From positions 10,999-74,998 of the forward strand of contig JACPMR010000002.1 in the NCBI GenBank assembly GCA_016185945.1: 64,000 nt of DNA, given 5' to 3'. The translations under genes were made by a program, and so were the position numbers. The number at the start of each line of letters is the position of its first letter. Position 1 is the first letter of the stretch. This document shows positions 1-64,000 of the stretch, piece by piece. The notes under the pieces are model-generated. The model saw only the letters and a program-made list of their open reading frames with translations, did not search any database and was not told the DNA's origin. Origin of the DNA: Candidatus Woesearchaeota archaeon (lineage in GTDB: Archaea > Nanobdellota > Nanobdellia > Woesearchaeales > GW2011-AR4).

Positions 1-1455
1 TTCCAGCTCTTTTTCAGTTTCAACGACATTTTTTATTTTGTACAAAAACCACTTGTCGATTTTTGTCAACTCATAAATTTTATCGATTGATATGCCTCTT
101 TTGATTGCCTCGACAATCACAAGCAGCCTTTTGTCTGTTGGAGTTTTCAGTTCTTTCTCGATGTCATTAAAAGTCAGATTGTTTCCAACAAGCCCATGAA
201 GATTTATGCCAAGCATTCTTATTGCCTTTTGAACTGTTTCCTCAAATTTCCTGCCGATTGCCATTACTTCCCCAACGCTTTTCATCTCAGAGCCAATCTC
301 AAAGCTCACATTCCTGAACTTCTGCAAGTCCCATCTCGGGATTTTGACGACAATATAGTCCAATGCCGGCTCGAAGCAGCTTTTTGTCACTTTTGTTATT
401 TGATTTTCTAATTCAATTAAAGAATATCCCAAAGCTAATTTTGCAGCTACAAATGCCAGCGGATAGCCTGTTGCCTTTGATGCAAGCGCAGAGCTTCTTG
501 ATAATCTTGCATTTACTTCTATGATTCTGTAATCCTCAGAGTAAGGGTCAAGGGCAAACTGTATATTGCATTCCCCGACAATTCCAAGATGCCTTATGAC
601 TTTGATTGAAATTTCCCTTAATTTATGGTATTCATTGTTTGTCAGAGTTTGAGATGGAGCAACAACAATGCTTTCTCCTGTATGGATTCCCATGGGATCA
701 AAGTTTTCCATGTTGCAGACGGTGATGCAGTTGTCGTAAGCATCCCTTACAACTTCATACTCAATTTCTTTCCAGCCGCCAAGGTATTTTTCAACAAGAA
801 CTTGAGAAGAGTAAGCAAAAGCGCGCTTTGCTTTGTTTATTAATTCTTCTTCATTCAATGCAGTTCCAGAGCCCTGCCCGCCTAAAGCGTAAGCAACCCT
901 TAGCATTATCGGATATTTTAGTTTTCTGGCAACATCAACTGCTTCTTCGACGCTTGTAACTGCTTCACTTTCAGGCACTTTAAGGTTTATTTCATTCAAT
1001 TTTTTGACAAATAATTCCCTATCCTCAGTATTTTTTATTGCATCAATCTGTGTGCCTAAAACTTTTACGTTGCATTTTTCAAAAATACCATTGTCTGCCA
1101 GTGCAACTCCGCAGTTCAATAACTTTTTCAACAAAATATGGGGTAACAGGAAGAAAATAGATTTTGTCTGCCATGCCTTCGCTAGATTGAATAGTAGCTA
1201 TATTTGGATTTATCAAAATACTCTTTATCCCTTCTTCCTTTAGTGCTTTTAGGCATTGAGAACCGGAGTAGTCGAATTGGCGTCTTTAGCAGATCTCGCC
1301 GGCCTCTCCGATTTTGACTTTGCCTAGATTAAATGCCTAATCTAATGTGCACCGCTGCCTAAGACAAGCACTTTTCTGGGCTTTTTTATCACATCGTTTA
1401 CCTCCGTTCTTAACTTATCAAATCTTTGTAAAAGGGCATAGTCTTTCTTTATCAT
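1..1455 (-). CDS. carB: carbamoyl-phosphate synthase large subunit (CarB), N-terminal ~480 codons; runs off window at position 1; 5' region frame-disrupted (see findings)
   Basis: ATG at 1455 overlaps carA stop (ATGA). N-terminus [36 protein letters not shown]. Then FDYSGSQ...[16 protein letters not shown]. One continuous frame from ~1118 to 1 with motifs [42 protein letters not shown]. In-frame stops in all frames between ~1262-1345 and a frame change near 1090-1118. Confidence 0.75.
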
Positions 1456-2528
1456 TTCCTCCTCTTCACAAACTCATCAAACAGAAACTCTGTATCATAA
1501 GGGCCGGGAGTGCTTTCTGGATGAAATTGACAAGAAAAAAAAGGCTTTGTATTATGCCTTATTCCTTCATTCGTGCCGTCGTTTGCATTAATAAAAAATT
1601 CCTGCCACTCATTGCTTAAAGATTCCATGTCAACAGCAAATCCATGATTTTGGGTTGTGATAAAACATCTTTTTGTCCCAACAAGTGTACAAGGTTGGTT
1701 TTGCGAGCGATGCCCATACTTTAGTTTGTAAGTATCGCCACCTGCTGCCAGCGCCATCAATTGGTTGCCAAGGCAGATTCCAAATGTTGGGATATTTTGA
1801 TTTAGGGCTTTGCTCACATTCTCTATTGTTTTCTTGCACATTTTAGGGTCGCCAGGACCATTGGAAATCAATAATCCATCAAAATCTAGTTTCAGAAAAT
1901 CATAGTCATATGGGACCCTCACAACAGTCAAATCTCTCTTAATCAAATTTCTGATTATGTTATTTTTAATGCCACAGTCAACAACAACGATTTTTTTGTT
2001 TACATTTTTTTCATTATAAACAATTGGCTTTTCTAGTGTGACTTCTTTTACAATATCTATTACGTTTGGATCATAAAAGTTAATATCCTCATTTTCAAAA
2101 ACTATTTTTCCAAGCATTGCGCCTTTCTCCCTTAATGTTTTTGTTAATTTTCTTGTATCAATGCCATAAATTGCTGGAATATTTTCTTCTTTTAGCCAGT
2201 CAGCCAAACTTTTTTTTGCATTCCAATGTGAATACTCAAAAGAATAGTCGGAAATAACTAATGCCTGAACTTGAATTTTATCGGATTCAAAATTCTTTAA
2301 CAGGCTATCCTCTTTTTCTTTTCCAGGCACGCCATAATTCCCGATTAATGGATAAGTTAAAGCAAGAATCTGCCCTTTATAGCTTGGGTCGGTCAATGAC
2401 TCAGGATAGCCGACCATTCCTGTGTTAAAAACTGCTTCGCCTGAAACAGAATGCTCCGCTCCAAAAGAAAAACCATTGAACTCGTCGCCGTTTTCTAGAA
2501 TAAGCTTGACTTCTTTAATGCCGTCCAT
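1452..2528 (-). CDS. carA: carbamoyl-phosphate synthase small subunit (glutamine amidotransferase)
   Basis: 358 aa. CarA N-domain followed by a class I GATase region (GICLGNQLMALAAGG, FHPES). Confidence 0.9.
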   Translation of the reverse strand: MDGIKEVKLILENGDEFNGFSFGAEHSVSGEAVFNTGMVGYPESLTDPSYKGQILALTYPLIGNYGVPGKEKEDSLLKNFESDKIQVQALVISDYSFEYSHWNAKKSLADWLKEENIPAIYGIDTRKLTKTLREKGAMLGKIVFENEDINFYDPNVIDIVKEVTLEKPIVYNEKNVNKKIVVVDCGIKNNIIRNLIKRDLTVVRVPYDYDFLKLDFDGLLISNGPGDPKMCKKTIENVSKALNQNIPTFGICLGNQLMALAAGGDTYKLKYGHRSQNQPCTLVGTKRCFITTQNHGFAVDMESLSNEWQEFFINANDGTNEGIRHNTKPFFSCQFHPESTPGPYDTEFLFDEFVKRRK

Positions 2529-2688
2529 TAAAAAAGGGAGATAGTATGAAGTTGTTAATAAAGGTTGCGGTTTATCTTTTTTAAGGTGCCAAAATGAGTG
2601 AAAAATTATATAGAAATTAGTGTTATTATTACTTTTTAGTAAATAATTAAAAAAGATTTATAAATTGATTATGCTAAATCATAGGTAA

Positions 2689-3615
2689 ATGACAAGTCAA
2701 ACTACTTTAAATCGGAGATATACTACTGATAGATTATATGATATAGTTTTGGCTGAAGCCAAAAATTTCCTAGTCCTTCCTGACGACGTGGCAAAATTGT
2801 GCTTGCAGGACGAACAAAGAACCAAAGCTTTGATGGATATAATATCTGAAACAACGTTGCCTGATACATTAGGAGCAGATATTGGCGCAGGTTCCGGAAT
2901 ACTAGGCTTTGCTTTTCTTAATGCGGGTGGTAGGTATTTGTTCAGTGTTGAAAAATCACCTAGATGGGCTGATTTTATTCGAAAACTCGCTTATCAATTA
3001 GGGTTTCATGAACAAATGAAAGTTTATACCGCCGATGCAACAACTGTTAGGCTGGAACCACACCCTCCAATTGATTATGTTATTGCCGAACTTGTCAGTA
3101 CTGGCTTAAGCCGTGAGCCATTGGTACAGGCTGTGAAAAATATAAGGCAGTATGCTTCTCCTAATGCAATCTATTTACCTTTATGGGTTATTTCAGAAAT
3201 TGTAGTTCATACCGGACGAAGGAGCGGAAATGGTTCAAAACCTCTTACAAAACCAAAAATATATGACGTGGTTCATATGCCTTCTGTATCGGCAACAGGA
3301 GTGGATTGCGAAGTCGAATTAGAAGCAATTAATGAAGGAAAGCCAGAGCATGTTGCTTTAGATACAACTCTTATAGGCCCAAATGGATTGCCAATAGGAA
3401 AATTTGATACACTCTGTGGCTCTTTTTCAGTTCCCTTAAGCTTCGAAGATCCTTCAGCTTCTTTGCTTGTAAAAATGGCAGGTCCATTTACTACTCCAAA
3501 GGTCTCGATTGGGCAAAGGATTATTGTTCGTATTGATTATCAATATGGTGAAGTAATAGATTGTGAATATGGCAGGCCACAAAAAACATTTCGATGGTCT
3601 TGTAGAAAGTTGTAA
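2689..3615 (+). CDS. class I SAM-dependent methyltransferase with PRMT-like architecture (MTase fold plus C-terminal beta domain)
   Basis: Motif I DIGAGSGILGFAF, post-I FSVEKSP, motif II IDYVIAELVSTGL. 308 aa, similar length and order to protein arginine methyltransferases. Opposite strand to the flanking car/arg genes. Confidence 0.5.
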   Translation: MTSQTTLNRRYTTDRLYDIVLAEAKNFLVLPDDVAKLCLQDEQRTKALMDIISETTLPDTLGADIGAGSGILGFAFLNAGGRYLFSVEKSPRWADFIRKLAYQLGFHEQMKVYTADATTVRLEPHPPIDYVIAELVSTGLSREPLVQAVKNIRQYASPNAIYLPLWVISEIVVHTGRRSGNGSKPLTKPKIYDVVHMPSVSATGVDCEVELEAINEGKPEHVALDTTLIGPNGLPIGKFDTLCGSFSVPLSFEDPSASLLVKMAGPFTTPKVSIGQRIIVRIDYQYGEVIDCEYGRPQKTFRWSCRKL

Positions 3616-3648
3616 CTAATAAAGTGCTTCTATAATTTTTAAGAAATT

Positions 3649-4983
3649 TTATTTGAAATTTGAAGGTTTTTTCTGCATATAATTGACGGCTTTTTCCGCT
3701 TCTCCAAAAGTTAATCCTATCCAATATCCGGCATACAATTCTCCATCCACACCAATAAATTTCTGGCTTCCATCTGCTATTTTTCGATATAATATTTCGG
3801 TCGCATCTCTGGAGAATTTTGTTCTCCAAAAAACTTTTGGCCCTATGCGATGTATTATATCAGTGGCTAAGCCATTTCCCCTGTAGCCATTATCTGTAAC
3901 AAGTATATCAAGATAAGGTATTCCATCCACAGCATTGAGCATTACTATACCTAATCCTTTGGCGTGTCTTTCTAAGTAAACAAATTTTTGCCCATTTACA
4001 AAATAATCATCCACAAGTTTTTGCCCAAAATTTCTTTCTGTTATATCTTTGATAACTCTTTGATTTACATTTGCTAAAGATATAGGTTCATTAATAACAT
4101 AACCCAATCTCACCAAAGTTCCCTTACCTTTATGTGTAAATAATTCAAAAGGTATATCACCTGGCTTTGTTATTTGTACACTTTTATCATCACCATTAAT
4201 CCTCATTTCCAAGCTTCTTTTAGCTTCTATTACTTTCTTTAGAGCTCCCTGAGTTACAATTCCTTGCTCTACCAATCTTTCAAAATCTCTTCTTAGTACA
4301 ATTTCATCGATTGTACGTCCTATTGCAACATCTGGATTGTCAAGAATCCCATGTGTTGAAGTCAACAAAAGGTATTTAACTGGGTCAATCGCTTCTACTA
4401 ATTTTGCGCCTACTGTATCTCCGTTAATATTAAACAGCTTAACCCCGCCAGCTGAAACTCCAATAGGAGAAAGAACAGGTATCATGGCTTGTGAAGCCAA
4501 CTGCAGTAATGGTTGTGGATTAATAAGGACAATTTCTCCATTATGGGCGCCATAGCCAGAGTCCTGTTTATCTTTTGTGATTATAACCTTTGCTTCGTAT
4601 TCTACACCAGCCACAGGAGTTCCTTTTGATGCTATAGCTTTTACCAGCCTTTGTCTCGTTTCAGAAGCAACTTCTAAAACATGTGGAAATACCTCCTCAT
4701 CAGTATATCTATCTTCCTCGGGGGTGAAAACTGTTGCTATCCCTTTTGCCTCCAATCTCTTTGTTAAAGTTTTGCCCCATCCATGAACAACAATCGGAAT
4801 TAAGCCCAGTTTTGACAGAAACGCCAAATCATTAGCTATGCTTTCGAGGTCATTTTCTAAACACTCTCCACCTATTTTCAGAACTGCGAATCTCCCAGGT
4901 TGTGCCTGTCTGAAGAGACTCCAGTAATAAAATGCTTCTTCATGTTTTATTCTTCCCAGCAAATCTACTACATTATCAATCAT
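3649..4983 (-). CDS. argA: amino-acid N-acetyltransferase (N-acetylglutamate synthase, two-domain bacterial type: amino-acid kinase domain plus GNAT)
   Basis: AAK-fold motifs VLKIGGE, VVHGWG. C-terminal GNAT motif YRGNGLATD. 444 aa. Confidence 0.7.
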   Translation of the reverse strand: MIDNVVDLLGRIKHEEAFYYWSLFRQAQPGRFAVLKIGGECLENDLESIANDLAFLSKLGLIPIVVHGWGKTLTKRLEAKGIATVFTPEEDRYTDEEVFPHVLEVASETRQRLVKAIASKGTPVAGVEYEAKVIITKDKQDSGYGAHNGEIVLINPQPLLQLASQAMIPVLSPIGVSAGGVKLFNINGDTVGAKLVEAIDPVKYLLLTSTHGILDNPDVAIGRTIDEIVLRRDFERLVEQGIVTQGALKKVIEAKRSLEMRINGDDKSVQITKPGDIPFELFTHKGKGTLVRLGYVINEPISLANVNQRVIKDITERNFGQKLVDDYFVNGQKFVYLERHAKGLGIVMLNAVDGIPYLDILVTDNGYRGNGLATDIIHRIGPKVFWRTKFSRDATEILYRKIADGSQKFIGVDGELYAGYWIGLTFGEAEKAVNYMQKKPSNFK

Positions 4984-6331
4984 TTTTATTTACTAATGAT
5001 TTAGCTTTAGAACTAAATTTTTCAATTTCAGTGTCAATTTTCTTTTGCAATAATTTAATTTTCTCCTTTATCTTCTCCAACCCCAAATTTCCAGTTGCTC
5101 CAATATGTTTTTTTGATTGAATATTTTTTATTGGGTTGATTTTTGGCAATTTGTTTATGTTCTTTGCAGTTTGCTTATAGGCATCTCTAAACGGAATTCC
5201 TTTTTTTACTAATTCATAAGCATGCTCTGTGGCAAATAAGTCTGGTGTGCATGCTGAAATACACTTGTCTTTGTTGACTTGGATTTTCTCAATGACTATT
5301 TTGAATATATTTAATGCTGAAAGTGCAATTTCAAAACTTTCCATAAGCGGCTCTTTTGTTAGCTGCAAATCCCTATTGTAGCCAGACTGCAATTTTGATA
5401 TGATGCTCTTTACTAAATATAAGTTTGAATCAACTTTTGCTGCTTTTGCGCGTGTTAATTCAAATACGTCAGGATTTTTCTTTTGAGGCATTATAGAACT
5501 GCCTGTGCAGAATTCATCTGGAAGCTTGAAAAATCCAAATCCATCCATACTGAATAATATTAAATCATTCGATAATCTTGCCAAATCATTCATTACATTG
5601 CTTAATGCGAAGATCGTAACAGATTCGAATTTGCCTCTACTATTTTGAACGTAAAGAACATTATTCTGAACTTTTTCAAACCCGAGCAAGTCTGCAACTA
5701 ATTGCCTATCTACATTCAAAGACAAACCATAACCTGCTCCGCTGCCTAATGGAGATTGATTATTGAGGTTATAGGCTTCTTCCAATAATCCCGAATCATC
5801 AATTAACGATTCTGCAAAGCTTCCAAAATACAATCCAACGGAGCTTGGCATTGCCTTTCTTGAATGAGTGTAACCTGGCATAGGAATATCTTTGTATTTT
5901 TCTGCAGCATTAACTAGAACAGATGCTAATTCTAAAGTCAGTTTTTGAACTTCAAGCAGTTTTTCTTTTGAATATAATCTTATATCAACTAGAACTTGGT
6001 CGTTTCTTGAGCGGGCAGTATGGATTTTCTTGCCCAAATCTCCCAATTTTTTTATAAGGTAGTTTTCTATTGATGTATGAACATCTTCATCTTCAAGTTT
6101 TATCTCAAATTGATTTTTTTGATGCAATTCCATAATTTCAATCAATGCTTTTTTCAATTTTTGAAGTTCATTTTTTGATAGAATTCCGATTTTTTCCAGC
6201 ATTATTGCATGCGCAATGCTTCCATAAACATCATATTTCACTAGATTTTTGTCTATTAAAAAATCATTTCCAACAGTGAATTTTTCAATTTCTTTGTTTA
6301 AGCTGTAGTCCTTTTGCCAGAGTTTTGACAT
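4976..6331 (-). CDS. argH: argininosuccinate lyase
   Basis: Fumarase/ASL signature GSSIMPQKKNPD. 451 aa. Confidence 0.9.
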   Translation of the reverse strand: MSKLWQKDYSLNKEIEKFTVGNDFLIDKNLVKYDVYGSIAHAIMLEKIGILSKNELQKLKKALIEIMELHQKNQFEIKLEDEDVHTSIENYLIKKLGDLGKKIHTARSRNDQVLVDIRLYSKEKLLEVQKLTLELASVLVNAAEKYKDIPMPGYTHSRKAMPSSVGLYFGSFAESLIDDSGLLEEAYNLNNQSPLGSGAGYGLSLNVDRQLVADLLGFEKVQNNVLYVQNSRGKFESVTIFALSNVMNDLARLSNDLILFSMDGFGFFKLPDEFCTGSSIMPQKKNPDVFELTRAKAAKVDSNLYLVKSIISKLQSGYNRDLQLTKEPLMESFEIALSALNIFKIVIEKIQVNKDKCISACTPDLFATEHAYELVKKGIPFRDAYKQTAKNINKLPKINPIKNIQSKKHIGATGNLGLEKIKEKIKLLQKKIDTEIEKFSSKAKSLVNKND

Positions 6332-6336
6332 TTTAT

Positions 6337-7176
6337 TTAATGTACAAGTTCTGCCACCCTCGAAAGTATCTCAACATTTGTGGCTATAATTCTTGCTTGA
6401 TCAGCTAGATTATATCTGCCATCAGCAATAAATACAGCGGGGACTTCAAGTGCAAAGTTGACTGTGCGATGCTCTTTTGCAAACTCTAGTATAGTGAAGT
6501 CATTATGCGCTGGTGCATATACATGTTTTCGTATTTCTTGAAAACCACTTGCTATTGGTACACATCCCTCTCGAATAGGATTCCCATTTGCTCTGATAAC
6601 TTCGATTAACAATCTTTCTATTTCTCTTTGCAGTTCTGATTCAATAGGTGCCGTAATTATAATATAAGGTTCGCCTACACAATTATGAATGTCTATTACA
6701 ACTAACGAGTTAGCTACTATATGTTCAATCTCTCCAATAAAAGATGGTTTTTGAACATGACTTCCGTAGCCCCAGTGACCCCACTTAGGATATAAATTAC
6801 CTATATTTTCGCTTTCTAAAAATTGATAAAACATAAAGTTTAACAAATTTTGGTCGCCATCACTTAATGCTCTAGTTTTTCCAACTTTTTTGTACATAGT
6901 ATCAAACATGTCAGCGTTAACCACAGGCGCAGCACTCATTGGAGCTCCGCTTGCAAGTGTCTCCAATACCGACTGATAAGTACCAAAAATTTCATTTGCG
7001 TGATGCATTGCAGTAACACATAGTCTTCCTCCAGCCCTAAATAAGTAAACTCTTTGCTCCTCTCCTTTTCCAGCGTCAATTAATTTTCCTTTTCCAGAGA
7101 CTGCAAGTCTTTTCAAAGGCTCGACAACAAATCTTTGATAATAACTCATTTTAATCAGCTTTTTTATGCGCTTCAT
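6337..7176 (-). CDS. succinylglutamate desuccinylase/aspartoacylase (AstE/AspA) family zinc deacylase-like protein
   Basis: VTAMHHANEIFG resembles the GxHGNE zinc-binding motif of the AstE/AspA (M14-like) family. 279 aa. Sits between argH and argG with an overlapping stop/start at 7176. Confidence 0.4.
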   Translation of the reverse strand: MKRIKKLIKMSYYQRFVVEPLKRLAVSGKGKLIDAGKGEEQRVYLFRAGGRLCVTAMHHANEIFGTYQSVLETLASGAPMSAAPVVNADMFDTMYKKVGKTRALSDGDQNLLNFMFYQFLESENIGNLYPKWGHWGYGSHVQKPSFIGEIEHIVANSLVVIDIHNCVGEPYIIITAPIESELQREIERLLIEVIRANGNPIREGCVPIASGFQEIRKHVYAPAHNDFTILEFAKEHRTVNFALEVPAVFIADGRYNLADQARIIATNVEILSRVAELVH

Positions 7177-8396
7177 TATCTCTTATTCCTCAGAGAACTA
7201 GCCTTTAATCTCAAAGCATTTAATCTGATAAAACCTAAAGCATCTTTTTGGTCGTAGCCGCCTAAAACATCCATGCTGCTTAAGTCCTGATTGTATAATG
7301 ATTCATTTGATTCTCTGCCTATAACCATGCAGTTTCCTTTGTACAAAGACAAATGGACTGTTCCACTTACATGCTCTTGGCTTTTGTCGAATGCTGCTCT
7401 CAAAAAGTCCATCTCAGGAGAGTACCAAAATCCATAGTAGATTAATTCTGCAAACTTTGGCATTAGCATTTCACGCAGATGCATCACTTCTCTGTCTAAT
7501 GTAATGCCTTCTATATCGCGATGCGCGATGTGCAATATTGTCCCTGCCGGCGTCTCATAAACTCCCCTTGACTTCAGGCCCACAAAGCGGTTTTCAACCA
7601 TGTCAATCCTGCCAATGCCGTTTTCGCCGCCAATTTTGTTCAAATATTGGAATAACTCCAATGGCTTTGCCTTTATAGTGCCATCATTTTTGTTTGTCAC
7701 CTTTACCGGATTTCCACTCTTAAATTCAATCTCTATTATTGTTTCCTGATCGGGCGCATCTTTCGGGCTTTTGGTCATCTCAAACATTTCTTCGCTTGGC
7801 GTTAAATTCGGGTCTTCCAAAATGCCTGCTTCATAACTGATATGCATTAAGTTTGCATCTGTGCTGTAAGGAGCTTCTTTAGTTGCTTTCACTGGAATTC
7901 CGTTTTTATTGGCAAATTCTATCATATCAGAGCGCCCTTTGAATTGTGACAAGAATTCTGCATCCTTCCAAGGCGCAATAATTTTTATTTTTGGGTTTAA
8001 TTTCATATAAGTAAGCTCAAATCTGACTTGGTCATTGCCTTTGCCAGTAGCGCCATGGCTTACGTATTCAGCATTTTCTTTTTCTGCAATTTCTATTTGC
8101 TTTTTTGCAATCAATGGTCTTGCCAAAGAAGTTCCCATTAGGTAGCGTCCTTCATAAACGGCATTTGCCCTTATTGCTGGAAATATGAAATCTGTGACAA
8201 ACTCTTCTTTCACATCTTCAATGTAAACTTTTGAAGCGCCTAATTTCAATGCCTTTTCCTTTGCTGCATCAAAATCTTCATTTTGCCCCAAATCAGCTAC
8301 AAATGCAACTACATCAAAGCCTTTATTAATCAACCATTTCAGGATTACAGATGTGTCCAAGCCCCCACTATAGGCTAAAACTACCTTTTGCTTCAT
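7176..8396 (-). CDS. argG: argininosuccinate synthase
   Basis: N-terminal PP-loop [10 protein letters not shown]. 406 aa. Confidence 0.92.
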
Positions 8397-8783
8397 TTAT
8401 CTATTAACTCCCCACTTGCATTGTCCAAATCCTCTGCCAGCAAATTATCAAAAAAATCTCCAGTTTTTGCAGAGTGAATTTTCGCGTTTTGTTTCATCAA
8501 ACATTACAGCATTAAATCTATTTTTAAATATGATGCCCGAACCAAAACAAAAATAAACAAAAATGTCCAAAACAAAACATTTAAATATTTGAATTGATTT
8601 TTATATTAAATGTGTAGTTTCGACACAATCAAAATATCAAAAACAAAATCAACAAACACGAGAGCGACTTTTGTATGCACAGCATGATAAAAGTGAACCG
8701 CTTGCGACAGTTCGCTTATATATTTACAATGGATAGGCGAAGGGGTTAAATGCCCCTGAGCAGTATCTTTTGCCGAAGGCAGT

Positions 8784-9455
8784 TTGAAAATATTAAAAAA
8801 ATTTAAAGTCTCCCTTAAAATGCCAAACATAACAAAATTAACAGAACAATACATTTTAGAACATCCTTCCATTAAAGATTGCCTGAAGAATGGCTTGATT
8901 AATTATTCCTCTTTATCACGACAGATTACCAGCGAATTGAATTTGAACTTAAAGAAAAACTTTGACGCGATATTGATAGCATGCCGCAGATTTAAATCCA
9001 AATTAAGGAAGGGGGAAGTTCATGAAAAAGAGATTTTGAAAATATTGAAGGACAGCAAGATTGAGATTAAGAACAAAATAGTGGCTGTGGTGCTGGAAAA
9101 GGATATTTACTTTGGGCATTTAATAAGCCTGGAAAAGGAAATCAAAAAGCAAAATGAAATTTTCAGAGTGATTGAGGGAGTTTCCGCAATAACAATAATA
9201 ACAACCGAGGAATTTTTAGATTCAATCAAAAAATATTTTAGGAACAAGATAATCCTGGAGAACAAAAATCTTGCGGAAATAACAATAAAAAGCCCAAAGG
9301 AAATTGAAACAACTCCTGGAACTTACGCTTATATGTCCTCATTATTTGGAGAAAACAACATAAATATAGTTGAAAGCTTAAGCTGCTGGACTGACACGAT
9401 TTTCCTTGTAAAAGAGGAGGATGCCGGGAAAGTGATTGGCTTGCTGAGATTTTGA
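8784..9455 (+). CDS. ACT-domain-containing putative amino-acid-binding regulatory protein (start more likely the internal Met near 8820)
   Basis: Two ACT-like beta-alpha-beta-beta-alpha-beta segments after an N-terminal helical region. Divergent from the arg genes. Confidence 0.4.
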   Translation: MKILKKFKVSLKMPNITKLTEQYILEHPSIKDCLKNGLINYSSLSRQITSELNLNLKKNFDAILIACRRFKSKLRKGEVHEKEILKILKDSKIEIKNKIVAVVLEKDIYFGHLISLEKEIKKQNEIFRVIEGVSAITIITTEEFLDSIKKYFRNKIILENKNLAEITIKSPKEIETTPGTYAYMSSLFGENNINIVESLSCWTDTIFLVKEEDAGKVIGLLRF

Positions 9456-9500
9456 TATAATCTGAATAAGTTTTTAAAGCTAGATTGGTTATTTTATGTA

Positions 9501-9983
9501 ATGCCAGTCCAAATAGGGGAATTATCTGATATAGTCGGACAAGATATTGCTAGTCATTTAGTATGTCAGGGTATATGTTCTGGCAGTTATTACGATTTTC
9601 TATTTTACATTCGGGAAGTTGATGACAAATTAATGCTTATAGGCGAAGCTTTGGTTCAAATAGACAGAACTAGAAAAGTAATAAGCTGGGAAAATTTTTA
9701 TCCGTTTCAACTGTTAAGGGGGTACGAAGGAAAAAAAGGTTGGGGAACATTGGCGCATGTATTAATTCTCCAGATGCTAATTGAAAATGAAGGCAATTTG
9801 ACTGGTTATATTGTAGAACATTCTAACAGCTTGGAAATTCAACGTATTGGACAGCTGGAAGCTATTGGTATTATACAAAAGGATGGTGTTTTTGCTGAAG
9901 AATTTTCATCCTACTACAGAAAATCAATTGACTATTTAAGAAGTAAGGGAATTAATTTTAAGCCAATCCAACTTGCACCCTAA
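9501..9983 (+). CDS. hypothetical protein (possible GNAT-like fold)
   Basis: 160-aa ORF. RGYEGKKGWGTLA resembles GNAT motif A, weakly. Confidence 0.3.
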   Translation: MPVQIGELSDIVGQDIASHLVCQGICSGSYYDFLFYIREVDDKLMLIGEALVQIDRTRKVISWENFYPFQLLRGYEGKKGWGTLAHVLILQMLIENEGNLTGYIVEHSNSLEIQRIGQLEAIGIIQKDGVFAEEFSSYYRKSIDYLRSKGINFKPIQLAP

Positions 9984-9984
9984 T

Positions 9985-10590
9985 TCAGTTGACAACCCCC
10001 CTCTCCTCCAGATAATGCCCTAGCTTTTCTTTTTTTGTTTTTAGATATCTTTTGTTGATTTTAGTAGGTTTTATTATAATTGGAACTCTTTCAACAATCT
10101 CCAAGCCGTATTTTTCAATGCCTTCAATTTTTCTAGGGTTATTGGTTAATAATCTTATTTTTGACAATCCTAAATCAGCAAGAATCTGCGCTCCTATAGT
10201 ATAATCCCTCGCATCTGCCTTGAAGCCGAGCTTTAAGTTTGCCTCAACCGTATCCATGCCGTGATCCTGCAAGTGATAAGCGGCGATCTTGTTCATCAAA
10301 CCGACTCCCCTGCCTTCCTGCGCCATGTAAAGAAGAACTCCGCCTTGCTTTCCTATTATTTTAAGAGATTTCTCAAGCTGCGTGCCGCAGTCGCATCTTA
10401 ACGAGCCAAGCGTGTCTCCTGTCAGGCATTCTGAATGCACTCTGACGAGAACATTTTTTTTGCCTTTTACGTTGCCCTTGACAAGGGCAAGGTGCTGTCC
10501 CTTGTTGCAGTCCTCATAGCAAATAACCCTGAAATTTCCGTATTTTGTAGGAAGATTTGCTTCGACTGTTTTTCTGACAAGTTCTTTCAT
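9985..10590 (-). CDS. ribA: GTP cyclohydrolase II (bacterial RibA type)
   Basis: [10 protein letters not shown]...RCDCGTQL zinc motif and EGRGVGL. Confidence 0.85.
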
Positions 10591-10669
10591 AGAAAACGCA
10601 ATTTTATGTTTTTATTTAAACCTTTGCAAAAACTTAAAGTTTATATACTAGAATAACATTACAGCAATT

Positions 10670-10846
10670 GATGCAAATAAACAAGACAATTTTAGTGGGA
10701 ATTTACGTAATTATTGGGCTTTATTTCCTGTACAGATTATTGTTTAATAGAAACCCTTATCAAGAAGAATATGAAAGATTATACAATGAGATTCTGACTT
10801 CGAAGAAGTACAAGGTAAAGGGGCAGTATGACAGGGAAGAGTGATT
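10670..10846 (+). CDS. small single-pass membrane protein (58 aa), not in ORF track
   Basis: ATG 10670 to TGA 10844-10846. One hydrophobic helix ILVGIYVIIGLYFLYRLLF followed by a charged tail. Confidence 0.3.
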
Positions 10847-10913
10847 TCTATAGAAAGATTTAAATAAACTTATAAAGTTTAATGCATTTTTGGGGTAGGT
10901 TGAAATCAGACAA

Positions 10914-12203
10914 TTGATTGCATTTCTATTGCTTATAGCTATTATTCTTATTGGTTGTGCTGAAAATAAAACTGATACTGGAAAGACTATTCCAACTGCT
11001 CAGGTAGTCGCGAGTAGCGAAAAAATTGCCAACAATGTATCAACTCCTGAAAAGATTAAACCGAAAGTAGAAACAAAGCCAAAACAAGTTGAGATTAAAA
11101 AAAAGCTGGCAGAAGAAGTGCCAAAAAACAAGACGACTGCTACAATATACGACCTCAATAAGTTAGAGGATGATATAAACAATGTAATGGGAAGCTTGTA
11201 CAGGTTCCACAGAGATCCCACACATACAAATTATGTTCGCTCGAATGAGTTAAAGTACTATGTAATAAACGTGATTCCTGATAAGAAGGAATTTATCAAA
11301 AATTCCGAAGATTTCTGCATGAAATATTGTGCAGAACACTGGGATGGCTGGAAGTACTTCTTTAATATGAGCAGTTTTAATGCTCTAATCCCTCTTCTAG
11401 GAAAGGAGAATTTCTCGACAGATCAGCAGTATAACGATTATACAAAAGAGGTTATATTTGTCAATTTCACTGTAGAGGAGAACGTTTTTGAATTAGAAAA
11501 TGGAAAAGTTCTGGAATACCAAGCATTGCCTTGGATACAAACACCATTCGGATACTTTGAAGGCGCCTATGAGGACACTTTGCTGATTTACAAGATTTAC
11601 TGCACGCCAAACTTAACCATTTTTATAAGACCAAAATGGGATATTTTTAAAGTGTCATTTCCAGCAGCCAAATCTGAGGATGTGTACAAAACATGGTTAA
11701 ATTATATCTATCCTATACGGAAAGAATTACTTAACATGTCCAATGAACTTCTTAGGAAATGCAATGTAAAAAAAGAATTTTTTGATACCTATCCCTTTGA
11801 AAGTTATTATAAATCTGAAGTGTTGACAGTACACTGGCGCCCGTACCTAAAATCTTTCTTGAACTTATCAAGAAATGTGAGCATCGGTGTAGAACCCTTT
11901 TCTAGTGTTGGGGAGCTGGTGTTAAAGGAAATCAATGTTTCATTTATAAATCATGAAGAGTTTGAGTTATATGGTTTGTCTCTAAGAATTATAGTAATCC
12001 CTGATGACATGCCTGAAGTTGTTTATTATGACAATCCATTTACAAATTATCTTGCACAGGGTAAAGCTTTTAGCAGGAGTTTCAGCAAAGACGTTAAATT
12101 TACAGACAATCTAAAGATTGATGTTGTTTTATATACAACTGAGCAAAAAGGAGAAATTAGACCCTTAGAATTAACTTACTCCAGAAAAGATTTTGTAAAG
12201 TAA
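10914..12203 (+). CDS. secreted/lipoprotein-like hypothetical protein
   Basis: N-terminal LLLIAIILIGCAEN (signal peptide plus lipobox-like Cys). 429 aa. No recognisable catalytic motifs. Confidence 0.55.
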   Translation: MIAFLLLIAIILIGCAENKTDTGKTIPTAQVVASSEKIANNVSTPEKIKPKVETKPKQVEIKKKLAEEVPKNKTTATIYDLNKLEDDINNVMGSLYRFHRDPTHTNYVRSNELKYYVINVIPDKKEFIKNSEDFCMKYCAEHWDGWKYFFNMSSFNALIPLLGKENFSTDQQYNDYTKEVIFVNFTVEENVFELENGKVLEYQALPWIQTPFGYFEGAYEDTLLIYKIYCTPNLTIFIRPKWDIFKVSFPAAKSEDVYKTWLNYIYPIRKELLNMSNELLRKCNVKKEFFDTYPFESYYKSEVLTVHWRPYLKSFLNLSRNVSIGVEPFSSVGELVLKEINVSFINHEEFELYGLSLRIIVIPDDMPEVVYYDNPFTNYLAQGKAFSRSFSKDVKFTDNLKIDVVLYTTEQKGEIRPLELTYSRKDFVK

Positions 12204-12216
12204 TAACATGATCTGG

Positions 12217-12483
12217 TTAGTTTGTTTTAAAGAATCTCAAACCAAAAAACAGCCAAAATAAAAACAAAACTAATGAAAGTAATGTAATAAACCAAACAAA
12301 ATTCTTGTCGTTGCCGAAGCCGAATGGTATAGGGCCGATAAAGCCGCCTACTGCAACTTTTGTTTTTGATGATGTTGATGTTTGCTTAGCAGCTAATAAA
12401 AAAGTTCCAATAAAAACTATGATAAAGCCGATAAAAATTAATAATATCCCTAAACTGATTAATTGTTCCATTTTGAAAGGCAT
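12217..12483 (-). CDS. small two-TM membrane protein
   Basis: 88 aa with two hydrophobic helices. Confidence 0.45.
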   Translation of the reverse strand: MPFKMEQLISLGILLIFIGFIIVFIGTFLLAAKQTSTSSKTKVAVGGFIGPIPFGFGNDKNFVWFITLLSLVLFLFWLFFGLRFFKTN

Positions 12484-12795
12484 GATAAGATAATAATATG
12501 CAAAATAGTACTTAAATATTTTCTATTTTTTAATTTATATTTTCCAGCCCCCAGTTTCCAGTATATACAAAAACCGAAAGATATATAAAGGTGTAATATA
12601 CAAAAAAGTATACTGGTATATCGAAATATAAAAAAGATATACTAGTGTATCAAAAAAGAGGCAAAACGCGCATGTCTTGGTGAACCGAGTGACTCGTCAC
12701 TCTTCCCAAGCTACGGCGCATTTGCTTGGAAGGCAAAGAAACAATCGCTTGTAGCCTTTGAAGAACTGCCTCTTTTTTGAGATTATAGGTGGAAG

Positions 12796-13056
12796 ATGCA
12801 TACTGAATTCGAGACATTCAGGGAAAATGTGGATTCTTGGATAAAGCAGATTAGAAGGGAGTTTACAGAGTTTTCTGACTTACCCAACATAGTAAATGAA
12901 AATACTGACAACATACAACACAATTATGAGTTAATCTATGAGTTAAAGGATGAGATTGAGGAATTGAAGCAGGAGATAAATGCCTTGAAATTAATCCAGA
13001 TAATAAGCCTGAAGCAGAAAATGGGGCAGAAAGCAGAAGAAACCCAGCAAACTTAA
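12796..13056 (+). CDS. small coiled-coil protein
   Basis: 86 aa with heptad-like ELKDEIEELKQEINALK. Confidence 0.4.
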   Translation: MHTEFETFRENVDSWIKQIRREFTEFSDLPNIVNENTDNIQHNYELIYELKDEIEELKQEINALKLIQIISLKQKMGQKAEETQQT

Positions 13057-13086
13057 AATATTGGAGTTCTTTTAAATCTTTAAATT

Positions 13087-13255
13087 TTCAATCCGTCTGC
13101 GACGCATTTTACTGCGCGTCGGCATTCTGATGTTGAGGAAGCATTCTTTTGTGCTCCTCCTCCGCGCCTATTTATTAAATAATTTCAGGCAAACTTTCCT
13201 GAGCTGGGTTCCCATTCCACCCTTGCTTTTGTTGGGAAGCGACGTTGATTGAATT
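13087..13255 (+). repeat. dispersed GC-rich element copy A (subfamily 1)
   Basis: TTCAATCCG, hairpin, conserved blocks cggcattctgatgtt / gtgctcctcc / cctatttatt / ttcctgagctgggttccca / tgggaagcgacgtt. Confidence 0.6.
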
Positions 13256-13301
13256 ATTTTTTTATGTTATAATTTTGAAAGAGTTAGTATTTTGTTGATT
13301 T

Positions 13302-13610
13302 TTAATCCAATTCACTAACTATTCTTTTCAATGCGTCGTCAACTGCAACAAATAGATTTCTATCTATAGCTTCTGAAGCATAAACTTTCCCATTGTCGAC
13401 AATCTTGACATGCACTTCATATTTTTCGCTTTTCTCTCTTTGGTGTATGGGCTTTAAAGTTACATGCAAAGACTCCATTTTTTCACATAATTCAGAAATT
13501 CTTTTGGCATGGTTGCCTATAATTTTCTTCAAAACTATCATTGAAGAGCTATCAATATCTCTGAAGCCAGTCAACTGGATATTGCCGCCAAGTCTTAAAT
13601 CGTCTTCCAT
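13302..13610 (-). CDS. ribosome hibernation-promoting factor / RaiA (S30AE) family-like protein
   Basis: 102 aa. The C-terminal half YEVHVKIVDNGKVYASEAIDRNLFVAVDDALKRIVSEL parallels E. coli HPF ATLHVNGGEIHASAEGQDMYAAIDGLIDKLARQL. The N-terminal NIQLTG parallels LNITGNN. Confidence 0.45.
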   Translation of the reverse strand: MEDDLRLGGNIQLTGFRDIDSSSMIVLKKIIGNHAKRISELCEKMESLHVTLKPIHQREKSEKYEVHVKIVDNGKVYASEAIDRNLFVAVDDALKRIVSELD

Positions 13611-14081
13611 GAGGCGCTATCTAATTTCAGGATTATAAAAAGATTTTGGTTTTGAAAATAAAAAAAGTTATTCAGAAGCCGGGTTTGCTTCCTTACTTTA
13701 GCCATTATTCCTTTCTATATAGAAGAAAAATAGATTTAAATCCTATTGATGATTTACAAAGTGTATTGTTCTAATTACGCAAGGTCAAAGGCTGCCTTCA
13801 GGGCAATCCAGCCAATATTTCGTACATTTTACCTATGGGAGCATAAGATGTTATAAAGGGAATAATAAAGTTAGAGTTATTCCAACTGCAGAATTAATTC
13901 AATTAGCTTCAAATCCAGATACATTAAAGCAATCGCTTGAAGAAAGATTATTGTTAAAAGGAGAGGAATTGGGGATAGTGGCTGATACTATAAGAGAAAT
14001 GTATGTGGATGGCTCATTGATTGCATATTTATAACTATTCTTGTATAAATATTTATATTATAGACATCATTACTTAGTAAT

Positions 14082-14378
14082 ATGAACATTGCCGATTTAG
14101 TTAAAGAACTTTTCCCAAGTCATGACTTAGACAGGTTAGAGAGCGCTAAAAATCCACGACAATTGTTCTTGAACTACATGGCTAATCTCCCAAAACATGC
14201 GATTAGGGGCGGAGCGCTTGGTGCCGTAATTGGCCCAGTTGTTATTCCATTGATATATGACTTCTTTGGTGTGGACTTATCAGGTGATCCTACTTTTGAC
14301 AGAGCAGGAGGCGCTTTTTGGGTTGCATTAATTGATATGGCACAATATGTTGCACGTGCATATAGATTTGCTAAATAA
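14082..14378 (+). CDS. hypothetical small protein with a Gly/Ala-rich hydrophobic segment
   Basis: 98-aa ORF. Confidence 0.35.
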   Translation: MNIADLVKELFPSHDLDRLESAKNPRQLFLNYMANLPKHAIRGGALGAVIGPVVIPLIYDFFGVDLSGDPTFDRAGGAFWVALIDMAQYVARAYRFAK

Positions 14379-14423
14379 AATATTGATTATCATTCACAAA
14401 GATAAAAATATAAATAGGAATAA

Positions 14424-15827
14424 GTGACAACTTGCATCATGGCTTTGGTTGAATCGTTTTCTGGAATTAGGGGCATATACGACAAGGACTTGACAGAAAG
14501 CATTTCTGTAAAATATGCACATTCTTATTTGACGTTTTTAAGGAAGAAAACGGAAAAGAATAATCCTACAATTGTTATTGGCATGGATACAAGGCCTTCT
14601 GGCGTTAAATTAAGCGATGCAATAATGGGAATTCTTGACTGCAACTTTATTGATGTGGGGATTGCCCCTACTCCTGCTGTCGAATTTGCTGTGAGGCACT
14701 TCGATGCGGACGGAGGGATTATAATAACAGCATCACATAATGAGCCATACTGGAACGGCTTCAAGTTTTTAAGCAGTGATGGCGGTATTTTAAATGAAAA
14801 AGAGATGAACTTGGTTATTAATGGTTCTAGACATTTACAAAATTTCCACAAGATACAAGAAAGAAGAATAGTGGAAAAAAACAAGGAAACTATTGAAAAA
14901 TATAAGGAATTTATTTATAGCATCATCGGCAAAGAAAATATAGCAAGAATAAAAGAATCAAGGCAAAAAATTGTGCTTGACCCAAATGGCGGAGCCGGAA
15001 TAATCGCAAAGAAATTTCTTGAAGACATTGGTGTTGAGGTTATTGGCGTCAACATGCAGTATGGCGAATTCAACAGGGCAGTTGAGCCGACAGAGGATTC
15101 ATTAATCTATTTGAAAAATATAATCGATGAAAACAAGGCAGATTTTGCTGCAGGGTTTGACTGCGATGCTGACAGGGTTGAGATTTTATTGAAAAACGGA
15201 CAACTTTTGTCAGGAAATTATATTCTCGCATTAATTGCTGATGACACACTTTCAGGTGCAAATAATCCTGAAAGACAAATTGTTGTTGTAAATGATGCAA
15301 CCTCAAATGTAGTTAGAGATGTTGTTAAAAAATTCGGCGCAAGAATAAAGGAAGTTGAGGTAGGCGAAACAAATGTCGTGCAGGAGATATACAAATCAAA
15401 AGCAATTGTTGGAGGAGAGGGCTCGAGCGGAGGAGCAATTATGCCACCTTCTAGATGCAGGGACGGGATTTTGACTTTGCTGGCAGTTTTGTCAATAACC
15501 GCGAAGAAAGACAAAAAATTGATTGACATAGTGGAGGAATTGCCGAAATATTACACATTGAGAAAAAAGATAGAATTTGATTCCAAAAAACATGATAGCA
15601 TAAAAAAATATTTAAAAGATTACTACTCGAAAAAAGGTTTTGAGATAGGGGAAACTGGCGGAATAAAAGGCGGATTGAAAATTATTACAGCAAAAAACTC
15701 ATTTGTATGGTTCAGAGCTTCAAAGACAGAGGGGAATGTCTTCAGGATAATAAGCGACTCTGACAAAAAAGGAGAGGCGGAAGGATTGATTGAAGAGGCA
15801 GTTAAAGTTTTCGAGAAAATAAAATGA
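14424..15827 (+). CDS. phosphohexomutase (phosphoglucosamine/phosphoglucomutase/phosphomannomutase family)
   Basis: GIRGI N-terminal motif. Active-site TASHNEPYWNGFK (SHN phosphoserine loop). Confidence 0.85.
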   Translation: MTTCIMALVESFSGIRGIYDKDLTESISVKYAHSYLTFLRKKTEKNNPTIVIGMDTRPSGVKLSDAIMGILDCNFIDVGIAPTPAVEFAVRHFDADGGIIITASHNEPYWNGFKFLSSDGGILNEKEMNLVINGSRHLQNFHKIQERRIVEKNKETIEKYKEFIYSIIGKENIARIKESRQKIVLDPNGGAGIIAKKFLEDIGVEVIGVNMQYGEFNRAVEPTEDSLIYLKNIIDENKADFAAGFDCDADRVEILLKNGQLLSGNYILALIADDTLSGANNPERQIVVVNDATSNVVRDVVKKFGARIKEVEVGETNVVQEIYKSKAIVGGEGSSGGAIMPPSRCRDGILTLLAVLSITAKKDKKLIDIVEELPKYYTLRKKIEFDSKKHDSIKKYLKDYYSKKGFEIGETGGIKGGLKIITAKNSFVWFRASKTEGNVFRIISDSDKKGEAEGLIEEAVKVFEKIK

Positions 15828-16681
15828 ACGAGACAACAAATGAAGGATTTATTGAAACACAAAAAAATCAAAGATTTTTTGTGCCCCAAAATTCTGAAAG
15901 AATTTTTAGGGAAATAGAATCTCAATTATTATCTGTACTATTCAATTACGCAATCCCGTTTATAGACAATAAAATAAAACAACCGCAAATAAAGCCAAAA
16001 CAACAAGCAAATAATTTAGAAAATATTGTCAATAACGCAAAGCCAAAAATTGATTTTGCAGATATTAAAGAGCTGGAAAAATTATTATTGCAAAATTTGA
16101 GCCGAAATGTGAAAGTAAGTAAAAAGGCAAGTTTGGACTCGAAACATGTAGTCTATTCAATAAATTTAAGACGGCAAAAATCGAAAAATGAAAAGTTAAG
16201 CAATTATTCGATATCTATAAAATACGAGGAAAATGAAAGTGGAGAAAAGTTAAGAGTTTCCGTCAAGAAAGACGGAAGGGAAGTTTATTCAACAGAAATA
16301 ACAGAAAACAAAGAGCAAAAAGACAAAATTGCTCCTTATGGCGTAGTAATAGCCTATGAAGATCGTTACGCAGAAGAAAGATTAACAATTACTTATAAAC
16401 AACAACTAAAAAATTACATGAAAAAACATGTTGAAGAAAAAGAAGATATGACTAATAGGGTTCCATTGAAATGGCTCAACATATTGCCTGAAACAATGAT
16501 GGGCGGAGTTCTTGGATTTACTTATTTGGGGGAAAACTTCATGGGCAGAAGAGCGGATTTAATAGGCAAAACTGCAAGAATGGTAGACATTCATGAAAGC
16601 ATACATACCCCTGATGAGTATGAAACAAGAGTTCTGACAAGCTGGATAATGGATAGGGTTAGGGGTAAGTATGTTAAGTAA
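15824..16681 (+). CDS. hypothetical protein with HExxH motif (putative metal-dependent hydrolase)
   Basis: MVDIHESIHTPDEYE near the C-terminus. K/N/E-rich N-terminal half. Confidence 0.35.
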   Translation: MNETTNEGFIETQKNQRFFVPQNSERIFREIESQLLSVLFNYAIPFIDNKIKQPQIKPKQQANNLENIVNNAKPKIDFADIKELEKLLLQNLSRNVKVSKKASLDSKHVVYSINLRRQKSKNEKLSNYSISIKYEENESGEKLRVSVKKDGREVYSTEITENKEQKDKIAPYGVVIAYEDRYAEERLTITYKQQLKNYMKKHVEEKEDMTNRVPLKWLNILPETMMGGVLGFTYLGENFMGRRADLIGKTARMVDIHESIHTPDEYETRVLTSWIMDRVRGKYVK

Positions 16682-16694
16682 AAATTGGTTAAAA

Positions 16695-17063
16695 TTAAGA
16701 AGTGACACGCCCTTCAATTCCGAACCTTTGAAGCAGGACCTTCAATTCATCTGGAGGGATACGCTGGTAATTTTCTACAACATTTCTGAGTTGCTTCCCT
16801 AGTTTGCTTCCACTATACCCAAAAATTTCTAGTACTTCGCTTAAAAAATCATCGATAGAAAGTTCGCCTTTTAAAACTTCTAAAGGGATAGGAGCCACAT
16901 TTCCATTTACTATACGTTCAATATACCCCTTCCTTCTTTTGTCAGTTGGTATTATCTCCACTAATCTTACCTCGCCGACCTGCCCATCATAAAGTACCAT
17001 CCCAGAATAAATATCGAGATGCGGCTGGTATATTGCCGGCTCCCCAACTTTGATGCCTTCCAT
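16695..17063 (-). CDS. hypothetical protein (small beta domain plus C-terminal HhH-like motif)
   Basis: 122-aa ORF. C-terminal GSKLGKQLRNVV...LLQRFGIEG. Confidence 0.35.
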   Translation of the reverse strand: MEGIKVGEPAIYQPHLDIYSGMVLYDGQVGEVRLVEIIPTDKRRKGYIERIVNGNVAPIPLEVLKGELSIDDFLSEVLEIFGYSGSKLGKQLRNVVENYQRIPPDELKVLLQRFGIEGRVTS

Positions 17064-17181
17064 AAGAATAAAATAAGGGTTTTATACTTATAAATTTTGC
17101 GTCGACGACAATTAAAACTGATTTAAAACCAGCAAAAATCCTGTTTTCAGATAAAAACCTTTAAATCCACTAATTGATTTC

Positions 17182-18474
17182 TTGACTTTCATGGCAAATG
17201 TGCACTTAATTACACAGGGATGCAGCAGCAATCTGAGGGAATCGGAAATAATGACTGGGCTGTTGCAGAATTCCGGCTATGAGATAGTTAATGATGAAAA
17301 TGATGCAGAGGTTAATGTAGTTAATATCTGCACAGTTAAAGGCGACACAACTGCCTTGAGGGAAATTAGAAGGCTGAAAAAATCAAATCCCAATAAAAAG
17401 CTGATTGTTGCAGGCTGCATAACAGAAAGCATTGTGCCGAAGATAAAGCAAATTGATGAAAATATAAGTTTTGTTAATACACATAATTTCGGAAAAATAT
17501 CGGCTGTTGTAGAGAATTTTTTAAATGGAACAATCCTTGAACTTCTGGACAAGAAATATGAGCAAAAAGTTAATCTGCCATCTGTAAGAAAAAATCCAGT
17601 TGTGGGGATAGTTCCTATCCTGAATGGCTGCAATTATTTCTGCACATTCTGCTCGACAAAACTAGTCAAGGGAAAATTGTTTTCCTATCCGATGTATGCA
17701 ATAAGGCAGGATGTCAAAGAGCATTTGAAAGCAGGCTGCAGGGAAATATGGGTTACATCAAATGACACTGGCGCTTACATGGTTGAGCAGGGCGGAAAGC
17801 AGAGGCTGGTAGAACTGTTAGAGCAGATTTTATCAGTGCCAATTGATTTTAAACTAAGATTGGGAATGTTGAATCCCGGCAACACAATGCCAATACTTAA
17901 TGAATTGATTGAAGCTTACAAGCATCCAAAAATGTTCAAGTTTTTGCATATCCCTATACAGTCGGGAAACAACGAAATATTAAAATTGATGAACAGGCAG
18001 TATAAGGCTGAAGATTTTATTAAAGTAGTTGAGGCATTCCGAAAAGAAATTCCGGAGATAACAATTTCCACCGACATCATTGTGGGGTTTCCCTCTGAAA
18101 CAGAGCAGCAGTTTGAAGATTCATTGAATTTGCTCAAAAAAATTAAGCCCGATGTTTTGAATTTGTCAAGGTATGCTGCACGGGAAGGGACCATTGCTGC
18201 TAAAATGAAGCAACTGGCGACAAACACCCTGAAGGATAGGTCCAGAATGATGACAAAAATTTATAAAGAAATCGCGCTTTCGAACAACAAAAAATGGGTT
18301 GGGTGGCAGGGCAAAATTCTAATTGACGAGAAAGGTAAAAATGATTCGTGGGTCGGAAGGAATTATTGCTATAAGCCAGTTGTGATAAAAGGAGATTTTA
18401 AGTTGGGAGATGAAATTCAAGTGAAAATAACGGATGCTACAAGCTTTGATTTGAGGGGAGAAATGTGGAATTAG
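17182..18474 (+). CDS. radical-SAM methylthiotransferase (MiaB/RimO/CDKAL1-like tRNA MTTase)
   Basis: N-terminal MTTase Cys cluster. Radical-SAM GCNYFCTFCS. C-terminal TRAM-like region. Confidence 0.85.
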   Translation: MTFMANVHLITQGCSSNLRESEIMTGLLQNSGYEIVNDENDAEVNVVNICTVKGDTTALREIRRLKKSNPNKKLIVAGCITESIVPKIKQIDENISFVNTHNFGKISAVVENFLNGTILELLDKKYEQKVNLPSVRKNPVVGIVPILNGCNYFCTFCSTKLVKGKLFSYPMYAIRQDVKEHLKAGCREIWVTSNDTGAYMVEQGGKQRLVELLEQILSVPIDFKLRLGMLNPGNTMPILNELIEAYKHPKMFKFLHIPIQSGNNEILKLMNRQYKAEDFIKVVEAFRKEIPEITISTDIIVGFPSETEQQFEDSLNLLKKIKPDVLNLSRYAAREGTIAAKMKQLATNTLKDRSRMMTKIYKEIALSNNKKWVGWQGKILIDEKGKNDSWVGRNYCYKPVVIKGDFKLGDEIQVKITDATSFDLRGEMWN

Positions 18475-18800
18475 AGAGAATATTATCTCCACAAGAATCG
18501 GAAGAAATTTGGGGATTGGTAAACTTGGGCACGATTAGGCACCATGCTGACGCAAGGGCAGCTAAAGAAACTGTCTATGAATTATTGAGAAGAATGTACA
18601 TTCTATCCAAAGCTATACATGATAGACAAAAACCACAAATAGGTATTATAAATATGGTGGCGTTCGATTCTGCTTTAAGAGAGTTAGAAATGTTGCCACA
18701 ATTTTCAAATTTCAGATCAAGACATCCTAATGCGGTTCAAATACTTAGACAAGCATATACTGTTATTCAAAATTATGTACTATCTCCTTCAACTCCATAA
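18465..18800 (+). CDS. hypothetical protein
   Basis: 111-aa ORF overlapping the MTTase stop by 10 nt. No motifs. Confidence 0.3.
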   Translation: MELERILSPQESEEIWGLVNLGTIRHHADARAAKETVYELLRRMYILSKAIHDRQKPQIGIINMVAFDSALRELEMLPQFSNFRSRHPNAVQILRQAYTVIQNYVLSPSTP

Positions 18801-19899
18801 ATTTATCCATTAAATTCAGCGCTTCTGCAACTGGCTTAAATGTGATATGCCCCTTGTATGTGTTGACACCTTTCGCGAACCCTGCATCATTTTCCATTGC
18901 ATTCTCGAATCCGTCATTTGCAAGCTTCAATGCATAAGGCAATGTGGCTGCTGTCAGCGCAATTGTCGATGTCCTAGGGTAAGCTCCCGGCATGTTGGTG
19001 ACGCAATAATGGGTTACTCCGTGCTTGACAAAAACAGGATCAGAGTGCTTTGTGGGCTTTGAAGTTTCTATACACCCTCCTTGGTCGATGCTGACGTCAA
19101 CAATCACTGAGCCGAGCTGCATTGTCTTTACCATTTCTTCTGTCACGACATGGGGCGCTTTTGCGCCTGTGACAAGGACTGCTCCCACAACCAAGTCAGC
19201 ATCCTTGATATGCTCTGAAATATTTTCAGGAGTGGAAAGCAGTATATGGGCTTTTCTCCCTATAAACTCTTTCAGGTTGTCCATTCTTTCCTGGTGCCTT
19301 CCAAAAACATAAACATTGGCGCCCATCCCATAAGCGGTTTTTGCAGCGTGCCTTCCCACAACGCCGTCTCCTACAACAACAACCTTGCCATAGAAATGCC
19401 CCATAACCTCGCCGAGCTGCATTCCCCTGCCATTGTTAAATTTCGCAAGATAGTAAGAGCCGATTGTGACAGCCATGTTGCCTGCAACCGCGCTCATAGG
19501 AGCAAGCAAAGGCAATCTGTGGTAAGCGTCTTCAACTGTCTCATATGCGATGCCTGTTGTCTTGTTTTTTAGCAATGCCTCTGTCAATGTTTTTGTGACT
19601 CCGGCAAGATGCAGATAAGTGAATAGAATCTGGTTTTCTTTTAAGAAATAGTACTCACTTTCCAGCGGCTCTTTTACTTTAAGAACAAGCTCCACATTCC
19701 AAGATTCTACAGTGCTTACAATCTTTGCGCCTGCATCTGCATACTCCCCATCACTGAATCCGCTGCCAATTCCTGCATTTTTCTCAACCAAAACTTCATG
19801 CTTGTGGGAAACTAGCTGCTTTGCTCCCTCTGGTGTCAGCGCAACCCTGTTCTCTTTGTCCTTTATCTCCTTCGGTACTCCTATTATCAATTGAATCAC
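18763..19899 (-). CDS. ald: alanine dehydrogenase
   Basis: N-terminal IGVPKEIKDKENRVALTP. NAD-binding VVVGDGVVG. 378 aa. GTG start. Confidence 0.85.
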   Translation of the reverse strand: MIQLIIGVPKEIKDKENRVALTPEGAKQLVSHKHEVLVEKNAGIGSGFSDGEYADAGAKIVSTVESWNVELVLKVKEPLESEYYFLKENQILFTYLHLAGVTKTLTEALLKNKTTGIAYETVEDAYHRLPLLAPMSAVAGNMAVTIGSYYLAKFNNGRGMQLGEVMGHFYGKVVVVGDGVVGRHAAKTAYGMGANVYVFGRHQERMDNLKEFIGRKAHILLSTPENISEHIKDADLVVGAVLVTGAKAPHVVTEEMVKTMQLGSVIVDVSIDQGGCIETSKPTKHSDPVFVKHGVTHYCVTNMPGAYPRTSTIALTAATLPYALKLANDGFENAMENDAGFAKGVNTYKGHITFKPVAEALNLMDKFMELKEIVHNFE

Positions 19900-19926
19900 C
19901 TTTTAAATTTTTAATTTGATTTTTTA

Positions 19927-20140
19927 TTATTTTAAATTCCAATCCGTTGCTTCGCAACATTAGTTACTGCTCGGCTTTCGCTCCCCTGCCAGTGACATGC
20001 GAGGCTCGCGAAGAGACTCGCTCGCCAGTCACCCGCTCAAGCCTCGCCTATTTATTTAATAAATTCAGGCAAACATTCCTGAGCTGGGTTCCCATATCAC
20101 CTAGGTAGATGCTGGGAAGCGACGTTTTTGAAATATTTTT
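19927..20140 (+). repeat. element copy B (subfamily-1 3' part, with a ~50-nt internal GC hairpin module)
   Basis: ttccaatccg GTTGC-TTCG-GCAAC. Internal module ccagtgacatgcgaggctcgcgaagagactcgctcgccagtcac. Confidence 0.6.
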
Positions 20141-20228
20141 ATTATTGTTTTTTTTTGAAATTTTTTAATGCGGTTTTTGAAAAATTCGATTTTTTATTTA
20201 TTGAATTATTTTATTTAATTATTGATTT

Positions 20229-21245
20229 TTATTTTATCCCAAATGTTCTATTTGTCATTTGCATTGACTTTTCCCCGTCCTTGAAGCCAGTCATTGCACG
20301 AATGCAGTCAATGTTTTCGGGGATTACATCTGATTCCTGGTGAACTGCCTGCATATAGAGTAATTTGTTGTGGGCGTTTGAGGTTATCCCAACCGCTTCC
20401 TGCCATACACAGATTTCAGGCATGTCCCCCCTTAGCCTGCCCATGTCCCTTGCAAATTCCATAATCTCTGCTGTCGAACGGAGATGCTCTGCATTCCTTA
20501 CAACCCTTACCCTTGTGGTATTCTTGAACAACTCAATCGCATCCTCAACATTTATCCTTTTCTTCAAGTCAACAGTCAAGGTGTGCAAATGCATCAAGGT
20601 TGATGGAACGCTCAATGCTGTTGTAAAAATCTCGACATTGTGCAACACACTCTGAACATCTGGGCCATGATGGCTTGGCATCTCCAAAACTGGAACAATC
20701 GCATTTATCGGCCCATGGTAAATGTCGCCAGGGTCTGCTCCTCGCCTTATCATTGTTGCGTGAACGCTTTCAATGCCATATGCCTTGTCAACAGCATGCA
20801 AGGTCCTGCAAAGTCCTGTTGTATTACAGCTTACAATCCTAACATAATCCTTGTTCAGTGCCTCCTTATAGTTGCACTGCGCGACAAAGCTTGTGCCTGT
20901 TGTTTCATGCTTCTCGCCGCCCTGCACGATTGCCTTGACTTTTTTCAGTTTGTACAGTTTTTCTAAGTTTTCCTTTCCAATTTTTTTTGGTGTTGCATCT
21001 ACAATAATATCAACATTGTCAAGCAGGTTGTTTATGTCGCCGTCTGGCTTTATGCCATTTGTTTTTAATTCCGAAGAATCTCCAACGCTAAAAATCTTGT
21101 AGCCCTTTGACTTTGCAACCTCTGTGTTAAAGCTATACGAATGCGCTGTAACTCCAACAAGCTTCATGTCTCTTTGCATTGCGACTGCATCAGCAACTCT
21201 CTTGCCGATTGTTCCGTAGCCGACAATCCCAACCTTAATTGCCAT
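20229..21245 (-). CDS. gap: glyceraldehyde-3-phosphate dehydrogenase, archaeal type II
   Basis: VGIVGYGTIGKRVA. Active-site VSCNTTGL. Confidence 0.88.
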   Translation of the reverse strand: MAIKVGIVGYGTIGKRVADAVAMQRDMKLVGVTAHSYSFNTEVAKSKGYKIFSVGDSSELKTNGIKPDGDINNLLDNVDIIVDATPKKIGKENLEKLYKLKKVKAIVQGGEKHETTGTSFVAQCNYKEALNKDYVRIVSCNTTGLCRTLHAVDKAYGIESVHATMIRRGADPGDIYHGPINAIVPVLEMPSHHGPDVQSVLHNVEIFTTALSVPSTLMHLHTLTVDLKKRINVEDAIELFKNTTRVRVVRNAEHLRSTAEIMEFARDMGRLRGDMPEICVWQEAVGITSNAHNKLLYMQAVHQESDVIPENIDCIRAMTGFKDGEKSMQMTNRTFGIK

Positions 21246-21251
21246 TTTTCA

Positions 21252-22268
21252 TTACTCTTCGTTTTCCATTTCTTCTTTGTATTTTCCCATTGTTGCCAAG
21301 CTATTTAACTTGGCGCGCTTTACGAATGCCTTTTGGGCTTTTGGGATGTTTTCATCCTTGCCCTGCCATGCCTTCAAAGCAGGATCCTGCAATGCCCTTG
21401 CATAGGAAAAGCTGACATACCATGGCAAATCCTCTCCTAAAGTGTGTATCCTGTTTAAGTGGGCTGTTGCTTCCTGCGGAGTCTGCCCGCCTGAAAGAAA
21501 ATTAATGCTTGGCAGCTCTTCGGGCACTGTTGCTTTCAGGCATTTCACTGTTCTTCTTGCAACCTCGTCAACGCCTGCCCTGCTATTTGCCTCTTTCCCA
21601 GAAATCACCATGCTCGGCTTCAATATGGCACAATCAATTATCACATTTTCTTTGTTCAATGCGTCAAACACCGCCCTCAAAACTTTTTCATTAACTTTAT
21701 GGCATGCATCGATAGAGTGGGTGCCGTCAATCAAAACTTCCGGCTCGACAATAGGCACAAAGCCATGCTGCTGGCATATTTTTGCATATTTTGCCAAGTC
21801 ATGCGCGTTTCTCTGGATTAATTTTTCAGTTGGTGTGTTTTCTGAAATAGAATAAACTGCGCGCCATTTGGCAAACCTCGTCCCAGCTTCTTTGTATTTT
21901 TCCAGCCTGTCCCCTAATCCATCGAGCCCTCTTGTGTACTGCTCTGCAGAGCTGTCAAAGTCAGCAAGCCCTTCGTCTACTTTAATACCTGGAACAATGC
22001 CTTTGCTGCTCAGCACTTCAGGAAATAAAATGCCATCATTTGACTTTTGATGCAGGGTTTCTTCATATAAAATAACTCCGCAAATGTATTTTTCCATTCC
22101 GGGAGCAGCCAGCATTACATTCCTGTACTGCCTTCTTGTCTCTTCTGTTGATTCAACGCCAATGCTTGCCAACCTTTTTGTTGCAGTCTTAACGCTTTCA
22201 TCAGCAGCCAAAATTCCCTTTCCGACAATTACCATGTCCTTTATTGTCTGTTTAAGCTCTTGGCTCAT
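21252..22268 (-). CDS. fba: fructose-bisphosphate aldolase, class I (eukaryotic/glycolytic-type fold)
   Basis: GILAADES, ILFPEVL and SGGQ motifs typical of class I FBA (PF00274-like). 338 aa. Confidence 0.85.
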   Translation of the reverse strand: MSQELKQTIKDMVIVGKGILAADESVKTATKRLASIGVESTEETRRQYRNVMLAAPGMEKYICGVILYEETLHQKSNDGILFPEVLSSKGIVPGIKVDEGLADFDSSAEQYTRGLDGLGDRLEKYKEAGTRFAKWRAVYSISENTPTEKLIQRNAHDLAKYAKICQQHGFVPIVEPEVLIDGTHSIDACHKVNEKVLRAVFDALNKENVIIDCAILKPSMVISGKEANSRAGVDEVARRTVKCLKATVPEELPSINFLSGGQTPQEATAHLNRIHTLGEDLPWYVSFSYARALQDPALKAWQGKDENIPKAQKAFVKRAKLNSLATMGKYKEEMENEE

Positions 22269-22323
22269 AACTATTTCACCTTTTGATTTTTAAGTGATTT
22301 TGATTTTTATTCGACGACTAATC

Positions 22324-22465
22324 TTTCAATCCGGCTTTGCCAAATTCTAGTGCTCGGCAAAACTTCCCTTTCAATCAGTTTTGCCTCGCCTATATATTCA
22401 ATAAAAAATAAAAAGCGGTTTACTTTCTTCACGCTTACATCCAAAAGTCGCTCTCGTTTTTTTGA
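22324..22465 (+). repeat. element copy C (subfamily 2)
   Basis: ttcaatccg, then ctcGGCAAAACT...AGTTTTGCCtcgcctatatattcaataaaa...aaagtcgctctcg. Confidence 0.6.
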
Positions 22466-22550
22466 TTTAAATTTTTTAATGAGTTTTAGTATTGTTTTAA
22501 TTTTTATTGATGAATTTTTTATTGATATTTGTTTTGAAATCTTTTTTAAC

Positions 22551-23507
22551 TTAATAATCGGGAAAATGCTCGAACTTGTGCCTTGCCTCGATAAATCTGA
22601 CTGTCTTTGTCTTTGCGCGCATTACAATTGAGTGTGTTTTTGCCCCGCCGCTCAGGAATTGCACTCCTTTGAGGATTGTTCCGTCTGTAACTCCTGTTGC
22701 CGCGAACATCGCCTCGTCGCTTTTAACCAATTCATTCATTGCAAGCTTTTTGTCAAAGTCAGTTATCCCCATTTTTCTAGCTCTTGCCTTTTCTTCCTCG
22801 TTCCTGAAATTTAATCTGCCCTGAATTTCGCCGCCAAGGCACTTAAGCGCAACTGCTGCGATGACGCCTTCCGGAGCCCCCCCGATTCCCATTAAAATAT
22901 CAACCCCTGAATCCTCGATTGCAGGCGCCAATGCTCCTGCTATATCCCCGTCTCTTATCAACTTGATTCTTGAGCCGCATTTTCTGATTTTTTCAATCAT
23001 TTCTTTATGCCTGTCTCTATCCAAGATTATTACAGTTACCTCGTCAATCGGCTTATCTAACTTCTCAGCAACTGCTTTAAGATTCTCTTCAACAGAAGCA
23101 TCCAAATCGACAGTGCCAACACATTCAGGGCCGACAGCGATCTTGTCCATGTAAGTGTCAGGGGCATTTAACAAGCAACCAGAAGGAGCAGCGGCAAAAA
23201 CAGACATCGCATTTGGGTCTCCTCTTGCTGTGATTGTTGTGCCTTCAAGAGGGTCTACAGCAATATCGAGCTTTGTGTTTCTGCCTGTGCCAACTTTTTC
23301 ACCAATAAAAAGCATTGGGGCTTCATCTCTTTCGCCTTCACCGATGACAATCGTGCCGTCCATGTCAATAATGCTGAAAGATTTTCGCATTGCCTCAACT
23401 GCAGCTTGGTCTGCTGCCTTTTCATTGCCTTTTCCCATCCAGTAAGCTGAGCTTATTGCAGCCGCCTCTGTGGCTCTTACAAAGTCCAAAGCAAGATTCC
23501 TGTCCAT
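22551..23507 (-). CDS. glpX: fructose-1,6-bisphosphatase class II (GlpX type)
   Basis: GlpX-like sequence throughout (GEGERDEAP, DPLEGTT, MGIGGAPEGV). Confidence 0.85.
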   Translation of the reverse strand: MDRNLALDFVRATEAAAISSAYWMGKGNEKAADQAAVEAMRKSFSIIDMDGTIVIGEGERDEAPMLFIGEKVGTGRNTKLDIAVDPLEGTTITARGDPNAMSVFAAAPSGCLLNAPDTYMDKIAVGPECVGTVDLDASVEENLKAVAEKLDKPIDEVTVIILDRDRHKEMIEKIRKCGSRIKLIRDGDIAGALAPAIEDSGVDILMGIGGAPEGVIAAVALKCLGGEIQGRLNFRNEEEKARARKMGITDFDKKLAMNELVKSDEAMFAATGVTDGTILKGVQFLSGGAKTHSIVMRAKTKTVRFIEARHKFEHFPDY

Positions 23508-23617
23508 CTAACCCCCAATCGGGTGTTTTTTTCACGTTATATATAAATCTTTCCATTTGTCATATCTCATCATACAAAAAACAAAAACTTTATAAATGAG
23601 CTTAAAAATAACCCCAA

Positions 23618-24499
23618 TTGAGGGTGGTGAATTTCGTGAAAGAGCGCATTACTATAACCCTTGACAAGAATCTGATAAATCAGATAGACAAAAGGATAGA
23701 CGGCATTGATATAAAGAACAGGTCGCAGGAGGTAGAGTTTCTACTTGCAGAGGCGCTTGGCACGCACATTCCTAGCAAAGCAGTTCTCTTGGTTGGAGGC
23801 AGAGGCACGAGATTAAGGCCTTTGACAGACAAAACGCCAAAAGCATTGCTTGAGGTGCAGGGCAAAACCATTACAGAACATTTGTTTGATTTGCTGAAAA
23901 AATACGGGATAAGGGAATGTATTTTATGCACAGGTTATCTGAAAGATAAAATAAAGGAGCACTTTGGAGACGGCAGCAAATTTGGAATGAGCATAACCTA
24001 TGTTGAAGAGGATGAACCATTGGGAACGGCTGGACCATTAAAATTGGCTAAAAAATACCTGAATGACAGCTTTATTGTCTCTAATGGGGACGAGTTGAAG
24101 AACATCAACATTCCAAGGATGTTTAGATTGCATAAGAGAAAAAACGCATTGTCTACAATTGCACTTACAACAGTCGATGATCCTTCACATTACGGGGTTG
24201 CACGGCTTGACGGCTCCAGAATCGTTGAGTTTGTTGAAAAACCAAGCAGTCCACCTTCTAATTTAATAAATGCGGGGTTTTATATACTCGAGCCAGAGGT
24301 TATTGACACTATTCCACATGGCTTTGCAATGCTTGAGAAGGATGTTTTCCCAAAGCTTGCACAGCTCGGCAGATTAAGGGGGTTTCCATTTGCAGGGCAG
24401 TGGTTTGACATCGGCAATATAGAAAGGTACAAGATTGCAGAAAAGAGATGGGGAGGCATTGTCCCATTCGAGGAAGACGAGATGGACATCAGGGAATAG
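23618..24499 (+). CDS. sugar-1-phosphate nucleotidyltransferase with N-terminal ribbon-helix-helix-like segment (start uncertain; TTG/GTG start)
   Basis: LVGGRGTRLRPLT pyrophosphorylase loop. N-terminal ERITITLDKNLINQIDKRI...EVEFLLAEAL resembles a CopG/RHH fold. Confidence 0.75.
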   Translation: MRVVNFVKERITITLDKNLINQIDKRIDGIDIKNRSQEVEFLLAEALGTHIPSKAVLLVGGRGTRLRPLTDKTPKALLEVQGKTITEHLFDLLKKYGIRECILCTGYLKDKIKEHFGDGSKFGMSITYVEEDEPLGTAGPLKLAKKYLNDSFIVSNGDELKNINIPRMFRLHKRKNALSTIALTTVDDPSHYGVARLDGSRIVEFVEKPSSPPSNLINAGFYILEPEVIDTIPHGFAMLEKDVFPKLAQLGRLRGFPFAGQWFDIGNIERYKIAEKRWGGIVPFEEDEMDIRE

Positions 24500-24533
24500 A
24501 AAAATAGTTAAATAAAAAAATGGTAATTTCTTT

Positions 24534-25880
24534 ATGCTCTCAGAAATATTCAAAGCATACGATGTAAGGGGGATTTACGGGCAAAATCTTACTGAGGAAA
24601 CAGCTTATAAAATCGGTAGGGCTTTTGTCTGCTTTCTCAAGTGCAAAGACGTGATTGTAGGGACTGACATGAGAGAATCCTCGCCAAAACTCAGCAAGGC
24701 ATTCATGAAGGGTGTTGCAGAACAAAGAGCAAATGCAGTTTTCATAGGAGAGGTTTGCACAGATGCCGTTTATTTTGCCTCGGGATTTTTGAATAAGCCG
24801 GCTGTGATGTTTACTGCCTCTCACAATCCACCCCAATGGAATGGAATTAAATTCTGCAGAGAAAATGCAATACCCATAAATGAAGACACCGGATTAAAAA
24901 GGATAAAGTCAATAATTGAAAATAATGAATATAGTAAAAAAACGGCAAAAAAACAAGGAAAAATAATCAAAAGAGATGTATTAAAAAACTATGTAGCTCA
25001 CGTCAGGAAATTTATTGATATTAAAAAACTGGGAAAATTAAAGATTGCAGTTGATGCGGGCAATGGGATGGCTGGAAAGATGATTCCATTGGTTTATAAA
25101 AATCTTCCAATTAAGATTATTCCTATTTATTTCAAACTCGACGGGACTTTCCCGAACCATCCTGCTGACCCGTCAAAATATGAAAACCTTGTTGAATTGC
25201 AGAAAATTGTAAGAGAGCAAAACTGCGACTTTGGAATAGCTTTTGATGGCGATGCCGACAGGATATTTTTCGTAGATGAAAATGGACATGTAATAAACAG
25301 TTCTCTTATATCGGCATTGATAATAAAAAATATATTAGCAATTAGCAATAAGCAAAAAATAATTTACAATGCAGTGTGCAGCCATATAGTGCCTGAGACG
25401 ATAAAAAAATACGGAGGCACCCCGATCATCGAAAGAGTGGGACATTCCTTCATAAAGGAAACGATGAGAAAAACAAAGGCGATTTTTGCATGTGAGCATT
25501 CAGCACATTATTATTACAAGGGGAATTTCCGGGCTGACTCCGGCATAATAACAAGCTTGATTATGTCCGAGATTATCTCAAAGGATAATAAGCCATTGTC
25601 ACAATTGCTGGAGGAATTCGGGGTTTACCATACAATAGAAGAAACCAATGTGGATGTAAAAGACAAAAGTGCAAAATTGAGGGAAATCGAAAACATTTAC
25701 AAAAAACAAGACCCTAAAAAAATATCAAAGCTCGACGGTATCACTATTGAATTTGATGCCTGGTGGTTCAATGTCAGGCCTAGCAATACAGAGCCATTGC
25801 TGAGGTTAAATTTAGAAGCGGATTCTGAGGAATTGATGAAAGAGAAAAAAGAGGAATTGCTTAATTTAATGAGAAGTTAA
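24534..25880 (+). CDS. phosphomannomutase/phosphoglucomutase
   Basis: YDVRGIY N-terminus. Active-site TASHNPPQWNGIKF. Confidence 0.88.
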   Translation: MLSEIFKAYDVRGIYGQNLTEETAYKIGRAFVCFLKCKDVIVGTDMRESSPKLSKAFMKGVAEQRANAVFIGEVCTDAVYFASGFLNKPAVMFTASHNPPQWNGIKFCRENAIPINEDTGLKRIKSIIENNEYSKKTAKKQGKIIKRDVLKNYVAHVRKFIDIKKLGKLKIAVDAGNGMAGKMIPLVYKNLPIKIIPIYFKLDGTFPNHPADPSKYENLVELQKIVREQNCDFGIAFDGDADRIFFVDENGHVINSSLISALIIKNILAISNKQKIIYNAVCSHIVPETIKKYGGTPIIERVGHSFIKETMRKTKAIFACEHSAHYYYKGNFRADSGIITSLIMSEIISKDNKPLSQLLEEFGVYHTIEETNVDVKDKSAKLREIENIYKKQDPKKISKLDGITIEFDAWWFNVRPSNTEPLLRLNLEADSEELMKEKKEELLNLMRS

Positions 25881-26865
25881 ATGTTTTTGTAGATATTGGT
25901 ATTGTTAAAAAATTATTTGGATTATATTGAAATATTGCAGGAACTGGTTTAACAAGGTGATCTATGGTATATTGTTGGCTCAAAGATTTTTGAGCTTGCA
26001 TATCAAATCCATAATAAGACGAGTCACTAGCATTTCTCCTAGGAGTAAAGCGTCCTCGCAAATAGTCACTGATAAATTCGGCAATTATCTCTCCATGGTT
26101 GAATGCGAAATTGCCAGCCTCAATGTTCTTGACAACCTTTTCAAGCGACATGACGGCAGGTATGCCTGCGTCAGGCGCCATTCCTGAAGAAGAAACTGCT
26201 TTCCAGTCTTCCTTCGATTTCACTTGTATAACATAAACAAAATTATTTGATTCGTATCCATTGAAGTAATCCTTGGCAACATAAACCGGCTTCGGATTTT
26301 CCTTCAAAGAGTCTAGCAATATTGTCTGCGCCTTTTTGTTAACTATTTCTTCCTTTATTTCCCTTACAAGCGCTTCCAAGCTTGATTCATTTTCTTCAAT
26401 GCCTCCTCCGACAAGCGAAAACTTCCCTATTTCGCTTTTTATTGGATAATCATACGACTTAATCTCCAAGTAGAATTTAATTTTGCCTGTCTTGGGGTCC
26501 CTGTAGAGAATTACTGCAATTGCCCCGTCAATATTCTCGTACTTAACTTGATTTTCTTTTTTGTTTGATTTTCTGTAGTTTCGTGAAGAACCTTCATTTT
26601 TGTAAGGAGATTTATCGTCTTGTTCTTTTCTATCTTTTCTGTGATTGACATGCCTACCAGATTTGGAGCCATTGGAAGTGTCTTTATCTTCATTAGCTGT
26701 TCTTCTTTCTGCTCTTGAGGATTTGGACTCGTAATTTTTATCGTTTAGCCTGCGCTCTATACCTCTTCTTTCATTAGGGGTGTTAGTCCTATGGCTATCT
26801 CCAGCATCTTCTTCTACTCTTTCTTCCAGCCCTTCACGCTCTGCAACTTCAGCAGCTTCTTCCAT
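25861..26865 (-). CDS. Nudix hydrolase with ~115-aa highly charged disordered N-terminal extension
   Basis: Nudix box GGGIEENESSLEALVREIKEEIV. N-terminal E/R/K/S/N-rich low-complexity region. Confidence 0.7.
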   Translation of the reverse strand: MEEAAEVAEREGLEERVEEDAGDSHRTNTPNERRGIERRLNDKNYESKSSRAERRTANEDKDTSNGSKSGRHVNHRKDRKEQDDKSPYKNEGSSRNYRKSNKKENQVKYENIDGAIAVILYRDPKTGKIKFYLEIKSYDYPIKSEIGKFSLVGGGIEENESSLEALVREIKEEIVNKKAQTILLDSLKENPKPVYVAKDYFNGYESNNFVYVIQVKSKEDWKAVSSSGMAPDAGIPAVMSLEKVVKNIEAGNFAFNHGEIIAEFISDYLRGRFTPRRNASDSSYYGFDMQAQKSLSQQYTIDHLVKPVPAIFQYNPNNFLTIPISTKTFNFSLN

Positions 26866-26934
26866 TTTTGCAAAAATTTGATTATTATATAGTGGTAAAT
26901 ATGCATTAAGGAATTTAAAAATTTATCGTTGTTT

Positions 26935-27024
26935 TAGAAAATGACATTAATTATTGGACATTTGTGTCATTTTCTAAGATAGTAAGTGACAAATAAATGC
27001 CCTAAAACTTGTGTCACTTACTAT
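26935..27024. promoter_or_regulatory. two adjacent perfect long-spacer palindromes (AGAAAATGACA-N20-TGTCATTTTCT and TAGTAAGTGACA-N20-TGTCACTTACTA) upstream of the Pop5/exosome superoperon
   Basis: Read directly. Both share a TGACA...TGTCA core. About 120-210 bp upstream of the ATG at 27144. Confidence 0.5.
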
Positions 27025-27143
27025 TTGGCTGACTTTTACCAAATAAAACTACAAAACCCAAAACTTTAAATACTATTTAATAATACTCCAGCCTAACAGA
27101 GAGAAGAGAATGGCGTTATTATATTTCTTCTCATAATAGTGAG

Positions 27144-27509
27144 ATGATAAAGACAAAATTAAAGCCTATTTTGCCAAGCCTGAGGGAAAAAAAGCGCTAT
27201 CTGGTATTCGAGATAATTTCAAAAGAGAGGGTAGAAGACGCTGGCGCTGTTTCAAACGCAATATGGGGCTGTGCATTGAAGTTTCTGGGACAGCTTGGCA
27301 CTGCCAAAGCAGGAATTATGGTGCTTAACAACAAGTGGAATGCAAAGCTTCAGAGAGGCGTCATAAAAGTCAGCCACAAGCATGTCGATGCCTTAAAGGC
27401 GGCATTGATTTTTGCTGGCGGGATTGACAACACAGAGGTTATATTTAAGAGTGTGGGCGTGTCGGGCATATTAAGAAAAGCCGAACGAAAATATTTAAAT
27501 GCTTTGTGA
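27144..27509 (+). CDS. rnp2: RNase P protein component 2 (Pop5/Rnp2)
   Basis: LPSLREKKRYLVFEI matches the archaeal Pop5 N-terminus. Position in the exosome superoperon. Confidence 0.75.
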   Translation: MIKTKLKPILPSLREKKRYLVFEIISKERVEDAGAVSNAIWGCALKFLGQLGTAKAGIMVLNNKWNAKLQRGVIKVSHKHVDALKAALIFAGGIDNTEVIFKSVGVSGILRKAERKYLNAL

Positions 27510-27554
27510 ATTATGGTTACTTAAAAAGAATTAACAAACGAGGTGCAATAAAAA

Positions 27555-28304
27555 ATGCAACAGCCAATGCCGCATCAATTGATGGGATACGACAGGGCAA
27601 TCACAATGTTCAGCCCTGATGGAAGATTACTTCAAGTAGAGTATGCCAAAAAGACTGTAAGACAAGGCTCTACAGCCATAGGAATGGTATGCTCTGACGG
27701 GGTTCTGCTGGTTGCCGACAAGAGAGTTGTTGACTCATTAGTTGTCCCGGAATCTGTTGAGAAAATATGGCAGATTGACGAGCATATAGGAGCTGCTGCT
27801 TCAGGGATTTTGAGCGATGCCAGAGTGCTGATTGACAGGGCTCAATTAAGAGCGCAGCAAAACAGGGTAACTTATGATTCTGAAATCGATACTTTGACGA
27901 TTGTCAAGGACATGTGCGACTTAAAGCAGATTTGCACCCAAAGCGGCGGCTTGAGGCCATTTGGTGTTTCTGTTCTGGTTGCAGGCATCGACAACCATAC
28001 CCCCAAGCTCTTTGAGACAGACCCGATAGGAATTTACTTTCAATACAGGGCAACGGCAATAGGCGAGGGCGAAATTGAGGTAGAGGAAATATTGCACAAC
28101 GAATACAAGCAGGACTCTACAATAGAAGAGGGCTTGAAATTGTCGTTAAAAGCCCTGAAAAAGGTGCTCGGAGAGAATTTTAACATAGAGAGAATCGATG
28201 CAGCATACATCAACTCGGCAGATAAAAAATTCAGAAGATTCGCAAAACAAAGATTAGAGAAAGTAGCGTCAGAGTTAAAGGATGAGAAAAAAACAAAGAA
28301 ATGA
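27555..28304 (+). CDS. psmA: proteasome alpha subunit
   Basis: YDRAITMFSPDGRLLQVEYA signature. Confidence 0.92.
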   Translation: MQQPMPHQLMGYDRAITMFSPDGRLLQVEYAKKTVRQGSTAIGMVCSDGVLLVADKRVVDSLVVPESVEKIWQIDEHIGAAASGILSDARVLIDRAQLRAQQNRVTYDSEIDTLTIVKDMCDLKQICTQSGGLRPFGVSVLVAGIDNHTPKLFETDPIGIYFQYRATAIGEGEIEVEEILHNEYKQDSTIEEGLKLSLKALKKVLGENFNIERIDAAYINSADKKFRRFAKQRLEKVASELKDEKKTKK

Positions 28305-28312
28305 CGGGATAG

Positions 28313-29017
28313 ATGATGGTTACAGTTGATCAGGCGATAATTGCAAGGTTAAAGGCGCATGGGCAAAGCTTTGAGATTCTTGTTGACTGCAACAATGCGC
28401 TTGCCCTGAGGGACGGCAGGGAAATGGACATGCGCGACATTCTTGCAGCCATGCAGATTTTCTCTGATGCCAAAAAGGGCTTGGTTGCTTCTGAAAACGC
28501 AATGCGGCAGATTTTCGGCACAAGCGAAGTTGATGATGTTGCAAGGCAGATTATACAGAAAGGAGAGATACAATTAACGCAGGAGTACAGGGAAAAATTA
28601 AGGGAGGAAAAAAGAAAGCAAATCATCGCAATAATTCATAGAAACGGCGTTGACCCAAAAACGCATTTGCCGCATCCTCCGCAAAGGATTGAGAACGCAT
28701 TTGAGGAAGCAAAGCTCCATGTTGACGAGTTCAGGTCCGTGCAGGAGCAGGTGCAGGAAGCGTTAAAGAAGCTAAGGCCGATTTTGCCGATTAAATTTGA
28801 GGTCAAGGAGATCGCAATCAAGATTCCGCCGGAGTATGCCCCAAAATGCTATGCCCCTGCAAAGCAATTCGGCACGATATTGAGAGAAGAGTGGCAAAGC
28901 AATGGCTACTGGGTTGCTGTTGTCGAGCTGCCAGGCGGCATGGAAAATGACCTTTACGACAGGTTAAACAAGATATGCCATGGAAATGTGGAAAGCAAGG
29001 TTTTGAAGATTAAGTGA
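28313..29017 (+). CDS. sdo1: ribosome maturation protein SBDS/Sdo1
   Basis: SBDS-family sequence. Conserved superoperon position. Confidence 0.8.
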   Translation: MMVTVDQAIIARLKAHGQSFEILVDCNNALALRDGREMDMRDILAAMQIFSDAKKGLVASENAMRQIFGTSEVDDVARQIIQKGEIQLTQEYREKLREEKRKQIIAIIHRNGVDPKTHLPHPPQRIENAFEEAKLHVDEFRSVQEQVQEALKKLRPILPIKFEVKEIAIKIPPEYAPKCYAPAKQFGTILREEWQSNGYWVAVVELPGGMENDLYDRLNKICHGNVESKVLKIK

Positions 29018-29112
29018 TTGAAAATTTAAGAATATGCAATATCAACGAAAAATAATATAAAAAGTAATATTCAAACGACAAAAACAATAAAAATTCAAAA
29101 TATCAAGCATAG

Positions 29113-29823
29113 GTGAAAACAAAAATGTCAAAAATAATTGCAAAGGACAAGGAAATAGCAGTGCCTGGAGAGACACTGGCTAAAGGGATGGAAGTTCTGC
29201 CGGGAATCGGCACTTGCAGGGACGGAGAAAATATAATGGCTAACCGCCTTGGATTAGTCATGATTGAAGGAAGGACAATAAAGCTTATCCCATTATCGGG
29301 AAGGTATATACCGAAAACAGGAGACACAATAATATGCAAAGTCGTTGATGTCAGCTTCAACGGCTGGCGACTTGACACAAACTCTGCCTATTCAGCGATG
29401 CTGTCGATGAAAGATGCGACTTCTGACTTCATTGCAAGAGGGGCTAACTTAACACAATATTATGACTTAGGAGATTATGTCGTATGTAAAATTGTCAATG
29501 TCACGAGCCAGAAACTCATTGATGTGACAATGAAAGGGCCTGGATTAAGGAAGCTGAAGGGCGGCAGGATAATTGAAGTTAATCCTCACAAAGTGCCTCG
29601 TATAATAGGAAAGCAGGGCTCAATGGTTGTGATGATAAAAGATGCAACAAGGTGCAACATTGTTGTCGGGCAAAATGGCTTGATATGGATTGACGGCGAG
29701 CCATTGAATGAGCTGCTTGCCATCCAAACAATCAGAAAGATTGAAAGGGAAAGCCATTTGAGCGGCTTGACTGACAAGATAAAGGAATTTTTGGAAAAAA
29801 ATGGCGGGAAATTAACAGGGTGA
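29113..29823 (+). CDS. rrp4: exosome complex RNA-binding subunit Rrp4 (S1 plus KH)
   Basis: S1 domain followed by KH (IIGKQGSMVVMI). Confidence 0.85.
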   Translation: MKTKMSKIIAKDKEIAVPGETLAKGMEVLPGIGTCRDGENIMANRLGLVMIEGRTIKLIPLSGRYIPKTGDTIICKVVDVSFNGWRLDTNSAYSAMLSMKDATSDFIARGANLTQYYDLGDYVVCKIVNVTSQKLIDVTMKGPGLRKLKGGRIIEVNPHKVPRIIGKQGSMVVMIKDATRCNIVVGQNGLIWIDGEPLNELLAIQTIRKIERESHLSGLTDKIKEFLEKNGGKLTG

Positions 29824-29830
29824 TATTAAC

Positions 29831-30541
29831 ATGGCTTACAAGCAAAGAATAGACGGAAGGGGCTTTGACGAGACAAGGCCTATAGAAGCGAAAGTTGGAG
29901 TGATTCAAAGGGCAGACGGCTCTGCAATGTTCAAGATAGGCAACACATGGGCATATGCTGCAGTGTACGGACCGAGAAACCTGCATCCTAAGTTTTTGCA
30001 GGACCCCCAAAGAGGAATTTTAAGATGCAACTATAACATGATGCCTTTTTCGAGCTCTGGCGAAAGGGTAAGGCCAGGCGGCTCAAGAAGATCAAAGGAA
30101 ATATCCCTTGTCACGGAAAAGGCGCTATTGCCTGTGCTTGACTTGGAGGAATTTCCTAATTCTGTGGTTGACGTCTTTATTGAATTGCCCCAGACAGAGG
30201 CTGGCTCAAGATGCGCTGGCATATGCGCTGCGTCAATGGCGCTGGCAGATGCAGGATTGAACATGAAGGATTTGGTTTGTGCAGTTTCTTTAGGAAGGGT
30301 TGACGACAAATTGCTTATTGACCTGGATTATTCGGAGGAGAGCTATAAAGACGGGCCAGTTGCAGACATTCCAATTGCAATGATGCCGAATTCCAGCAAG
30401 GTTACATTGCTGCAGATGGACGGCGAAATAAGCAAGGAAGAGCTGATGGAGCTGCTTGAAAAGAGCAGGAAAGTTTTGATGGATATTTACGAAGTCCAGA
30501 AAAGGGCATTGAAGGAAAAATATCACGAGGTTGAGGTATGA
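29831..30541 (+). CDS. rrp41: exosome complex exonuclease Rrp41 (RNase PH-like)
   Basis: RNase PH fold (RADGSAMFKIGNT). Confidence 0.88.
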   Translation: MAYKQRIDGRGFDETRPIEAKVGVIQRADGSAMFKIGNTWAYAAVYGPRNLHPKFLQDPQRGILRCNYNMMPFSSSGERVRPGGSRRSKEISLVTEKALLPVLDLEEFPNSVVDVFIELPQTEAGSRCAGICAASMALADAGLNMKDLVCAVSLGRVDDKLLIDLDYSEESYKDGPVADIPIAMMPNSSKVTLLQMDGEISKEELMELLEKSRKVLMDIYEVQKRALKEKYHEVEV

Positions 30542-31314
30542 TGCATAGGGAATTGAGAAATCACATAATCGGGCTTCTTAATGCTGACATAAGGCTTGAC
30601 GGAAGAAAGCTTACAGAGTACAGGAAGCCGATTGAAGTTGAATATGGAGTTGTAAAGACAGCAGAGGGCTCTGCAAGAGTCAAGATTGGCGAAACCGATG
30701 TCATTGTTGGAGTCAAACTTGATGTTGGCGAGCCGTACCCTGACACTCCTGATGAAGGCACAATTATTGTGGGAGCAGAATTATTGCCATTATCCAATCC
30801 AGAGTTTGAGCTTGGCCCGCCCGGGATTCAAGCGATTGAACTTGCAAGGGTTGTTGACAGGGGCATTCGGGAAAGCAAGGCGCTTGACTTCAAGAAGCTC
30901 TGCATCACCCCAAGCGAGAAGATATGGATGGTAATAATTGACATATGCCCGATAAATGATGCAGGCAATTTGTTTGATGCAGCGTCACTGGCTGCTCTTG
31001 CCGCCTTAAAGGACACAAAATATCCTGCATTTGACGGTGAGAAAATAGACTACAAGGCAAAGACGGACAAAAAGCTTGGGCTGGAAAAGATGCCGATAGC
31101 CGTGACTGTAATAAAAATCGGCAGCAAGTTCATTGTGGATCCTGACATAGAGGAGGAGAAGGCAATTGATGCAAGGCTGACGGTTTCCTCCATAGAAGAC
31201 GGCACTTTGTGCGCCATGCAGAAAGGCGGCGATTTTCCATTGTCAATCGAGGACATAGACAAGATGCTTGACATCGGGATTGAGAAGGCAAAGGAGTTGA
31301 GGAAGTATTTGTGA
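30538..31314 (+). CDS. rrp42: exosome complex subunit Rrp42
   Basis: RNase PH-like, inactive-type. Overlapping start with rrp41. Confidence 0.85.
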   Translation: MMHRELRNHIIGLLNADIRLDGRKLTEYRKPIEVEYGVVKTAEGSARVKIGETDVIVGVKLDVGEPYPDTPDEGTIIVGAELLPLSNPEFELGPPGIQAIELARVVDRGIRESKALDFKKLCITPSEKIWMVIIDICPINDAGNLFDAASLAALAALKDTKYPAFDGEKIDYKAKTDKKLGLEKMPIAVTVIKIGSKFIVDPDIEEEKAIDARLTVSSIEDGTLCAMQKGGDFPLSIEDIDKMLDIGIEKAKELRKYL

Positions 31315-31363
31315 TTGTTAAAACGAAAGATTTTTATAGTTTTATCACTTCTTAATAACTAAA

Positions 31364-31813
31364 ATGCAAAGGGTATTAAGATTGGAAGAAGCTGTTGTAG
31401 TATTGTTCAATCGAATGCATGGCACAGAAATATGGGATTTGATGTTGGATGAAGTTGAAAGATTTAATGAACGACGAGTTTTGGAAGGACCACTCCCCCT
31501 ATATATTCTTGGTACCCAACTATTAAAGTCTATTTATAAATTATCAATTCCGCTAGAGATACCAAAAAGTGACTATCAAGCTCTTGCTGAACTCACAGAT
31601 CCGTTAGGTTTTCACATTATTGGAGTGGCTGGAAAAGAAGTCTATCTGCAATTTCTAGAGGCGATCGGAGAGACAGCACAAGGAATATATCAATCAACAA
31701 GAAGTATGCAAATTACAATGGCCGAACAGTTAGCAGCTAGAACATTGACTACACATCCGTTAGCCCCGGTGGTTAATTTGCAACAATACCGACAAAAAAG
31801 GGCTAATCAATGA
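31364..31813 (+). CDS. hypothetical protein inserted after rrp42
   Basis: 149-aa ORF with locally higher GC. No motifs. Confidence 0.4.
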   Translation: MQRVLRLEEAVVVLFNRMHGTEIWDLMLDEVERFNERRVLEGPLPLYILGTQLLKSIYKLSIPLEIPKSDYQALAELTDPLGFHIIGVAGKEVYLQFLEAIGETAQGIYQSTRSMQITMAEQLAARTLTTHPLAPVVNLQQYRQKRANQ

Positions 31814-31820
31814 CTAAAAA

Positions 31821-32093
31821 ATGCAATCCCTTGAACAAAAACTCCAAAAATATTTTGAGCTTACTTCAAAAGCTCTTAAAAAAGTAAAAATCGTCGAGAA
31901 GCATAGGAAACAAGCAGAAGATATTCTTGACTTGGCAAAAAGATATTTTGATGACGCAAAATATTTTGAGAAGAAAGGCGATTTAGTAAATGCTTTTGGC
32001 GCAGTTGTCTATTCACATGCTTTTCTTGATGCAGGAGCCAGATTGGGGTTCTTTGACGTAGGGAAAGATAATGAGTTGTTTATGGTGGATTAA
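31821..32093 (+). CDS. DUF357-like small archaeal protein
   Basis: 90 aa. Helical. Confidence 0.45.
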   Translation: MQSLEQKLQKYFELTSKALKKVKIVEKHRKQAEDILDLAKRYFDDAKYFEKKGDLVNAFGAVVYSHAFLDAGARLGFFDVGKDNELFMVD

Positions 32094-32485
32094 CCCGCAA
32101 AAGGGAATATAAACAGCCATACAACATTTGCAATTACAAGAAACATACCGAGCCCCGGAATAATTGAAGGGTTCTGCAAATAAGGCACCAGGTAAGTTGT
32201 AATGTAGGGAATGTTCCAACCGGAGAAAAATGATATAAAAGTAAGTGAAATTACTAGATCAACAATGTTGTGCAGAATTGCCCCTCCTACAAAGAAGAAA
32301 TGCCTTGCCAAATCAGAAAATTCATTTACAATGTCCAAGAGGATAAAGATTATAAAAATAATAAAAACAAGAACATAGACAAAGTTCGGCAGCTTCAATG
32401 TGAAGAATTTCCCCGTGTAACCAAGAAGTAGAAGCCCGCATGCAATGCCTACAATTGCATCTTCTGCCTCGAATATTCCTTTCAT
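32090..32485 (-). CDS. integral membrane protein, hypothetical
   Basis: 131 aa with 3-4 hydrophobic helices. Confidence 0.5.
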   Translation of the reverse strand: MKGIFEAEDAIVGIACGLLLLGYTGKFFTLKLPNFVYVLVFIIFIIFILLDIVNEFSDLARHFFFVGGAILHNIVDLVISLTFISFFSGWNIPYITTYLVPYLQNPSIIPGLGMFLVIANVVWLFIFPFAG

Positions 32486-32526
32486 CGAGAATTTTATGAA
32501 ATAACTTGTTTATAAAGATTATTAAA

Positions 32527-32904
32527 TTATTTCCTTCCAAAATAAAAGAACTTGTCTATGCTCACATCATCCGGCTGATAATCTCCGTATCTTGGCTTTA
32601 TGGGCTCTGAGTTTTTTGCAGCTCCGCTTTGGAATTCTTCCTTTCTTTCATCTTCAGGTCTGCAGTCAACAATTCCCACCTCTTTTTTTGGTTTGATACT
32701 CGGCTCTTCTATGAGTTTTTTCTGGACAGAATGTTGGGGCTGGAATTGCAATCTAGAAATCTGGCTTTTCAATGAGCCAATCTCGCTGTTCAAGGAAACA
32801 ACATACTCCTTTAATGCTTGAATCTCCTGCTGCAGCTTCTTTGTCGCCATCTCAATCATTAACTCAAATCTTTTCTGAGTGAAAGCATCAAGCTGTTGTT
32901 CCAT
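32527..32904 (-). CDS. coiled-coil protein, hypothetical
   Basis: 125 aa. N-terminal heptads. Confidence 0.4.
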   Translation of the reverse strand: MEQQLDAFTQKRFELMIEMATKKLQQEIQALKEYVVSLNSEIGSLKSQISRLQFQPQHSVQKKLIEEPSIKPKKEVGIVDCRPEDERKEEFQSGAAKNSEPIKPRYGDYQPDDVSIDKFFYFGRK

Positions 32905-32943
32905 TTTTGTTAACCTTTTGATAACCTTATTTATTTAAATATA

Positions 32944-33146
32944 TTCAATCCGTTGCTTCGCAACAATATTTAGTGCTCACCCTCACTTTTCTGCCAGTGG
33001 CATGCGAGGCTCGCGAAGAGACTCGCTCGCCAGTCACCCGTTCGGGCTCGCCTATCATTCAATAACAAAATCAAAAGCTGGTCTCCTTCATCGCTTGGGG
33101 AATCTAAAGGAAGCTCTCGTGATTGTTTTGAATTAGTTTATTGTTA
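32944..33146 (+). repeat. element copy D (subfamily-2 3' end plus the internal module)
   Basis: ttcaatccg GTTGC-TTCG-GCAAC. Same internal module as B with gtggc in place of gtgac. Confidence 0.6.
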
Positions 33147-33201
33147 TTATTTAATTGTATTTTATATTTACCTCTAATTCTTGGTATATGAAATCAAAAA
33201 A

Positions 33202-33963
33202 TTAAAAGCTAGATAGTTTGTTGCCGAAGTTTTCCCTTATGAACTGCACCATCATGTCGTTGCCTGCTAAAGAGTATGCCTTTAGTGCAGTTGCAAGCAG
33301 CCCTTCCCTCAAGCAGACATCTCCAAGTCCACTTAATTTTTCCTTGTCGTGTGCCAGCTCATACGCCTTTGCAGCATATCCAATCTGCCTTTCCCTCAGG
33401 CATTTGTCGCCAATCTCTACAAGTTTGTGGGGCAAGTTGATTGCGCTGAAAATCTCAATGGCATAGTCCCATTTGCCTTTCTGGAAGCATTCATCTCCTA
33501 CTTTTGCAAGGCTTTCAACGTTATTGCAAAGCCTAAATGCTTTTATTGCATCTGCAAAATGCCCATTTTCCAGGCATTTCCTGCCGATTTTCAAAAGCTG
33601 CTCGTTTGCATCCGCTAATCTGTAAGTGTCAATTGCATTGCCGAATAGCCCGACTTCTTCATAATGCTCGCCGACTTCAACCAATCTTTGCCTGTTGCCT
33701 GCAAGAATGAATGCCTTCACAGCATCGTTCATGTTGCCTCTCCTTGTGTACTCTTCCCCAAGGGCATTCAAAAGCTTTGATTTTGTTCCTTCATCAAACA
33801 TCGAAAGGTTGACATTGTCTATACCTTTCTCCAAAAGAACCGGCACAATTCTCTTGAAATTTTCAATATCCTGTGGATGGCTCATGAACTTCTCATTAGA
33901 ATCCGCAATTTCAGCCACCATCTTTTTGACTATTTTGTCTTCGTCTACTGACATTAGTATCAC
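33202..33963 (-). CDS. tandem-repeat helical protein (six ~29-aa repeats, consensus xxAIKAFxLAxxxExLxKxGDxCLxxG)
   Basis: Internal periodicity read from the translation. Confidence 0.5.
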   Translation of the reverse strand: MILMSVDEDKIVKKMVAEIADSNEKFMSHPQDIENFKRIVPVLLEKGIDNVNLSMFDEGTKSKLLNALGEEYTRRGNMNDAVKAFILAGNRQRLVEVGEHYEEVGLFGNAIDTYRLADANEQLLKIGRKCLENGHFADAIKAFRLCNNVESLAKVGDECFQKGKWDYAIEIFSAINLPHKLVEIGDKCLRERQIGYAAKAYELAHDKEKLSGLGDVCLREGLLATALKAYSLAGNDMMVQFIRENFGNKLSSF

Positions 33964-33978
33964 CTTTTTTAATTGTGT

Positions 33979-34212
33979 TTATTCAAACGCTAGCGAAAGT
34001 TTCAGTTTGGCAAACTCTGAGATGAATTTTTCTTTTTCCTCGGCAAGTTTCATGCCCATTGCTTCTTTTAGATGTTCCACAACCCATCGGTCTAACTCTA
34101 TAATCACTTTTCCCTGACCAAAACTAGCAGGTATCGCTGAAAAAATTTTTACGCCTTTGTTAGGCTGATTAAAAGTGAGCCTAAATTCACTTTTATTAAA
34201 AAGGGGTATCAT
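33979..34212 (-). CDS. small hypothetical protein immediately downstream of ftsZ
   Basis: 77-aa ORF, co-oriented, 30-nt gap to ftsZ. Confidence 0.35.
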   Translation of the reverse strand: MIPLFNKSEFRLTFNQPNKGVKIFSAIPASFGQGKVIIELDRWVVEHLKEAMGMKLAEEKEKFISEFAKLKLSLAFE

Positions 34213-34242
34213 TTTTGCCTCAATAAAAATAAAAAATAAAGA

Positions 34243-35322
34243 TTACTCCGTAAAGTAGTCAATTCCAAGCTCGTCGCTGAATCTTTTGGCTTCAATGACT
34301 CTTGACTTCTTGTCCGCTTTGCCGAGTATCCATGGAGAGTTGACTCCTGTGATAATTGTCATAACAGCAACCTTTCCTTTCATGCTGTCTGAGACTCTTG
34401 CTCCCCAGATTACATTTGCGTCATGGTCCAAGCTTTCTGTCACCAGCTCGCCGATTTTGTTGACCTCGTCAAGTGTCATGTCAGGCCCGCCTTCAACATG
34501 AATTAAGGCTCCTGTTGCACCCTTGTAGCTAATCTCAAGCAGAGGATTGCTTAATGCTCCTTTTACAGCTTCTTCCACTCTGTTTGTTGTGTCAGAAACT
34601 CCAACTCCTATTGCTGCAACTCCACCATCCTGCATTATGGCTTTTACATCAGCATAGTCTAGATTAACCAATGATGGCACTGCAATTGTCTCCACTATTC
34701 CCCTTATCATTGTTGCCACAAGCTCGTTTGCAACTGCAAATGCCTGCTGAACCGGCAGATTGCCTGCGATGTTAACAAGGCGATTGTTGTCAATCACGAT
34801 AACTGTATCTGAGGTTTGCCTTAATTGCTGCAATCCGAATTCTGCCTTGTCTATTCTTGCCCTTTCAATCTTGAAAGGCATTGTCACTGTGCCGATTACA
34901 ATTGCGCCTGAGTCCTTTGCAACCTGCGCTACAACTGGAGATGCGCCTGTTCCTGTGCCGCCTCCCATTCCAGCGCATACAAAGACCATGTCAGAGCCTT
35001 TCAGGACTTCCTTGATTTCCTGTATGTTTTCCTGAGCTGCCTTGTTTCCCTTGTCCGGGAATCCTCCGCAGCCAAGCCCTCTTGTAAGCTCTCTTCCGAT
35101 TAGAAATCTCTTGTCAGATTCTGTGATTTCCAGATGCTGCTTGTCTGTGTTGCAGGCAATAATCTCAGCTCCCCTTATTCCTTTCCTGTAGAGCCAGCTC
35201 ACCATGTTGCTGCCTGCTCCTCCGCAGCCGATAACCTTTATGTTGGCATGCCCAACCTGCAAGTCCTCTTTTTGCGCAACGCCTTGCTTAAGCGCGCTTT
35301 CAATTACAAAATCCATTCCCAT
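34243..35322 (-). CDS. ftsZ: cell division GTPase FtsZ
   Basis: Tubulin signature GGGTGTG. 359 aa. Confidence 0.93.
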
Positions 35323-35617
35323 CCTTATTCACCTCAGATTTTTTTGTCTAATTAAAAATTGGAGTATAACCAGATATGAACTAGTATATAAATATTACTA
35401 TTTTGTATACTGGTATAGTTTTTCAAAATTTAAGGAATCCCAATTTTTTTCTATATTGAAAGATAATAAAGGGGTTTATAAATGAATAGTAGTTCATTAG
35501 GAAGTGGTGAAAAGTTTTATATTTTGAAGAAGATTTCGGTCAGAAGATAAGATAATATCAAACTAGAAACGGTTCTTATCGGTGGGTATTCGGTGTCAAG
35601 TAGTGATTAAAAACAAT

Positions 35618-35956
35618 TCAATAATCAAACCTTGGATCCATAGAATCTTTAATCAAATCATTCTCGTCTTTGTACTTCTTGACATGCATCAATCTTGTCT
35701 TGCCGCAGTATGGGCACCTTAATTCTTTAGGAGAACCTTTTCTTACGGAGAACTTGAATCTGCAGTTTACGCAGATAAAGTCAACTTTCTGCCCTTCATC
35801 GGCTTTTTCAATGCTCAGCTTTTCTTTCTTCTCTATTTTCTGCTGCTTTTCAAGGCAGTTTATGCAAATAATCCTGTTGTCAGAGTCGTATTTGATATGG
35901 TCGAAGTCAAACTCGTTCCTGCAACGAGAGCACGTATACATTGTAGTTAGAGGCAT
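35618..35956 (-). CDS. double zinc-ribbon protein, hypothetical
   Basis: CSRC...CINC and CVNC...CPYC. Confidence 0.5.
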   Translation of the reverse strand: MPLTTMYTCSRCRNEFDFDHIKYDSDNRIICINCLEKQQKIEKKEKLSIEKADEGQKVDFICVNCRFKFSVRKGSPKELRCPYCGKTRLMHVKKYKDENDLIKDSMDPRFDY

Positions 35957-36090
35957 TTTAACTCTAAACTTAATTCATTATTTTAGAATTATAAATAATT
36001 TTTGGTTTTTGTAAAGTAAGTTCTAGATTTTTTGATTTAATTTTTAATGTGTTTTTATTGAGTTTTTATTTTATCTTAATGTTGTATTAA

Positions 36091-37629
36091 CTATTTCCTA
36101 ACCTTTCCTTTCTCAATCTCCTCTGCAATATGCTCTATCTCGTGCATATTAGTCAATTCGTGCTTCTCTTTTTTTGGCGAAATATTTTTATCAATATACT
36201 TCAACAATCTTTTTTTGTAAGCCTCTGCTTCTTTTTTGTCGATTGTTTTCTGTTTTTTTGGTTTTATTTTAGTTAGTGTTTGCTTTATTTTTTCCTTTGC
36301 CTTTCTGTATTTTCCAATAACCTCGTAGACAAGCCCTTCGCTTGGCCTTATTGTGAGATATTTCTTGAAGAAAGAATGCCCTACATCTAATTCTATCAAC
36401 CTTGCCTCCTTCAGAGTTGGAAGTAGCGTAAGCGATGCAATCAATCTCAAAATTCCAGAAATTAAAAACACAATAGGGATGCTAGAAATAAAAATCCATG
36501 CAGGCAGTTTGCCTATCAGAAATCCTCCGAGCAAAGCGCCTGCGAAGGTTGCAATGCCTTCAAAGAACTTGTAGTATGCTATGCATCTTACCCTGTTTTC
36601 CGGCTTCACCGAATCAAATATAAAATTGGAGGAGCTTAAATTGAAACCAGCCCATGCAATGCCCGAGAATATTTCAATTGCAATCAAATAATAAAGATTA
36701 GAGGAAAAAAGCCAGAGCAATGGCACAATTGGAGTTAGCATGCCTGTAACATACAAAACAAGTTTTGTGCCTCGAGTATCGATAAGATTGCCCCAAATGC
36801 CAAGTGCCAAGAAACTCGCAATCATCTCTGCCGCAAGTATAAAAGTGAACTGTAAGTAACTCAATCCCAAGTCTTTTAGCATGTATACGGCAAAAAACGG
36901 CGCTGCTATGTTTACAGCAAACTTAAACAAGGTTATGTAAATGACAAAATGCCCGTAATTGGTTTTGTCCATTCTCTTTACAAAATCAATAAGAGAGAAC
37001 TTTTCTGCATGCTCCAAATCAGGAGGGAGATTATGCATCATGCCCTTAAAAATACCAGAAACCAATCTTGCGAAAAATGCTACTGAGAAAAGTATAGTAA
37101 AGCCGAGGAAAGGGTGCTTTGGCGAGAAATGGTTTAAAATAAAGCCGGCAATCAGCGCAGCAACAAATGAAGTTGCTCCAACAATTCTATTGCGAAGCCC
37201 AAAAAACCTGCCCCTTTCATACTTTGGCACTAAGTCGCCCATTAAGGAGTTCCAAACGGGGTTGATTAATTGCGCAAAGATTGTCTGCAAGGTAACATAA
37301 ACTATTAACAAATATTTCTGGCTTGGAGTTACGTATGGGATAAGCAAGAGCGGAATCCATAAAATTGCATGAAAAAAAGAGCTTGCAACAAGTATTTTTC
37401 TCCTGTCCTTTAAAATCTCGACAAGCTTTGTTGCGAAAAGCTGGATAAATGCGCCTACTAATTGAGGAACATAAGTTAAAGCTGCAATCAAATTAACAGA
37501 CGCGTTTAACGCAACAGCAAAAGGTGTAAGGAAAGAAGCGGTAAAGCCGTCCATTACTGCAAAAGCTGCTCCATCATAAATTGAATACCTCAAACTCTTT
37601 TTGATATTATCTTCTGTCATTTTAATCAC
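36091..37629 (-). CDS. MFS transporter with C-terminal K/E-rich tail
   Basis: 12 TM pattern. 512 aa. Confidence 0.7.
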   Translation of the reverse strand: MIKMTEDNIKKSLRYSIYDGAAFAVMDGFTASFLTPFAVALNASVNLIAALTYVPQLVGAFIQLFATKLVEILKDRRKILVASSFFHAILWIPLLLIPYVTPSQKYLLIVYVTLQTIFAQLINPVWNSLMGDLVPKYERGRFFGLRNRIVGATSFVAALIAGFILNHFSPKHPFLGFTILFSVAFFARLVSGIFKGMMHNLPPDLEHAEKFSLIDFVKRMDKTNYGHFVIYITLFKFAVNIAAPFFAVYMLKDLGLSYLQFTFILAAEMIASFLALGIWGNLIDTRGTKLVLYVTGMLTPIVPLLWLFSSNLYYLIAIEIFSGIAWAGFNLSSSNFIFDSVKPENRVRCIAYYKFFEGIATFAGALLGGFLIGKLPAWIFISSIPIVFLISGILRLIASLTLLPTLKEARLIELDVGHSFFKKYLTIRPSEGLVYEVIGKYRKAKEKIKQTLTKIKPKKQKTIDKKEAEAYKKRLLKYIDKNISPKKEKHELTNMHEIEHIAEEIEKGKVRK

Positions 37630-37872
37630 TCAAAAAAGAGAGAACTAGCAAAAATCATTCATATTTAAATTCGCTTCTTTTTTCAATGTCATTTTTGTAT
37701 TAATGTTTCTCCGCATTCGGGGCAATACCGCTCCTCTGAACCAATTTCTGCTCCGCATAAAGGGCATTCAAGCGCTTGTTTCATAATAAATTATTTTATA
37801 AAACAAGTATTTAAAGTTAGCGATTAAAATTCCAAAAATATACTTAAACTACATAAAATTTCAACAATAAAA

Positions 37873-38043
37873 ATATTTCAAACAACTTCGCTTCCCAGCA
37901 TCTGCAAAGGTTAGTGGGAGCCCAGCTCAGGAATTTTTGCCTATCCATTTCAAATATATAGGCGCCGAGGGGGAGCACAAAATAATGCAACTTTAACATC
38001 TAAATGCCGAGGCGCACTAGAATTCGCCGAAGGCGAATTGAAA
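37873..38043 (-). repeat. element copy E (subfamily 1, reverse orientation)
   Basis: Reverse complement reads ttcaattcg CGCC-TTCG-GCG ... cctatatatttg ... ttcctgagctgggctccca ... tgggaagcgaagtt. Confidence 0.6.
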
Positions 38044-38473
38044 TTTTAAGATTATAAAAGATTAAAAACAAAATCAATAAGTTGATAGAGCAGATTGAAT
38101 CAAAGATTTAAAATCATAAGAAAATCTTAAAATAAATTTATAAAAAAGCCACCCCCAACACCAAGCTGGGGGCAACCACACACAAAGAGGTTTTGAGTCA
38201 AAAGAGGGTTACTGACTCTTTGCCTATGCTTATAAATTATTCATCACCTTTAACTTATCACCTCCGATTTTTTAATCGCCTTCCAAACCAATGAAAATAA
38301 AAAGCACCTCATAAAGAGGTGCCACACACTTGGAGATGTTTTGATGATATCTAGGCAATAGCTTAAACGAGGGTTTATAAATACCCTGTGAAAGGCTGTT
38401 AGAGAGAAAACCTACAGAACTATCTTTCATAAGCTTTTTAAATGGATGTTTTTAAGCTGCCTGTGTGGGTTAA

Positions 38474-39208
38474 GTGGTAAAGCTCGTATATTCTCCGCAA
38501 TGGTTTTATGGAAAGGACATATTGATTGATTTAGTTAGCATTTTTGTTCTGTGTATGATAGCGCTGTTCAGCATAAAATCATATAAAATCAGGAAAAACA
38601 GGAATTACTTGTATTTGGCACTATCGTTTGGGCTTTTAGCTGTGTCTTTCTTGTTTAAGATATTAATGAATTTTAACATTTATTTTAAGTTTCTTGAAAA
38701 AAGTCAGCTTGGAGCAATAACAGAAACCTACCACGCAATGAGGGCGTCAAATTCTATCTTTCCAATATCATTCTTGTTTTACTGGCTTTTGACTCTTTTT
38801 GCCGTCTATGTGCTTTATTCCATATATGAAAAGCAGTCGATATCAAATCACCTGCTTAATATTTATCTTATATTCGTATCAACTTATCTTAGCTATCCCG
38901 ATTATTACGTATTCCACATCACGCTTTTGGTTCTGCTGGCTTTGGTAACCTTTGTTTATTCAAGAAAGTATTTAAACACAAAACATTTTGCTACTAAACT
39001 AGCGGCATACAGCTTCGGCATAATTGCAGCAAGCCAGATATTTTTTATATTAGTGAACATAAGCAATTACTTTTATGTGGTAGGCGAGCTTGTTCAATTG
39101 ATTGGGTATGCTGTTTTGCTCTCCACTTTTATCATGGTGCTAAAGTATGGCAGAACGAAGGACACGCACAGACATAATAGGCGATATGCTTACTTCTATA
39201 CTAGATAA
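38474..39208 (+). CDS. polytopic membrane protein, hypothetical
   Basis: 244 aa with ~7 hydrophobic helices. Confidence 0.5.
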   Translation: MVKLVYSPQWFYGKDILIDLVSIFVLCMIALFSIKSYKIRKNRNYLYLALSFGLLAVSFLFKILMNFNIYFKFLEKSQLGAITETYHAMRASNSIFPISFLFYWLLTLFAVYVLYSIYEKQSISNHLLNIYLIFVSTYLSYPDYYVFHITLLVLLALVTFVYSRKYLNTKHFATKLAAYSFGIIAASQIFFILVNISNYFYVVGELVQLIGYAVLLSTFIMVLKYGRTKDTHRHNRRYAYFYTR

Positions 39209-39419
39209 AGGAGGGAAAATCAAGCCAACCCACCTTATGTATAAGTCGAATCTTGCCCATAGCCAGATGATTGGCTACCTTAATGAGCTCATTGAAAAGG
39301 ATTTGGTAAAGAAGGTAAAGACAGAAAAGGGCGAAGTTATAACCATAACCGACAAAGGATGCGAGTTAGTGAAGAAACTGAAAGAGATTAAAGAGTTTGA
39401 GAAGGCGTTTGGGCTGTAG
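39147..39419 (+). CDS. small winged-helix DNA-binding protein (start probably an internal Met)
   Basis: 90 aa, helix-turn-helix-like. Overlaps the upstream ORF end by ~60 nt in another frame. Confidence 0.4.
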   Translation: MAERRTRTDIIGDMLTSILDKGGKIKPTHLMYKSNLAHSQMIGYLNELIEKDLVKKVKTEKGEVITITDKGCELVKKLKEIKEFEKAFGL

Positions 39420-39420
39420 T

Positions 39421-40420
39421 TTAAGTTATTTTATAAGTTCCCGGCTTCATAAACACCTTTTCCGTTTTGACAGCAAGTCCTTTTTCTCCAAGCATTTCCT
39501 TTGAGTTCATTTGTGATGTACCAAGTGCTATTAGCTCATTTTTTAGAGTCATTATAGCCACTACGCTATTCTGATTTATTCCACTTTCTACTTTACTTAT
39601 TCCAGGCACTTTCAAGTCAACGCCGTGGCATAAACTTTCAACAGTTGTGTCGAAAACCCAGATTTTTGGAAGGTGATTTACGCCATTTTCAACCAGCTGG
39701 ATTACTTTTCTGATGAATCTCTCATTGTTTTCTTCCTTCCAGAAATGATATGCGTCCTGAAGTTCGTGCAGCGTGAATAAAGTTGATTCGTCAAAAGGGC
39801 CTGCTTTTGTTCTTCTCAATTCAGCCATATGCGCGCCTGTGCCAAGTTTTTTTCCGATGTCGTGAATCAATTTTCTTATGTAAGTGCCTGCCTCTGTGCC
39901 GACTTTGAACAAAACATCCTTTCCGTCAATTTCAAGAATGTCAAGATAATAAACTGTTCTTGTCCTTAACTGCCTTTTGACAGAGCTTTTAATAGGGGGC
40001 AACTGCTCAATTTTTCCGATGAAATGCTTTTGAATTGTTTCCCTTAATTTTTCCTCTTCGACTTCCTTGTGCAAGTGCATTATTGCAACATACTCCTTGC
40101 CTGCTGTCAAAAGCGCTTGCACAATCCTTGTTGCTCTGCCTAAAGCAATTGGAAGAACTCCGGTTACTGCGGGATTTCTCTGATTTTTACTCTAGAGTCC
40201 CAGAGTGACCAGATTTAGTTATTCCGAGTATTTTTTGCACGTAGTCAGCGACCTGATGGCTTGTTGGACCTTTCGGTTTATCTATGTTTATGATTCCATA
40301 ATTTATTATCCCTTCTGTTTTCCTGTCCTCAGGTTTACAACCATATCCTTCGCCTGTCTCTGCTTCTTTCCGAACAAGGACTTTTCTTTCTATTCTTTCA
40401 AATGGTAACAGATTTTTCAT
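39421..40420 (-). CDS. cbf5: tRNA/rRNA pseudouridine synthase Cbf5 (TruB family), interrupted: exon 1 40191-40420, exon 2 39421-40174 (327 aa if 16 nt removed)
   Basis: Track ORFs 40187-40420 (...KSGHSGTLE*) and 39421-40122 are contiguous Cbf5. Removing 40175-40190 restores [23 protein letters not shown] with the catalytic Asp. Confidence 0.8.
40175..40190 (-). other. 16-nt intervening sequence in cbf5 (candidate bulge-helix-bulge-type archaeal intron; alternatively an indel)
   Basis: Pre-mRNA GGGACUCUAGA|GUAAAAAUCAGAGAAA|UCCCGCAG. GGGA pairs with UCCC and CUCU with AGAG, leaving an AAA bulge at the 3' junction. Confidence 0.45.
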
Positions 40421-40459
40421 ATAGAAAAAGAAAGTTTATTCTTTTAAAAATTTATTCAA

Positions 40460-40996
40460 TCAAACACTTCTAGGAGCAGTCGGATGCGTTTCCTGCATCT
40501 TCGGCTTTTGGGGGGCTTTCGGAGCATGTACTTTTGGATGCTCTTTCTTCAGTTCTTTAATTTCTTCCTGCTCAATTTTCTTTGCCTCTTCTGCTTTTTC
40601 CTCTTTTATCTCCTCGACTTGTTTTTCAAGTTTCTCTTCCGGTTTTTCTTCCGCCTTTTTCTCTTCTTTCTTAACTACTTTCTTTTTTTCCTCTGCCTTC
40701 GGCTCTTCTTTTGGCGCCCCCACAAGCTCGACAAAAACTTTGCCTTTGTCGTCTTTGGCTGCGTTCACTTTAACTTTGTGTGGCGGGTTTTTTGCGCCAT
40801 GGTTCCACACAGCAAGGTTCAGATATTTGCCGATAACGACATTATCGGATTTCATGTGCCTCGAGATGAAAGCCCTTATTGTCTTGACTGCTTTGTTTGC
40901 TTTCTTGAACGGAGGAACTTTCAGAGTTTCCCTTCTAAGCGGGATTATGTAAACTCTTTCCAACACCAGTTTTGGGGTTTCTTCTTTTTTTGGCAT
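40460..40996 (-). CDS. rpl31e: ribosomal protein L31e with ~90-aa K/E/A-rich C-terminal extension
   Basis: RVYIIPLRR...AVWNHGAKNPPHKVKV core, followed by a low-complexity tail. Confidence 0.8.
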   Translation of the reverse strand: MPKKEETPKLVLERVYIIPLRRETLKVPPFKKANKAVKTIRAFISRHMKSDNVVIGKYLNLAVWNHGAKNPPHKVKVNAAKDDKGKVFVELVGAPKEEPKAEEKKKVVKKEEKKAEEKPEEKLEKQVEEIKEEKAEEAKKIEQEEIKELKKEHPKVHAPKAPQKPKMQETHPTAPRSV

Positions 40997-41007
40997 CTTA
41001 TGCTTTC

Positions 41008-41171
41008 GTCTTGTTCCTTCTCCAGCTTCGCTTTAGTTTTGTGTGCCTGCCCGGATGGATTTTTCGAGTTTTGCCGTATATTTTTGGCACTGTCCAAAAA
41101 GGAGCCCATCTTGTCTGCTTCCTGAATCTTGCCAATCTTTTCTTCCTGCTTGGATGCTTGTAGCGTGCCAT
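41008..41171 (-). CDS. rpl39e: ribosomal protein L39e (53 aa; absent from ORF track)
   Basis: MARYKHPSRKKRLARFRKQTRWAPFWTVPKIYGKTRKIHPGRHTKLKRSWRRNKTKA. Stop TAA one nucleotide before the L31e ATG. Confidence 0.75.
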
Positions 41172-41204
41172 TTTTATTTTTTGATTTTAATTATATTTTT
41201 TATT

Positions 41205-41352
41205 TTTTCAATCCGTCCCTTCGGGACAATGTTTACTGCTCGGCAAAACTTTCCCTTTCAATCAGTTTTGCCTCGCCTATAAATCCAATAAAACGTCAAA
41301 AGCTGGTCTCCTTTATTATGATTACTTTCAAAGGACGCTCTCGTGATTGTTT
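41205..41352 (+). repeat. element copy F (subfamily 2)
   Basis: ttcaatccg GTCCC-TTCG-GGAC, then the same core as C. Confidence 0.6.
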
Positions 41353-41391
41353 GAATTTTTTAATTTTGTAAATTATCGTATATTTTTTGCT

Positions 41392-41727
41392 TTAAACTCT
41401 CTTGATTTTGATTTCCTTCTTCCTTGGAGTCATCTGCCCCAAAAGTTTTTTCAATGTTGAATCATCAATCTTGCCTTGAACCTGCCCTTTTTGTATTGCC
41501 TGAAACAAGACAACAAGCAGCTGCAGTGCTTTCTCTCGATGCGCTACCTTCAAATTTCCGTATCTTGCCAGTGCCTCTTTTGTGAAAAACTGCCTTACGA
41601 TATTTTCCATCGCCTCTATCTGCTGCTGTATCTGCGCCTGCTCTTGTGCCTGCTGCTGTAATTTTTCTTGCTGCAGCCTCATCAATTCTTCGAGCTTCTT
41701 TTTCCTTATTTCATCAAGGGTCGGCAT
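41392..41727 (-). CDS. PDCD5/TFAR19-like dsDNA-binding protein
   Basis: 111 aa with the family's helical pattern. Conserved neighbourhood with S19e/L39e/L31e. Confidence 0.6.
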   Translation of the reverse strand: MPTLDEIRKKKLEELMRLQQEKLQQQAQEQAQIQQQIEAMENIVRQFFTKEALARYGNLKVAHREKALQLLVVLFQAIQKGQVQGKIDDSTLKKLLGQMTPRKKEIKIKRV

Positions 41728-41732
41728 TTGGC

Positions 41733-42269
41733 TTATTCTTTCTTTTCCTCTGCTTTCTTGACAGCTTTTTGTTCCTGCTTAACTTCGGCCACTTCTTTTT
41801 TAGCTTCAACTATTTCAGGAACTTTTATTTCGTGCTTTGGCTTAATGCCTTGAATTTGAACTGCAATCTTGTCCAAAAATGACTTGCCTTTTGGTGTAAC
41901 AACTCTTCCTTTATGAACACCTTTTTCTACAAATTTAACAAAGCCCGCTTTCTCAAGCTGCTGCAGTGATTTTCTCAAAATGTTTCCTGAGCCCTTGTAG
42001 AAATGCTCCTTTTTATGCCCCCTGTTTTTTTTGCCGCCATACTTTGCCCTCAGCTTCGAAACTCCGACAGGACCAAGCCGATAAATAGCTCTAAGAACAG
42101 AAGCTGCCCTTACATACCACCAGTCATTATTCACAGGAGGGCGTTCCTTGTGCATTCCTGTCTTTACAAATGAAGCCCAAACAGGGGGATTTATCTCAGG
42201 AACTTTTTTCAGCTCTTCGGCTGTCTTTGAAACCAATTCCTGCGCATCAACATCGTACATTGTTGTCAT
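41733..42269 (-). CDS. rps19e: ribosomal protein S19e with K/E-rich C-terminal extension
   Basis: [22 protein letters not shown] core. ~40-aa low-complexity tail. Confidence 0.85.
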
Positions 42270-42315
42270 TTTTTTGTTAAATTTTTTATTTGATTTTTAA
42301 TTATTATTTTTTAAT

Positions 42316-42457
42316 ATTTCAATCCGCTCACTTCGTTCGCAAACTTTACTGCTCGGCGAAATTTGCCTGCCACTAAATTTCGCCTCGCCCATATATGCAC
42401 TAAAATCATCAAAAGCGGTTTACTTTAATCACTTGCTACATATAAAAGTCGCTCTTG
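42316..42457 (+). repeat. element copy G (subfamily 2, compensatory variant)
   Basis: ttcaatccg. Core hairpin GGCGAAATTT/AAATTTCGCC in place of GGCAAAACT/AGTTTTGCC. Confidence 0.55.
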
Positions 42458-42710
42458 GGATTGAATTATTTTGTTTTTATTGATTTAATTATTATTGAAT
42501 TTTAAAATTGTTTTTCTTTACACCTTGCGGTGTTAGAATGGCTAATTTGTATTAGCACAAAAGAATGGTATTTTGCTGTATTTATAAATATTATGTCCAA
42601 ATTAAAAAATCAAAGATTTTATAAATTTCTCCACATTATCATTAATGAGCAATTAAACTAACTACATTTATTTTCCATATAGAAATAAAACAACTGTATT
42701 TGATGTAAAA

Positions 42711-45314
42711 ATGATAGAATACTTAGAAAAACCCTACAAACCAGAGCAAATCAGGCACATTCTGAATCCTATTGTAGATAAATGGTTCTTCACAAGGTTC
42801 AAGGAATTCTCTTTGCCACAATTATTTGGGGTTATGGAAATACACTCAAGGAACAATATTCTCGTGAGCGCTCCGACCGGCGCGACAAAAACTTTGACTG
42901 CTTTCTTGTCAATTTTAAACGAACTGATTGACTCAAGCGAAAAAGGAATTTTGGAGGATAGGGTTTATTGCGTTTATGTGTCACCATTAAAGGCATTGAG
43001 CAATGACATTCATGTCAATCTTGTCGAGCCGCTGAAAGAGATGGAAAAGATTGCCGGAAAAAAATTAAACATAAGGGCTGCAGTAAGGACAGGCGACACA
43101 TCAGCTTCTGAGAAAGCAAAGATGCTGAAGCATCCTCCACATATTTTGATTACAACTCCTGAAAGTTTGGCAATCATGCTTTCATCAATAAAATTCAGGG
43201 AATTATTGAAAAATGTTGAATGGCTTATTGTAGACGAGATTCATGCACTGGCAGAAAACAAAAGAGGGGTGCACTTGTCATTGTCTGTGGAAAGATTAAA
43301 TAAAATTTCACCTTCAATGGCAAGAATCGGCTTGAGCGCAACTATTGCCCCGCTTGACGAAATAGCAAAATTCCTTGCCGGATATGAAAACGGAAAGCTG
43401 AGAAACTGCAAGATTGTGGATGTGCAGTTCATAAAAAACATGGACCTGAAAGTCCTATCGCCAGTCCCTGACTTGGTTGACATGGAGCATGCAATGATGC
43501 ACGATGCAATGTATAATTTAATCGACGATTTAATCCAAAGCCACAGGACAACTTTAATTTTCACAAACACACGTTCAGCAACTGAAAGAGTTGTCCATCA
43601 CTTGAAAGAAAAATTCCCGAAAAAATACACTGAAAATATAGGGGCGCATCACGGCTCATTGTCAAAGACATTAAGGCACAACATAGAGAATAGATTGAGA
43701 AAAGGCGAATTGAAGGTTATTGTGTCAAGCACGTCTTTGGAGTTGGGCATCGACATCGGCTACATAGACTTGGTTATATGCCTTGGCTCGCCTAAATCAG
43801 TCTCTAGATTCTTGCAGAGAGCAGGGCGTTCAGGGCATCGCCTTCATGACACGGTGAAAGCAAGGATAATTGTCCTGGACAGGGATGATTTGGTGGAATG
43901 TGCTGTTCTTCTCAAATCAGCAATCGAGAAAAAAATTGACAAAATTCATATTCCAAAAAACTGCCTTGATGTCCTTGCGCAGCAAATTCATGGGATGTCG
44001 CTTGAGCAGAAATGGAGGATAAGGGAAGTTTTTGAATTGATAAAGCAAAGCTACTGCTTTCATGAGATTGAATGGAAGGATTTCATGGAGATTTTGGATT
44101 ACCTCTCAGGAAAATACATCTCCTTGGAGGACAGGCACATTTATGCAAAAATATGGCATGATGATGAGACAGGCGAGCTTGGAAGAAAGGGCAAGATGAG
44201 CAGGGTAATTTACATGACAAACATTGGCACTATCCCTGAAGAATCTTTCATAACTGTAAAAGTCGGCGAGCAGATTATTGGGCATATTGACGAGGCGTTC
44301 CTTGAAAGGCTGAAGAAAAATGATGTTTTTGTTTTAGGCGGGGAAAGGTACGAATTTCTGCACGCAAAGGGGATGGTTGCTTATGTAAACGCATCTGTCT
44401 ACAGGCCGCCTACAATCCCCTCGTGGTTTTCCGAAATGCTGCCATTAAGCTTTGACTTGGCTTTGGACATCGGAAGGTTCAGAAAACTGATGAATGAGAT
44501 GTTTTGCGCTAATAAATCAAAAAGCGAAATTTTGGATTTTATTAACATGTACCTATACGTTGACAAAAATGCTGCTGAATCAGTTTATGATTATTTTTAC
44601 GAGCAGTTTAATTATGCGGAAATTCCTTCTCATTCAAGGATTATTGTTGAGCATTATACTGATGCAAAAAGCAAGAGAAAATATGCAATTTTTCACACGC
44701 TTTACGGAAGAAGAGTAAATGACTGCCTGTCAAGGGGAGTTGCATTTGCAATTGCAAGAACGCAGCACAGGGACGTAGAGATTGGAATAAATGACAATGG
44801 ATTTTATATCGCGTCAGAGAAAAGCGTAAATGTTATGCAGGCATTCAATTTAGTGAAGTCAAAGGAAATGAGAAAAGTTTTGGATATGGCAATCGAGCAC
44901 ACAGAAGTCCTGAAAAGGAGATTCAGGCACTGCGCTACTCGGGCAATGATGATACTGCGCAGCTACATGGGGCACCAGAAAAGGGTTGGAAGACAGCAGG
45001 TAAGCTCAATGATATTGATGAACGCTGTAAAGAGAATTGATCCAAATTTCTGCATTTTAAAAGAAGCAAGAAGGGAAGTTTTGGAGGATTTGATGGACAT
45101 AGAAAATGCGCAGAAAATAATCGAGGGCATCGAGCAGAAAAAGATTTTAATAAAGGAGATAAACACTAATCTGCCATCGCCGTTTGCCTTCAACTTAATA
45201 TTGCAAGGTTTTACTGATTTAATGAAGATAGAGGACAAGGTTGAATTTGTCAGGAGAATGCACGAGCAGATAATGGCGAAGATAAGTGTGGAGAAAATTT
45301 CATCCGAAAAATAA
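42711..45314 (+). CDS. lhr: Lhr-type ATP-dependent DEAD/DEAH-box helicase
   Basis: Walker A APTGATKT, DEIH box, Lhr-core length of 867 aa. Confidence 0.85.
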   Translation: MIEYLEKPYKPEQIRHILNPIVDKWFFTRFKEFSLPQLFGVMEIHSRNNILVSAPTGATKTLTAFLSILNELIDSSEKGILEDRVYCVYVSPLKALSNDIHVNLVEPLKEMEKIAGKKLNIRAAVRTGDTSASEKAKMLKHPPHILITTPESLAIMLSSIKFRELLKNVEWLIVDEIHALAENKRGVHLSLSVERLNKISPSMARIGLSATIAPLDEIAKFLAGYENGKLRNCKIVDVQFIKNMDLKVLSPVPDLVDMEHAMMHDAMYNLIDDLIQSHRTTLIFTNTRSATERVVHHLKEKFPKKYTENIGAHHGSLSKTLRHNIENRLRKGELKVIVSSTSLELGIDIGYIDLVICLGSPKSVSRFLQRAGRSGHRLHDTVKARIIVLDRDDLVECAVLLKSAIEKKIDKIHIPKNCLDVLAQQIHGMSLEQKWRIREVFELIKQSYCFHEIEWKDFMEILDYLSGKYISLEDRHIYAKIWHDDETGELGRKGKMSRVIYMTNIGTIPEESFITVKVGEQIIGHIDEAFLERLKKNDVFVLGGERYEFLHAKGMVAYVNASVYRPPTIPSWFSEMLPLSFDLALDIGRFRKLMNEMFCANKSKSEILDFINMYLYVDKNAAESVYDYFYEQFNYAEIPSHSRIIVEHYTDAKSKRKYAIFHTLYGRRVNDCLSRGVAFAIARTQHRDVEIGINDNGFYIASEKSVNVMQAFNLVKSKEMRKVLDMAIEHTEVLKRRFRHCATRAMMILRSYMGHQKRVGRQQVSSMILMNAVKRIDPNFCILKEARREVLEDLMDIENAQKIIEGIEQKKILIKEINTNLPSPFAFNLILQGFTDLMKIEDKVEFVRRMHEQIMAKISVEKISSEK

Positions 45315-45454
45315 AATTTAAATTCCAATCAATTCTATCGAAGCAAATCCATATATCTTATCAACGAAGTATCCGGAAGTTTCTTCCAATGAGTATGATG
45401 GGATGTCTCTGGAATAAGTATTAATATTTTGTCAGAATTTTTAGATAATAGATT

Positions 45455-46123
45455 CTAAGTCTCCTTATTTACTATACTTAAACACATATCATATAATGCG
45501 TCCTTCTGGTAATCCTTGCCCCATTTTTCACAGTATTGCAGTGCTTGTTCCTTATTTTTTATCATTATTTTTCGTACCCCAATCATAAAACAATTAAATC
45601 CCATATAAAATTGCTCTTTATCTTCTACACAATAATTAATAAGTTCTTTATACGACATAGAGTCTTTAATCTCTGCTTCCATCTTATCAAAACCCGTTAG
45701 CTCCTTTTCTTTAGGTTGTTCTTCAAGTTCTTTTTTTTCAAATTCACATCCATATTTGCTTTTTAATTCCTTAAATTCTTCTAAATATTCAGGTTCAAAA
45801 CTCATAATCCATCTTTGATAACCCATTTCGCAAGCATTTGCATAATAAGAATTTTTTTGTTTTCTGCAGTAGTTCAAATCATGTGTTAAACTGGTTACGA
45901 ATGATAAACAAAAAGCTTTGTTGGATTGTCTTTCATTTGTATCATCGGGCATTCGTTCACATAAATCAAAATCTTTATTTTTACAAACTAATTTTAGAAA
46001 ACAATCTTTTTCAGCTTCGCTATCTTTGTTCGTACAACTATTAATTTCTACCTTGTTTGTGTTTGAACAACCACTTAAGATAAATGTAACAACAAATAGA
46101 AATACAATCGTTTTTGAATTCAT
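45455..46123 (-). CDS. Cys-rich secreted/lipoprotein-like hypothetical protein
   Basis: Signal peptide plus LSGCS lipobox-like motif. 16 Cys. Confidence 0.5.
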   Translation of the reverse strand: MNSKTIVFLFVVTFILSGCSNTNKVEINSCTNKDSEAEKDCFLKLVCKNKDFDLCERMPDDTNERQSNKAFCLSFVTSLTHDLNYCRKQKNSYYANACEMGYQRWIMSFEPEYLEEFKELKSKYGCEFEKKELEEQPKEKELTGFDKMEAEIKDSMSYKELINYCVEDKEQFYMGFNCFMIGVRKIMIKNKEQALQYCEKWGKDYQKDALYDMCLSIVNKET

Positions 46124-46284
46124 ATGTCCACTTAGGAATCACTTGTTTATTAACTTTTTGATATATTCAGAAATATTTTCCTTGAAAATAATAAAAAAGA
46201 ACCCAAATTTATTGAACGACATTTCTCAAGTTCAATGTGAAAATAACATATTGGATACCCTAAACGAAGTATTTAAATATTGAG

Positions 46285-46908
46285 TTGTCTTCTTTGTCTC
46301 AAATAAAAATGACAACAATAATCGGCATAACCGGCTCAATCAGCTCAGGTAAGACAGTAGCAGCAAAAATATTCAGCAGGCACTGGTACAATAGAATTGA
46401 TGCAGATGAAATCGGGCATCAGATACTACAGAAAAATTCTGATGCTTATAGAAGAGTAATCAAAGAGTTTGGAAACGAAATTCTCGATAAAAACAGAAAT
46501 ATTGACAGAAAAAAATTGGGAGATGTTGTTTTTAATGATGATAAAAAACTGAAAAAATTGAACTCAATAACGCATCCGATGATACTCAATGAAATAAGAA
46601 AACAAATAAAAAAAATTCAAAAAAAATGTGGCAATAAGACAAAAATAATAATTGATGCTCCTTTATTGCTTGAAACAAAGGCAAAAGATTTGATTGATAA
46701 GATTATTGTCGTCAAGACGGATAAAAAAAATATTTATGAAAGGGCTGGAAAAAAATATCCAAGAGAAAAAATAGAAAAGATTTTAAAGAGCCAGATGCCT
46801 CTTGAGGAGAAGCTGAAACGTGCGGATTTTGTGATCGATAATAATAAAGATTTAAGGCATTTGGAAAAACAAATTTTGGGGATAATACAAAATATCGAGA
46901 AAAAATGA
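46285..46908 (+). CDS. coaE: dephospho-CoA kinase (bacterial type)
   Basis: IGITGSISSGKT P-loop and DADEIGH. Confidence 0.8.
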   Translation: MSSLSQIKMTTIIGITGSISSGKTVAAKIFSRHWYNRIDADEIGHQILQKNSDAYRRVIKEFGNEILDKNRNIDRKKLGDVVFNDDKKLKKLNSITHPMILNEIRKQIKKIQKKCGNKTKIIIDAPLLLETKAKDLIDKIIVVKTDKKNIYERAGKKYPREKIEKILKSQMPLEEKLKRADFVIDNNKDLRHLEKQILGIIQNIEKK

Positions 46909-47387
46909 AAACAGCAGTTTACCCGGGAACTTTTGACCCTGTTACAAACGGGCACATTGACATAATTGAAAGGGCTTTGAAGTTATTCGACAAACTGTAC
47001 ATTCTTGTCGGCGAAAATCCCCAAAAAGCCACTACTTTCTCCGCAGAAGAAAGGGTTGAAATGCTGAAACAGGCATTGAAAAAGCACAACAACAAAATAG
47101 AAGTTGAGCATTTTGACGGCTTGCTTCTGAATTATGTGAGGAAAAAGAAATCAAATGTGATTGTCAGGGGATTAAGGGCTATCTCTGATTTCGAGTTTGA
47201 ATTCCAGCGAGCACAATTTAACAGGGAGTTTGCAAAGGACATTGAAACTATCTTTATTATGACAAAAGACGACTATGCATTCTTGAGCTCCAGCATCATC
47301 AAGGAGATAGCAATGTTCGGCGGCTCGGTTAAAGGGTTTGTGCCAGCAATTGTCGAGAAAAAGTTGAAGGAGAAGTTTGTGAAATAA
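46905..47387 (+). CDS. coaD: phosphopantetheine adenylyltransferase (bacterial type)
   Basis: AVYPGTFDPVTNGH. Overlaps the coaE stop. Confidence 0.88.
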   Translation: MKTAVYPGTFDPVTNGHIDIIERALKLFDKLYILVGENPQKATTFSAEERVEMLKQALKKHNNKIEVEHFDGLLLNYVRKKKSNVIVRGLRAISDFEFEFQRAQFNREFAKDIETIFIMTKDDYAFLSSSIIKEIAMFGGSVKGFVPAIVEKKLKEKFVK

Positions 47388-47393
47388 AATTCA

Positions 47394-47645
47394 CTAATAA
47401 AACTTGCTCAAGTCCTCTTCCTGCATCCTTCTTCTGGGCTGGGTTTCGCTTATTGCTTTCTGCTTCATCAACCTTGCCGTGTAACCTGCTATCATGTTCC
47501 TGAGCTTTGCAGAAGCAACTGTAGTATATTTATCAACAATTTCCTTGTTCTTATCGAATTCAGAAGTAAATTCTTGCTCATGCTCTTTGATTAGCTTTCT
47601 TGCAACGCTCTTAACCAAAGTAGTTTTTATCCTGCCCATGTTCAC
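47394..47645 (-). CDS. rps17e: ribosomal protein S17e
   Basis: [18 protein letters not shown]-terminus. Confidence 0.8.
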
Positions 47646-47890
47646 TCAAGCTTTGTCTGGTCAAATGCCTTTGTAGCTGCCTCTTTCTTAAGTGTGCCTG
47701 GGATGGGCCTTTTAACTGTTATTGGTATCAAGCCCTGCTTGAATTCCAGCTTTGCTATCTCTATTGTGTTGTAGCCGAGCTTCTTAAGCTCATCATCACT
47801 TAGTTTGACCAAAATCGGGGCTCCCATAGAAATCTGCAATGCTCTTGTCCCTATAATCCTTGCCTGCTCGTATTTTGTGTAATCTTCCAT
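47642..47890 (-). CDS. rpoK: DNA-directed RNA polymerase subunit K (Rpb6 homologue)
   Basis: [19 protein letters not shown]. Confidence 0.85.
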
Positions 47891-47999
47891 TTTTCACTTA
47901 ATTGTAACTCCGCTTACTAATCTTCGCCGTCTTCGTCGCCCCAACCGTCTCCTTCATCATCAAAATAGATTCTCATATTTCTCACCCCAAAAAATGACA

Positions 48000-48110
48000 T
48001 TAAAGCACTTCATCATTATCAATAAAGCTCTCTCCGCATGAAGGGCACTCTTCCTCGCCTTCTTCAAGGATTGTACCACAATTAGGACATTCCCTTTGCT
48101 CTTCCTCCAT
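48000..48110 (-). CDS. 36-aa acidic zinc-ribbon peptide (not in ORF track)
   Basis: MEEEQRECPNCGTILEEGEEECPSCGESFIDNDEVL. Co-oriented downstream of rpoK. Confidence 0.35.
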   Translation of the reverse strand: MEEEQRECPNCGTILEEGEEECPSCGESFIDNDEVL

Positions 48111-48573
48111 TTTTCACCTCAGAACCTTATTGTGGCTTTATAAGGCATGGCTCGGCAGAATATTAAAAGGTGGTATTTAAATGTATCGTAAAAAATTAGA
48201 GAGAATATGTATCTAAAGTCTTTTGTTAAAAGATGTTCTCAAACCCTTTCTTATACTTTCCTTTTTAGTATGGTTTATACCTTTTAAAATACCAAAAAAT
48301 CTTAATATGTTATGTTTCTTTTTCATTGTTGTAGTTACAGCTTTCTTTGCAAGGAAATTGACATATATCACAAGTTGTTATAAGGTGTCTTCATATTTAA
48401 ATATTTTTAGTTGCAGAGTTATTTAAGTTGTAAATCGGAATTTGATTGCGTTATTGCTGCATCGTTTATAGCAAATGGTGTTGATAAAATACTGACTAAA
48501 AATCCAAAACATTTTGAAAATATTAAGCAGTTAAAAGTATTGAGTTATTGATTTATATGGCATCTGCCCTATA

Positions 48574-48873
48574 CTATCCGCCCTTCTTCCTCAAAGAATT
48601 CAACCTTGTCCTCAGCTTCTTGACAGCAGATTCCTTGTCCCTCGAGCTCAGCAAGTCATTTGCAAGCTTCTGGTCGCCTATGACATCTGAAATCCATTTG
48701 CTGAAATCGTTCTTCTCGCTGTTCACATGATGAATGTAAGTTTCATCGCTCATCTGCGGCAATGTGTCTGCCAATTCTTCAATGTTTTTCAGTATAGGGC
48801 CGTTATTCACCCAGAAGCATTGCTCAGGCTGGGTGTTGCCAAGGTATTTTCTTGCTTCATCTTTTGTAACCAT
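48574..48873 (-). CDS. hypothetical protein, paralogue A of a tandem pair
   Basis: Shares FxVxxGxxLKNIxELADxLxxMSxExxxHHxNxxxNDFSxWxxDV with the neighbouring ORF. Confidence 0.5.
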   Translation of the reverse strand: MVTKDEARKYLGNTQPEQCFWVNNGPILKNIEELADTLPQMSDETYIHHVNSEKNDFSKWISDVIGDQKLANDLLSSRDKESAVKKLRTRLNSLRKKGG

Positions 48874-48875
48874 TT

Positions 48876-49226
48876 TTACATCAGCTCTTTTACTAATCTT
48901 CTTAATACTGCAATCTGTGTTTCAAGGCGGTTTTTTGCTCTTGATATGTCTTCTGCAAGGCTATGATCGTAAAAAACATCTTTGACCCATGTACTGAAGT
49001 CATTCTTGAATTCATTGGCATGATGCCTGAAGATTTCCTCGCTCATGGTTTCAAGCGCATCTGCAAGCTCTATGATGTTTTTCAGCTTTCTGCCGTCTGC
49101 AACAACAAAATGATGCTCTTCGGGAGCTTCTCCGAGAACTTTTTTTCTTATTATTACTTCGACTGATTGCAATGGCTTTTTAGAATCAGACTTATTTTTA
49201 GCTGTTCTGCCTCTTTTTTTAACCAT
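48876..49226 (-). CDS. hypothetical protein, paralogue B (basic N-terminal tail)
   Basis: Same motif block as 48574-48873. Confidence 0.5.
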   Translation of the reverse strand: MVKKRGRTAKNKSDSKKPLQSVEVIIRKKVLGEAPEEHHFVVADGRKLKNIIELADALETMSEEIFRHHANEFKNDFSTWVKDVFYDHSLAEDISRAKNRLETQIAVLRRLVKELM

Positions 49227-49289
49227 TCTATCACCAATTAGAATGTTATTTGCCTTGTTATTTTTATAATTTGCGGTTTTTGGCTAGAA

Positions 49290-49658
49290 TTATTCAAGTT
49301 GGCAACCGCTTAACTGGCTTAATTGTTCCAAAGTTAATTCGCCTTCTATTCTTTGCCCTATAAATTCCCACGTTGGATAAGCCCTTATGCCGGCATCATT
49401 GCAAAACTGAGTTTGCCCTGCCTGGTTTGGCAGAGAACATTCAATATAGTTTATGTATTGCCTGCTTTCTCCAAACATTTCTTTTTGGCTATTGCAATGT
49501 GGGCACCAATATGCGCCATACATCTTGGCTCCAGAGTTTGTCAGGCATTTGGCAAAATCATCATATTTTGAAGATTTAACAACATTGCCTGTTGTATTAG
49601 TGCAACTGGCAATCAGAAGCCCAGTGACAAATAAGAAAATCATTGTTTTTAGGTTCAT
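49290..49658 (-). CDS. thioredoxin-fold lipoprotein (CxxC thiol-disulfide oxidoreductase-like)
   Basis: Signal peptide LLIASCT. WCPHC motif. Confidence 0.6.
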   Translation of the reverse strand: MNLKTMIFLFVTGLLIASCTNTTGNVVKSSKYDDFAKCLTNSGAKMYGAYWCPHCNSQKEMFGESRQYINYIECSLPNQAGQTQFCNDAGIRAYPTWEFIGQRIEGELTLEQLSQLSGCQLE

Positions 49659-49719
49659 AGAGCTGCTAATATTTTTGGTTATTTAAATGTGAGGTATATA
49701 GAGTATGAGAAAAAGATAA

Positions 49720-50925
49720 CTATCTTTCAACCTTCACTTCGCTCAACTTGTTCGCCTTAATCCTGAAATCATTAAGAATGTTCATGTAAGCAATGAAAGC
49801 TTCGTATGGGCTGTCGTATGGATTAAAATATTTATGCACATCGCCATCATTAAACCACTTAGTGCACATGTAATAGAAGTGGTCGCTTGTCTGCAAGTTT
49901 CTCCATTCATCGATTAAAGCAGGATTGTTTGACAGCTTCACATGCGGCTCCAGAGCATAGATTTCTTTTGTTGCTTCATGCTGCATTTTGTTGCCGAGCC
50001 ATGCGCTCAAGTCCCTTTCAATGTCTGCCCAGCTTACATAATGCGGGAAATCAATTTCAGCAATTGGCTCGTATCTCTTAATGGCTTCGCTTGGTGTTAC
50101 AAAATCATTATCGGGATGCTTTAGTATCTCAGAAGGCAAATGCTTCAGGAAATCAAAAATTCCCTTGTCTTCCCATTGGTGCTCGCCAAAGGTTTCATAG
50201 TCCATGAACAGATTTACAACATTGCCATTGCCGTTAATCTGGCTTATCCATTTGGCATATTTTGGAGCTGTCAACGGAAACTCTTTCCAGCTTTTCTCTG
50301 AAAACCTGAATGCAACATCATCTGACAACCTGTAGTTTTTGAGAAGCAATTTTATGCTGCTCAGCCCTTTTGGCTTGTAGACAAAATTCGGGCTTCTCCA
50401 CTGCAAAATATGGTCAGCTCCTTCTGCAAGAATGCCCTTGTAGCCCATTTTCTCAATGAAGGAGGCTATCTCGTTGCTGAAGACAAGCTCGGTGTTCCTG
50501 AAAACCTTTGGCTTGTAATTGAATAATTGTCTTATTTTTTGGTTATGTAATTGAATTTGTTCTTTAAATTCCTCCTTTGAGTAAAGAAAAGCCAATGTAT
50601 GATTATAAGTTTCATCCAGAATCTCTACACAGCCAGTATCAACAAGCTCTTTGAAGCTGTCTATAACCTCAGGAGCGTATTTTTCCAGCTGCTCAAGCAC
50701 AATGCCTGTCATGCTGTAGGCAACCTTGAATTTTCCATCGGTTTTATTGATTAAGTCAAGAATTATATTGTTGGCTGGCAGATAGCACTTGCGGGTTACT
50801 TTCCTTATGATTGCCTCGTTCTTGTGCTCGTCAAAGTAGCTATTGTGCTGCCCGATTTCAAACACAGAGTACTTTCTAAGCCTTGGCGGCTGGTGAACTT
50901 GAAAGTAAAAACATACGCTTACCAT
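49720..50925 (-). CDS. glycoside hydrolase family 57 protein (alpha-glucan active)
   Basis: CFYFQVHQPPR N-terminus and FMDYETFGEHQ. Confidence 0.75.
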   Translation of the reverse strand: MVSVCFYFQVHQPPRLRKYSVFEIGQHNSYFDEHKNEAIIRKVTRKCYLPANNIILDLINKTDGKFKVAYSMTGIVLEQLEKYAPEVIDSFKELVDTGCVEILDETYNHTLAFLYSKEEFKEQIQLHNQKIRQLFNYKPKVFRNTELVFSNEIASFIEKMGYKGILAEGADHILQWRSPNFVYKPKGLSSIKLLLKNYRLSDDVAFRFSEKSWKEFPLTAPKYAKWISQINGNGNVVNLFMDYETFGEHQWEDKGIFDFLKHLPSEILKHPDNDFVTPSEAIKRYEPIAEIDFPHYVSWADIERDLSAWLGNKMQHEATKEIYALEPHVKLSNNPALIDEWRNLQTSDHFYYMCTKWFNDGDVHKYFNPYDSPYEAFIAYMNILNDFRIKANKLSEVKVER

Positions 50926-50976
50926 TTTTGTTTTTGAGTTTTTGATTTGTTTTTAATCTTGCTTATTAAAAATTTC

Positions 50977-51075
50977 TTCAATCCGTCGTGCTTCGCACGA
51001 CAATATCTTGGCGCCTCGGCATTCTGATGTGAAGGCAACATTTATTTGTGCTCCTCCTCGGCGCCTATACATTTA
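50977..51075 (+). repeat. element copy H (subfamily 1, 3'-truncated)
   Basis: ttcaatccg GTCGTGC-TTCG-GCACGAC, then cggcattctgatgtg...gtgctcctcctcggcgcctatacattt. Confidence 0.55.
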
Positions 51076-51079
51076 ATCC

Positions 51080-52018
51080 TTACTTCTTAAATGCTGTTTT
51101 CATGCTCCAGTTGAATCCAATGTCCTCAATGGTTATTGAATTATTGTTCAAAGAGTCCAAAAACTTAAACTTTTCGTTTTTCTCAAAGCAGCTTCTATGC
51201 CACCATGAAGCACTATCGGAGTTTACAGCTTCTATAACCCTTGCATAGGCTCCTGCATCAAAGTGTATGTACTCAACTACAAGCTTTCCATCATCAGCTA
51301 CGGTGCATCTTGCCACAAACGGCTCTGCAGTCCTTTCCAAAACTGGAGAGTTTGCCTGCAACGCTCCATAGTAGACAGTTCCTGTAATGTTAGCATTACC
51401 GGCGACCATCAATCTCTGGTTTGGGGCAGTTGTGCCTATGCCGACGTTGCCTGCCTCGCTGATTCTCATTCGCTCATTATTGTCGGCGTTGCCTCCCGTA
51501 TAAAACCGAATAACTGCTGCCCCATTGGTGGAGGTGATTGACATCCCTCCTGCTCCGTTAGTTGCCAGTTCTGCGCCAGCCTGCTTTGCCGAGCCGCTAG
51601 AAGTATACGCAGAGCCATAATGATTGAAGAAGTTGGCCGTGACATCATCGGTAACCTGAATTATTGCGCTGGAAGATGTGCCTCCTCCTTGATTTGTAAC
51701 TTTTAATCTCGTCGATGCATCTTGGTCATGTCTTACTTCCAGCCGCTGTGAAGGGCTCGCTGTACCAATGCCCACCTTGTTGTTTGTTGAGTCAACAAAC
51801 AATGTATCCGTATCAATGAATAAGTTGTTTGAAACGTTTAAAGCACCATTTTCCGCTGTAATGCCTGCTCCGCTTATGAGGATGGCTGCCATTACGAATA
51901 GAGCTAACGCTAGGCAGAGCTTTAATATTTGGGTAAAATAGGAGTTCAATCTGGAAAATCTGTTCAAAACAAATCTTTCTTTTTTATTTTTCCTGTATGT
52001 ATTTCTTCTTTTTTCCAT
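51080..52018 (-). CDS. membrane-anchored protein with two copies of a VGIGT(A/T)xPxQRLxV tail-fibre-like motif; GC-rich relative to surroundings
   Basis: TM helix LCLALALFVMAAILISGAG. KVGIGTASPSQRLEV and NVGIGTTAPNQRLMV. A start at the internal Met (52018) avoids overlap with the upstream gene. Confidence 0.55.
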   Translation of the reverse strand: MEKRRNTYRKNKKERFVLNRFSRLNSYFTQILKLCLALALFVMAAILISGAGITAENGALNVSNNLFIDTDTLFVDSTNNKVGIGTASPSQRLEVRHDQDASTRLKVTNQGGGTSSSAIIQVTDDVTANFFNHYGSAYTSSGSAKQAGAELATNGAGGMSITSTNGAAVIRFYTGGNADNNERMRISEAGNVGIGTTAPNQRLMVAGNANITGTVYYGALQANSPVLERTAEPFVARCTVADDGKLVVEYIHFDAGAYARVIEAVNSDSASWWHRSCFEKNEKFKFLDSLNNNSITIEDIGFNWSMKTAFKK

Positions 52019-52028
52019 TCCATTCACC

Positions 52029-54122
52029 TCATGGACTGCCATTCTGTGTTAAAGTTCCTTTCAAAAATACGTATCCAGTCTCATTCACAAAAGCAACTAG
52101 ATTGCTTGAATTGTCCTTTATCCTGAAGTCATTTTTATTTGTGTCAGAGGTTAAAGTACCTTGATTTTCAAATAAAGTTCCATCAATGTACATGCTTCCA
52201 TTGTTTTCTATGATTAAGACATCATTTAGATTGTTTCTTATTTTAAAGGCAAAGTTGTCTGTTGCCTGGAAGTTGGAGTTTTGTTCCAAATTTCCTTTAA
52301 TCACAACATTGCCTGCATCTCCAAACCATGCTATGTTGCTTCCGCTTGAGTTTTTGATGAGGAATTTGTTTATGTCTGGAAGAGAGGTTGAGTTAACTTT
52401 AAAAGTAAAATTAATATCAGCCCAGTCACTCATAGAATTATTATCAAAAGCCAAACAATTCCAAATATAATTTCCATTGGGGATGTTATTAACTATAAAA
52501 GTTTCATAGTCAGAAGTTCCTGTTATATTTTTTGTTTCATCAGCTGCCCATACACCAGAAATATTATGGTATAAAGTAATATTCTTCAGATTCTCATTGA
52601 AATCAGTTGCTGAACAATTGAATATTAGGTTTCCTGTTGTGCTTATGTTGTTGTTTAATGGACTTACTAACGTTACGATTGGTGGTACTGGATTGGATAT
52701 TGTGAATGTTCCAGTGGTGTCATTTCCAGTATTTATACCATCTGTAGCTAGGATTTTTATTTTATATTCATGTGAATTGATAAAGTTAGATGAATTCAAT
52801 AATAAAGTAGTGTTTGGGTAATCAATTTCTATGGTTGATAAACTACTACCATTATCACTTGATATTAATATTGCATATTGGATTGTATCATTGTCTAAGT
52901 CGGAAGCGTTCCATGTTATATTAAAGGATTTGTCGAAGACTTCACTGCCTGTTGGGAAGGTTATTGTGATATTGGGTGTGTTTTGGGACACATTTATCTC
53001 AGATTTTATTACTGTTTCATTTTCTTTTATCATAATCGTGGTCACGTTATCTGTATATGGTAAGACAAAAGCGAAAGCTGTAACGTTTGTTTCGATTGTA
53101 TCACCACCAATCTCCGTTATCGTAAAATCAACATCAAATGTGTGATTGTAAAAAAGAGTACCATTAGATTCGAGAATAATAGAAAAATTACCCGATGAAG
53201 TCTGGTTTTCAATGCTCTGCTCATCTAAAATGTAAGAAATATCTGTAATTAAAGTTCCATTTTTAAGTATGGTTCCACTAAACAAAATTGCTTTCTCGAC
53301 ATTCAATAATTCAGAAGGTTCTTCTAGTTGTTCAAGTAAATGAATGTAAGTTAAGTTATCAATCCATCTATTATTTTGATCGCCTGCATTTCCCATAAAA
53401 TTAAAAAGATTGATTGTGTCATTTTGTGCTTTCCAAGGAACTAGTTTTCCTATAGTACTTGTATCACAACCTGTACTTTCATCTAAACAAGAAGCATCTA
53501 AAGAATTATCATTATCTAAATCGCCATTTGGACAAAAACCAGATATGAAAATAAATCTTGTATCTTGATTTTCCCAAACAGTATCGTTATATTCATCACA
53601 TATGCCAAAAGTGTGTGCCAATTCATGTGCACTTCCATGTCTAAATCCTTCTTCGATAATGACTGCTTTTATGTTAGCAGTTTTTAATGCATTATTTTTA
53701 TAACTTATATATGTATACCCTTTTGTATTATTTTGTCCATGGTTAAAAAACCATCCTTGAGGGACTATTCCAACTACTCTATCTGTTTTATTACTAAGTC
53801 TTCCCTCCTTGTATAATTCTTTAAGGAGATCGAACTTTTCAATTGTACTTAATGTACTTCCTATATTTGAACTAGAAATTCCACGTCTAACATTAGTGAT
53901 AAGTCCTGTATCAGAAAGTGGATAAGTCCTATTTATGAATTGTATACTATTCCCCAATCTCTGATCAAATTCAGAAGATTTTTCATCTATTGCCACAAAA
54001 TCTATTTTTAGTTGTCTTGTTTCTATTACATTTACATGGGTAGTTTTAGAAATAGCTACAACATTATTGATTACTATCATAAATATTATTACTTTTAATA
54101 TAAGTTTGATTATTTTTTTCAT
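52029..54122 (-). CDS. secreted zinc metalloprotease (HExxH) with many N-glycosylation sequons and a C-terminal cassette shared with 56730-58742
   Basis: Signal peptide. GSAHELAHTFGICDEY. Dozens of NxS/T. C-terminal ~110 aa near-identical to the other protein. Confidence 0.7.
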   Translation of the reverse strand: MKKIIKLILKVIIFMIVINNVVAISKTTHVNVIETRQLKIDFVAIDEKSSEFDQRLGNSIQFINRTYPLSDTGLITNVRRGISSSNIGSTLSTIEKFDLLKELYKEGRLSNKTDRVVGIVPQGWFFNHGQNNTKGYTYISYKNNALKTANIKAVIIEEGFRHGSAHELAHTFGICDEYNDTVWENQDTRFIFISGFCPNGDLDNDNSLDASCLDESTGCDTSTIGKLVPWKAQNDTINLFNFMGNAGDQNNRWIDNLTYIHLLEQLEEPSELLNVEKAILFSGTILKNGTLITDISYILDEQSIENQTSSGNFSIILESNGTLFYNHTFDVDFTITEIGGDTIETNVTAFAFVLPYTDNVTTIMIKENETVIKSEINVSQNTPNITITFPTGSEVFDKSFNITWNASDLDNDTIQYAILISSDNGSSLSTIEIDYPNTTLLLNSSNFINSHEYKIKILATDGINTGNDTTGTFTISNPVPPIVTLVSPLNNNISTTGNLIFNCSATDFNENLKNITLYHNISGVWAADETKNITGTSDYETFIVNNIPNGNYIWNCLAFDNNSMSDWADINFTFKVNSTSLPDINKFLIKNSSGSNIAWFGDAGNVVIKGNLEQNSNFQATDNFAFKIRNNLNDVLIIENNGSMYIDGTLFENQGTLTSDTNKNDFRIKDNSSNLVAFVNETGYVFLKGTLTQNGSP

Positions 54123-54478
54123 CTTATTCTAATAAATTTTCTATAAATAATTGTCAGCAAACAAGACACTAAATAATAATATGCTAACAAAACAATAAAA
54201 ACTAATATAAGTGAAGATGTGAAACCATATCTTTCTATATCTATGCTAATATTTGTTATATCTGTAATAAAAATTAAAGGATAAATTGGGCCAGTAACTA
54301 AAAAAGACGGTTTTGATACAATAACGTCTCCAACCTGAGTGTAATAAGCAAAAGGTACTATCCCAAAGAATCCTAAAGTAGCTATAATGATAAATATTAA
54401 GGTGGTTAATATTTTCCATTTCGTCGGTCTAAAAAACTCAACTAAAAACTCATAAATCTTAAATTGTTTTTTTTCCAT
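54119..54478 (-). CDS. small membrane protein
   Basis: 119 aa with 3 hydrophobic segments. Confidence 0.4.
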   Translation of the reverse strand: MEKKQFKIYEFLVEFFRPTKWKILTTLIFIIIATLGFFGIVPFAYYTQVGDVIVSKPSFLVTGPIYPLIFITDITNISIDIERYGFTSSLILVFIVLLAYYYLVSCLLTIIYRKFIRIR

Positions 54479-54551
54479 TTTAGTTCACCTTGACCTTGCA
54501 AGTTGCTACAGTTTCACTCATTTTCACCACCTTTTTTATTTTTTATTTAAA

Positions 54552-56558
54552 TTAAGTAACTTCCACTCTAATCTCTTTATTACTTCCAGCAACATCAGGA
54601 ACAAAATTTAAATCAATATTTTTTTCTTGTCCAGCATTTATAGTTTCTATTGTAGAATTTTTTAGGGTATTTTCAAAAAACAAACTAATAGTAATATTTT
54701 TATTATCTATAAAATTGTTTTTTATAACAGATCTTACTAAAGTAGTTTTACCTTTAACCAAATCGACATCTTTTATGACTTGAATAGGAATGATCTCTTG
54801 AATAGTGAATCCTATTGTTAAATTTGATTCATACCATATTACTTTATCATCATTTTGTGATGCGCTTAACACATCTGTATCATTATCTTTATCGATATCT
54901 ATTGCAAATACAGACCATGCACCATCTGCAGTGATTGATATATTATGTGGTATAAAATTTGGAGGAACACTACCATTGTTCTCGTACCAAGCTATTTTGT
55001 CATCAAATTCAGAAGCACTTAATACATCAATATCATTATCCTTGTCTAAATCTATTGCAAATACTGATCTTGCTCCATTTGCATCAGTTGCTATAATTCT
55101 AGTAGTCCAATTTGGAATTGAACTACCATTATTTTCGTACCATGCTATTTTATTATCATCAACTGATACACTAACTACATCAATATCATTATCACCATCG
55201 ATGTCTATAGCAAATACCGAAGATGCACCTGCAGCAGATGTTGTTATATTATGAACTGTCCAATTCGGTGGAGAACTGCCATTATTTTCATACCAAGTAA
55301 TTCTGTTATCATCCAATGAAGCACTTACCACGTCTATATCATTATCTTTATCTATATCTTTCGCATATACAGACCATGCATTGTTAACATTTGTTGAGAT
55401 TATGTGTGTGGTCCAATTTAGAGGTGATCCTCCTTTATTCTCGTACCATTCTATCCTATCATTAAAACTTGATTCACTAACCACATCAATGTCGCTATCA
55501 TTGTCTATGTCTATTGCATATAGGCCTCCAGGGTCTTTAACAGAACTTATAATATGGCTTACCCAATTTATTGGTGAACCCCCTATATTTTCATACCATT
55601 CAATTCTGTCAAGACCATCTAGAGTGGCGATTACATCAGTATCATTATCTTTATCTAAATCTATCGCAAACACGGCAATAGGTCTGTCGGCATCTGTCTT
55701 TATTGTATAATTTGTCCAGCTTGGAGTGGATCCACCATTATTTTGATACCATTCTATTTTATTGTCAAAATTGACTGAGCTAATAACATCAATATCTTGG
55801 TCATTATCTAGGTCAGCGGCATAGACAGATAATGCTCCATTGGCTGTAACACTTATATTTCGTGCTGTCCACCCGATTACCGGATCAATAAACAATTCTT
55901 CTAATCCTTCAAGTTCTTTATTTACCTCTAAATTAATATAATTTTTATTATTGAAAGAATAAACAGAAACAGAGTAATTTAAATCAGTGATATCCTTAAA
56001 ATTATAATAATTATTTCCAAATGTTAATGTATGTCCTGTTAAAGAACTTTTATTTAAACCTGGAAACTTTCCTTTTGTAACTTCAAACGCTTTAAAGTAA
56101 ATAGGTTTTTTGCTAACAACGTATTTTGTTCTATTCCAAACAACAAAATCAGAATCTATTTCATACAGAATATTTAATTTTGTATTCTTGTTGGTATTTA
56201 ATAAATTTCTAAGAATATAACTCTGTTTTATTGGTCTTTCATCCACATTAAAGAAACTGGTATCAATTTCTTCATAAATGCTTTCAACCTCTATATTTTG
56301 GGATTTAAACTTATTTCTTATTTTTTTTTCAGAAAAAGGAAGAGTTTCTTTATCAAATGCTTCAACAGTGATATTATCATAATCAATGCCAAATCCTATC
56401 TGCTTAAATCTTTTAAGCTGATTAAACTTATCAACAGCTACTATATCATCTATGATTGGTTTTGTTTGATTACCATTTAAACTAACAGCGCTTACAATAA
56501 CAGAGAAAGAAATAACTATAATAAGGAAAGCTATCACCTGCTTTTTGTTTAACTCCAC
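54552..56558 (-). CDS. secreted FG-GAP/VCBS-repeat beta-propeller protein
   Basis: Signal peptide. About 7 repeats of DxDxDxDIDVxS...D.KIxWYENxGGSxxxW. Confidence 0.7.
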   Translation of the reverse strand: MELNKKQVIAFLIIVISFSVIVSAVSLNGNQTKPIIDDIVAVDKFNQLKRFKQIGFGIDYDNITVEAFDKETLPFSEKKIRNKFKSQNIEVESIYEEIDTSFFNVDERPIKQSYILRNLLNTNKNTKLNILYEIDSDFVVWNRTKYVVSKKPIYFKAFEVTKGKFPGLNKSSLTGHTLTFGNNYYNFKDITDLNYSVSVYSFNNKNYINLEVNKELEGLEELFIDPVIGWTARNISVTANGALSVYAADLDNDQDIDVISSVNFDNKIEWYQNNGGSTPSWTNYTIKTDADRPIAVFAIDLDKDNDTDVIATLDGLDRIEWYENIGGSPINWVSHIISSVKDPGGLYAIDIDNDSDIDVVSESSFNDRIEWYENKGGSPLNWTTHIISTNVNNAWSVYAKDIDKDNDIDVVSASLDDNRITWYENNGSSPPNWTVHNITTSAAGASSVFAIDIDGDNDIDVVSVSVDDNKIAWYENNGSSIPNWTTRIIATDANGARSVFAIDLDKDNDIDVLSASEFDDKIAWYENNGSVPPNFIPHNISITADGAWSVFAIDIDKDNDTDVLSASQNDDKVIWYESNLTIGFTIQEIIPIQVIKDVDLVKGKTTLVRSVIKNNFIDNKNITISLFFENTLKNSTIETINAGQEKNIDLNFVPDVAGSNKEIRVEVT

Positions 56559-56729
56559 ACTAACACCCCCAAACTGATTTTTATGATAAAGTACAACTCC
56601 TATTTATATTTTTTCATTTTCTCGTCTATAAATCTTGTATAATCCATTCTATATAAAATATATTTCTTCAATTCTTAAAACTTAATCGAGTTAATAAATT
56701 TTTAACAATAATTCATGTTACATAGTACT

Positions 56730-58742
56730 TTACTTCAAACTCCCCTTCAAAAACAAATAACCACCTTCATTAACAAAAGCAACTAGATTGCTTGAATTGT
56801 CCTTTATCCTGAAGTCATTTTTATTTGTGCCAGAGGTTAAAGTACCTTGATTTTCCTGCAAAGTGCCGTCAATATACATAGAGCCATTGTTTTCTATTAT
56901 CAAGACATCATTTAGGTTGTTTCTTATCTTAAAGGCGAAATTATCTGTCGCTTGGAAGTTTGAGGATTGTTCTAGAACACCTTTTATTACTATATTTCCA
57001 GCATCTCCAAACCATGCTATGTTGCTACCTGAAGAGTTTTTTATGAGGAATTTGTTTATGTCTGGAAGAGAGGTTGTGTTTACAGTGACAGAAGCAGTTA
57101 ATGAAGCAGTTACTGCAGTTGATTCGCTTATTCCAGTTGCATTTGCCTTTACATTGAATGTTCCGCCGCTGCTGAAATTGTAAGCCAGATATACAAATTC
57201 CTTTTCGTTTACAGCTAAAGAGCTTATGTTTATTGTGCTGTTTATCACATTGTTGTTGGCTGTGTCAAACTGCCATTGGACATTTGTGACTGTGTTGCTG
57301 CCGTTGTTCAGAATGACAAATTCAAAGATTTTTAGTGTTCCATTGCTGTACATCTCTGTTATAGATTCTATCTTAAGCGATACAACAACGCTTACATTAT
57401 CCTGTATGTAATAAACACCAAAATCAGATAAATTTAATATACCAAAATTGTTTGAAGAAAATGCCAGAGAGACATTGCAGTAGCCTTCAGAATCCTCGCT
57501 GCAATTTGCTAGAGCATTATTTAATTCCTGATTGAAGTCAAGCACATTTTCTTCATTGCCAAAGTATCCTGTATTATTCCAAGCCTGGCTATTATTTACA
57601 TATAAAATGGGGTTTTGTGTTGCGTTTCTAATTGTAACAGTATTAGCACTTTGTACCTGTGTTCCAAACAACAAACCATCGCTTGGAGTGACTTTGCAAT
57701 ACCATTGATCGCCAGGTGTTAAATTGTTTTTGGCCAATGTTTGAGAGTTTATATTTTGGTTTACACTATTTTTCCACCATTGATAGCTTGAATTTTGCTC
57801 TGTAAAGTTTTCTGGATCGGAATAAGTGTAGTTGCATAATAAGTCTTGTCCAGCATTTGGGATTTCTGGTAGGACACTTACATTAGAAACAGAAGGTGCT
57901 TCATGAGTTCTGTCACAGCTTTGGTCATTGCTTTGATTTATTAAAGTTGATTCATAAACAATATATTTTACACTAGGTGGAGTTACAGCGCCTATCCTGT
58001 TTATGTTTACATAGTCATTGGCGCCCCCTAAATTATCACCGCACTCTGAATCTGTATATAATGTACTATCTGGAGTGCCCTGATCATAATAATAACCTTG
58101 ATGCACATTCAGTATTGTGGCTCTGTTGTAGCAGTCTGTATCGCATATACCACTTCCACCAACCCCTGAGCATGCTACTGTATTCGGAGAGCATAATACC
58201 CCTTCTTTAACTCTGATTTTTGAACGATAAGTGCTGTCGGCATCAGCTTCTGTATGGGCCCTCATTGTCTTAATTAAATAATCAAACTCTGGATCGCCAA
58301 CATTCCCGATATAGTTGTTCATGCCGTTAAACCATGGCGAGCTTCTTTGCGTATCATCCCAAAATCCGCCTATTGCTTCTGAATCACAATCTGGAGAAAC
58401 TGGATCTACTGTAATACTTACCTCATGGTCAGCCATGTGTGTTGCATCATAAGTGAAATTGTAGCATCTTCCTGTATTTGTAGGAGTATAGCTAGAAGAA
58501 ATATCATTATCTTCCACTCTGCTGTTGTCTAAAAATCCAACGTTTGTATCAGAAGCCACTTGAGTCCAATCTTGCTTGCATACTTCCACTGTGCAATTCC
58601 TTACACAAGTTGAGCCTTCGCATTTTACGCCATTATCGGTATAGCCAGAAGGACATGCTGATGTAGTGCAGTTTATGTAAGCCAAAGTATTTGGAATTAT
58701 TAAAAATAATGCTAAAATCCATATTAAATTTATTTTTCTCAT
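56730..58742 (-). CDS. secreted Cys-rich surface protein with shared C-terminal cassette
   Basis: Signal peptide. Cys-rich N-terminus. C-terminal ~110 aa about 90% identical to the tail of 52029-54122. Confidence 0.6.
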   Translation of the reverse strand: MRKINLIWILALFLIIPNTLAYINCTTSACPSGYTDNGVKCEGSTCVRNCTVEVCKQDWTQVASDTNVGFLDNSRVEDNDISSSYTPTNTGRCYNFTYDATHMADHEVSITVDPVSPDCDSEAIGGFWDDTQRSSPWFNGMNNYIGNVGDPEFDYLIKTMRAHTEADADSTYRSKIRVKEGVLCSPNTVACSGVGGSGICDTDCYNRATILNVHQGYYYDQGTPDSTLYTDSECGDNLGGANDYVNINRIGAVTPPSVKYIVYESTLINQSNDQSCDRTHEAPSVSNVSVLPEIPNAGQDLLCNYTYSDPENFTEQNSSYQWWKNSVNQNINSQTLAKNNLTPGDQWYCKVTPSDGLLFGTQVQSANTVTIRNATQNPILYVNNSQAWNNTGYFGNEENVLDFNQELNNALANCSEDSEGYCNVSLAFSSNNFGILNLSDFGVYYIQDNVSVVVSLKIESITEMYSNGTLKIFEFVILNNGSNTVTNVQWQFDTANNNVINSTINISSLAVNEKEFVYLAYNFSSGGTFNVKANATGISESTAVTASLTASVTVNTTSLPDINKFLIKNSSGSNIAWFGDAGNIVIKGVLEQSSNFQATDNFAFKIRNNLNDVLIIENNGSMYIDGTLQENQGTLTSGTNKNDFRIKDNSSNLVAFVNEGGYLFLKGSLK

Positions 58743-61573
58743 GGCGCTAATCCAGTCACTTTTAATTTTGAATAAATCACAGTGGCATTCTTTGGAAGCC
58801 TTATATTAACAGTTAAATTTCCTGGCTGGGTGAAGTTAAGCAATTTATTCGTTAAGCCATCTGTGAATTGGTTTTGTAACTTTGTAGTTTCATTGAAAAC
58901 AATAACGTCAATAAACTGGGTTGTGCTTAAATTGCCGTCAGAAGCCTCTACTAAAATAGAATAGTTGCCAGTGTCATTAATTGTAGTTTGCCATTGACCT
59001 GAAGAGTTAAATGGTGAGCTATAGAAAAAATCTATGCTATTACCTTCCGCATCTGAAGTTGAAATCAATTGGCTTATATTGATTAAATCTCCAGCAATTG
59101 CTGTTACGTTGCTTATCTTTGTTATTTCTGGCGGTGAATTAATATTTGAAACACTAACGAAAACAGTTTCAGGACTTGCTGCTCTTTTGAATGCAATTTC
59201 TGCAACTCCGTCATTATCAAGGTCGGCAATTGCTAGACCGTTGTCTATCAATCCTACTATTTTGTAAGGATCAAACAGTAAGTTTCCATCATTTTTTAAT
59301 ACATAAACGCTTGAGCCTTTGTTTTCGCCTAAAATAATATTGTAATTTCCATCATTGTCTATATCAGCACTGCTGGGACTTATGGCTCCTGGATGTAAGG
59401 TGTTAGAAGCATCATAAATCCATTGCTGTGCTCCGCTCACAGCATCAAAAGCCCTTACAGAGCCAAGACCATCAGGCAAGGTTTTTTCCATTGTAACGAC
59501 TATCTCCATATTTGAATCAGAGTCTAAATTAACTATTGTTGGCGTCGCTCTTGGAATGTCTGTAAAGCTTATAGGAAAGTTTGCATTGTATTCATTGCAA
59601 GTTAAAGGATTAACTACATGCAGTTTATTTTCACAAGTGCTACCTGCAGCGCAAGGTGTATTAGCTGTCACATACACCAATTCATAATCATTATCTTTAT
59701 CAACATCATAAATTACAGCAGAATCCCATAAATAAGCATGCGTGTTGTTGCATAATTTGTTTAATTTTCCAGTGCTTTGATTATATTTAAGGATAATAAT
59801 TCCATATTGAGATGGAACCACAATTTCGGGATAATCATCGCTATCCAGATTTGCTATTGAAACAGAGCCATAAGCTCCTCCATTTCCTATTATATAGCTG
59901 GTTTCATTTGCTCCTGTATTTCCATTAAGAACATAAACCTTTCCTGGCCATTCATCATCGCCATCAAGCAAATCAACAACAATTACTTCTTGTTGCCCGT
60001 CCAAATCAACATCAGCAACAGCGCTTCCTCCATTAAACTTAACTCTAAAGTTAGTGCCATCAAATCTTGGCTCTAAATGATATTGCCATTTTATTGTTGG
60101 CTGTCCGCCATCAAAGTCATAAGCATAGATTGTTCCGTTTCTGTTGCCTGTAATAATTTCTTTCTTTTCATCATTATCTATATCTGCTAAAGTTGGAGGT
60201 CGATAGATTGAGCCGTCTTCGCCGCCTCTTACATTTACAGCATTCCATTTTGGTTTTGTTTCAAAGCCAAGCGGTATTTTCAAGAATGATTTTTTCTTTG
60301 TTTCAGTAGCAAACATTCTTGTAAAGTTGCCCATAACTGGCTTATGGACAAGAATTACAGTGTCCATCAAGCCATTTCCTTCCAAATCAGCAACAGAGGG
60401 CTTAACAACTTGCTGTATGTTGTCGTTTGCTGCGTCTAAGAAGAAATCAACTTGATTTTTTACATCTTTTTTGTCTTTTAAGTCGCCTTTAAGCAAAGTA
60501 AATCCAGTTCTTCTGAAATCATGGTTTTCGGTGGGCCAGTCGAAGAAATTTACTGCACTAAATAAGTCAATTCTTGAGAAGTTTTTACCTGTATCTGGTT
60601 CTAATATTTTCTTACCAGTATTTTTAAGAAGCATCTCGATATCGAATGGTTTTAAAGCAGTATCATATTGTTTTAAGAGCAAAAAAGCCCCAGCTACGTG
60701 TGGTGTAGCAAAACTAGTTCCAATAGTACACCTAAAGTCTGATATTCCCAGTTCACACAAAATCTCATTAAAGAATGTAAAACCTCCTCCTCTTTTAATT
60801 GTTTTTATATAATCTCCAGGTGCCAATAAATCCAAATTGGAACCTACATTTGTGTAACCACTGATAATGTCCTTCTTATTTACAGAACCTACTGGTGTAA
60901 CATTTCCTAAACAAGCAGGAAAATTAATTCCAACCCGACTAAATTCATTTCCCGATGCGAATATAACCGATATTCCCTTAGAAATAGCTTCAGCTACAAC
61001 TTTGGATAAATTAGAATTATAAAGATTTCCACAATTTGTATCATTATAGGTTAAATCACCTAAACTTGCACTAATAGTTGTTATGTTTAATTTTGTGCTG
61101 TTATCAATACACCACTTCATACCCTTTTCTACTCGATTCCAAAATTCTTGGTCTGATGCCGAATCTCCAGTATCTTTAAAGACTTTTATAGATACTATCT
61201 TAGAATTTGGAGCAACACCTGGAAAAATCGCATTAGTAGACGAAATTATCCCAGCAACTGCTGTTCCATGATATTCTACAGCATATGGATTAGAATCGTT
61301 ATCACCAAAATCGTAACCACCTATTACTTTTCCACAACTTTTGTCATTGATATCAGTTGTTATGTTGCATCCACCCAGACTGGGGCGGGTATAATCTATC
61401 CCATCATCAATAATACAAACTGTATTATATTGTCCTGAGATACCACTCAAATATAAATTCCAAGAACCAATTATTCTAGTAGTTGTGGACAAAGCATATG
61501 CAAATTGTACTATAAGTATTAAAGTCATTAAAATTAACAAATTTATTTTAATTCTTTTTATTAATATGGTCAT
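58739..61573 (-). CDS. subtilisin-like serine protease (S8) fused to FG-GAP repeats
   Basis: Catalytic triad contexts IIDDGIDY, HGTAVAGII, GTSFATPHVAG. 944 aa. Confidence 0.8.
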   Translation of the reverse strand: MTILIKRIKINLLILMTLILIVQFAYALSTTTRIIGSWNLYLSGISGQYNTVCIIDDGIDYTRPSLGGCNITTDINDKSCGKVIGGYDFGDNDSNPYAVEYHGTAVAGIISSTNAIFPGVAPNSKIVSIKVFKDTGDSASDQEFWNRVEKGMKWCIDNSTKLNITTISASLGDLTYNDTNCGNLYNSNLSKVVAEAISKGISVIFASGNEFSRVGINFPACLGNVTPVGSVNKKDIISGYTNVGSNLDLLAPGDYIKTIKRGGGFTFFNEILCELGISDFRCTIGTSFATPHVAGAFLLLKQYDTALKPFDIEMLLKNTGKKILEPDTGKNFSRIDLFSAVNFFDWPTENHDFRRTGFTLLKGDLKDKKDVKNQVDFFLDAANDNIQQVVKPSVADLEGNGLMDTVILVHKPVMGNFTRMFATETKKKSFLKIPLGFETKPKWNAVNVRGGEDGSIYRPPTLADIDNDEKKEIITGNRNGTIYAYDFDGGQPTIKWQYHLEPRFDGTNFRVKFNGGSAVADVDLDGQQEVIVVDLLDGDDEWPGKVYVLNGNTGANETSYIIGNGGAYGSVSIANLDSDDYPEIVVPSQYGIIILKYNQSTGKLNKLCNNTHAYLWDSAVIYDVDKDNDYELVYVTANTPCAAGSTCENKLHVVNPLTCNEYNANFPISFTDIPRATPTIVNLDSDSNMEIVVTMEKTLPDGLGSVRAFDAVSGAQQWIYDASNTLHPGAISPSSADIDNDGNYNIILGENKGSSVYVLKNDGNLLFDPYKIVGLIDNGLAIADLDNDGVAEIAFKRAASPETVFVSVSNINSPPEITKISNVTAIAGDLINISQLISTSDAEGNSIDFFYSSPFNSSGQWQTTINDTGNYSILVEASDGNLSTTQFIDVIVFNETTKLQNQFTDGLTNKLLNFTQPGNLTVNIRLPKNATVIYSKLKVTGLAP

Positions 61574-61583
61574 TTTTAATAAT

Positions 61584-61871
61584 TTATTTCAGTCTTTTTA
61601 TAGTACATTGGTTATATCTACAAATTGGAGTTCCAAATCTGCAATCTAATATAGTTCTGCAATCTTTTGTACAACCAACACCATTACAATTTGGAGCATA
61701 TTTTATATTCACAACGTCTTCAGCATGACAACATTTGTTAGGAACACAATCAGTATCTTTTTCACAATACTTTTCTGGAGGGATACTTCCTTTGTTTATT
61801 TTAGTACATGCACTTACAAAAATCATTGTAATCAAAATAAAAATCAATAATTGTTTATATTGAATTTTCAT
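61584..61871 (-). CDS. small secreted Cys-rich protein (14 Cys)
   Basis: Signal peptide plus knottin-like Cys spacing. Confidence 0.45.
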   Translation of the reverse strand: MKIQYKQLLIFILITMIFVSACTKINKGSIPPEKYCEKDTDCVPNKCCHAEDVVNIKYAPNCNGVGCTKDCRTILDCRFGTPICRYNQCTIKRLK

Positions 61872-61913
61872 AATCCAACACCTCCAAAATCACAATAACA
61901 ATTAGTGTATTCC

Positions 61914-62819
61914 TCATTTCCTCTCCACTGAAACATCCACAACATCATAACTTTGATAACCAAAATGGCAAAATCCAGTACCTTCGCAATGATTAAATTT
62001 GACAGAGTTAACTTTCAGCACATAATCACCATCAATATCAAAAGAAGTTACTTTGCTGTTTCCAAATTGCTCAAAGCTTCGAATTTGGGGTATAGGAACA
62101 CCATTTATTCTGAAAGCACAATACTTTCCATTTATCTCGCAGTATAAAATGTCTATTACATAATTCTGATTATTGAGTTTGACGCCTTTTAATCTTTCAT
62201 TTACAGCCCCTACCTTTAACGTGTATTTTGTGTTTCCTGTAATGTTAGTAAACACAACATCAGAAAAATTTTTATTTTTTTGCAAGTAATTGAGTCTGTA
62301 TTCTCTATCAAAATCTAAACTATCTTCATCAAATACTTTTGCTAATCTAGTGGTATTATTAGATAGATTAATGGTCAGATTTTCTACAACAATTGCAGAA
62401 TAATTTAGTATAGTATTATTTAATAAATTAAGCGTCTCATCACTTAAGTTAATACTTTGATTCGGTATTATTGTCCGGTTGCTTATTGAGATATTTGGAA
62501 TCAAATTATCAGTTTCAATTGTAGAAAAATTATCTACGGAAAGAGTTAAATTTATAGTATCATTGCTTATTATTGTTTGATTTTGTGTTTCATTTTCTAT
62601 TGGAATCGTTAAGTTAGTTGTTTCATTGACAGATGTTGTATTTTCAATTATAAAATTATTTACAGGTGAAACATTTAGTAAGGCATCATTCAATGTGTTA
62701 TTAATGCTAGAATTAAGCACCTGCGCACTTACAAAAATAACAGCGCCAAAGAGCAATGCAAGTACTGCAACTAATCCAAACTCGCCTTTCTTGCTCTTTA
62801 AAATGTTATTTTGTTGCAT
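61914..62819 (-). CDS. N-terminally anchored Asn-rich surface protein with >25 NxS/T sequons
   Basis: TM helix followed by NxT/NxS-dense sequence. Confidence 0.5.
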   Translation of the reverse strand: MQQNNILKSKKGEFGLVAVLALLFGAVIFVSAQVLNSSINNTLNDALLNVSPVNNFIIENTTSVNETTNLTIPIENETQNQTIISNDTINLTLSVDNFSTIETDNLIPNISISNRTIIPNQSINLSDETLNLLNNTILNYSAIVVENLTINLSNNTTRLAKVFDEDSLDFDREYRLNYLQKNKNFSDVVFTNITGNTKYTLKVGAVNERLKGVKLNNQNYVIDILYCEINGKYCAFRINGVPIPQIRSFEQFGNSKVTSFDIDGDYVLKVNSVKFNHCEGTGFCHFGYQSYDVVDVSVERK

Positions 62820-64000
62820 TAATCATCAATTCCACTGCTTTGGTTATATTCGCAGTTGTGATGTTGGACATCTCCAGCACATACAATGTAGGAGTCAGAT
62901 TAAGCATATTGACATGCTGTTCTCCCTTAGTCACATAATTGAAAGCCCATACTTTATTGCCTTTCTTAGCCATCCAGTCAAACGTTCCTCTTGCTTGGGC
63001 ATTACTTAAGTTCCTAGAATGCATCTGCTGCGCAGTATAGTTTGTATAGCCATTCAGCAAAGCATTCTGCACTCCTGCTCCAATTGCTGCGTCTCCATTT
63101 GCTTCCAAGCCAGTCACTGTAAGGCTTAATGGCCCGCTTGTGCTTGTGGAATTCATGTTTCCAGAAGTGTCTTTGCAGCTTAGATAAACTATAGAGTCTT
63201 CATAAACCAGTTCATCTTGTGATACTAATTCACAAGCATGCTCTATTGTGCCTTCTCCTACTGTGCAGTTCCTTGAGCTTCCCATTTGAGTGTAATTCCA
63301 ATTGCTTATTCCAATAGCGCAAAAAGCAAACTCGCTTGTGTTGAAGTATAGAGTTGGGGTAGTGTCGCTTGTAGTGCAGGGATTTGAGGGATTTGTATTC
63401 CAGTTTGTGCAGGAAGAGCCTTGATTGCTGTAACCTGTTATAACTGGAGGTGTTGTGTCTATCCCAGCTTCCTGCGCAAGAATCCTTCCTGTTCCATTAT
63501 TGTAAATATGCTCCCAGTCGCTGTCTTTGCCAAAAGTAAGGGATTTGTTAATGATGAAGCATTCATCCATGCCGCCTTGATAAACTTGTGTGCCTGGATT
63601 TTGGCTGTTGCTTCCTACATAGATAGCAGATGGATTGTCTAACGGCTCATTGCTATTCACGCTTAAGGAAGCTTGAGAAGAAGTGCCATTGAAAATATTA
63701 TAGCAATACATTATGTTTGATGTTAAATTACAAGTAAAACCAATCAAATGCCATGTTGCATCATTGGCAAAAATGCCTGCATTGACATAATTGGCATTTG
63801 CCGCATCGCCTCCAGTATTTCCCCTGTAATAAAACTGAACAGTGCTTGTTCCGCCAACTAAAACAAGCTGCCAATCTCCATTGGCATCTGGATTGGCTTG
63901 TCTTGTTATAACTACAAGGCTGCCTGAATTTGAATAATTAACCCAGCAGCCTACTGAAAAATTCTGCATCTTCTTGTACTCGTCAATTGCAGGAAATTTC
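62806..64000 (-). CDS. laminin-G/concanavalin-A-like lectin-domain surface protein, 5' end beyond window
   Basis: The frame stays open upstream of the listed Met (…KFPAIDEYKKMQNF…). LamG-like block WQLVLVGG...WHLIGF...IYVGSN...GGMDECFIINKSL. Confidence 0.6.
   Translation of the reverse strand, partial: KFPAIDEYKKMQNFSVGCWVNYSNSGSLVVITRQANPDANGDWQLVLVGGTSTVQFYYRGNTGGDAANANYVNAGIFANDATWHLIGFTCNLTSNIMYCYNIFNGTSSQASLSVNSNEPLDNPSAIYVGSNSQNPGTQVYQGGMDECFIINKSLTFGKDSDWEHIYNNGTGRILAQEAGIDTTPPVITGYSNQGSSCTNWNTNPSNPCTTSDTTPTLYFNTSEFAFCAIGISNWNYTQMGSSRNCTVGEGTIEHACELVSQDELVYEDSIVYLSCKDTSGNMNSTSTSGPLSLTVTGLEANGDAAIGAGVQNALLNGYTNYTAQQMHSRNLSNAQARGTFDWMAKKGNKVWAFNYVTKGEQHVNMLNLTPTLYVLEMSNITTANITKAVELMINATK

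What the first reader, a model, noticed from the sequence alone, without database searches (positions are those of the whole stretch)
51080..52018. GC-rich gene with tail-fibre-like VGIGTxxPxQRLxV repeats at the edge of the surface-protein island
This gene is visibly more GC-rich (runs of GCC/GGC codons) than its neighbours. It encodes an N-terminally anchored Gly/Ala/Thr/Ser-rich protein with two copies of KVGIGTASPSQRLEV / NVGIGTTAPNQRLMV. That motif is reminiscent of repeats in phage tail-fibre or virus fibre proteins. This suggests foreign origin, possibly a viral or prophage remnant or a surface fibre. Truncated repeat copy H abuts its 3' end.
Basis: partly seen in the sequence, partly recalled or inferred. 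Interest (0 to 1): 0.5.

Follow-up and report, generated by a model that had tools for sequence, protein, structure and literature searches.

The report
Membrane-anchored tail-fibre-like surface fibre, DPANN archaeon
This gene of a tiny symbiotic archaeon (Woesearchaeota) encodes a short, probably membrane-anchored surface fibre built like the tip of a phage tail fibre; it is a resident chromosomal gene rather than a prophage remnant, it always follows a secreted protein carrying one particular end-module, and it is a plausible candidate for attaching these cells to their partners.

Summary
ORF 51080-52018 (-) encodes a 312-aa protein with a basic N-terminal tail, one hydrophobic helix, a Gly/Ala/Thr/Asn/Ser-rich region and two VGIGTxxPxQRLxV motifs 110 residues apart. 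These motifs match the "capping loops" that bound the trimeric beta-helix of phage tail fibres and Bdellovibrio MAT fibres (PDB 8OND, E 9e-16; tail-fibre PHROG, 3e-14).

The foreign-origin reading is not supported:
- Gene GC is 0.44, z = +1.05 and 9th of 55 ORFs. GC3 is unremarkable. The excess is at codon position 2, so it reflects amino-acid content.
- The window holds housekeeping genes and no viral genes.
- The gene keeps its position in other Woesearchaeota genomes.

New findings:
- Family members share N- and C-terminal parts (55-86% identity). The 46-190 residues between the capping loops are unalignable (3-10%).
- The ~100-aa C-terminal domain replaces the S74 chaperone. It has no Pfam, PDB or fold match and only 23 representatives among 1.84 billion proteins. 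It recurs in fibres of uncultivated head-tailed viruses (54% identity).
- In 10 of 10 loci, the upstream gene ends in a conserved 115-aa triple-repeat module.

Best reading: a native adhesin-type fibre, co-expressed with, and possibly tethering, module-bearing exoproteins.

The parts
51080..52018 (-). Fibre gene: 312 aa plus stop. The ORF is open back to an ATG at 52042, but Met at 52018 is the likely start.
   Evidence: ORF list. Identical to NCBI 'hypothetical protein HYX02_00400 [Candidatus Woesearchaeota archaeon]'. Homologues start at this Met.
52024..52030 (-). GAGGTGA Shine-Dalgarno-like site, 5 nt before ATG 52018. It overlaps the TGA stop (52031-52029) of the upstream gene, which suggests translational coupling.
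   Evidence: Read directly from the sequence. The function is inferred.
51929..52018 (-). Basic N-terminal tail, predicted cytoplasmic (residues 9-38 of the 320-aa ORF).
   Evidence: Residues 9-40 carry 10 K/R against 2 D/E. Conserved 10-66% across the family.
51869..51928 (-). Single hydrophobic helix (residues 39-58). It is either a signal anchor or a long signal peptide, and ends in the conserved ISGAG.
   Evidence: Highest Kyte-Doolittle 19-mers start at residues 38-43. AF2 models a helix here. 60-75% identity in most homologues.
51776..51868 (-). Conserved extracellular stalk (residues 59-89, GITAENGALNVSNNLFIDTDTLFVDSTNNK).
   Evidence: Alignment A1. Together with the first capping loop it is 55-77% identical in most homologues.
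51734..51775 (-). Proximal capping-loop motif VGIGTASPSQRLEV (residues 90-103).
   Evidence: Motif search. Aligned to the Bd2133 motif LGLGTAAPTSALHV. Published consensus (PMC10769870).
51476..51733 (-). Hypervariable beta-helix core between the capping loops (residues 104-189). Proposed ligand-binding face.
   Evidence: Only 3-10% identity, and 46-190 aa long, in homologues whose flanks are 55-86% identical. Aligns to beta-helix domain 1 of Bd2133.
51404..51475 (-). Conserved segment ERMRISEAGN plus the distal capping-loop motif VGIGTTAPNQRLMV (motif at 51404-51445, residues 200-213).
51083..51403 (-). Neck (GNANITGTVYYGALQANSP) and the family-specific C-terminal domain (about residues 241-320, strand-strand-strand-helix-strand-strand). 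Invariant residues include two Cys, plus W, H and K. It occupies the position of the S74 chaperone.
52029..54122 (-). Upstream partner gene (697 aa): signal peptide, HExxH motif (SAHELAHTF), Ig-like region and the C-terminal module.
52032..52376 (-). The 115-aa triple-repeat C-terminal module of the upstream gene, which ends ...GYVFLKGTLTQNGSP*.
   Evidence: DNA repeat D3. tblastn and hmmsearch across loci. Alignment A4.
56736..57062 (-). Second copy of the module, at the C-terminus of ORF 56730-58742. It is 93% identical in protein and lacks the last 6 residues.
50940..51079 (-). Structured 3' intergenic region, containing the hairpin GUCGUGC-GAA-GCACGAC followed within ~20 nt by a U5 run. 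Possibly the end of the transcript.
   Evidence: RNA fold -34.5 kcal/mol, z = -3.19 against shuffles. The function is inferred.

Best explanation
The gene encodes a resident cell-surface fibre of a Woesearchaeota (DPANN) archaeon.

Proposed architecture:
- A basic N-terminal tail stays in the cytoplasm.
- One hydrophobic helix anchors the protein in the membrane.
- A short conserved stalk leads to a single tail-fibre-type beta-helix module, bounded by a proximal and a distal capping loop (the two VGIGTxxPxxxLxV motifs).
- A family-specific C-terminal domain sits where phage fibres and many Bdellovibrio MAT fibres carry the S74 intramolecular chaperone.

By homology with those fibres, three chains should intertwine into a trimer.

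Proposed working:
- The conserved ends do the constant jobs: anchoring, stalk, and folding or trimerisation.
- The stretch between the capping loops forms the ligand cleft in the solved relatives. Here it is replaced wholesale between family members, so it probably sets what the fibre binds.
- The likely ligand is a surface glycan or protein of a partner cell or particle, which fits the attached lifestyle of DPANN archaea.
- The gene is probably co-transcribed and translationally coupled with the upstream secreted protein. That protein's conserved C-terminal triple-repeat module accompanies the fibre gene at every locus examined.

Shown: homology, domain layout, mosaic conservation, synteny, the gene pairing and the viral relatives.
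Inferred: trimerisation, membrane topology, adhesion and the role of the C-terminal domain.
For: Homology to tail-fibre-type beta-helices:
- PDB 8OND (Bd2133): E 9.1e-16. Residues 78-231 align to chain residues 13-170, that is beta-helix 1 and the start of beta-helix 2.
- Four further MAT fibre structures and MyRF also match.
- Tail-fibre PHROGs match at 2.9e-14, and phage tail-fibre genes at 6e-10.

Capping loops:
- Their consensus, and their role in delimiting a 30 x 15 A cleft, are published. In Bd3182 the two loops are 96 aa apart (PMC10769870). Here they are 110 aa apart.

Anchor:
- Basic tail plus a 20-residue hydrophobic helix.

Mosaic conservation:
- Flanks are 55-86% identical and the core 3-10%, with core length ranging from 46 to 190 aa.

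C-terminal domain:
- Confident fold (pLDDT 81 overall, above 87 within the domain). Conserved across cellular and viral fibres.

Native status:
- Composition.
- Synteny in GCA_016184145.1, GCA_016177615.1 and an ENA contig.
- Housekeeping context.

Coupling to the upstream gene:
- A Shine-Dalgarno-like site overlaps the upstream stop codon.
- The module-bearing gene lies immediately upstream in 10 of 10 loci, with gaps of about -20 to +109 nt.
Against: - No trimer could be modelled. The monomer AF2 model of the fibre region has low confidence (pLDDT below 50).
- The hydrophobic helix ends in a conserved SGAG, which could be a signal-peptidase site. In that case the fibre would be released rather than anchored.
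- In phage and MAT fibres the C-terminal tip is usually the variable, ligand-binding part. Here the tip is conserved, so it could instead bind one invariant ligand.
- There are no expression, localisation or binding data. The organism is uncultivated, and whether it has a host is unknown.
Confidence: 0.6

Rival explanations
1. Docking model. The fibre's main role is to be the membrane-bound partner of a two-component display system. The conserved triple-repeat C-terminal module of secreted enzymes and adhesins binds the trimeric fibre, probably at its conserved stalk or C-terminal domain. Proteins that lack any anchor of their own are thereby retained on the cell surface, in the manner of cohesin-dockerin.
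For: - The module-bearing gene lies immediately upstream in 10 of 10 independent loci in Woesearchaeota and Pacearchaeota.
- The N-terminal parts of the upstream proteins are unrelated to each other: HExxH, S8 plus FG-GAP, CARDB, YD-like, or only 239 aa.
- The module is far better conserved than the rest of its protein: 83% against 38%.
- In the fetched loci, full-length module hits occur only at C-termini, all of them upstream of a fibre gene except for one extra copy in the window.
- In the sequences I read, the module-bearing proteins end directly in the module, with no hydrophobic tail.
- A three-fold internal repeat could match a three-fold fibre.
Against: - This rests on gene adjacency alone. 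There is no structural or interaction evidence.
- The module has no Pfam or PDB match.
- The second module-bearing gene in the window is not next to a fibre gene.
- Adjacency could instead reflect recombination history.
Confidence: 0.25
2. The gene is a recently acquired viral gene or prophage remnant, with no role in the cell's own biology.
For: - Homology to phage tail fibres.
- The C-terminal domain is 54% identical to that of a fibre gene set among head morphogenesis, major capsid and connector genes in IMG/VR contig L015. Related fibres occur in L016-L018.
- Locally higher GC than the upstream genes.
Against: - GC is at z = +1.05, GC3 is unremarkable and GC2 drives the excess.
- The same offset occurs in orthologues.
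- No viral, integrase or tRNA genes in 64 kb.
- No other window ORF matches the viral loci.
- Chromosomal position is conserved in genomes whose fibres are only 51% identical.
- The family-specific N-terminal basic tail and stalk are absent from the viral fibres.
Confidence: 0.05
3. The conserved C-terminal domain is the receptor-binding tip and recognises one invariant ligand. The variable centre is only a spacer whose sequence drifts or is swapped to alter length or antigenicity.
For: - In many fibres the distal tip binds the receptor. NS74 MAT tips are binding domains (PMC10769870).
- The domain has invariant W, H, K and E residues and two Cys.
- The length of the centre varies four-fold.
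Against: - Receptor-binding tips are normally the most variable part.
- The domain sits exactly where the S74 chaperone sits, directly after the distal capping loop.
- It is shared by viral and cellular fibres that presumably have different targets.
Confidence: 0.2
4. The N-terminal helix is a cleaved Sec signal peptide, cut after the conserved SGAG. The fibre is then released or built into an S-layer or matrix, not anchored in the membrane.
For: - Small residues at the end of the helix in a conserved ISGAG-I context.
- The viral relatives have short, signal-peptide-like N-termini.
Against: - The hydrophobic stretch is about 20 residues, which is TM length.
- It is preceded by an unusually long, conserved basic tail of about 30 residues. 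Such a tail would serve no purpose on a cleaved leader.
Confidence: 0.15

Closest known systems
Bdellovibrio bacteriovorus MAT (mosaic adhesive trimer) fibres, NS74 subgroup, e.g. Bd2133 (PDB 8OND; Caulton et al. 2024, PMC10769870)
   Same: - Best sequence match among solved structures (E 9e-16).
- Beta-helix bounded by the same capping-loop motif.
- A non-S74 C-terminal domain.
- A cell-encoded rather than virion protein, displayed on a cell that attaches to other cells.
- Mosaic evolution.
   Different: - MATs are about 1000 aa, with a Sec signal peptide followed by a conserved ~130-aa beta-rich N-domain. This protein is 312 aa, with a basic tail, a TM helix and only about 30 residues before the first capping loop.
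- MAT tips vary while their N-termini are conserved. Here both ends are conserved and the centre varies.
- This is an archaeal rather than a bacterial envelope.
- The C-terminal fold is different.
Phage tail fibres and tailspikes with a C-terminal peptidase S74 intramolecular chaperone (T5 pb1 L-shaped fibre, K1F endosialidase)
   Same: - A trimeric intertwined beta-helix with capping loops that delimit a glycan cleft.
- Homology to tail-fibre PHROGs and to annotated phage fibres.
- A conserved domain directly after the distal capping loop.
   Different: - No PF13884 match and no SDxxxK motif.
- Not in a virion gene cluster.
- Carries a membrane anchor.
Myelin regulatory factor (MyRF), a eukaryotic membrane protein with a phage-derived beta-helix and S74 domain
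   Same: A cellular membrane protein that has co-opted the same capping-loop beta-helix. The match to 7DC3 is weak but correctly placed (E 0.01 with the family profile).
   Different: MyRF self-cleaves through its S74 domain to release a transcription factor. Nothing of that kind is present here.
Fibre genes of uncultivated head-tailed (HK97 capsid) viruses: IMGVR_UViG_3300018080_000460 (L015) and IMGVR_UViG_3300033149_003373 (L016)
   Same: - The same neck and C-terminal domain (54% identity over 78 residues, E 1e-28).
- Capping-loop motifs.
- A hydrophobic N-terminus.
   Different: - The viral proteins are 525-911 aa.
- They lack the basic tail and the conserved stalk.
- They are followed by a small Cys-rich protein.
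- No module-bearing gene lies upstream.
- The host of these viruses is unknown.
Cohesin-dockerin display, or C-terminal sorting domains such as the T9SS CTD (analogy for the gene pair only)
   Same: A conserved C-terminal module on otherwise unrelated secreted proteins, genetically linked to a surface-anchored partner.
   Different: - No sequence or fold relationship was detected.
- No interaction has been shown.

Membership tests
Tail-fibre / MAT-type beta-helix with capping loops | Capping-loop consensus (V-G-[I]-G/N-pi-x-x-P-x-x-x-L) present twice, about 100 residues apart | tested here: met
   VGIGTASPSQRL at residue 90 and VGIGTTAPNQRL at residue 200, 110 residues apart. Consensus and 96-aa spacing in Bd3182 (PMC10769870). 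The printed consensus is one residue shorter than the aligned Bd2133 motifs VGINTAAPLQKL and VGIGATAPTAKL.
Tail-fibre / MAT-type beta-helix with capping loops | Significant sequence homology to a structurally solved beta-helix fibre domain | tested here: met
   8OND_A at E 9.1e-16, plus 8OML, 8OL4 and 8OJN. Family profile at 3.1e-16. PHROG 9942 at 2.9e-14.
Tail-fibre / MAT-type beta-helix with capping loops | Homotrimeric intertwined assembly | not testable with these tools
   Only monomer AF2 is available, and the fibre region has pLDDT below 50. This is expected for an obligate trimer but is not evidence for one.
Peptidase S74 intramolecular-chaperone fibres | C-terminal S74 domain (PF13884) | tested here: not met
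   No Pfam family at E up to 10. By contrast, many distant homologues do carry PF13884.
Peptidase S74 intramolecular-chaperone fibres | Catalytic SDxxxK motif after the distal capping loop | tested here: not met
   The only SD in the C-terminal part is SDSASW, which has no Lys at +5 (sequence).
Bdellovibrio MAT superfamily (as defined by Caulton et al. 2024) | Signal peptide followed by a conserved ~130-aa beta-rich N-terminal domain | tested here: not met
   Only about 30 residues separate the hydrophobic helix from the first capping loop, which leaves no room for that domain. I could not compare sequences directly, because the N-terminus of MATs is absent from the PDB chains.
Prophage or integrated viral element | Neighbouring viral hallmark genes, an integrase, or a tRNA/att boundary | tested here: not met
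   Pfam annotation of the large (at least ~100 aa) ORFs across the window shows only cellular genes. No tRNA. No other window ORF matches viral loci L015-L018.
Prophage or integrated viral element | Compositional departure from the host genome | tested here: not met
   GC z = +1.05. GC3 ranks 20 of 55. The same offset occurs in orthologues in other genomes.
Prophage or integrated viral element | Patchy presence rather than conserved chromosomal position | tested here: not met
   The gene lies at the same island/housekeeping boundary in L001, L002 and L007: next to GH57, CoaE/CTP-transferase, GAPDH/AlaDH, and FtsZ-Cbf5-L31e-S19e-Lhr.
Woesearchaeota/Pacearchaeota 'module + anchored fibre' gene pair (proposed here) | The fibre gene is immediately preceded, on the same strand, by a gene ending in the 115-aa triple-repeat module | tested here: met
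   Window 52032-52376, with stop and start 10 nt apart. The pairing holds in 10 of 10 loci with upstream sequence.

The most novel reading that the evidence does not exclude
The fibre and the triple-repeat C-terminal module form a previously undescribed two-component surface-display system of DPANN archaea. A membrane-anchored, tail-fibre-derived trimer would act both as a hypervariable adhesin and as the dock that holds interchangeable secreted proteases and adhesins on the cell. The conserved block formed by the module plus the 5' end of the fibre gene would serve as a recombination junction for shuffling cargo genes and fibre cores. Head-tailed viruses carry secreted versions of the same fibre, and these may re-tool the surface of the infected cell. 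The conserved C-terminal domain would be a new, non-S74 folding and trimerisation domain, possibly self-processing at the invariant N-S-P.
Probability: 0.2. Interest if true: 0.8.

Novelty: new variant of a known kind. Interest (0 to 1): 0.55.

Why it matters
DPANN archaea are thought to live attached to other cells, yet the proteins that make and specify that contact are largely unknown.

This family offers a concrete, testable candidate:
- It is a minimal cell-anchored relative of phage receptor-binding fibres.
- Its predicted ligand face is swapped between genomes while its anchor and folding ends stay constant.

It extends into archaea the theme seen in Bdellovibrio, where a predatory bacterium recognises prey through co-opted phage-like fibres.

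It also defines two uncharacterised domains: the C-terminal fibre domain and the triple-repeat module. Both have strict genomic linkage, and one is shared with viruses.

Tried and rejected
- **Family libraries.** Pfam and NCBIfam on the fibre gave nothing.
- **afdb50 fold library.** It was not available.
- **Full-length AF2 monomer.** It was too poor in the fibre part to use, and no structure jobs remained for the module or for a trimer.
- **Module.** No Pfam or PDB match. B_lectin at 0.11 and RicinB_lectin_2 at 0.067, in one or two members, are not significant. The word-indexed protein search returned only 7 short fragments.
- **Promoter and terminator scan.** The bacterial consensus scan was uninformative.
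- **Rfam.** No RNA family anywhere in the window.
- **Host of the related viruses.** The L015 capsid protein has hundreds of close relatives in metagenomes but no informative names, and no GenBank phage match. I therefore do not call them DPANN viruses.
- **Archaeal type IV pilin signal.** Considered and dropped. I see no [KR]-[GAS] cleavage motif before the hydrophobic stretch; this rests on sequence inspection and my own knowledge of the motif.
- **Diversity-generating retroelement.** Considered as the source of the variable centre. It is unlikely, because the whole segment changes in sequence and length and Pfam found no reverse transcriptase in the ORFs scanned. I did not test this formally.
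Full report
**What is there**

The minus strand carries an ORF at 51080..52042 (320 aa). Its sequence is identical to 'hypothetical protein HYX02_00400 [Candidatus Woesearchaeota archaeon]'.

All homologues start at the ninth codon. That ATG, at 52018, is preceded by GAGGTGA at 52030-52024, which overlaps the TGA stop of the upstream gene. Residue numbers below follow the 320-aa ORF used in the tool outputs.

The layout is:
- a basic tail (10 K/R against 2 D/E in residues 9-40);
- one hydrophobic helix at about residues 39-58;
- a region rich in A, G, T, N and S;
- VGIGTASPSQRLEV at residue 90 and VGIGTTAPNQRLMV at residue 200;
- a C-terminal ~100 residues of ordinary composition.

A looser form of the motif occurs nowhere else in the six-frame translation of the window.

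**Composition**

The gene's GC is 0.439. Across 55 ORFs in the window the mean is 0.388 and the sd 0.049, so z = +1.05 and the rank is 9th. Its GC3 of 0.439 ranks 20th. Its GC2 of 0.439 is second highest.

Core metabolic and information genes in the window have the same or higher GC: GAPDH, aldolase, FBPase, proteasome and exosome subunits. The outliers are the upstream secreted-protein genes, with GC3 of 0.19-0.32.

Orthologous fibre genes in other genomes show the same offset. Gene GC is 0.40-0.44 against locus GC of 0.34-0.38 in four loci (L001, L002, L007, L008), while the chimeric L005 copy shows almost none (0.369 against 0.357). Upstream genes there have GC3 of 0.24-0.29.

The GC contrast is real, but it is a stable property of the family's amino-acid content. 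It is not a sign of recent transfer.

**Context**

The window is ordinary archaeal chromosome. It carries arginine biosynthesis, phosphoglucomutases, alanine dehydrogenase, GAPDH, aldolase, FBPase, proteasome alpha, SBDS, exosome subunits, FtsZ, Cbf5, L31e, S19e, the Lhr helicase, CoaE and GH57.

There is no tRNA, no Rfam hit and no integrase or viral gene.

Upstream of the fibre gene lies an AT-rich run of large secreted proteins:
- an HExxH protein;
- a protein with six FG-GAP repeats;
- a 670-aa protein;
- an S8 peptidase with FG-GAP repeats.

**Is it fibre-like?**

Yes, by homology:
- PHROG 9942 'tail fiber protein' at 2.9e-14, plus four more tail or baseplate PHROGs.
- PDB 8OND (Bd2133) at 9.1e-16, plus four other Bdellovibrio MAT fibre structures and a weak MyRF match.
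- Annotated tail-fibre proteins of Roseobacter, Pelagibacter and Synechococcus phages at up to 6e-10.

Caulton et al. (PMC10769870) solved these fibres. They are intertwined trimeric beta-helices whose edges carry two identical 'capping loops' with the consensus V-G-G/N-pi-x-x-P-x-x-x-L. The loops delimit a 30 x 15 A surface cleft equivalent to the O-antigen site of phage spikes. The same loops occur in T5 pb1, in K1F endosialidase and in MyRF.

The two copies are 110 residues apart, against 96 in Bd3182. Residues 78-231 align to Bd2133 beta-helix 1 and the start of helix 2. The protein therefore contains essentially one beta-helix module.

Trimerisation is inferred. The AF2 monomer model is poor there (pLDDT below 50).

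**What follows the distal loop**

Phage fibres and 13 of the 21 MATs carry an S74 chaperone-protease at this position. Here there is no PF13884 match and no SDxxxK motif.

Instead there is a neck, GNANITGTVYYGALQANSP, and a compact domain of three strands, a helix and two strands. It models confidently (pLDDT above 87) and has invariant Cys (two), W, H, K and E residues.

**Family anatomy**

I compared the protein with homologues from other Woesearchaeota and from metagenomes:

| Region | Identity to the window protein |
|---|---|
| Hydrophobic helix | 60-75% |
| Stalk plus first capping loop | 55-77% |
| Second capping loop | 45-80% |
| C-terminal domain | 55-86% |
| Segment between the loops | 3-10%, with length 46-190 aa |

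Ranges are for most homologues; the chimeric or divergent P0008, P0010 and P0011 fall below them in some regions, and the C-terminal-domain range covers only the homologues that carry this domain type (P0003-P0011).

Some members carry extra capping-loop modules. The same N-terminal anchor is also joined to at least two other C-terminal domain types, in P0013 and in P0014/P0016.

This is a cassette design: constant ends and an exchangeable middle. The middle is the part that forms the ligand cleft in the solved relatives. I therefore propose that it sets binding specificity, and that the conserved C-terminal domain serves folding or trimerisation, as S74 does. This is inference. The opposite assignment is listed as a rival.

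**Native or viral?**

The chromosomal position is conserved:
- GCA_016184145.1 (fibre 51% identical): HExxH protein, then the fibre, then FtsZ, Cbf5, L31e, S19e and Lhr.
- An ENA contig: FG-GAP protein, a 563-aa protein, the fibre, then GH57, as in the window.
- GCA_016177615.1: S8/FG-GAP protein, the fibre, then GAPDH and AlaDH, with CoaE and CTP-transferase further on.

A genome scan with the C-terminal-domain profile found only Woesearchaeota, a Nanoarchaeota MAG and Pacearchaeota (the last as partial matches).

The same scan of IMG/VR found four viral contigs:
- In L015 the fibre gene (525 aa; C-terminal domain 54% identical, E 1e-28) lies between genes for head morphogenesis, protease and HK97 capsid on one side and head-tail adaptor and head-closure genes on the other.
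- In L016 and L017, by my reading of the translations, it lies among portal, protease and capsid genes.

No other ORF in the window matches these contigs. Their host could not be determined.

The family has clearly moved between viruses and cells at some time. The window copy, however, is a resident, vertically inherited gene.

**The repeat next to the gene**

It consists of three ~35-residue repeats (F-x-I-K-N-x-x-G-x-x-V-A ... G-N-x-V-x-K-G-x-L) and ends ...GTLTQNGSP. A second copy, lacking the last six residues, ends ORF 56730-58742.

This module accompanies the fibre gene everywhere. There are 10 independent loci with upstream sequence: the window, L001, L002, L007, L012, two loci in one Pacearchaeota MAG (L013 and L014), L019, L020 and L021. 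In all 10, the gene immediately upstream on the same strand ends in the module, with gaps of about -20 to +109 nt.

The rest of those upstream proteins is unrelated from locus to locus:
- HExxH proteins;
- a 1332-aa S8/FG-GAP protein;
- a CARDB protein;
- a 1528-aa protein with YD-like repeats (my reading of the sequence);
- a protein of only 239 aa.

The module is 83% identical where the remainder of the protein is 38%. It has no Pfam or PDB match. The viral loci lack it.

The closest relative of the window locus is L021, whose fibre is 91% identical. Its upstream gene matches the C-terminal half of window ORF 56730-58742, not ORF 52029-54122. About 4.7 kb therefore lies between the two module copies in the window and is absent from L021. 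That is what recombination at the module would produce.

The pairing calls for a functional link. Co-expression is the minimal reading. Docking of module-bearing exoproteins, which have no anchor of their own, onto the anchored fibre is the more novel one.

**Comparison with known systems**

In how it works, the protein most resembles a shortened NS74-type MAT fibre or the tip of a phage tail fibre. It is not a member of the S74 family, because both defining features were tested and not met. It is not a MAT as defined either, because there is no room for the conserved 130-aa N-domain.

I found no paper describing tail-fibre-type fibres encoded by DPANN cells. Two papers come close:
- A cryo-ET study saw tail-fibre-like 'antennae' on the host cell, not on the DPANN cell (PMC11329633).
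- A groundwater virome study proposed that CPR/DPANN viruses carry adhesion-related surface genes, namely ConA/LamG proteins rather than this family (PMC11310336).

**Verdict**

- The 'tail-fibre-like surface fibre' reading is supported.
- The 'foreign/prophage' reading is not supported.

It is a new archaeal, membrane-anchored, non-S74 variant of a known kind of fibre. It has a hypervariable core, a rare C-terminal domain shared with viruses, and a strictly conserved partner module. Interest is moderate to fairly high for DPANN and fibre biology. All functional statements remain computational inference.

Noticed in passing
window 52032-52376 and 56736-57062; also L001, L002, L007, L012, L013, L014, L019, L020, L021: An uncharacterised 115-aa triple-repeat C-terminal module (no Pfam or PDB match) ends otherwise unrelated secreted proteins. 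It always lies directly upstream of the fibre gene. Its extreme C-terminus is conserved as G-x-L-x-(Q/E)-N-x-x-P.
   Followed up: yes
window 52029-62819: An AT-rich island (GC3 0.19-0.32, against 0.38 for the window's ORFs on average) of large secreted proteins: an HExxH protein, a protein with six FG-GAP repeats encoded by 153-nt tandem DNA repeats (54828-55767), a 670-aa protein, and an S8 peptidase with FG-GAP repeats. This island, not the fibre gene, is the compositional outlier.
   Followed up: partly
window 52029-56558 versus L021: In the closest relative (fibre 91% identical), the gene upstream of the fibre corresponds to the C-terminal half of window ORF 56730-58742. The 4.7 kb between the window's two module copies is absent there. 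This suggests insertion or deletion by recombination at the module.
   Followed up: partly
L005 8001-8669 and L006 4221-4889 (protein P0010): A 222-aa chimera. Its N-terminus resembles that of the window's FG-GAP protein (54552-56558). Its C-terminus is the fibre's distal capping loop plus C-terminal domain. A DDE transposase lies about 3 kb upstream. This is further evidence of shuffling among these surface-protein genes.
   Followed up: partly
L015 6549-6875; L016 6336-6695; L017 3979-6558 (C-terminal end): In the viral contigs the fibre gene is followed by a small Cys-rich membrane protein (...YYGLPTGKCWN...C..GW...). In L017 this sequence is fused to the fibre's C-terminus. Its function is unknown. 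The viral fibres also begin with signal-peptide-like hydrophobic segments, which is unusual for virion fibres.
   Followed up: no
window 50940-51079 (-): The intergenic region downstream of the fibre gene folds more stably than shuffled controls (z = -3.19). It has a GGCGCC...GGCGCC stem and a perfect 7-bp hairpin followed within ~20 nt by U5. It may mark the end of the transcript.
   Followed up: partly
window 49290-49658 (-): A 122-aa protein with a lipoprotein-like N-terminus and a thioredoxin-like CPHC motif lies two genes downstream. It could serve extracytoplasmic disulfide formation, and the fibre's C-terminal domain has two invariant cysteines.
   Followed up: no
window 48574-49226 (-): A tandem pair of small DUF5752-like genes (99 and 116 aa) that share a 37-nt DNA repeat (70% identical).
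   Followed up: no
L012 6563-8711: In another Woesearchaeota genome the module-plus-fibre pair is followed by two polytopic membrane proteins. By eye these resemble archaeal type IV pilus or archaellum platform proteins (FlaJ/TadC-like). I did not check this with a profile search.
   Followed up: no
window 12204-14423: A 2.2-kb stretch with no ORF of 110 aa or more and no Rfam or tRNA hit, in an otherwise densely coding window.
   Followed up: partly
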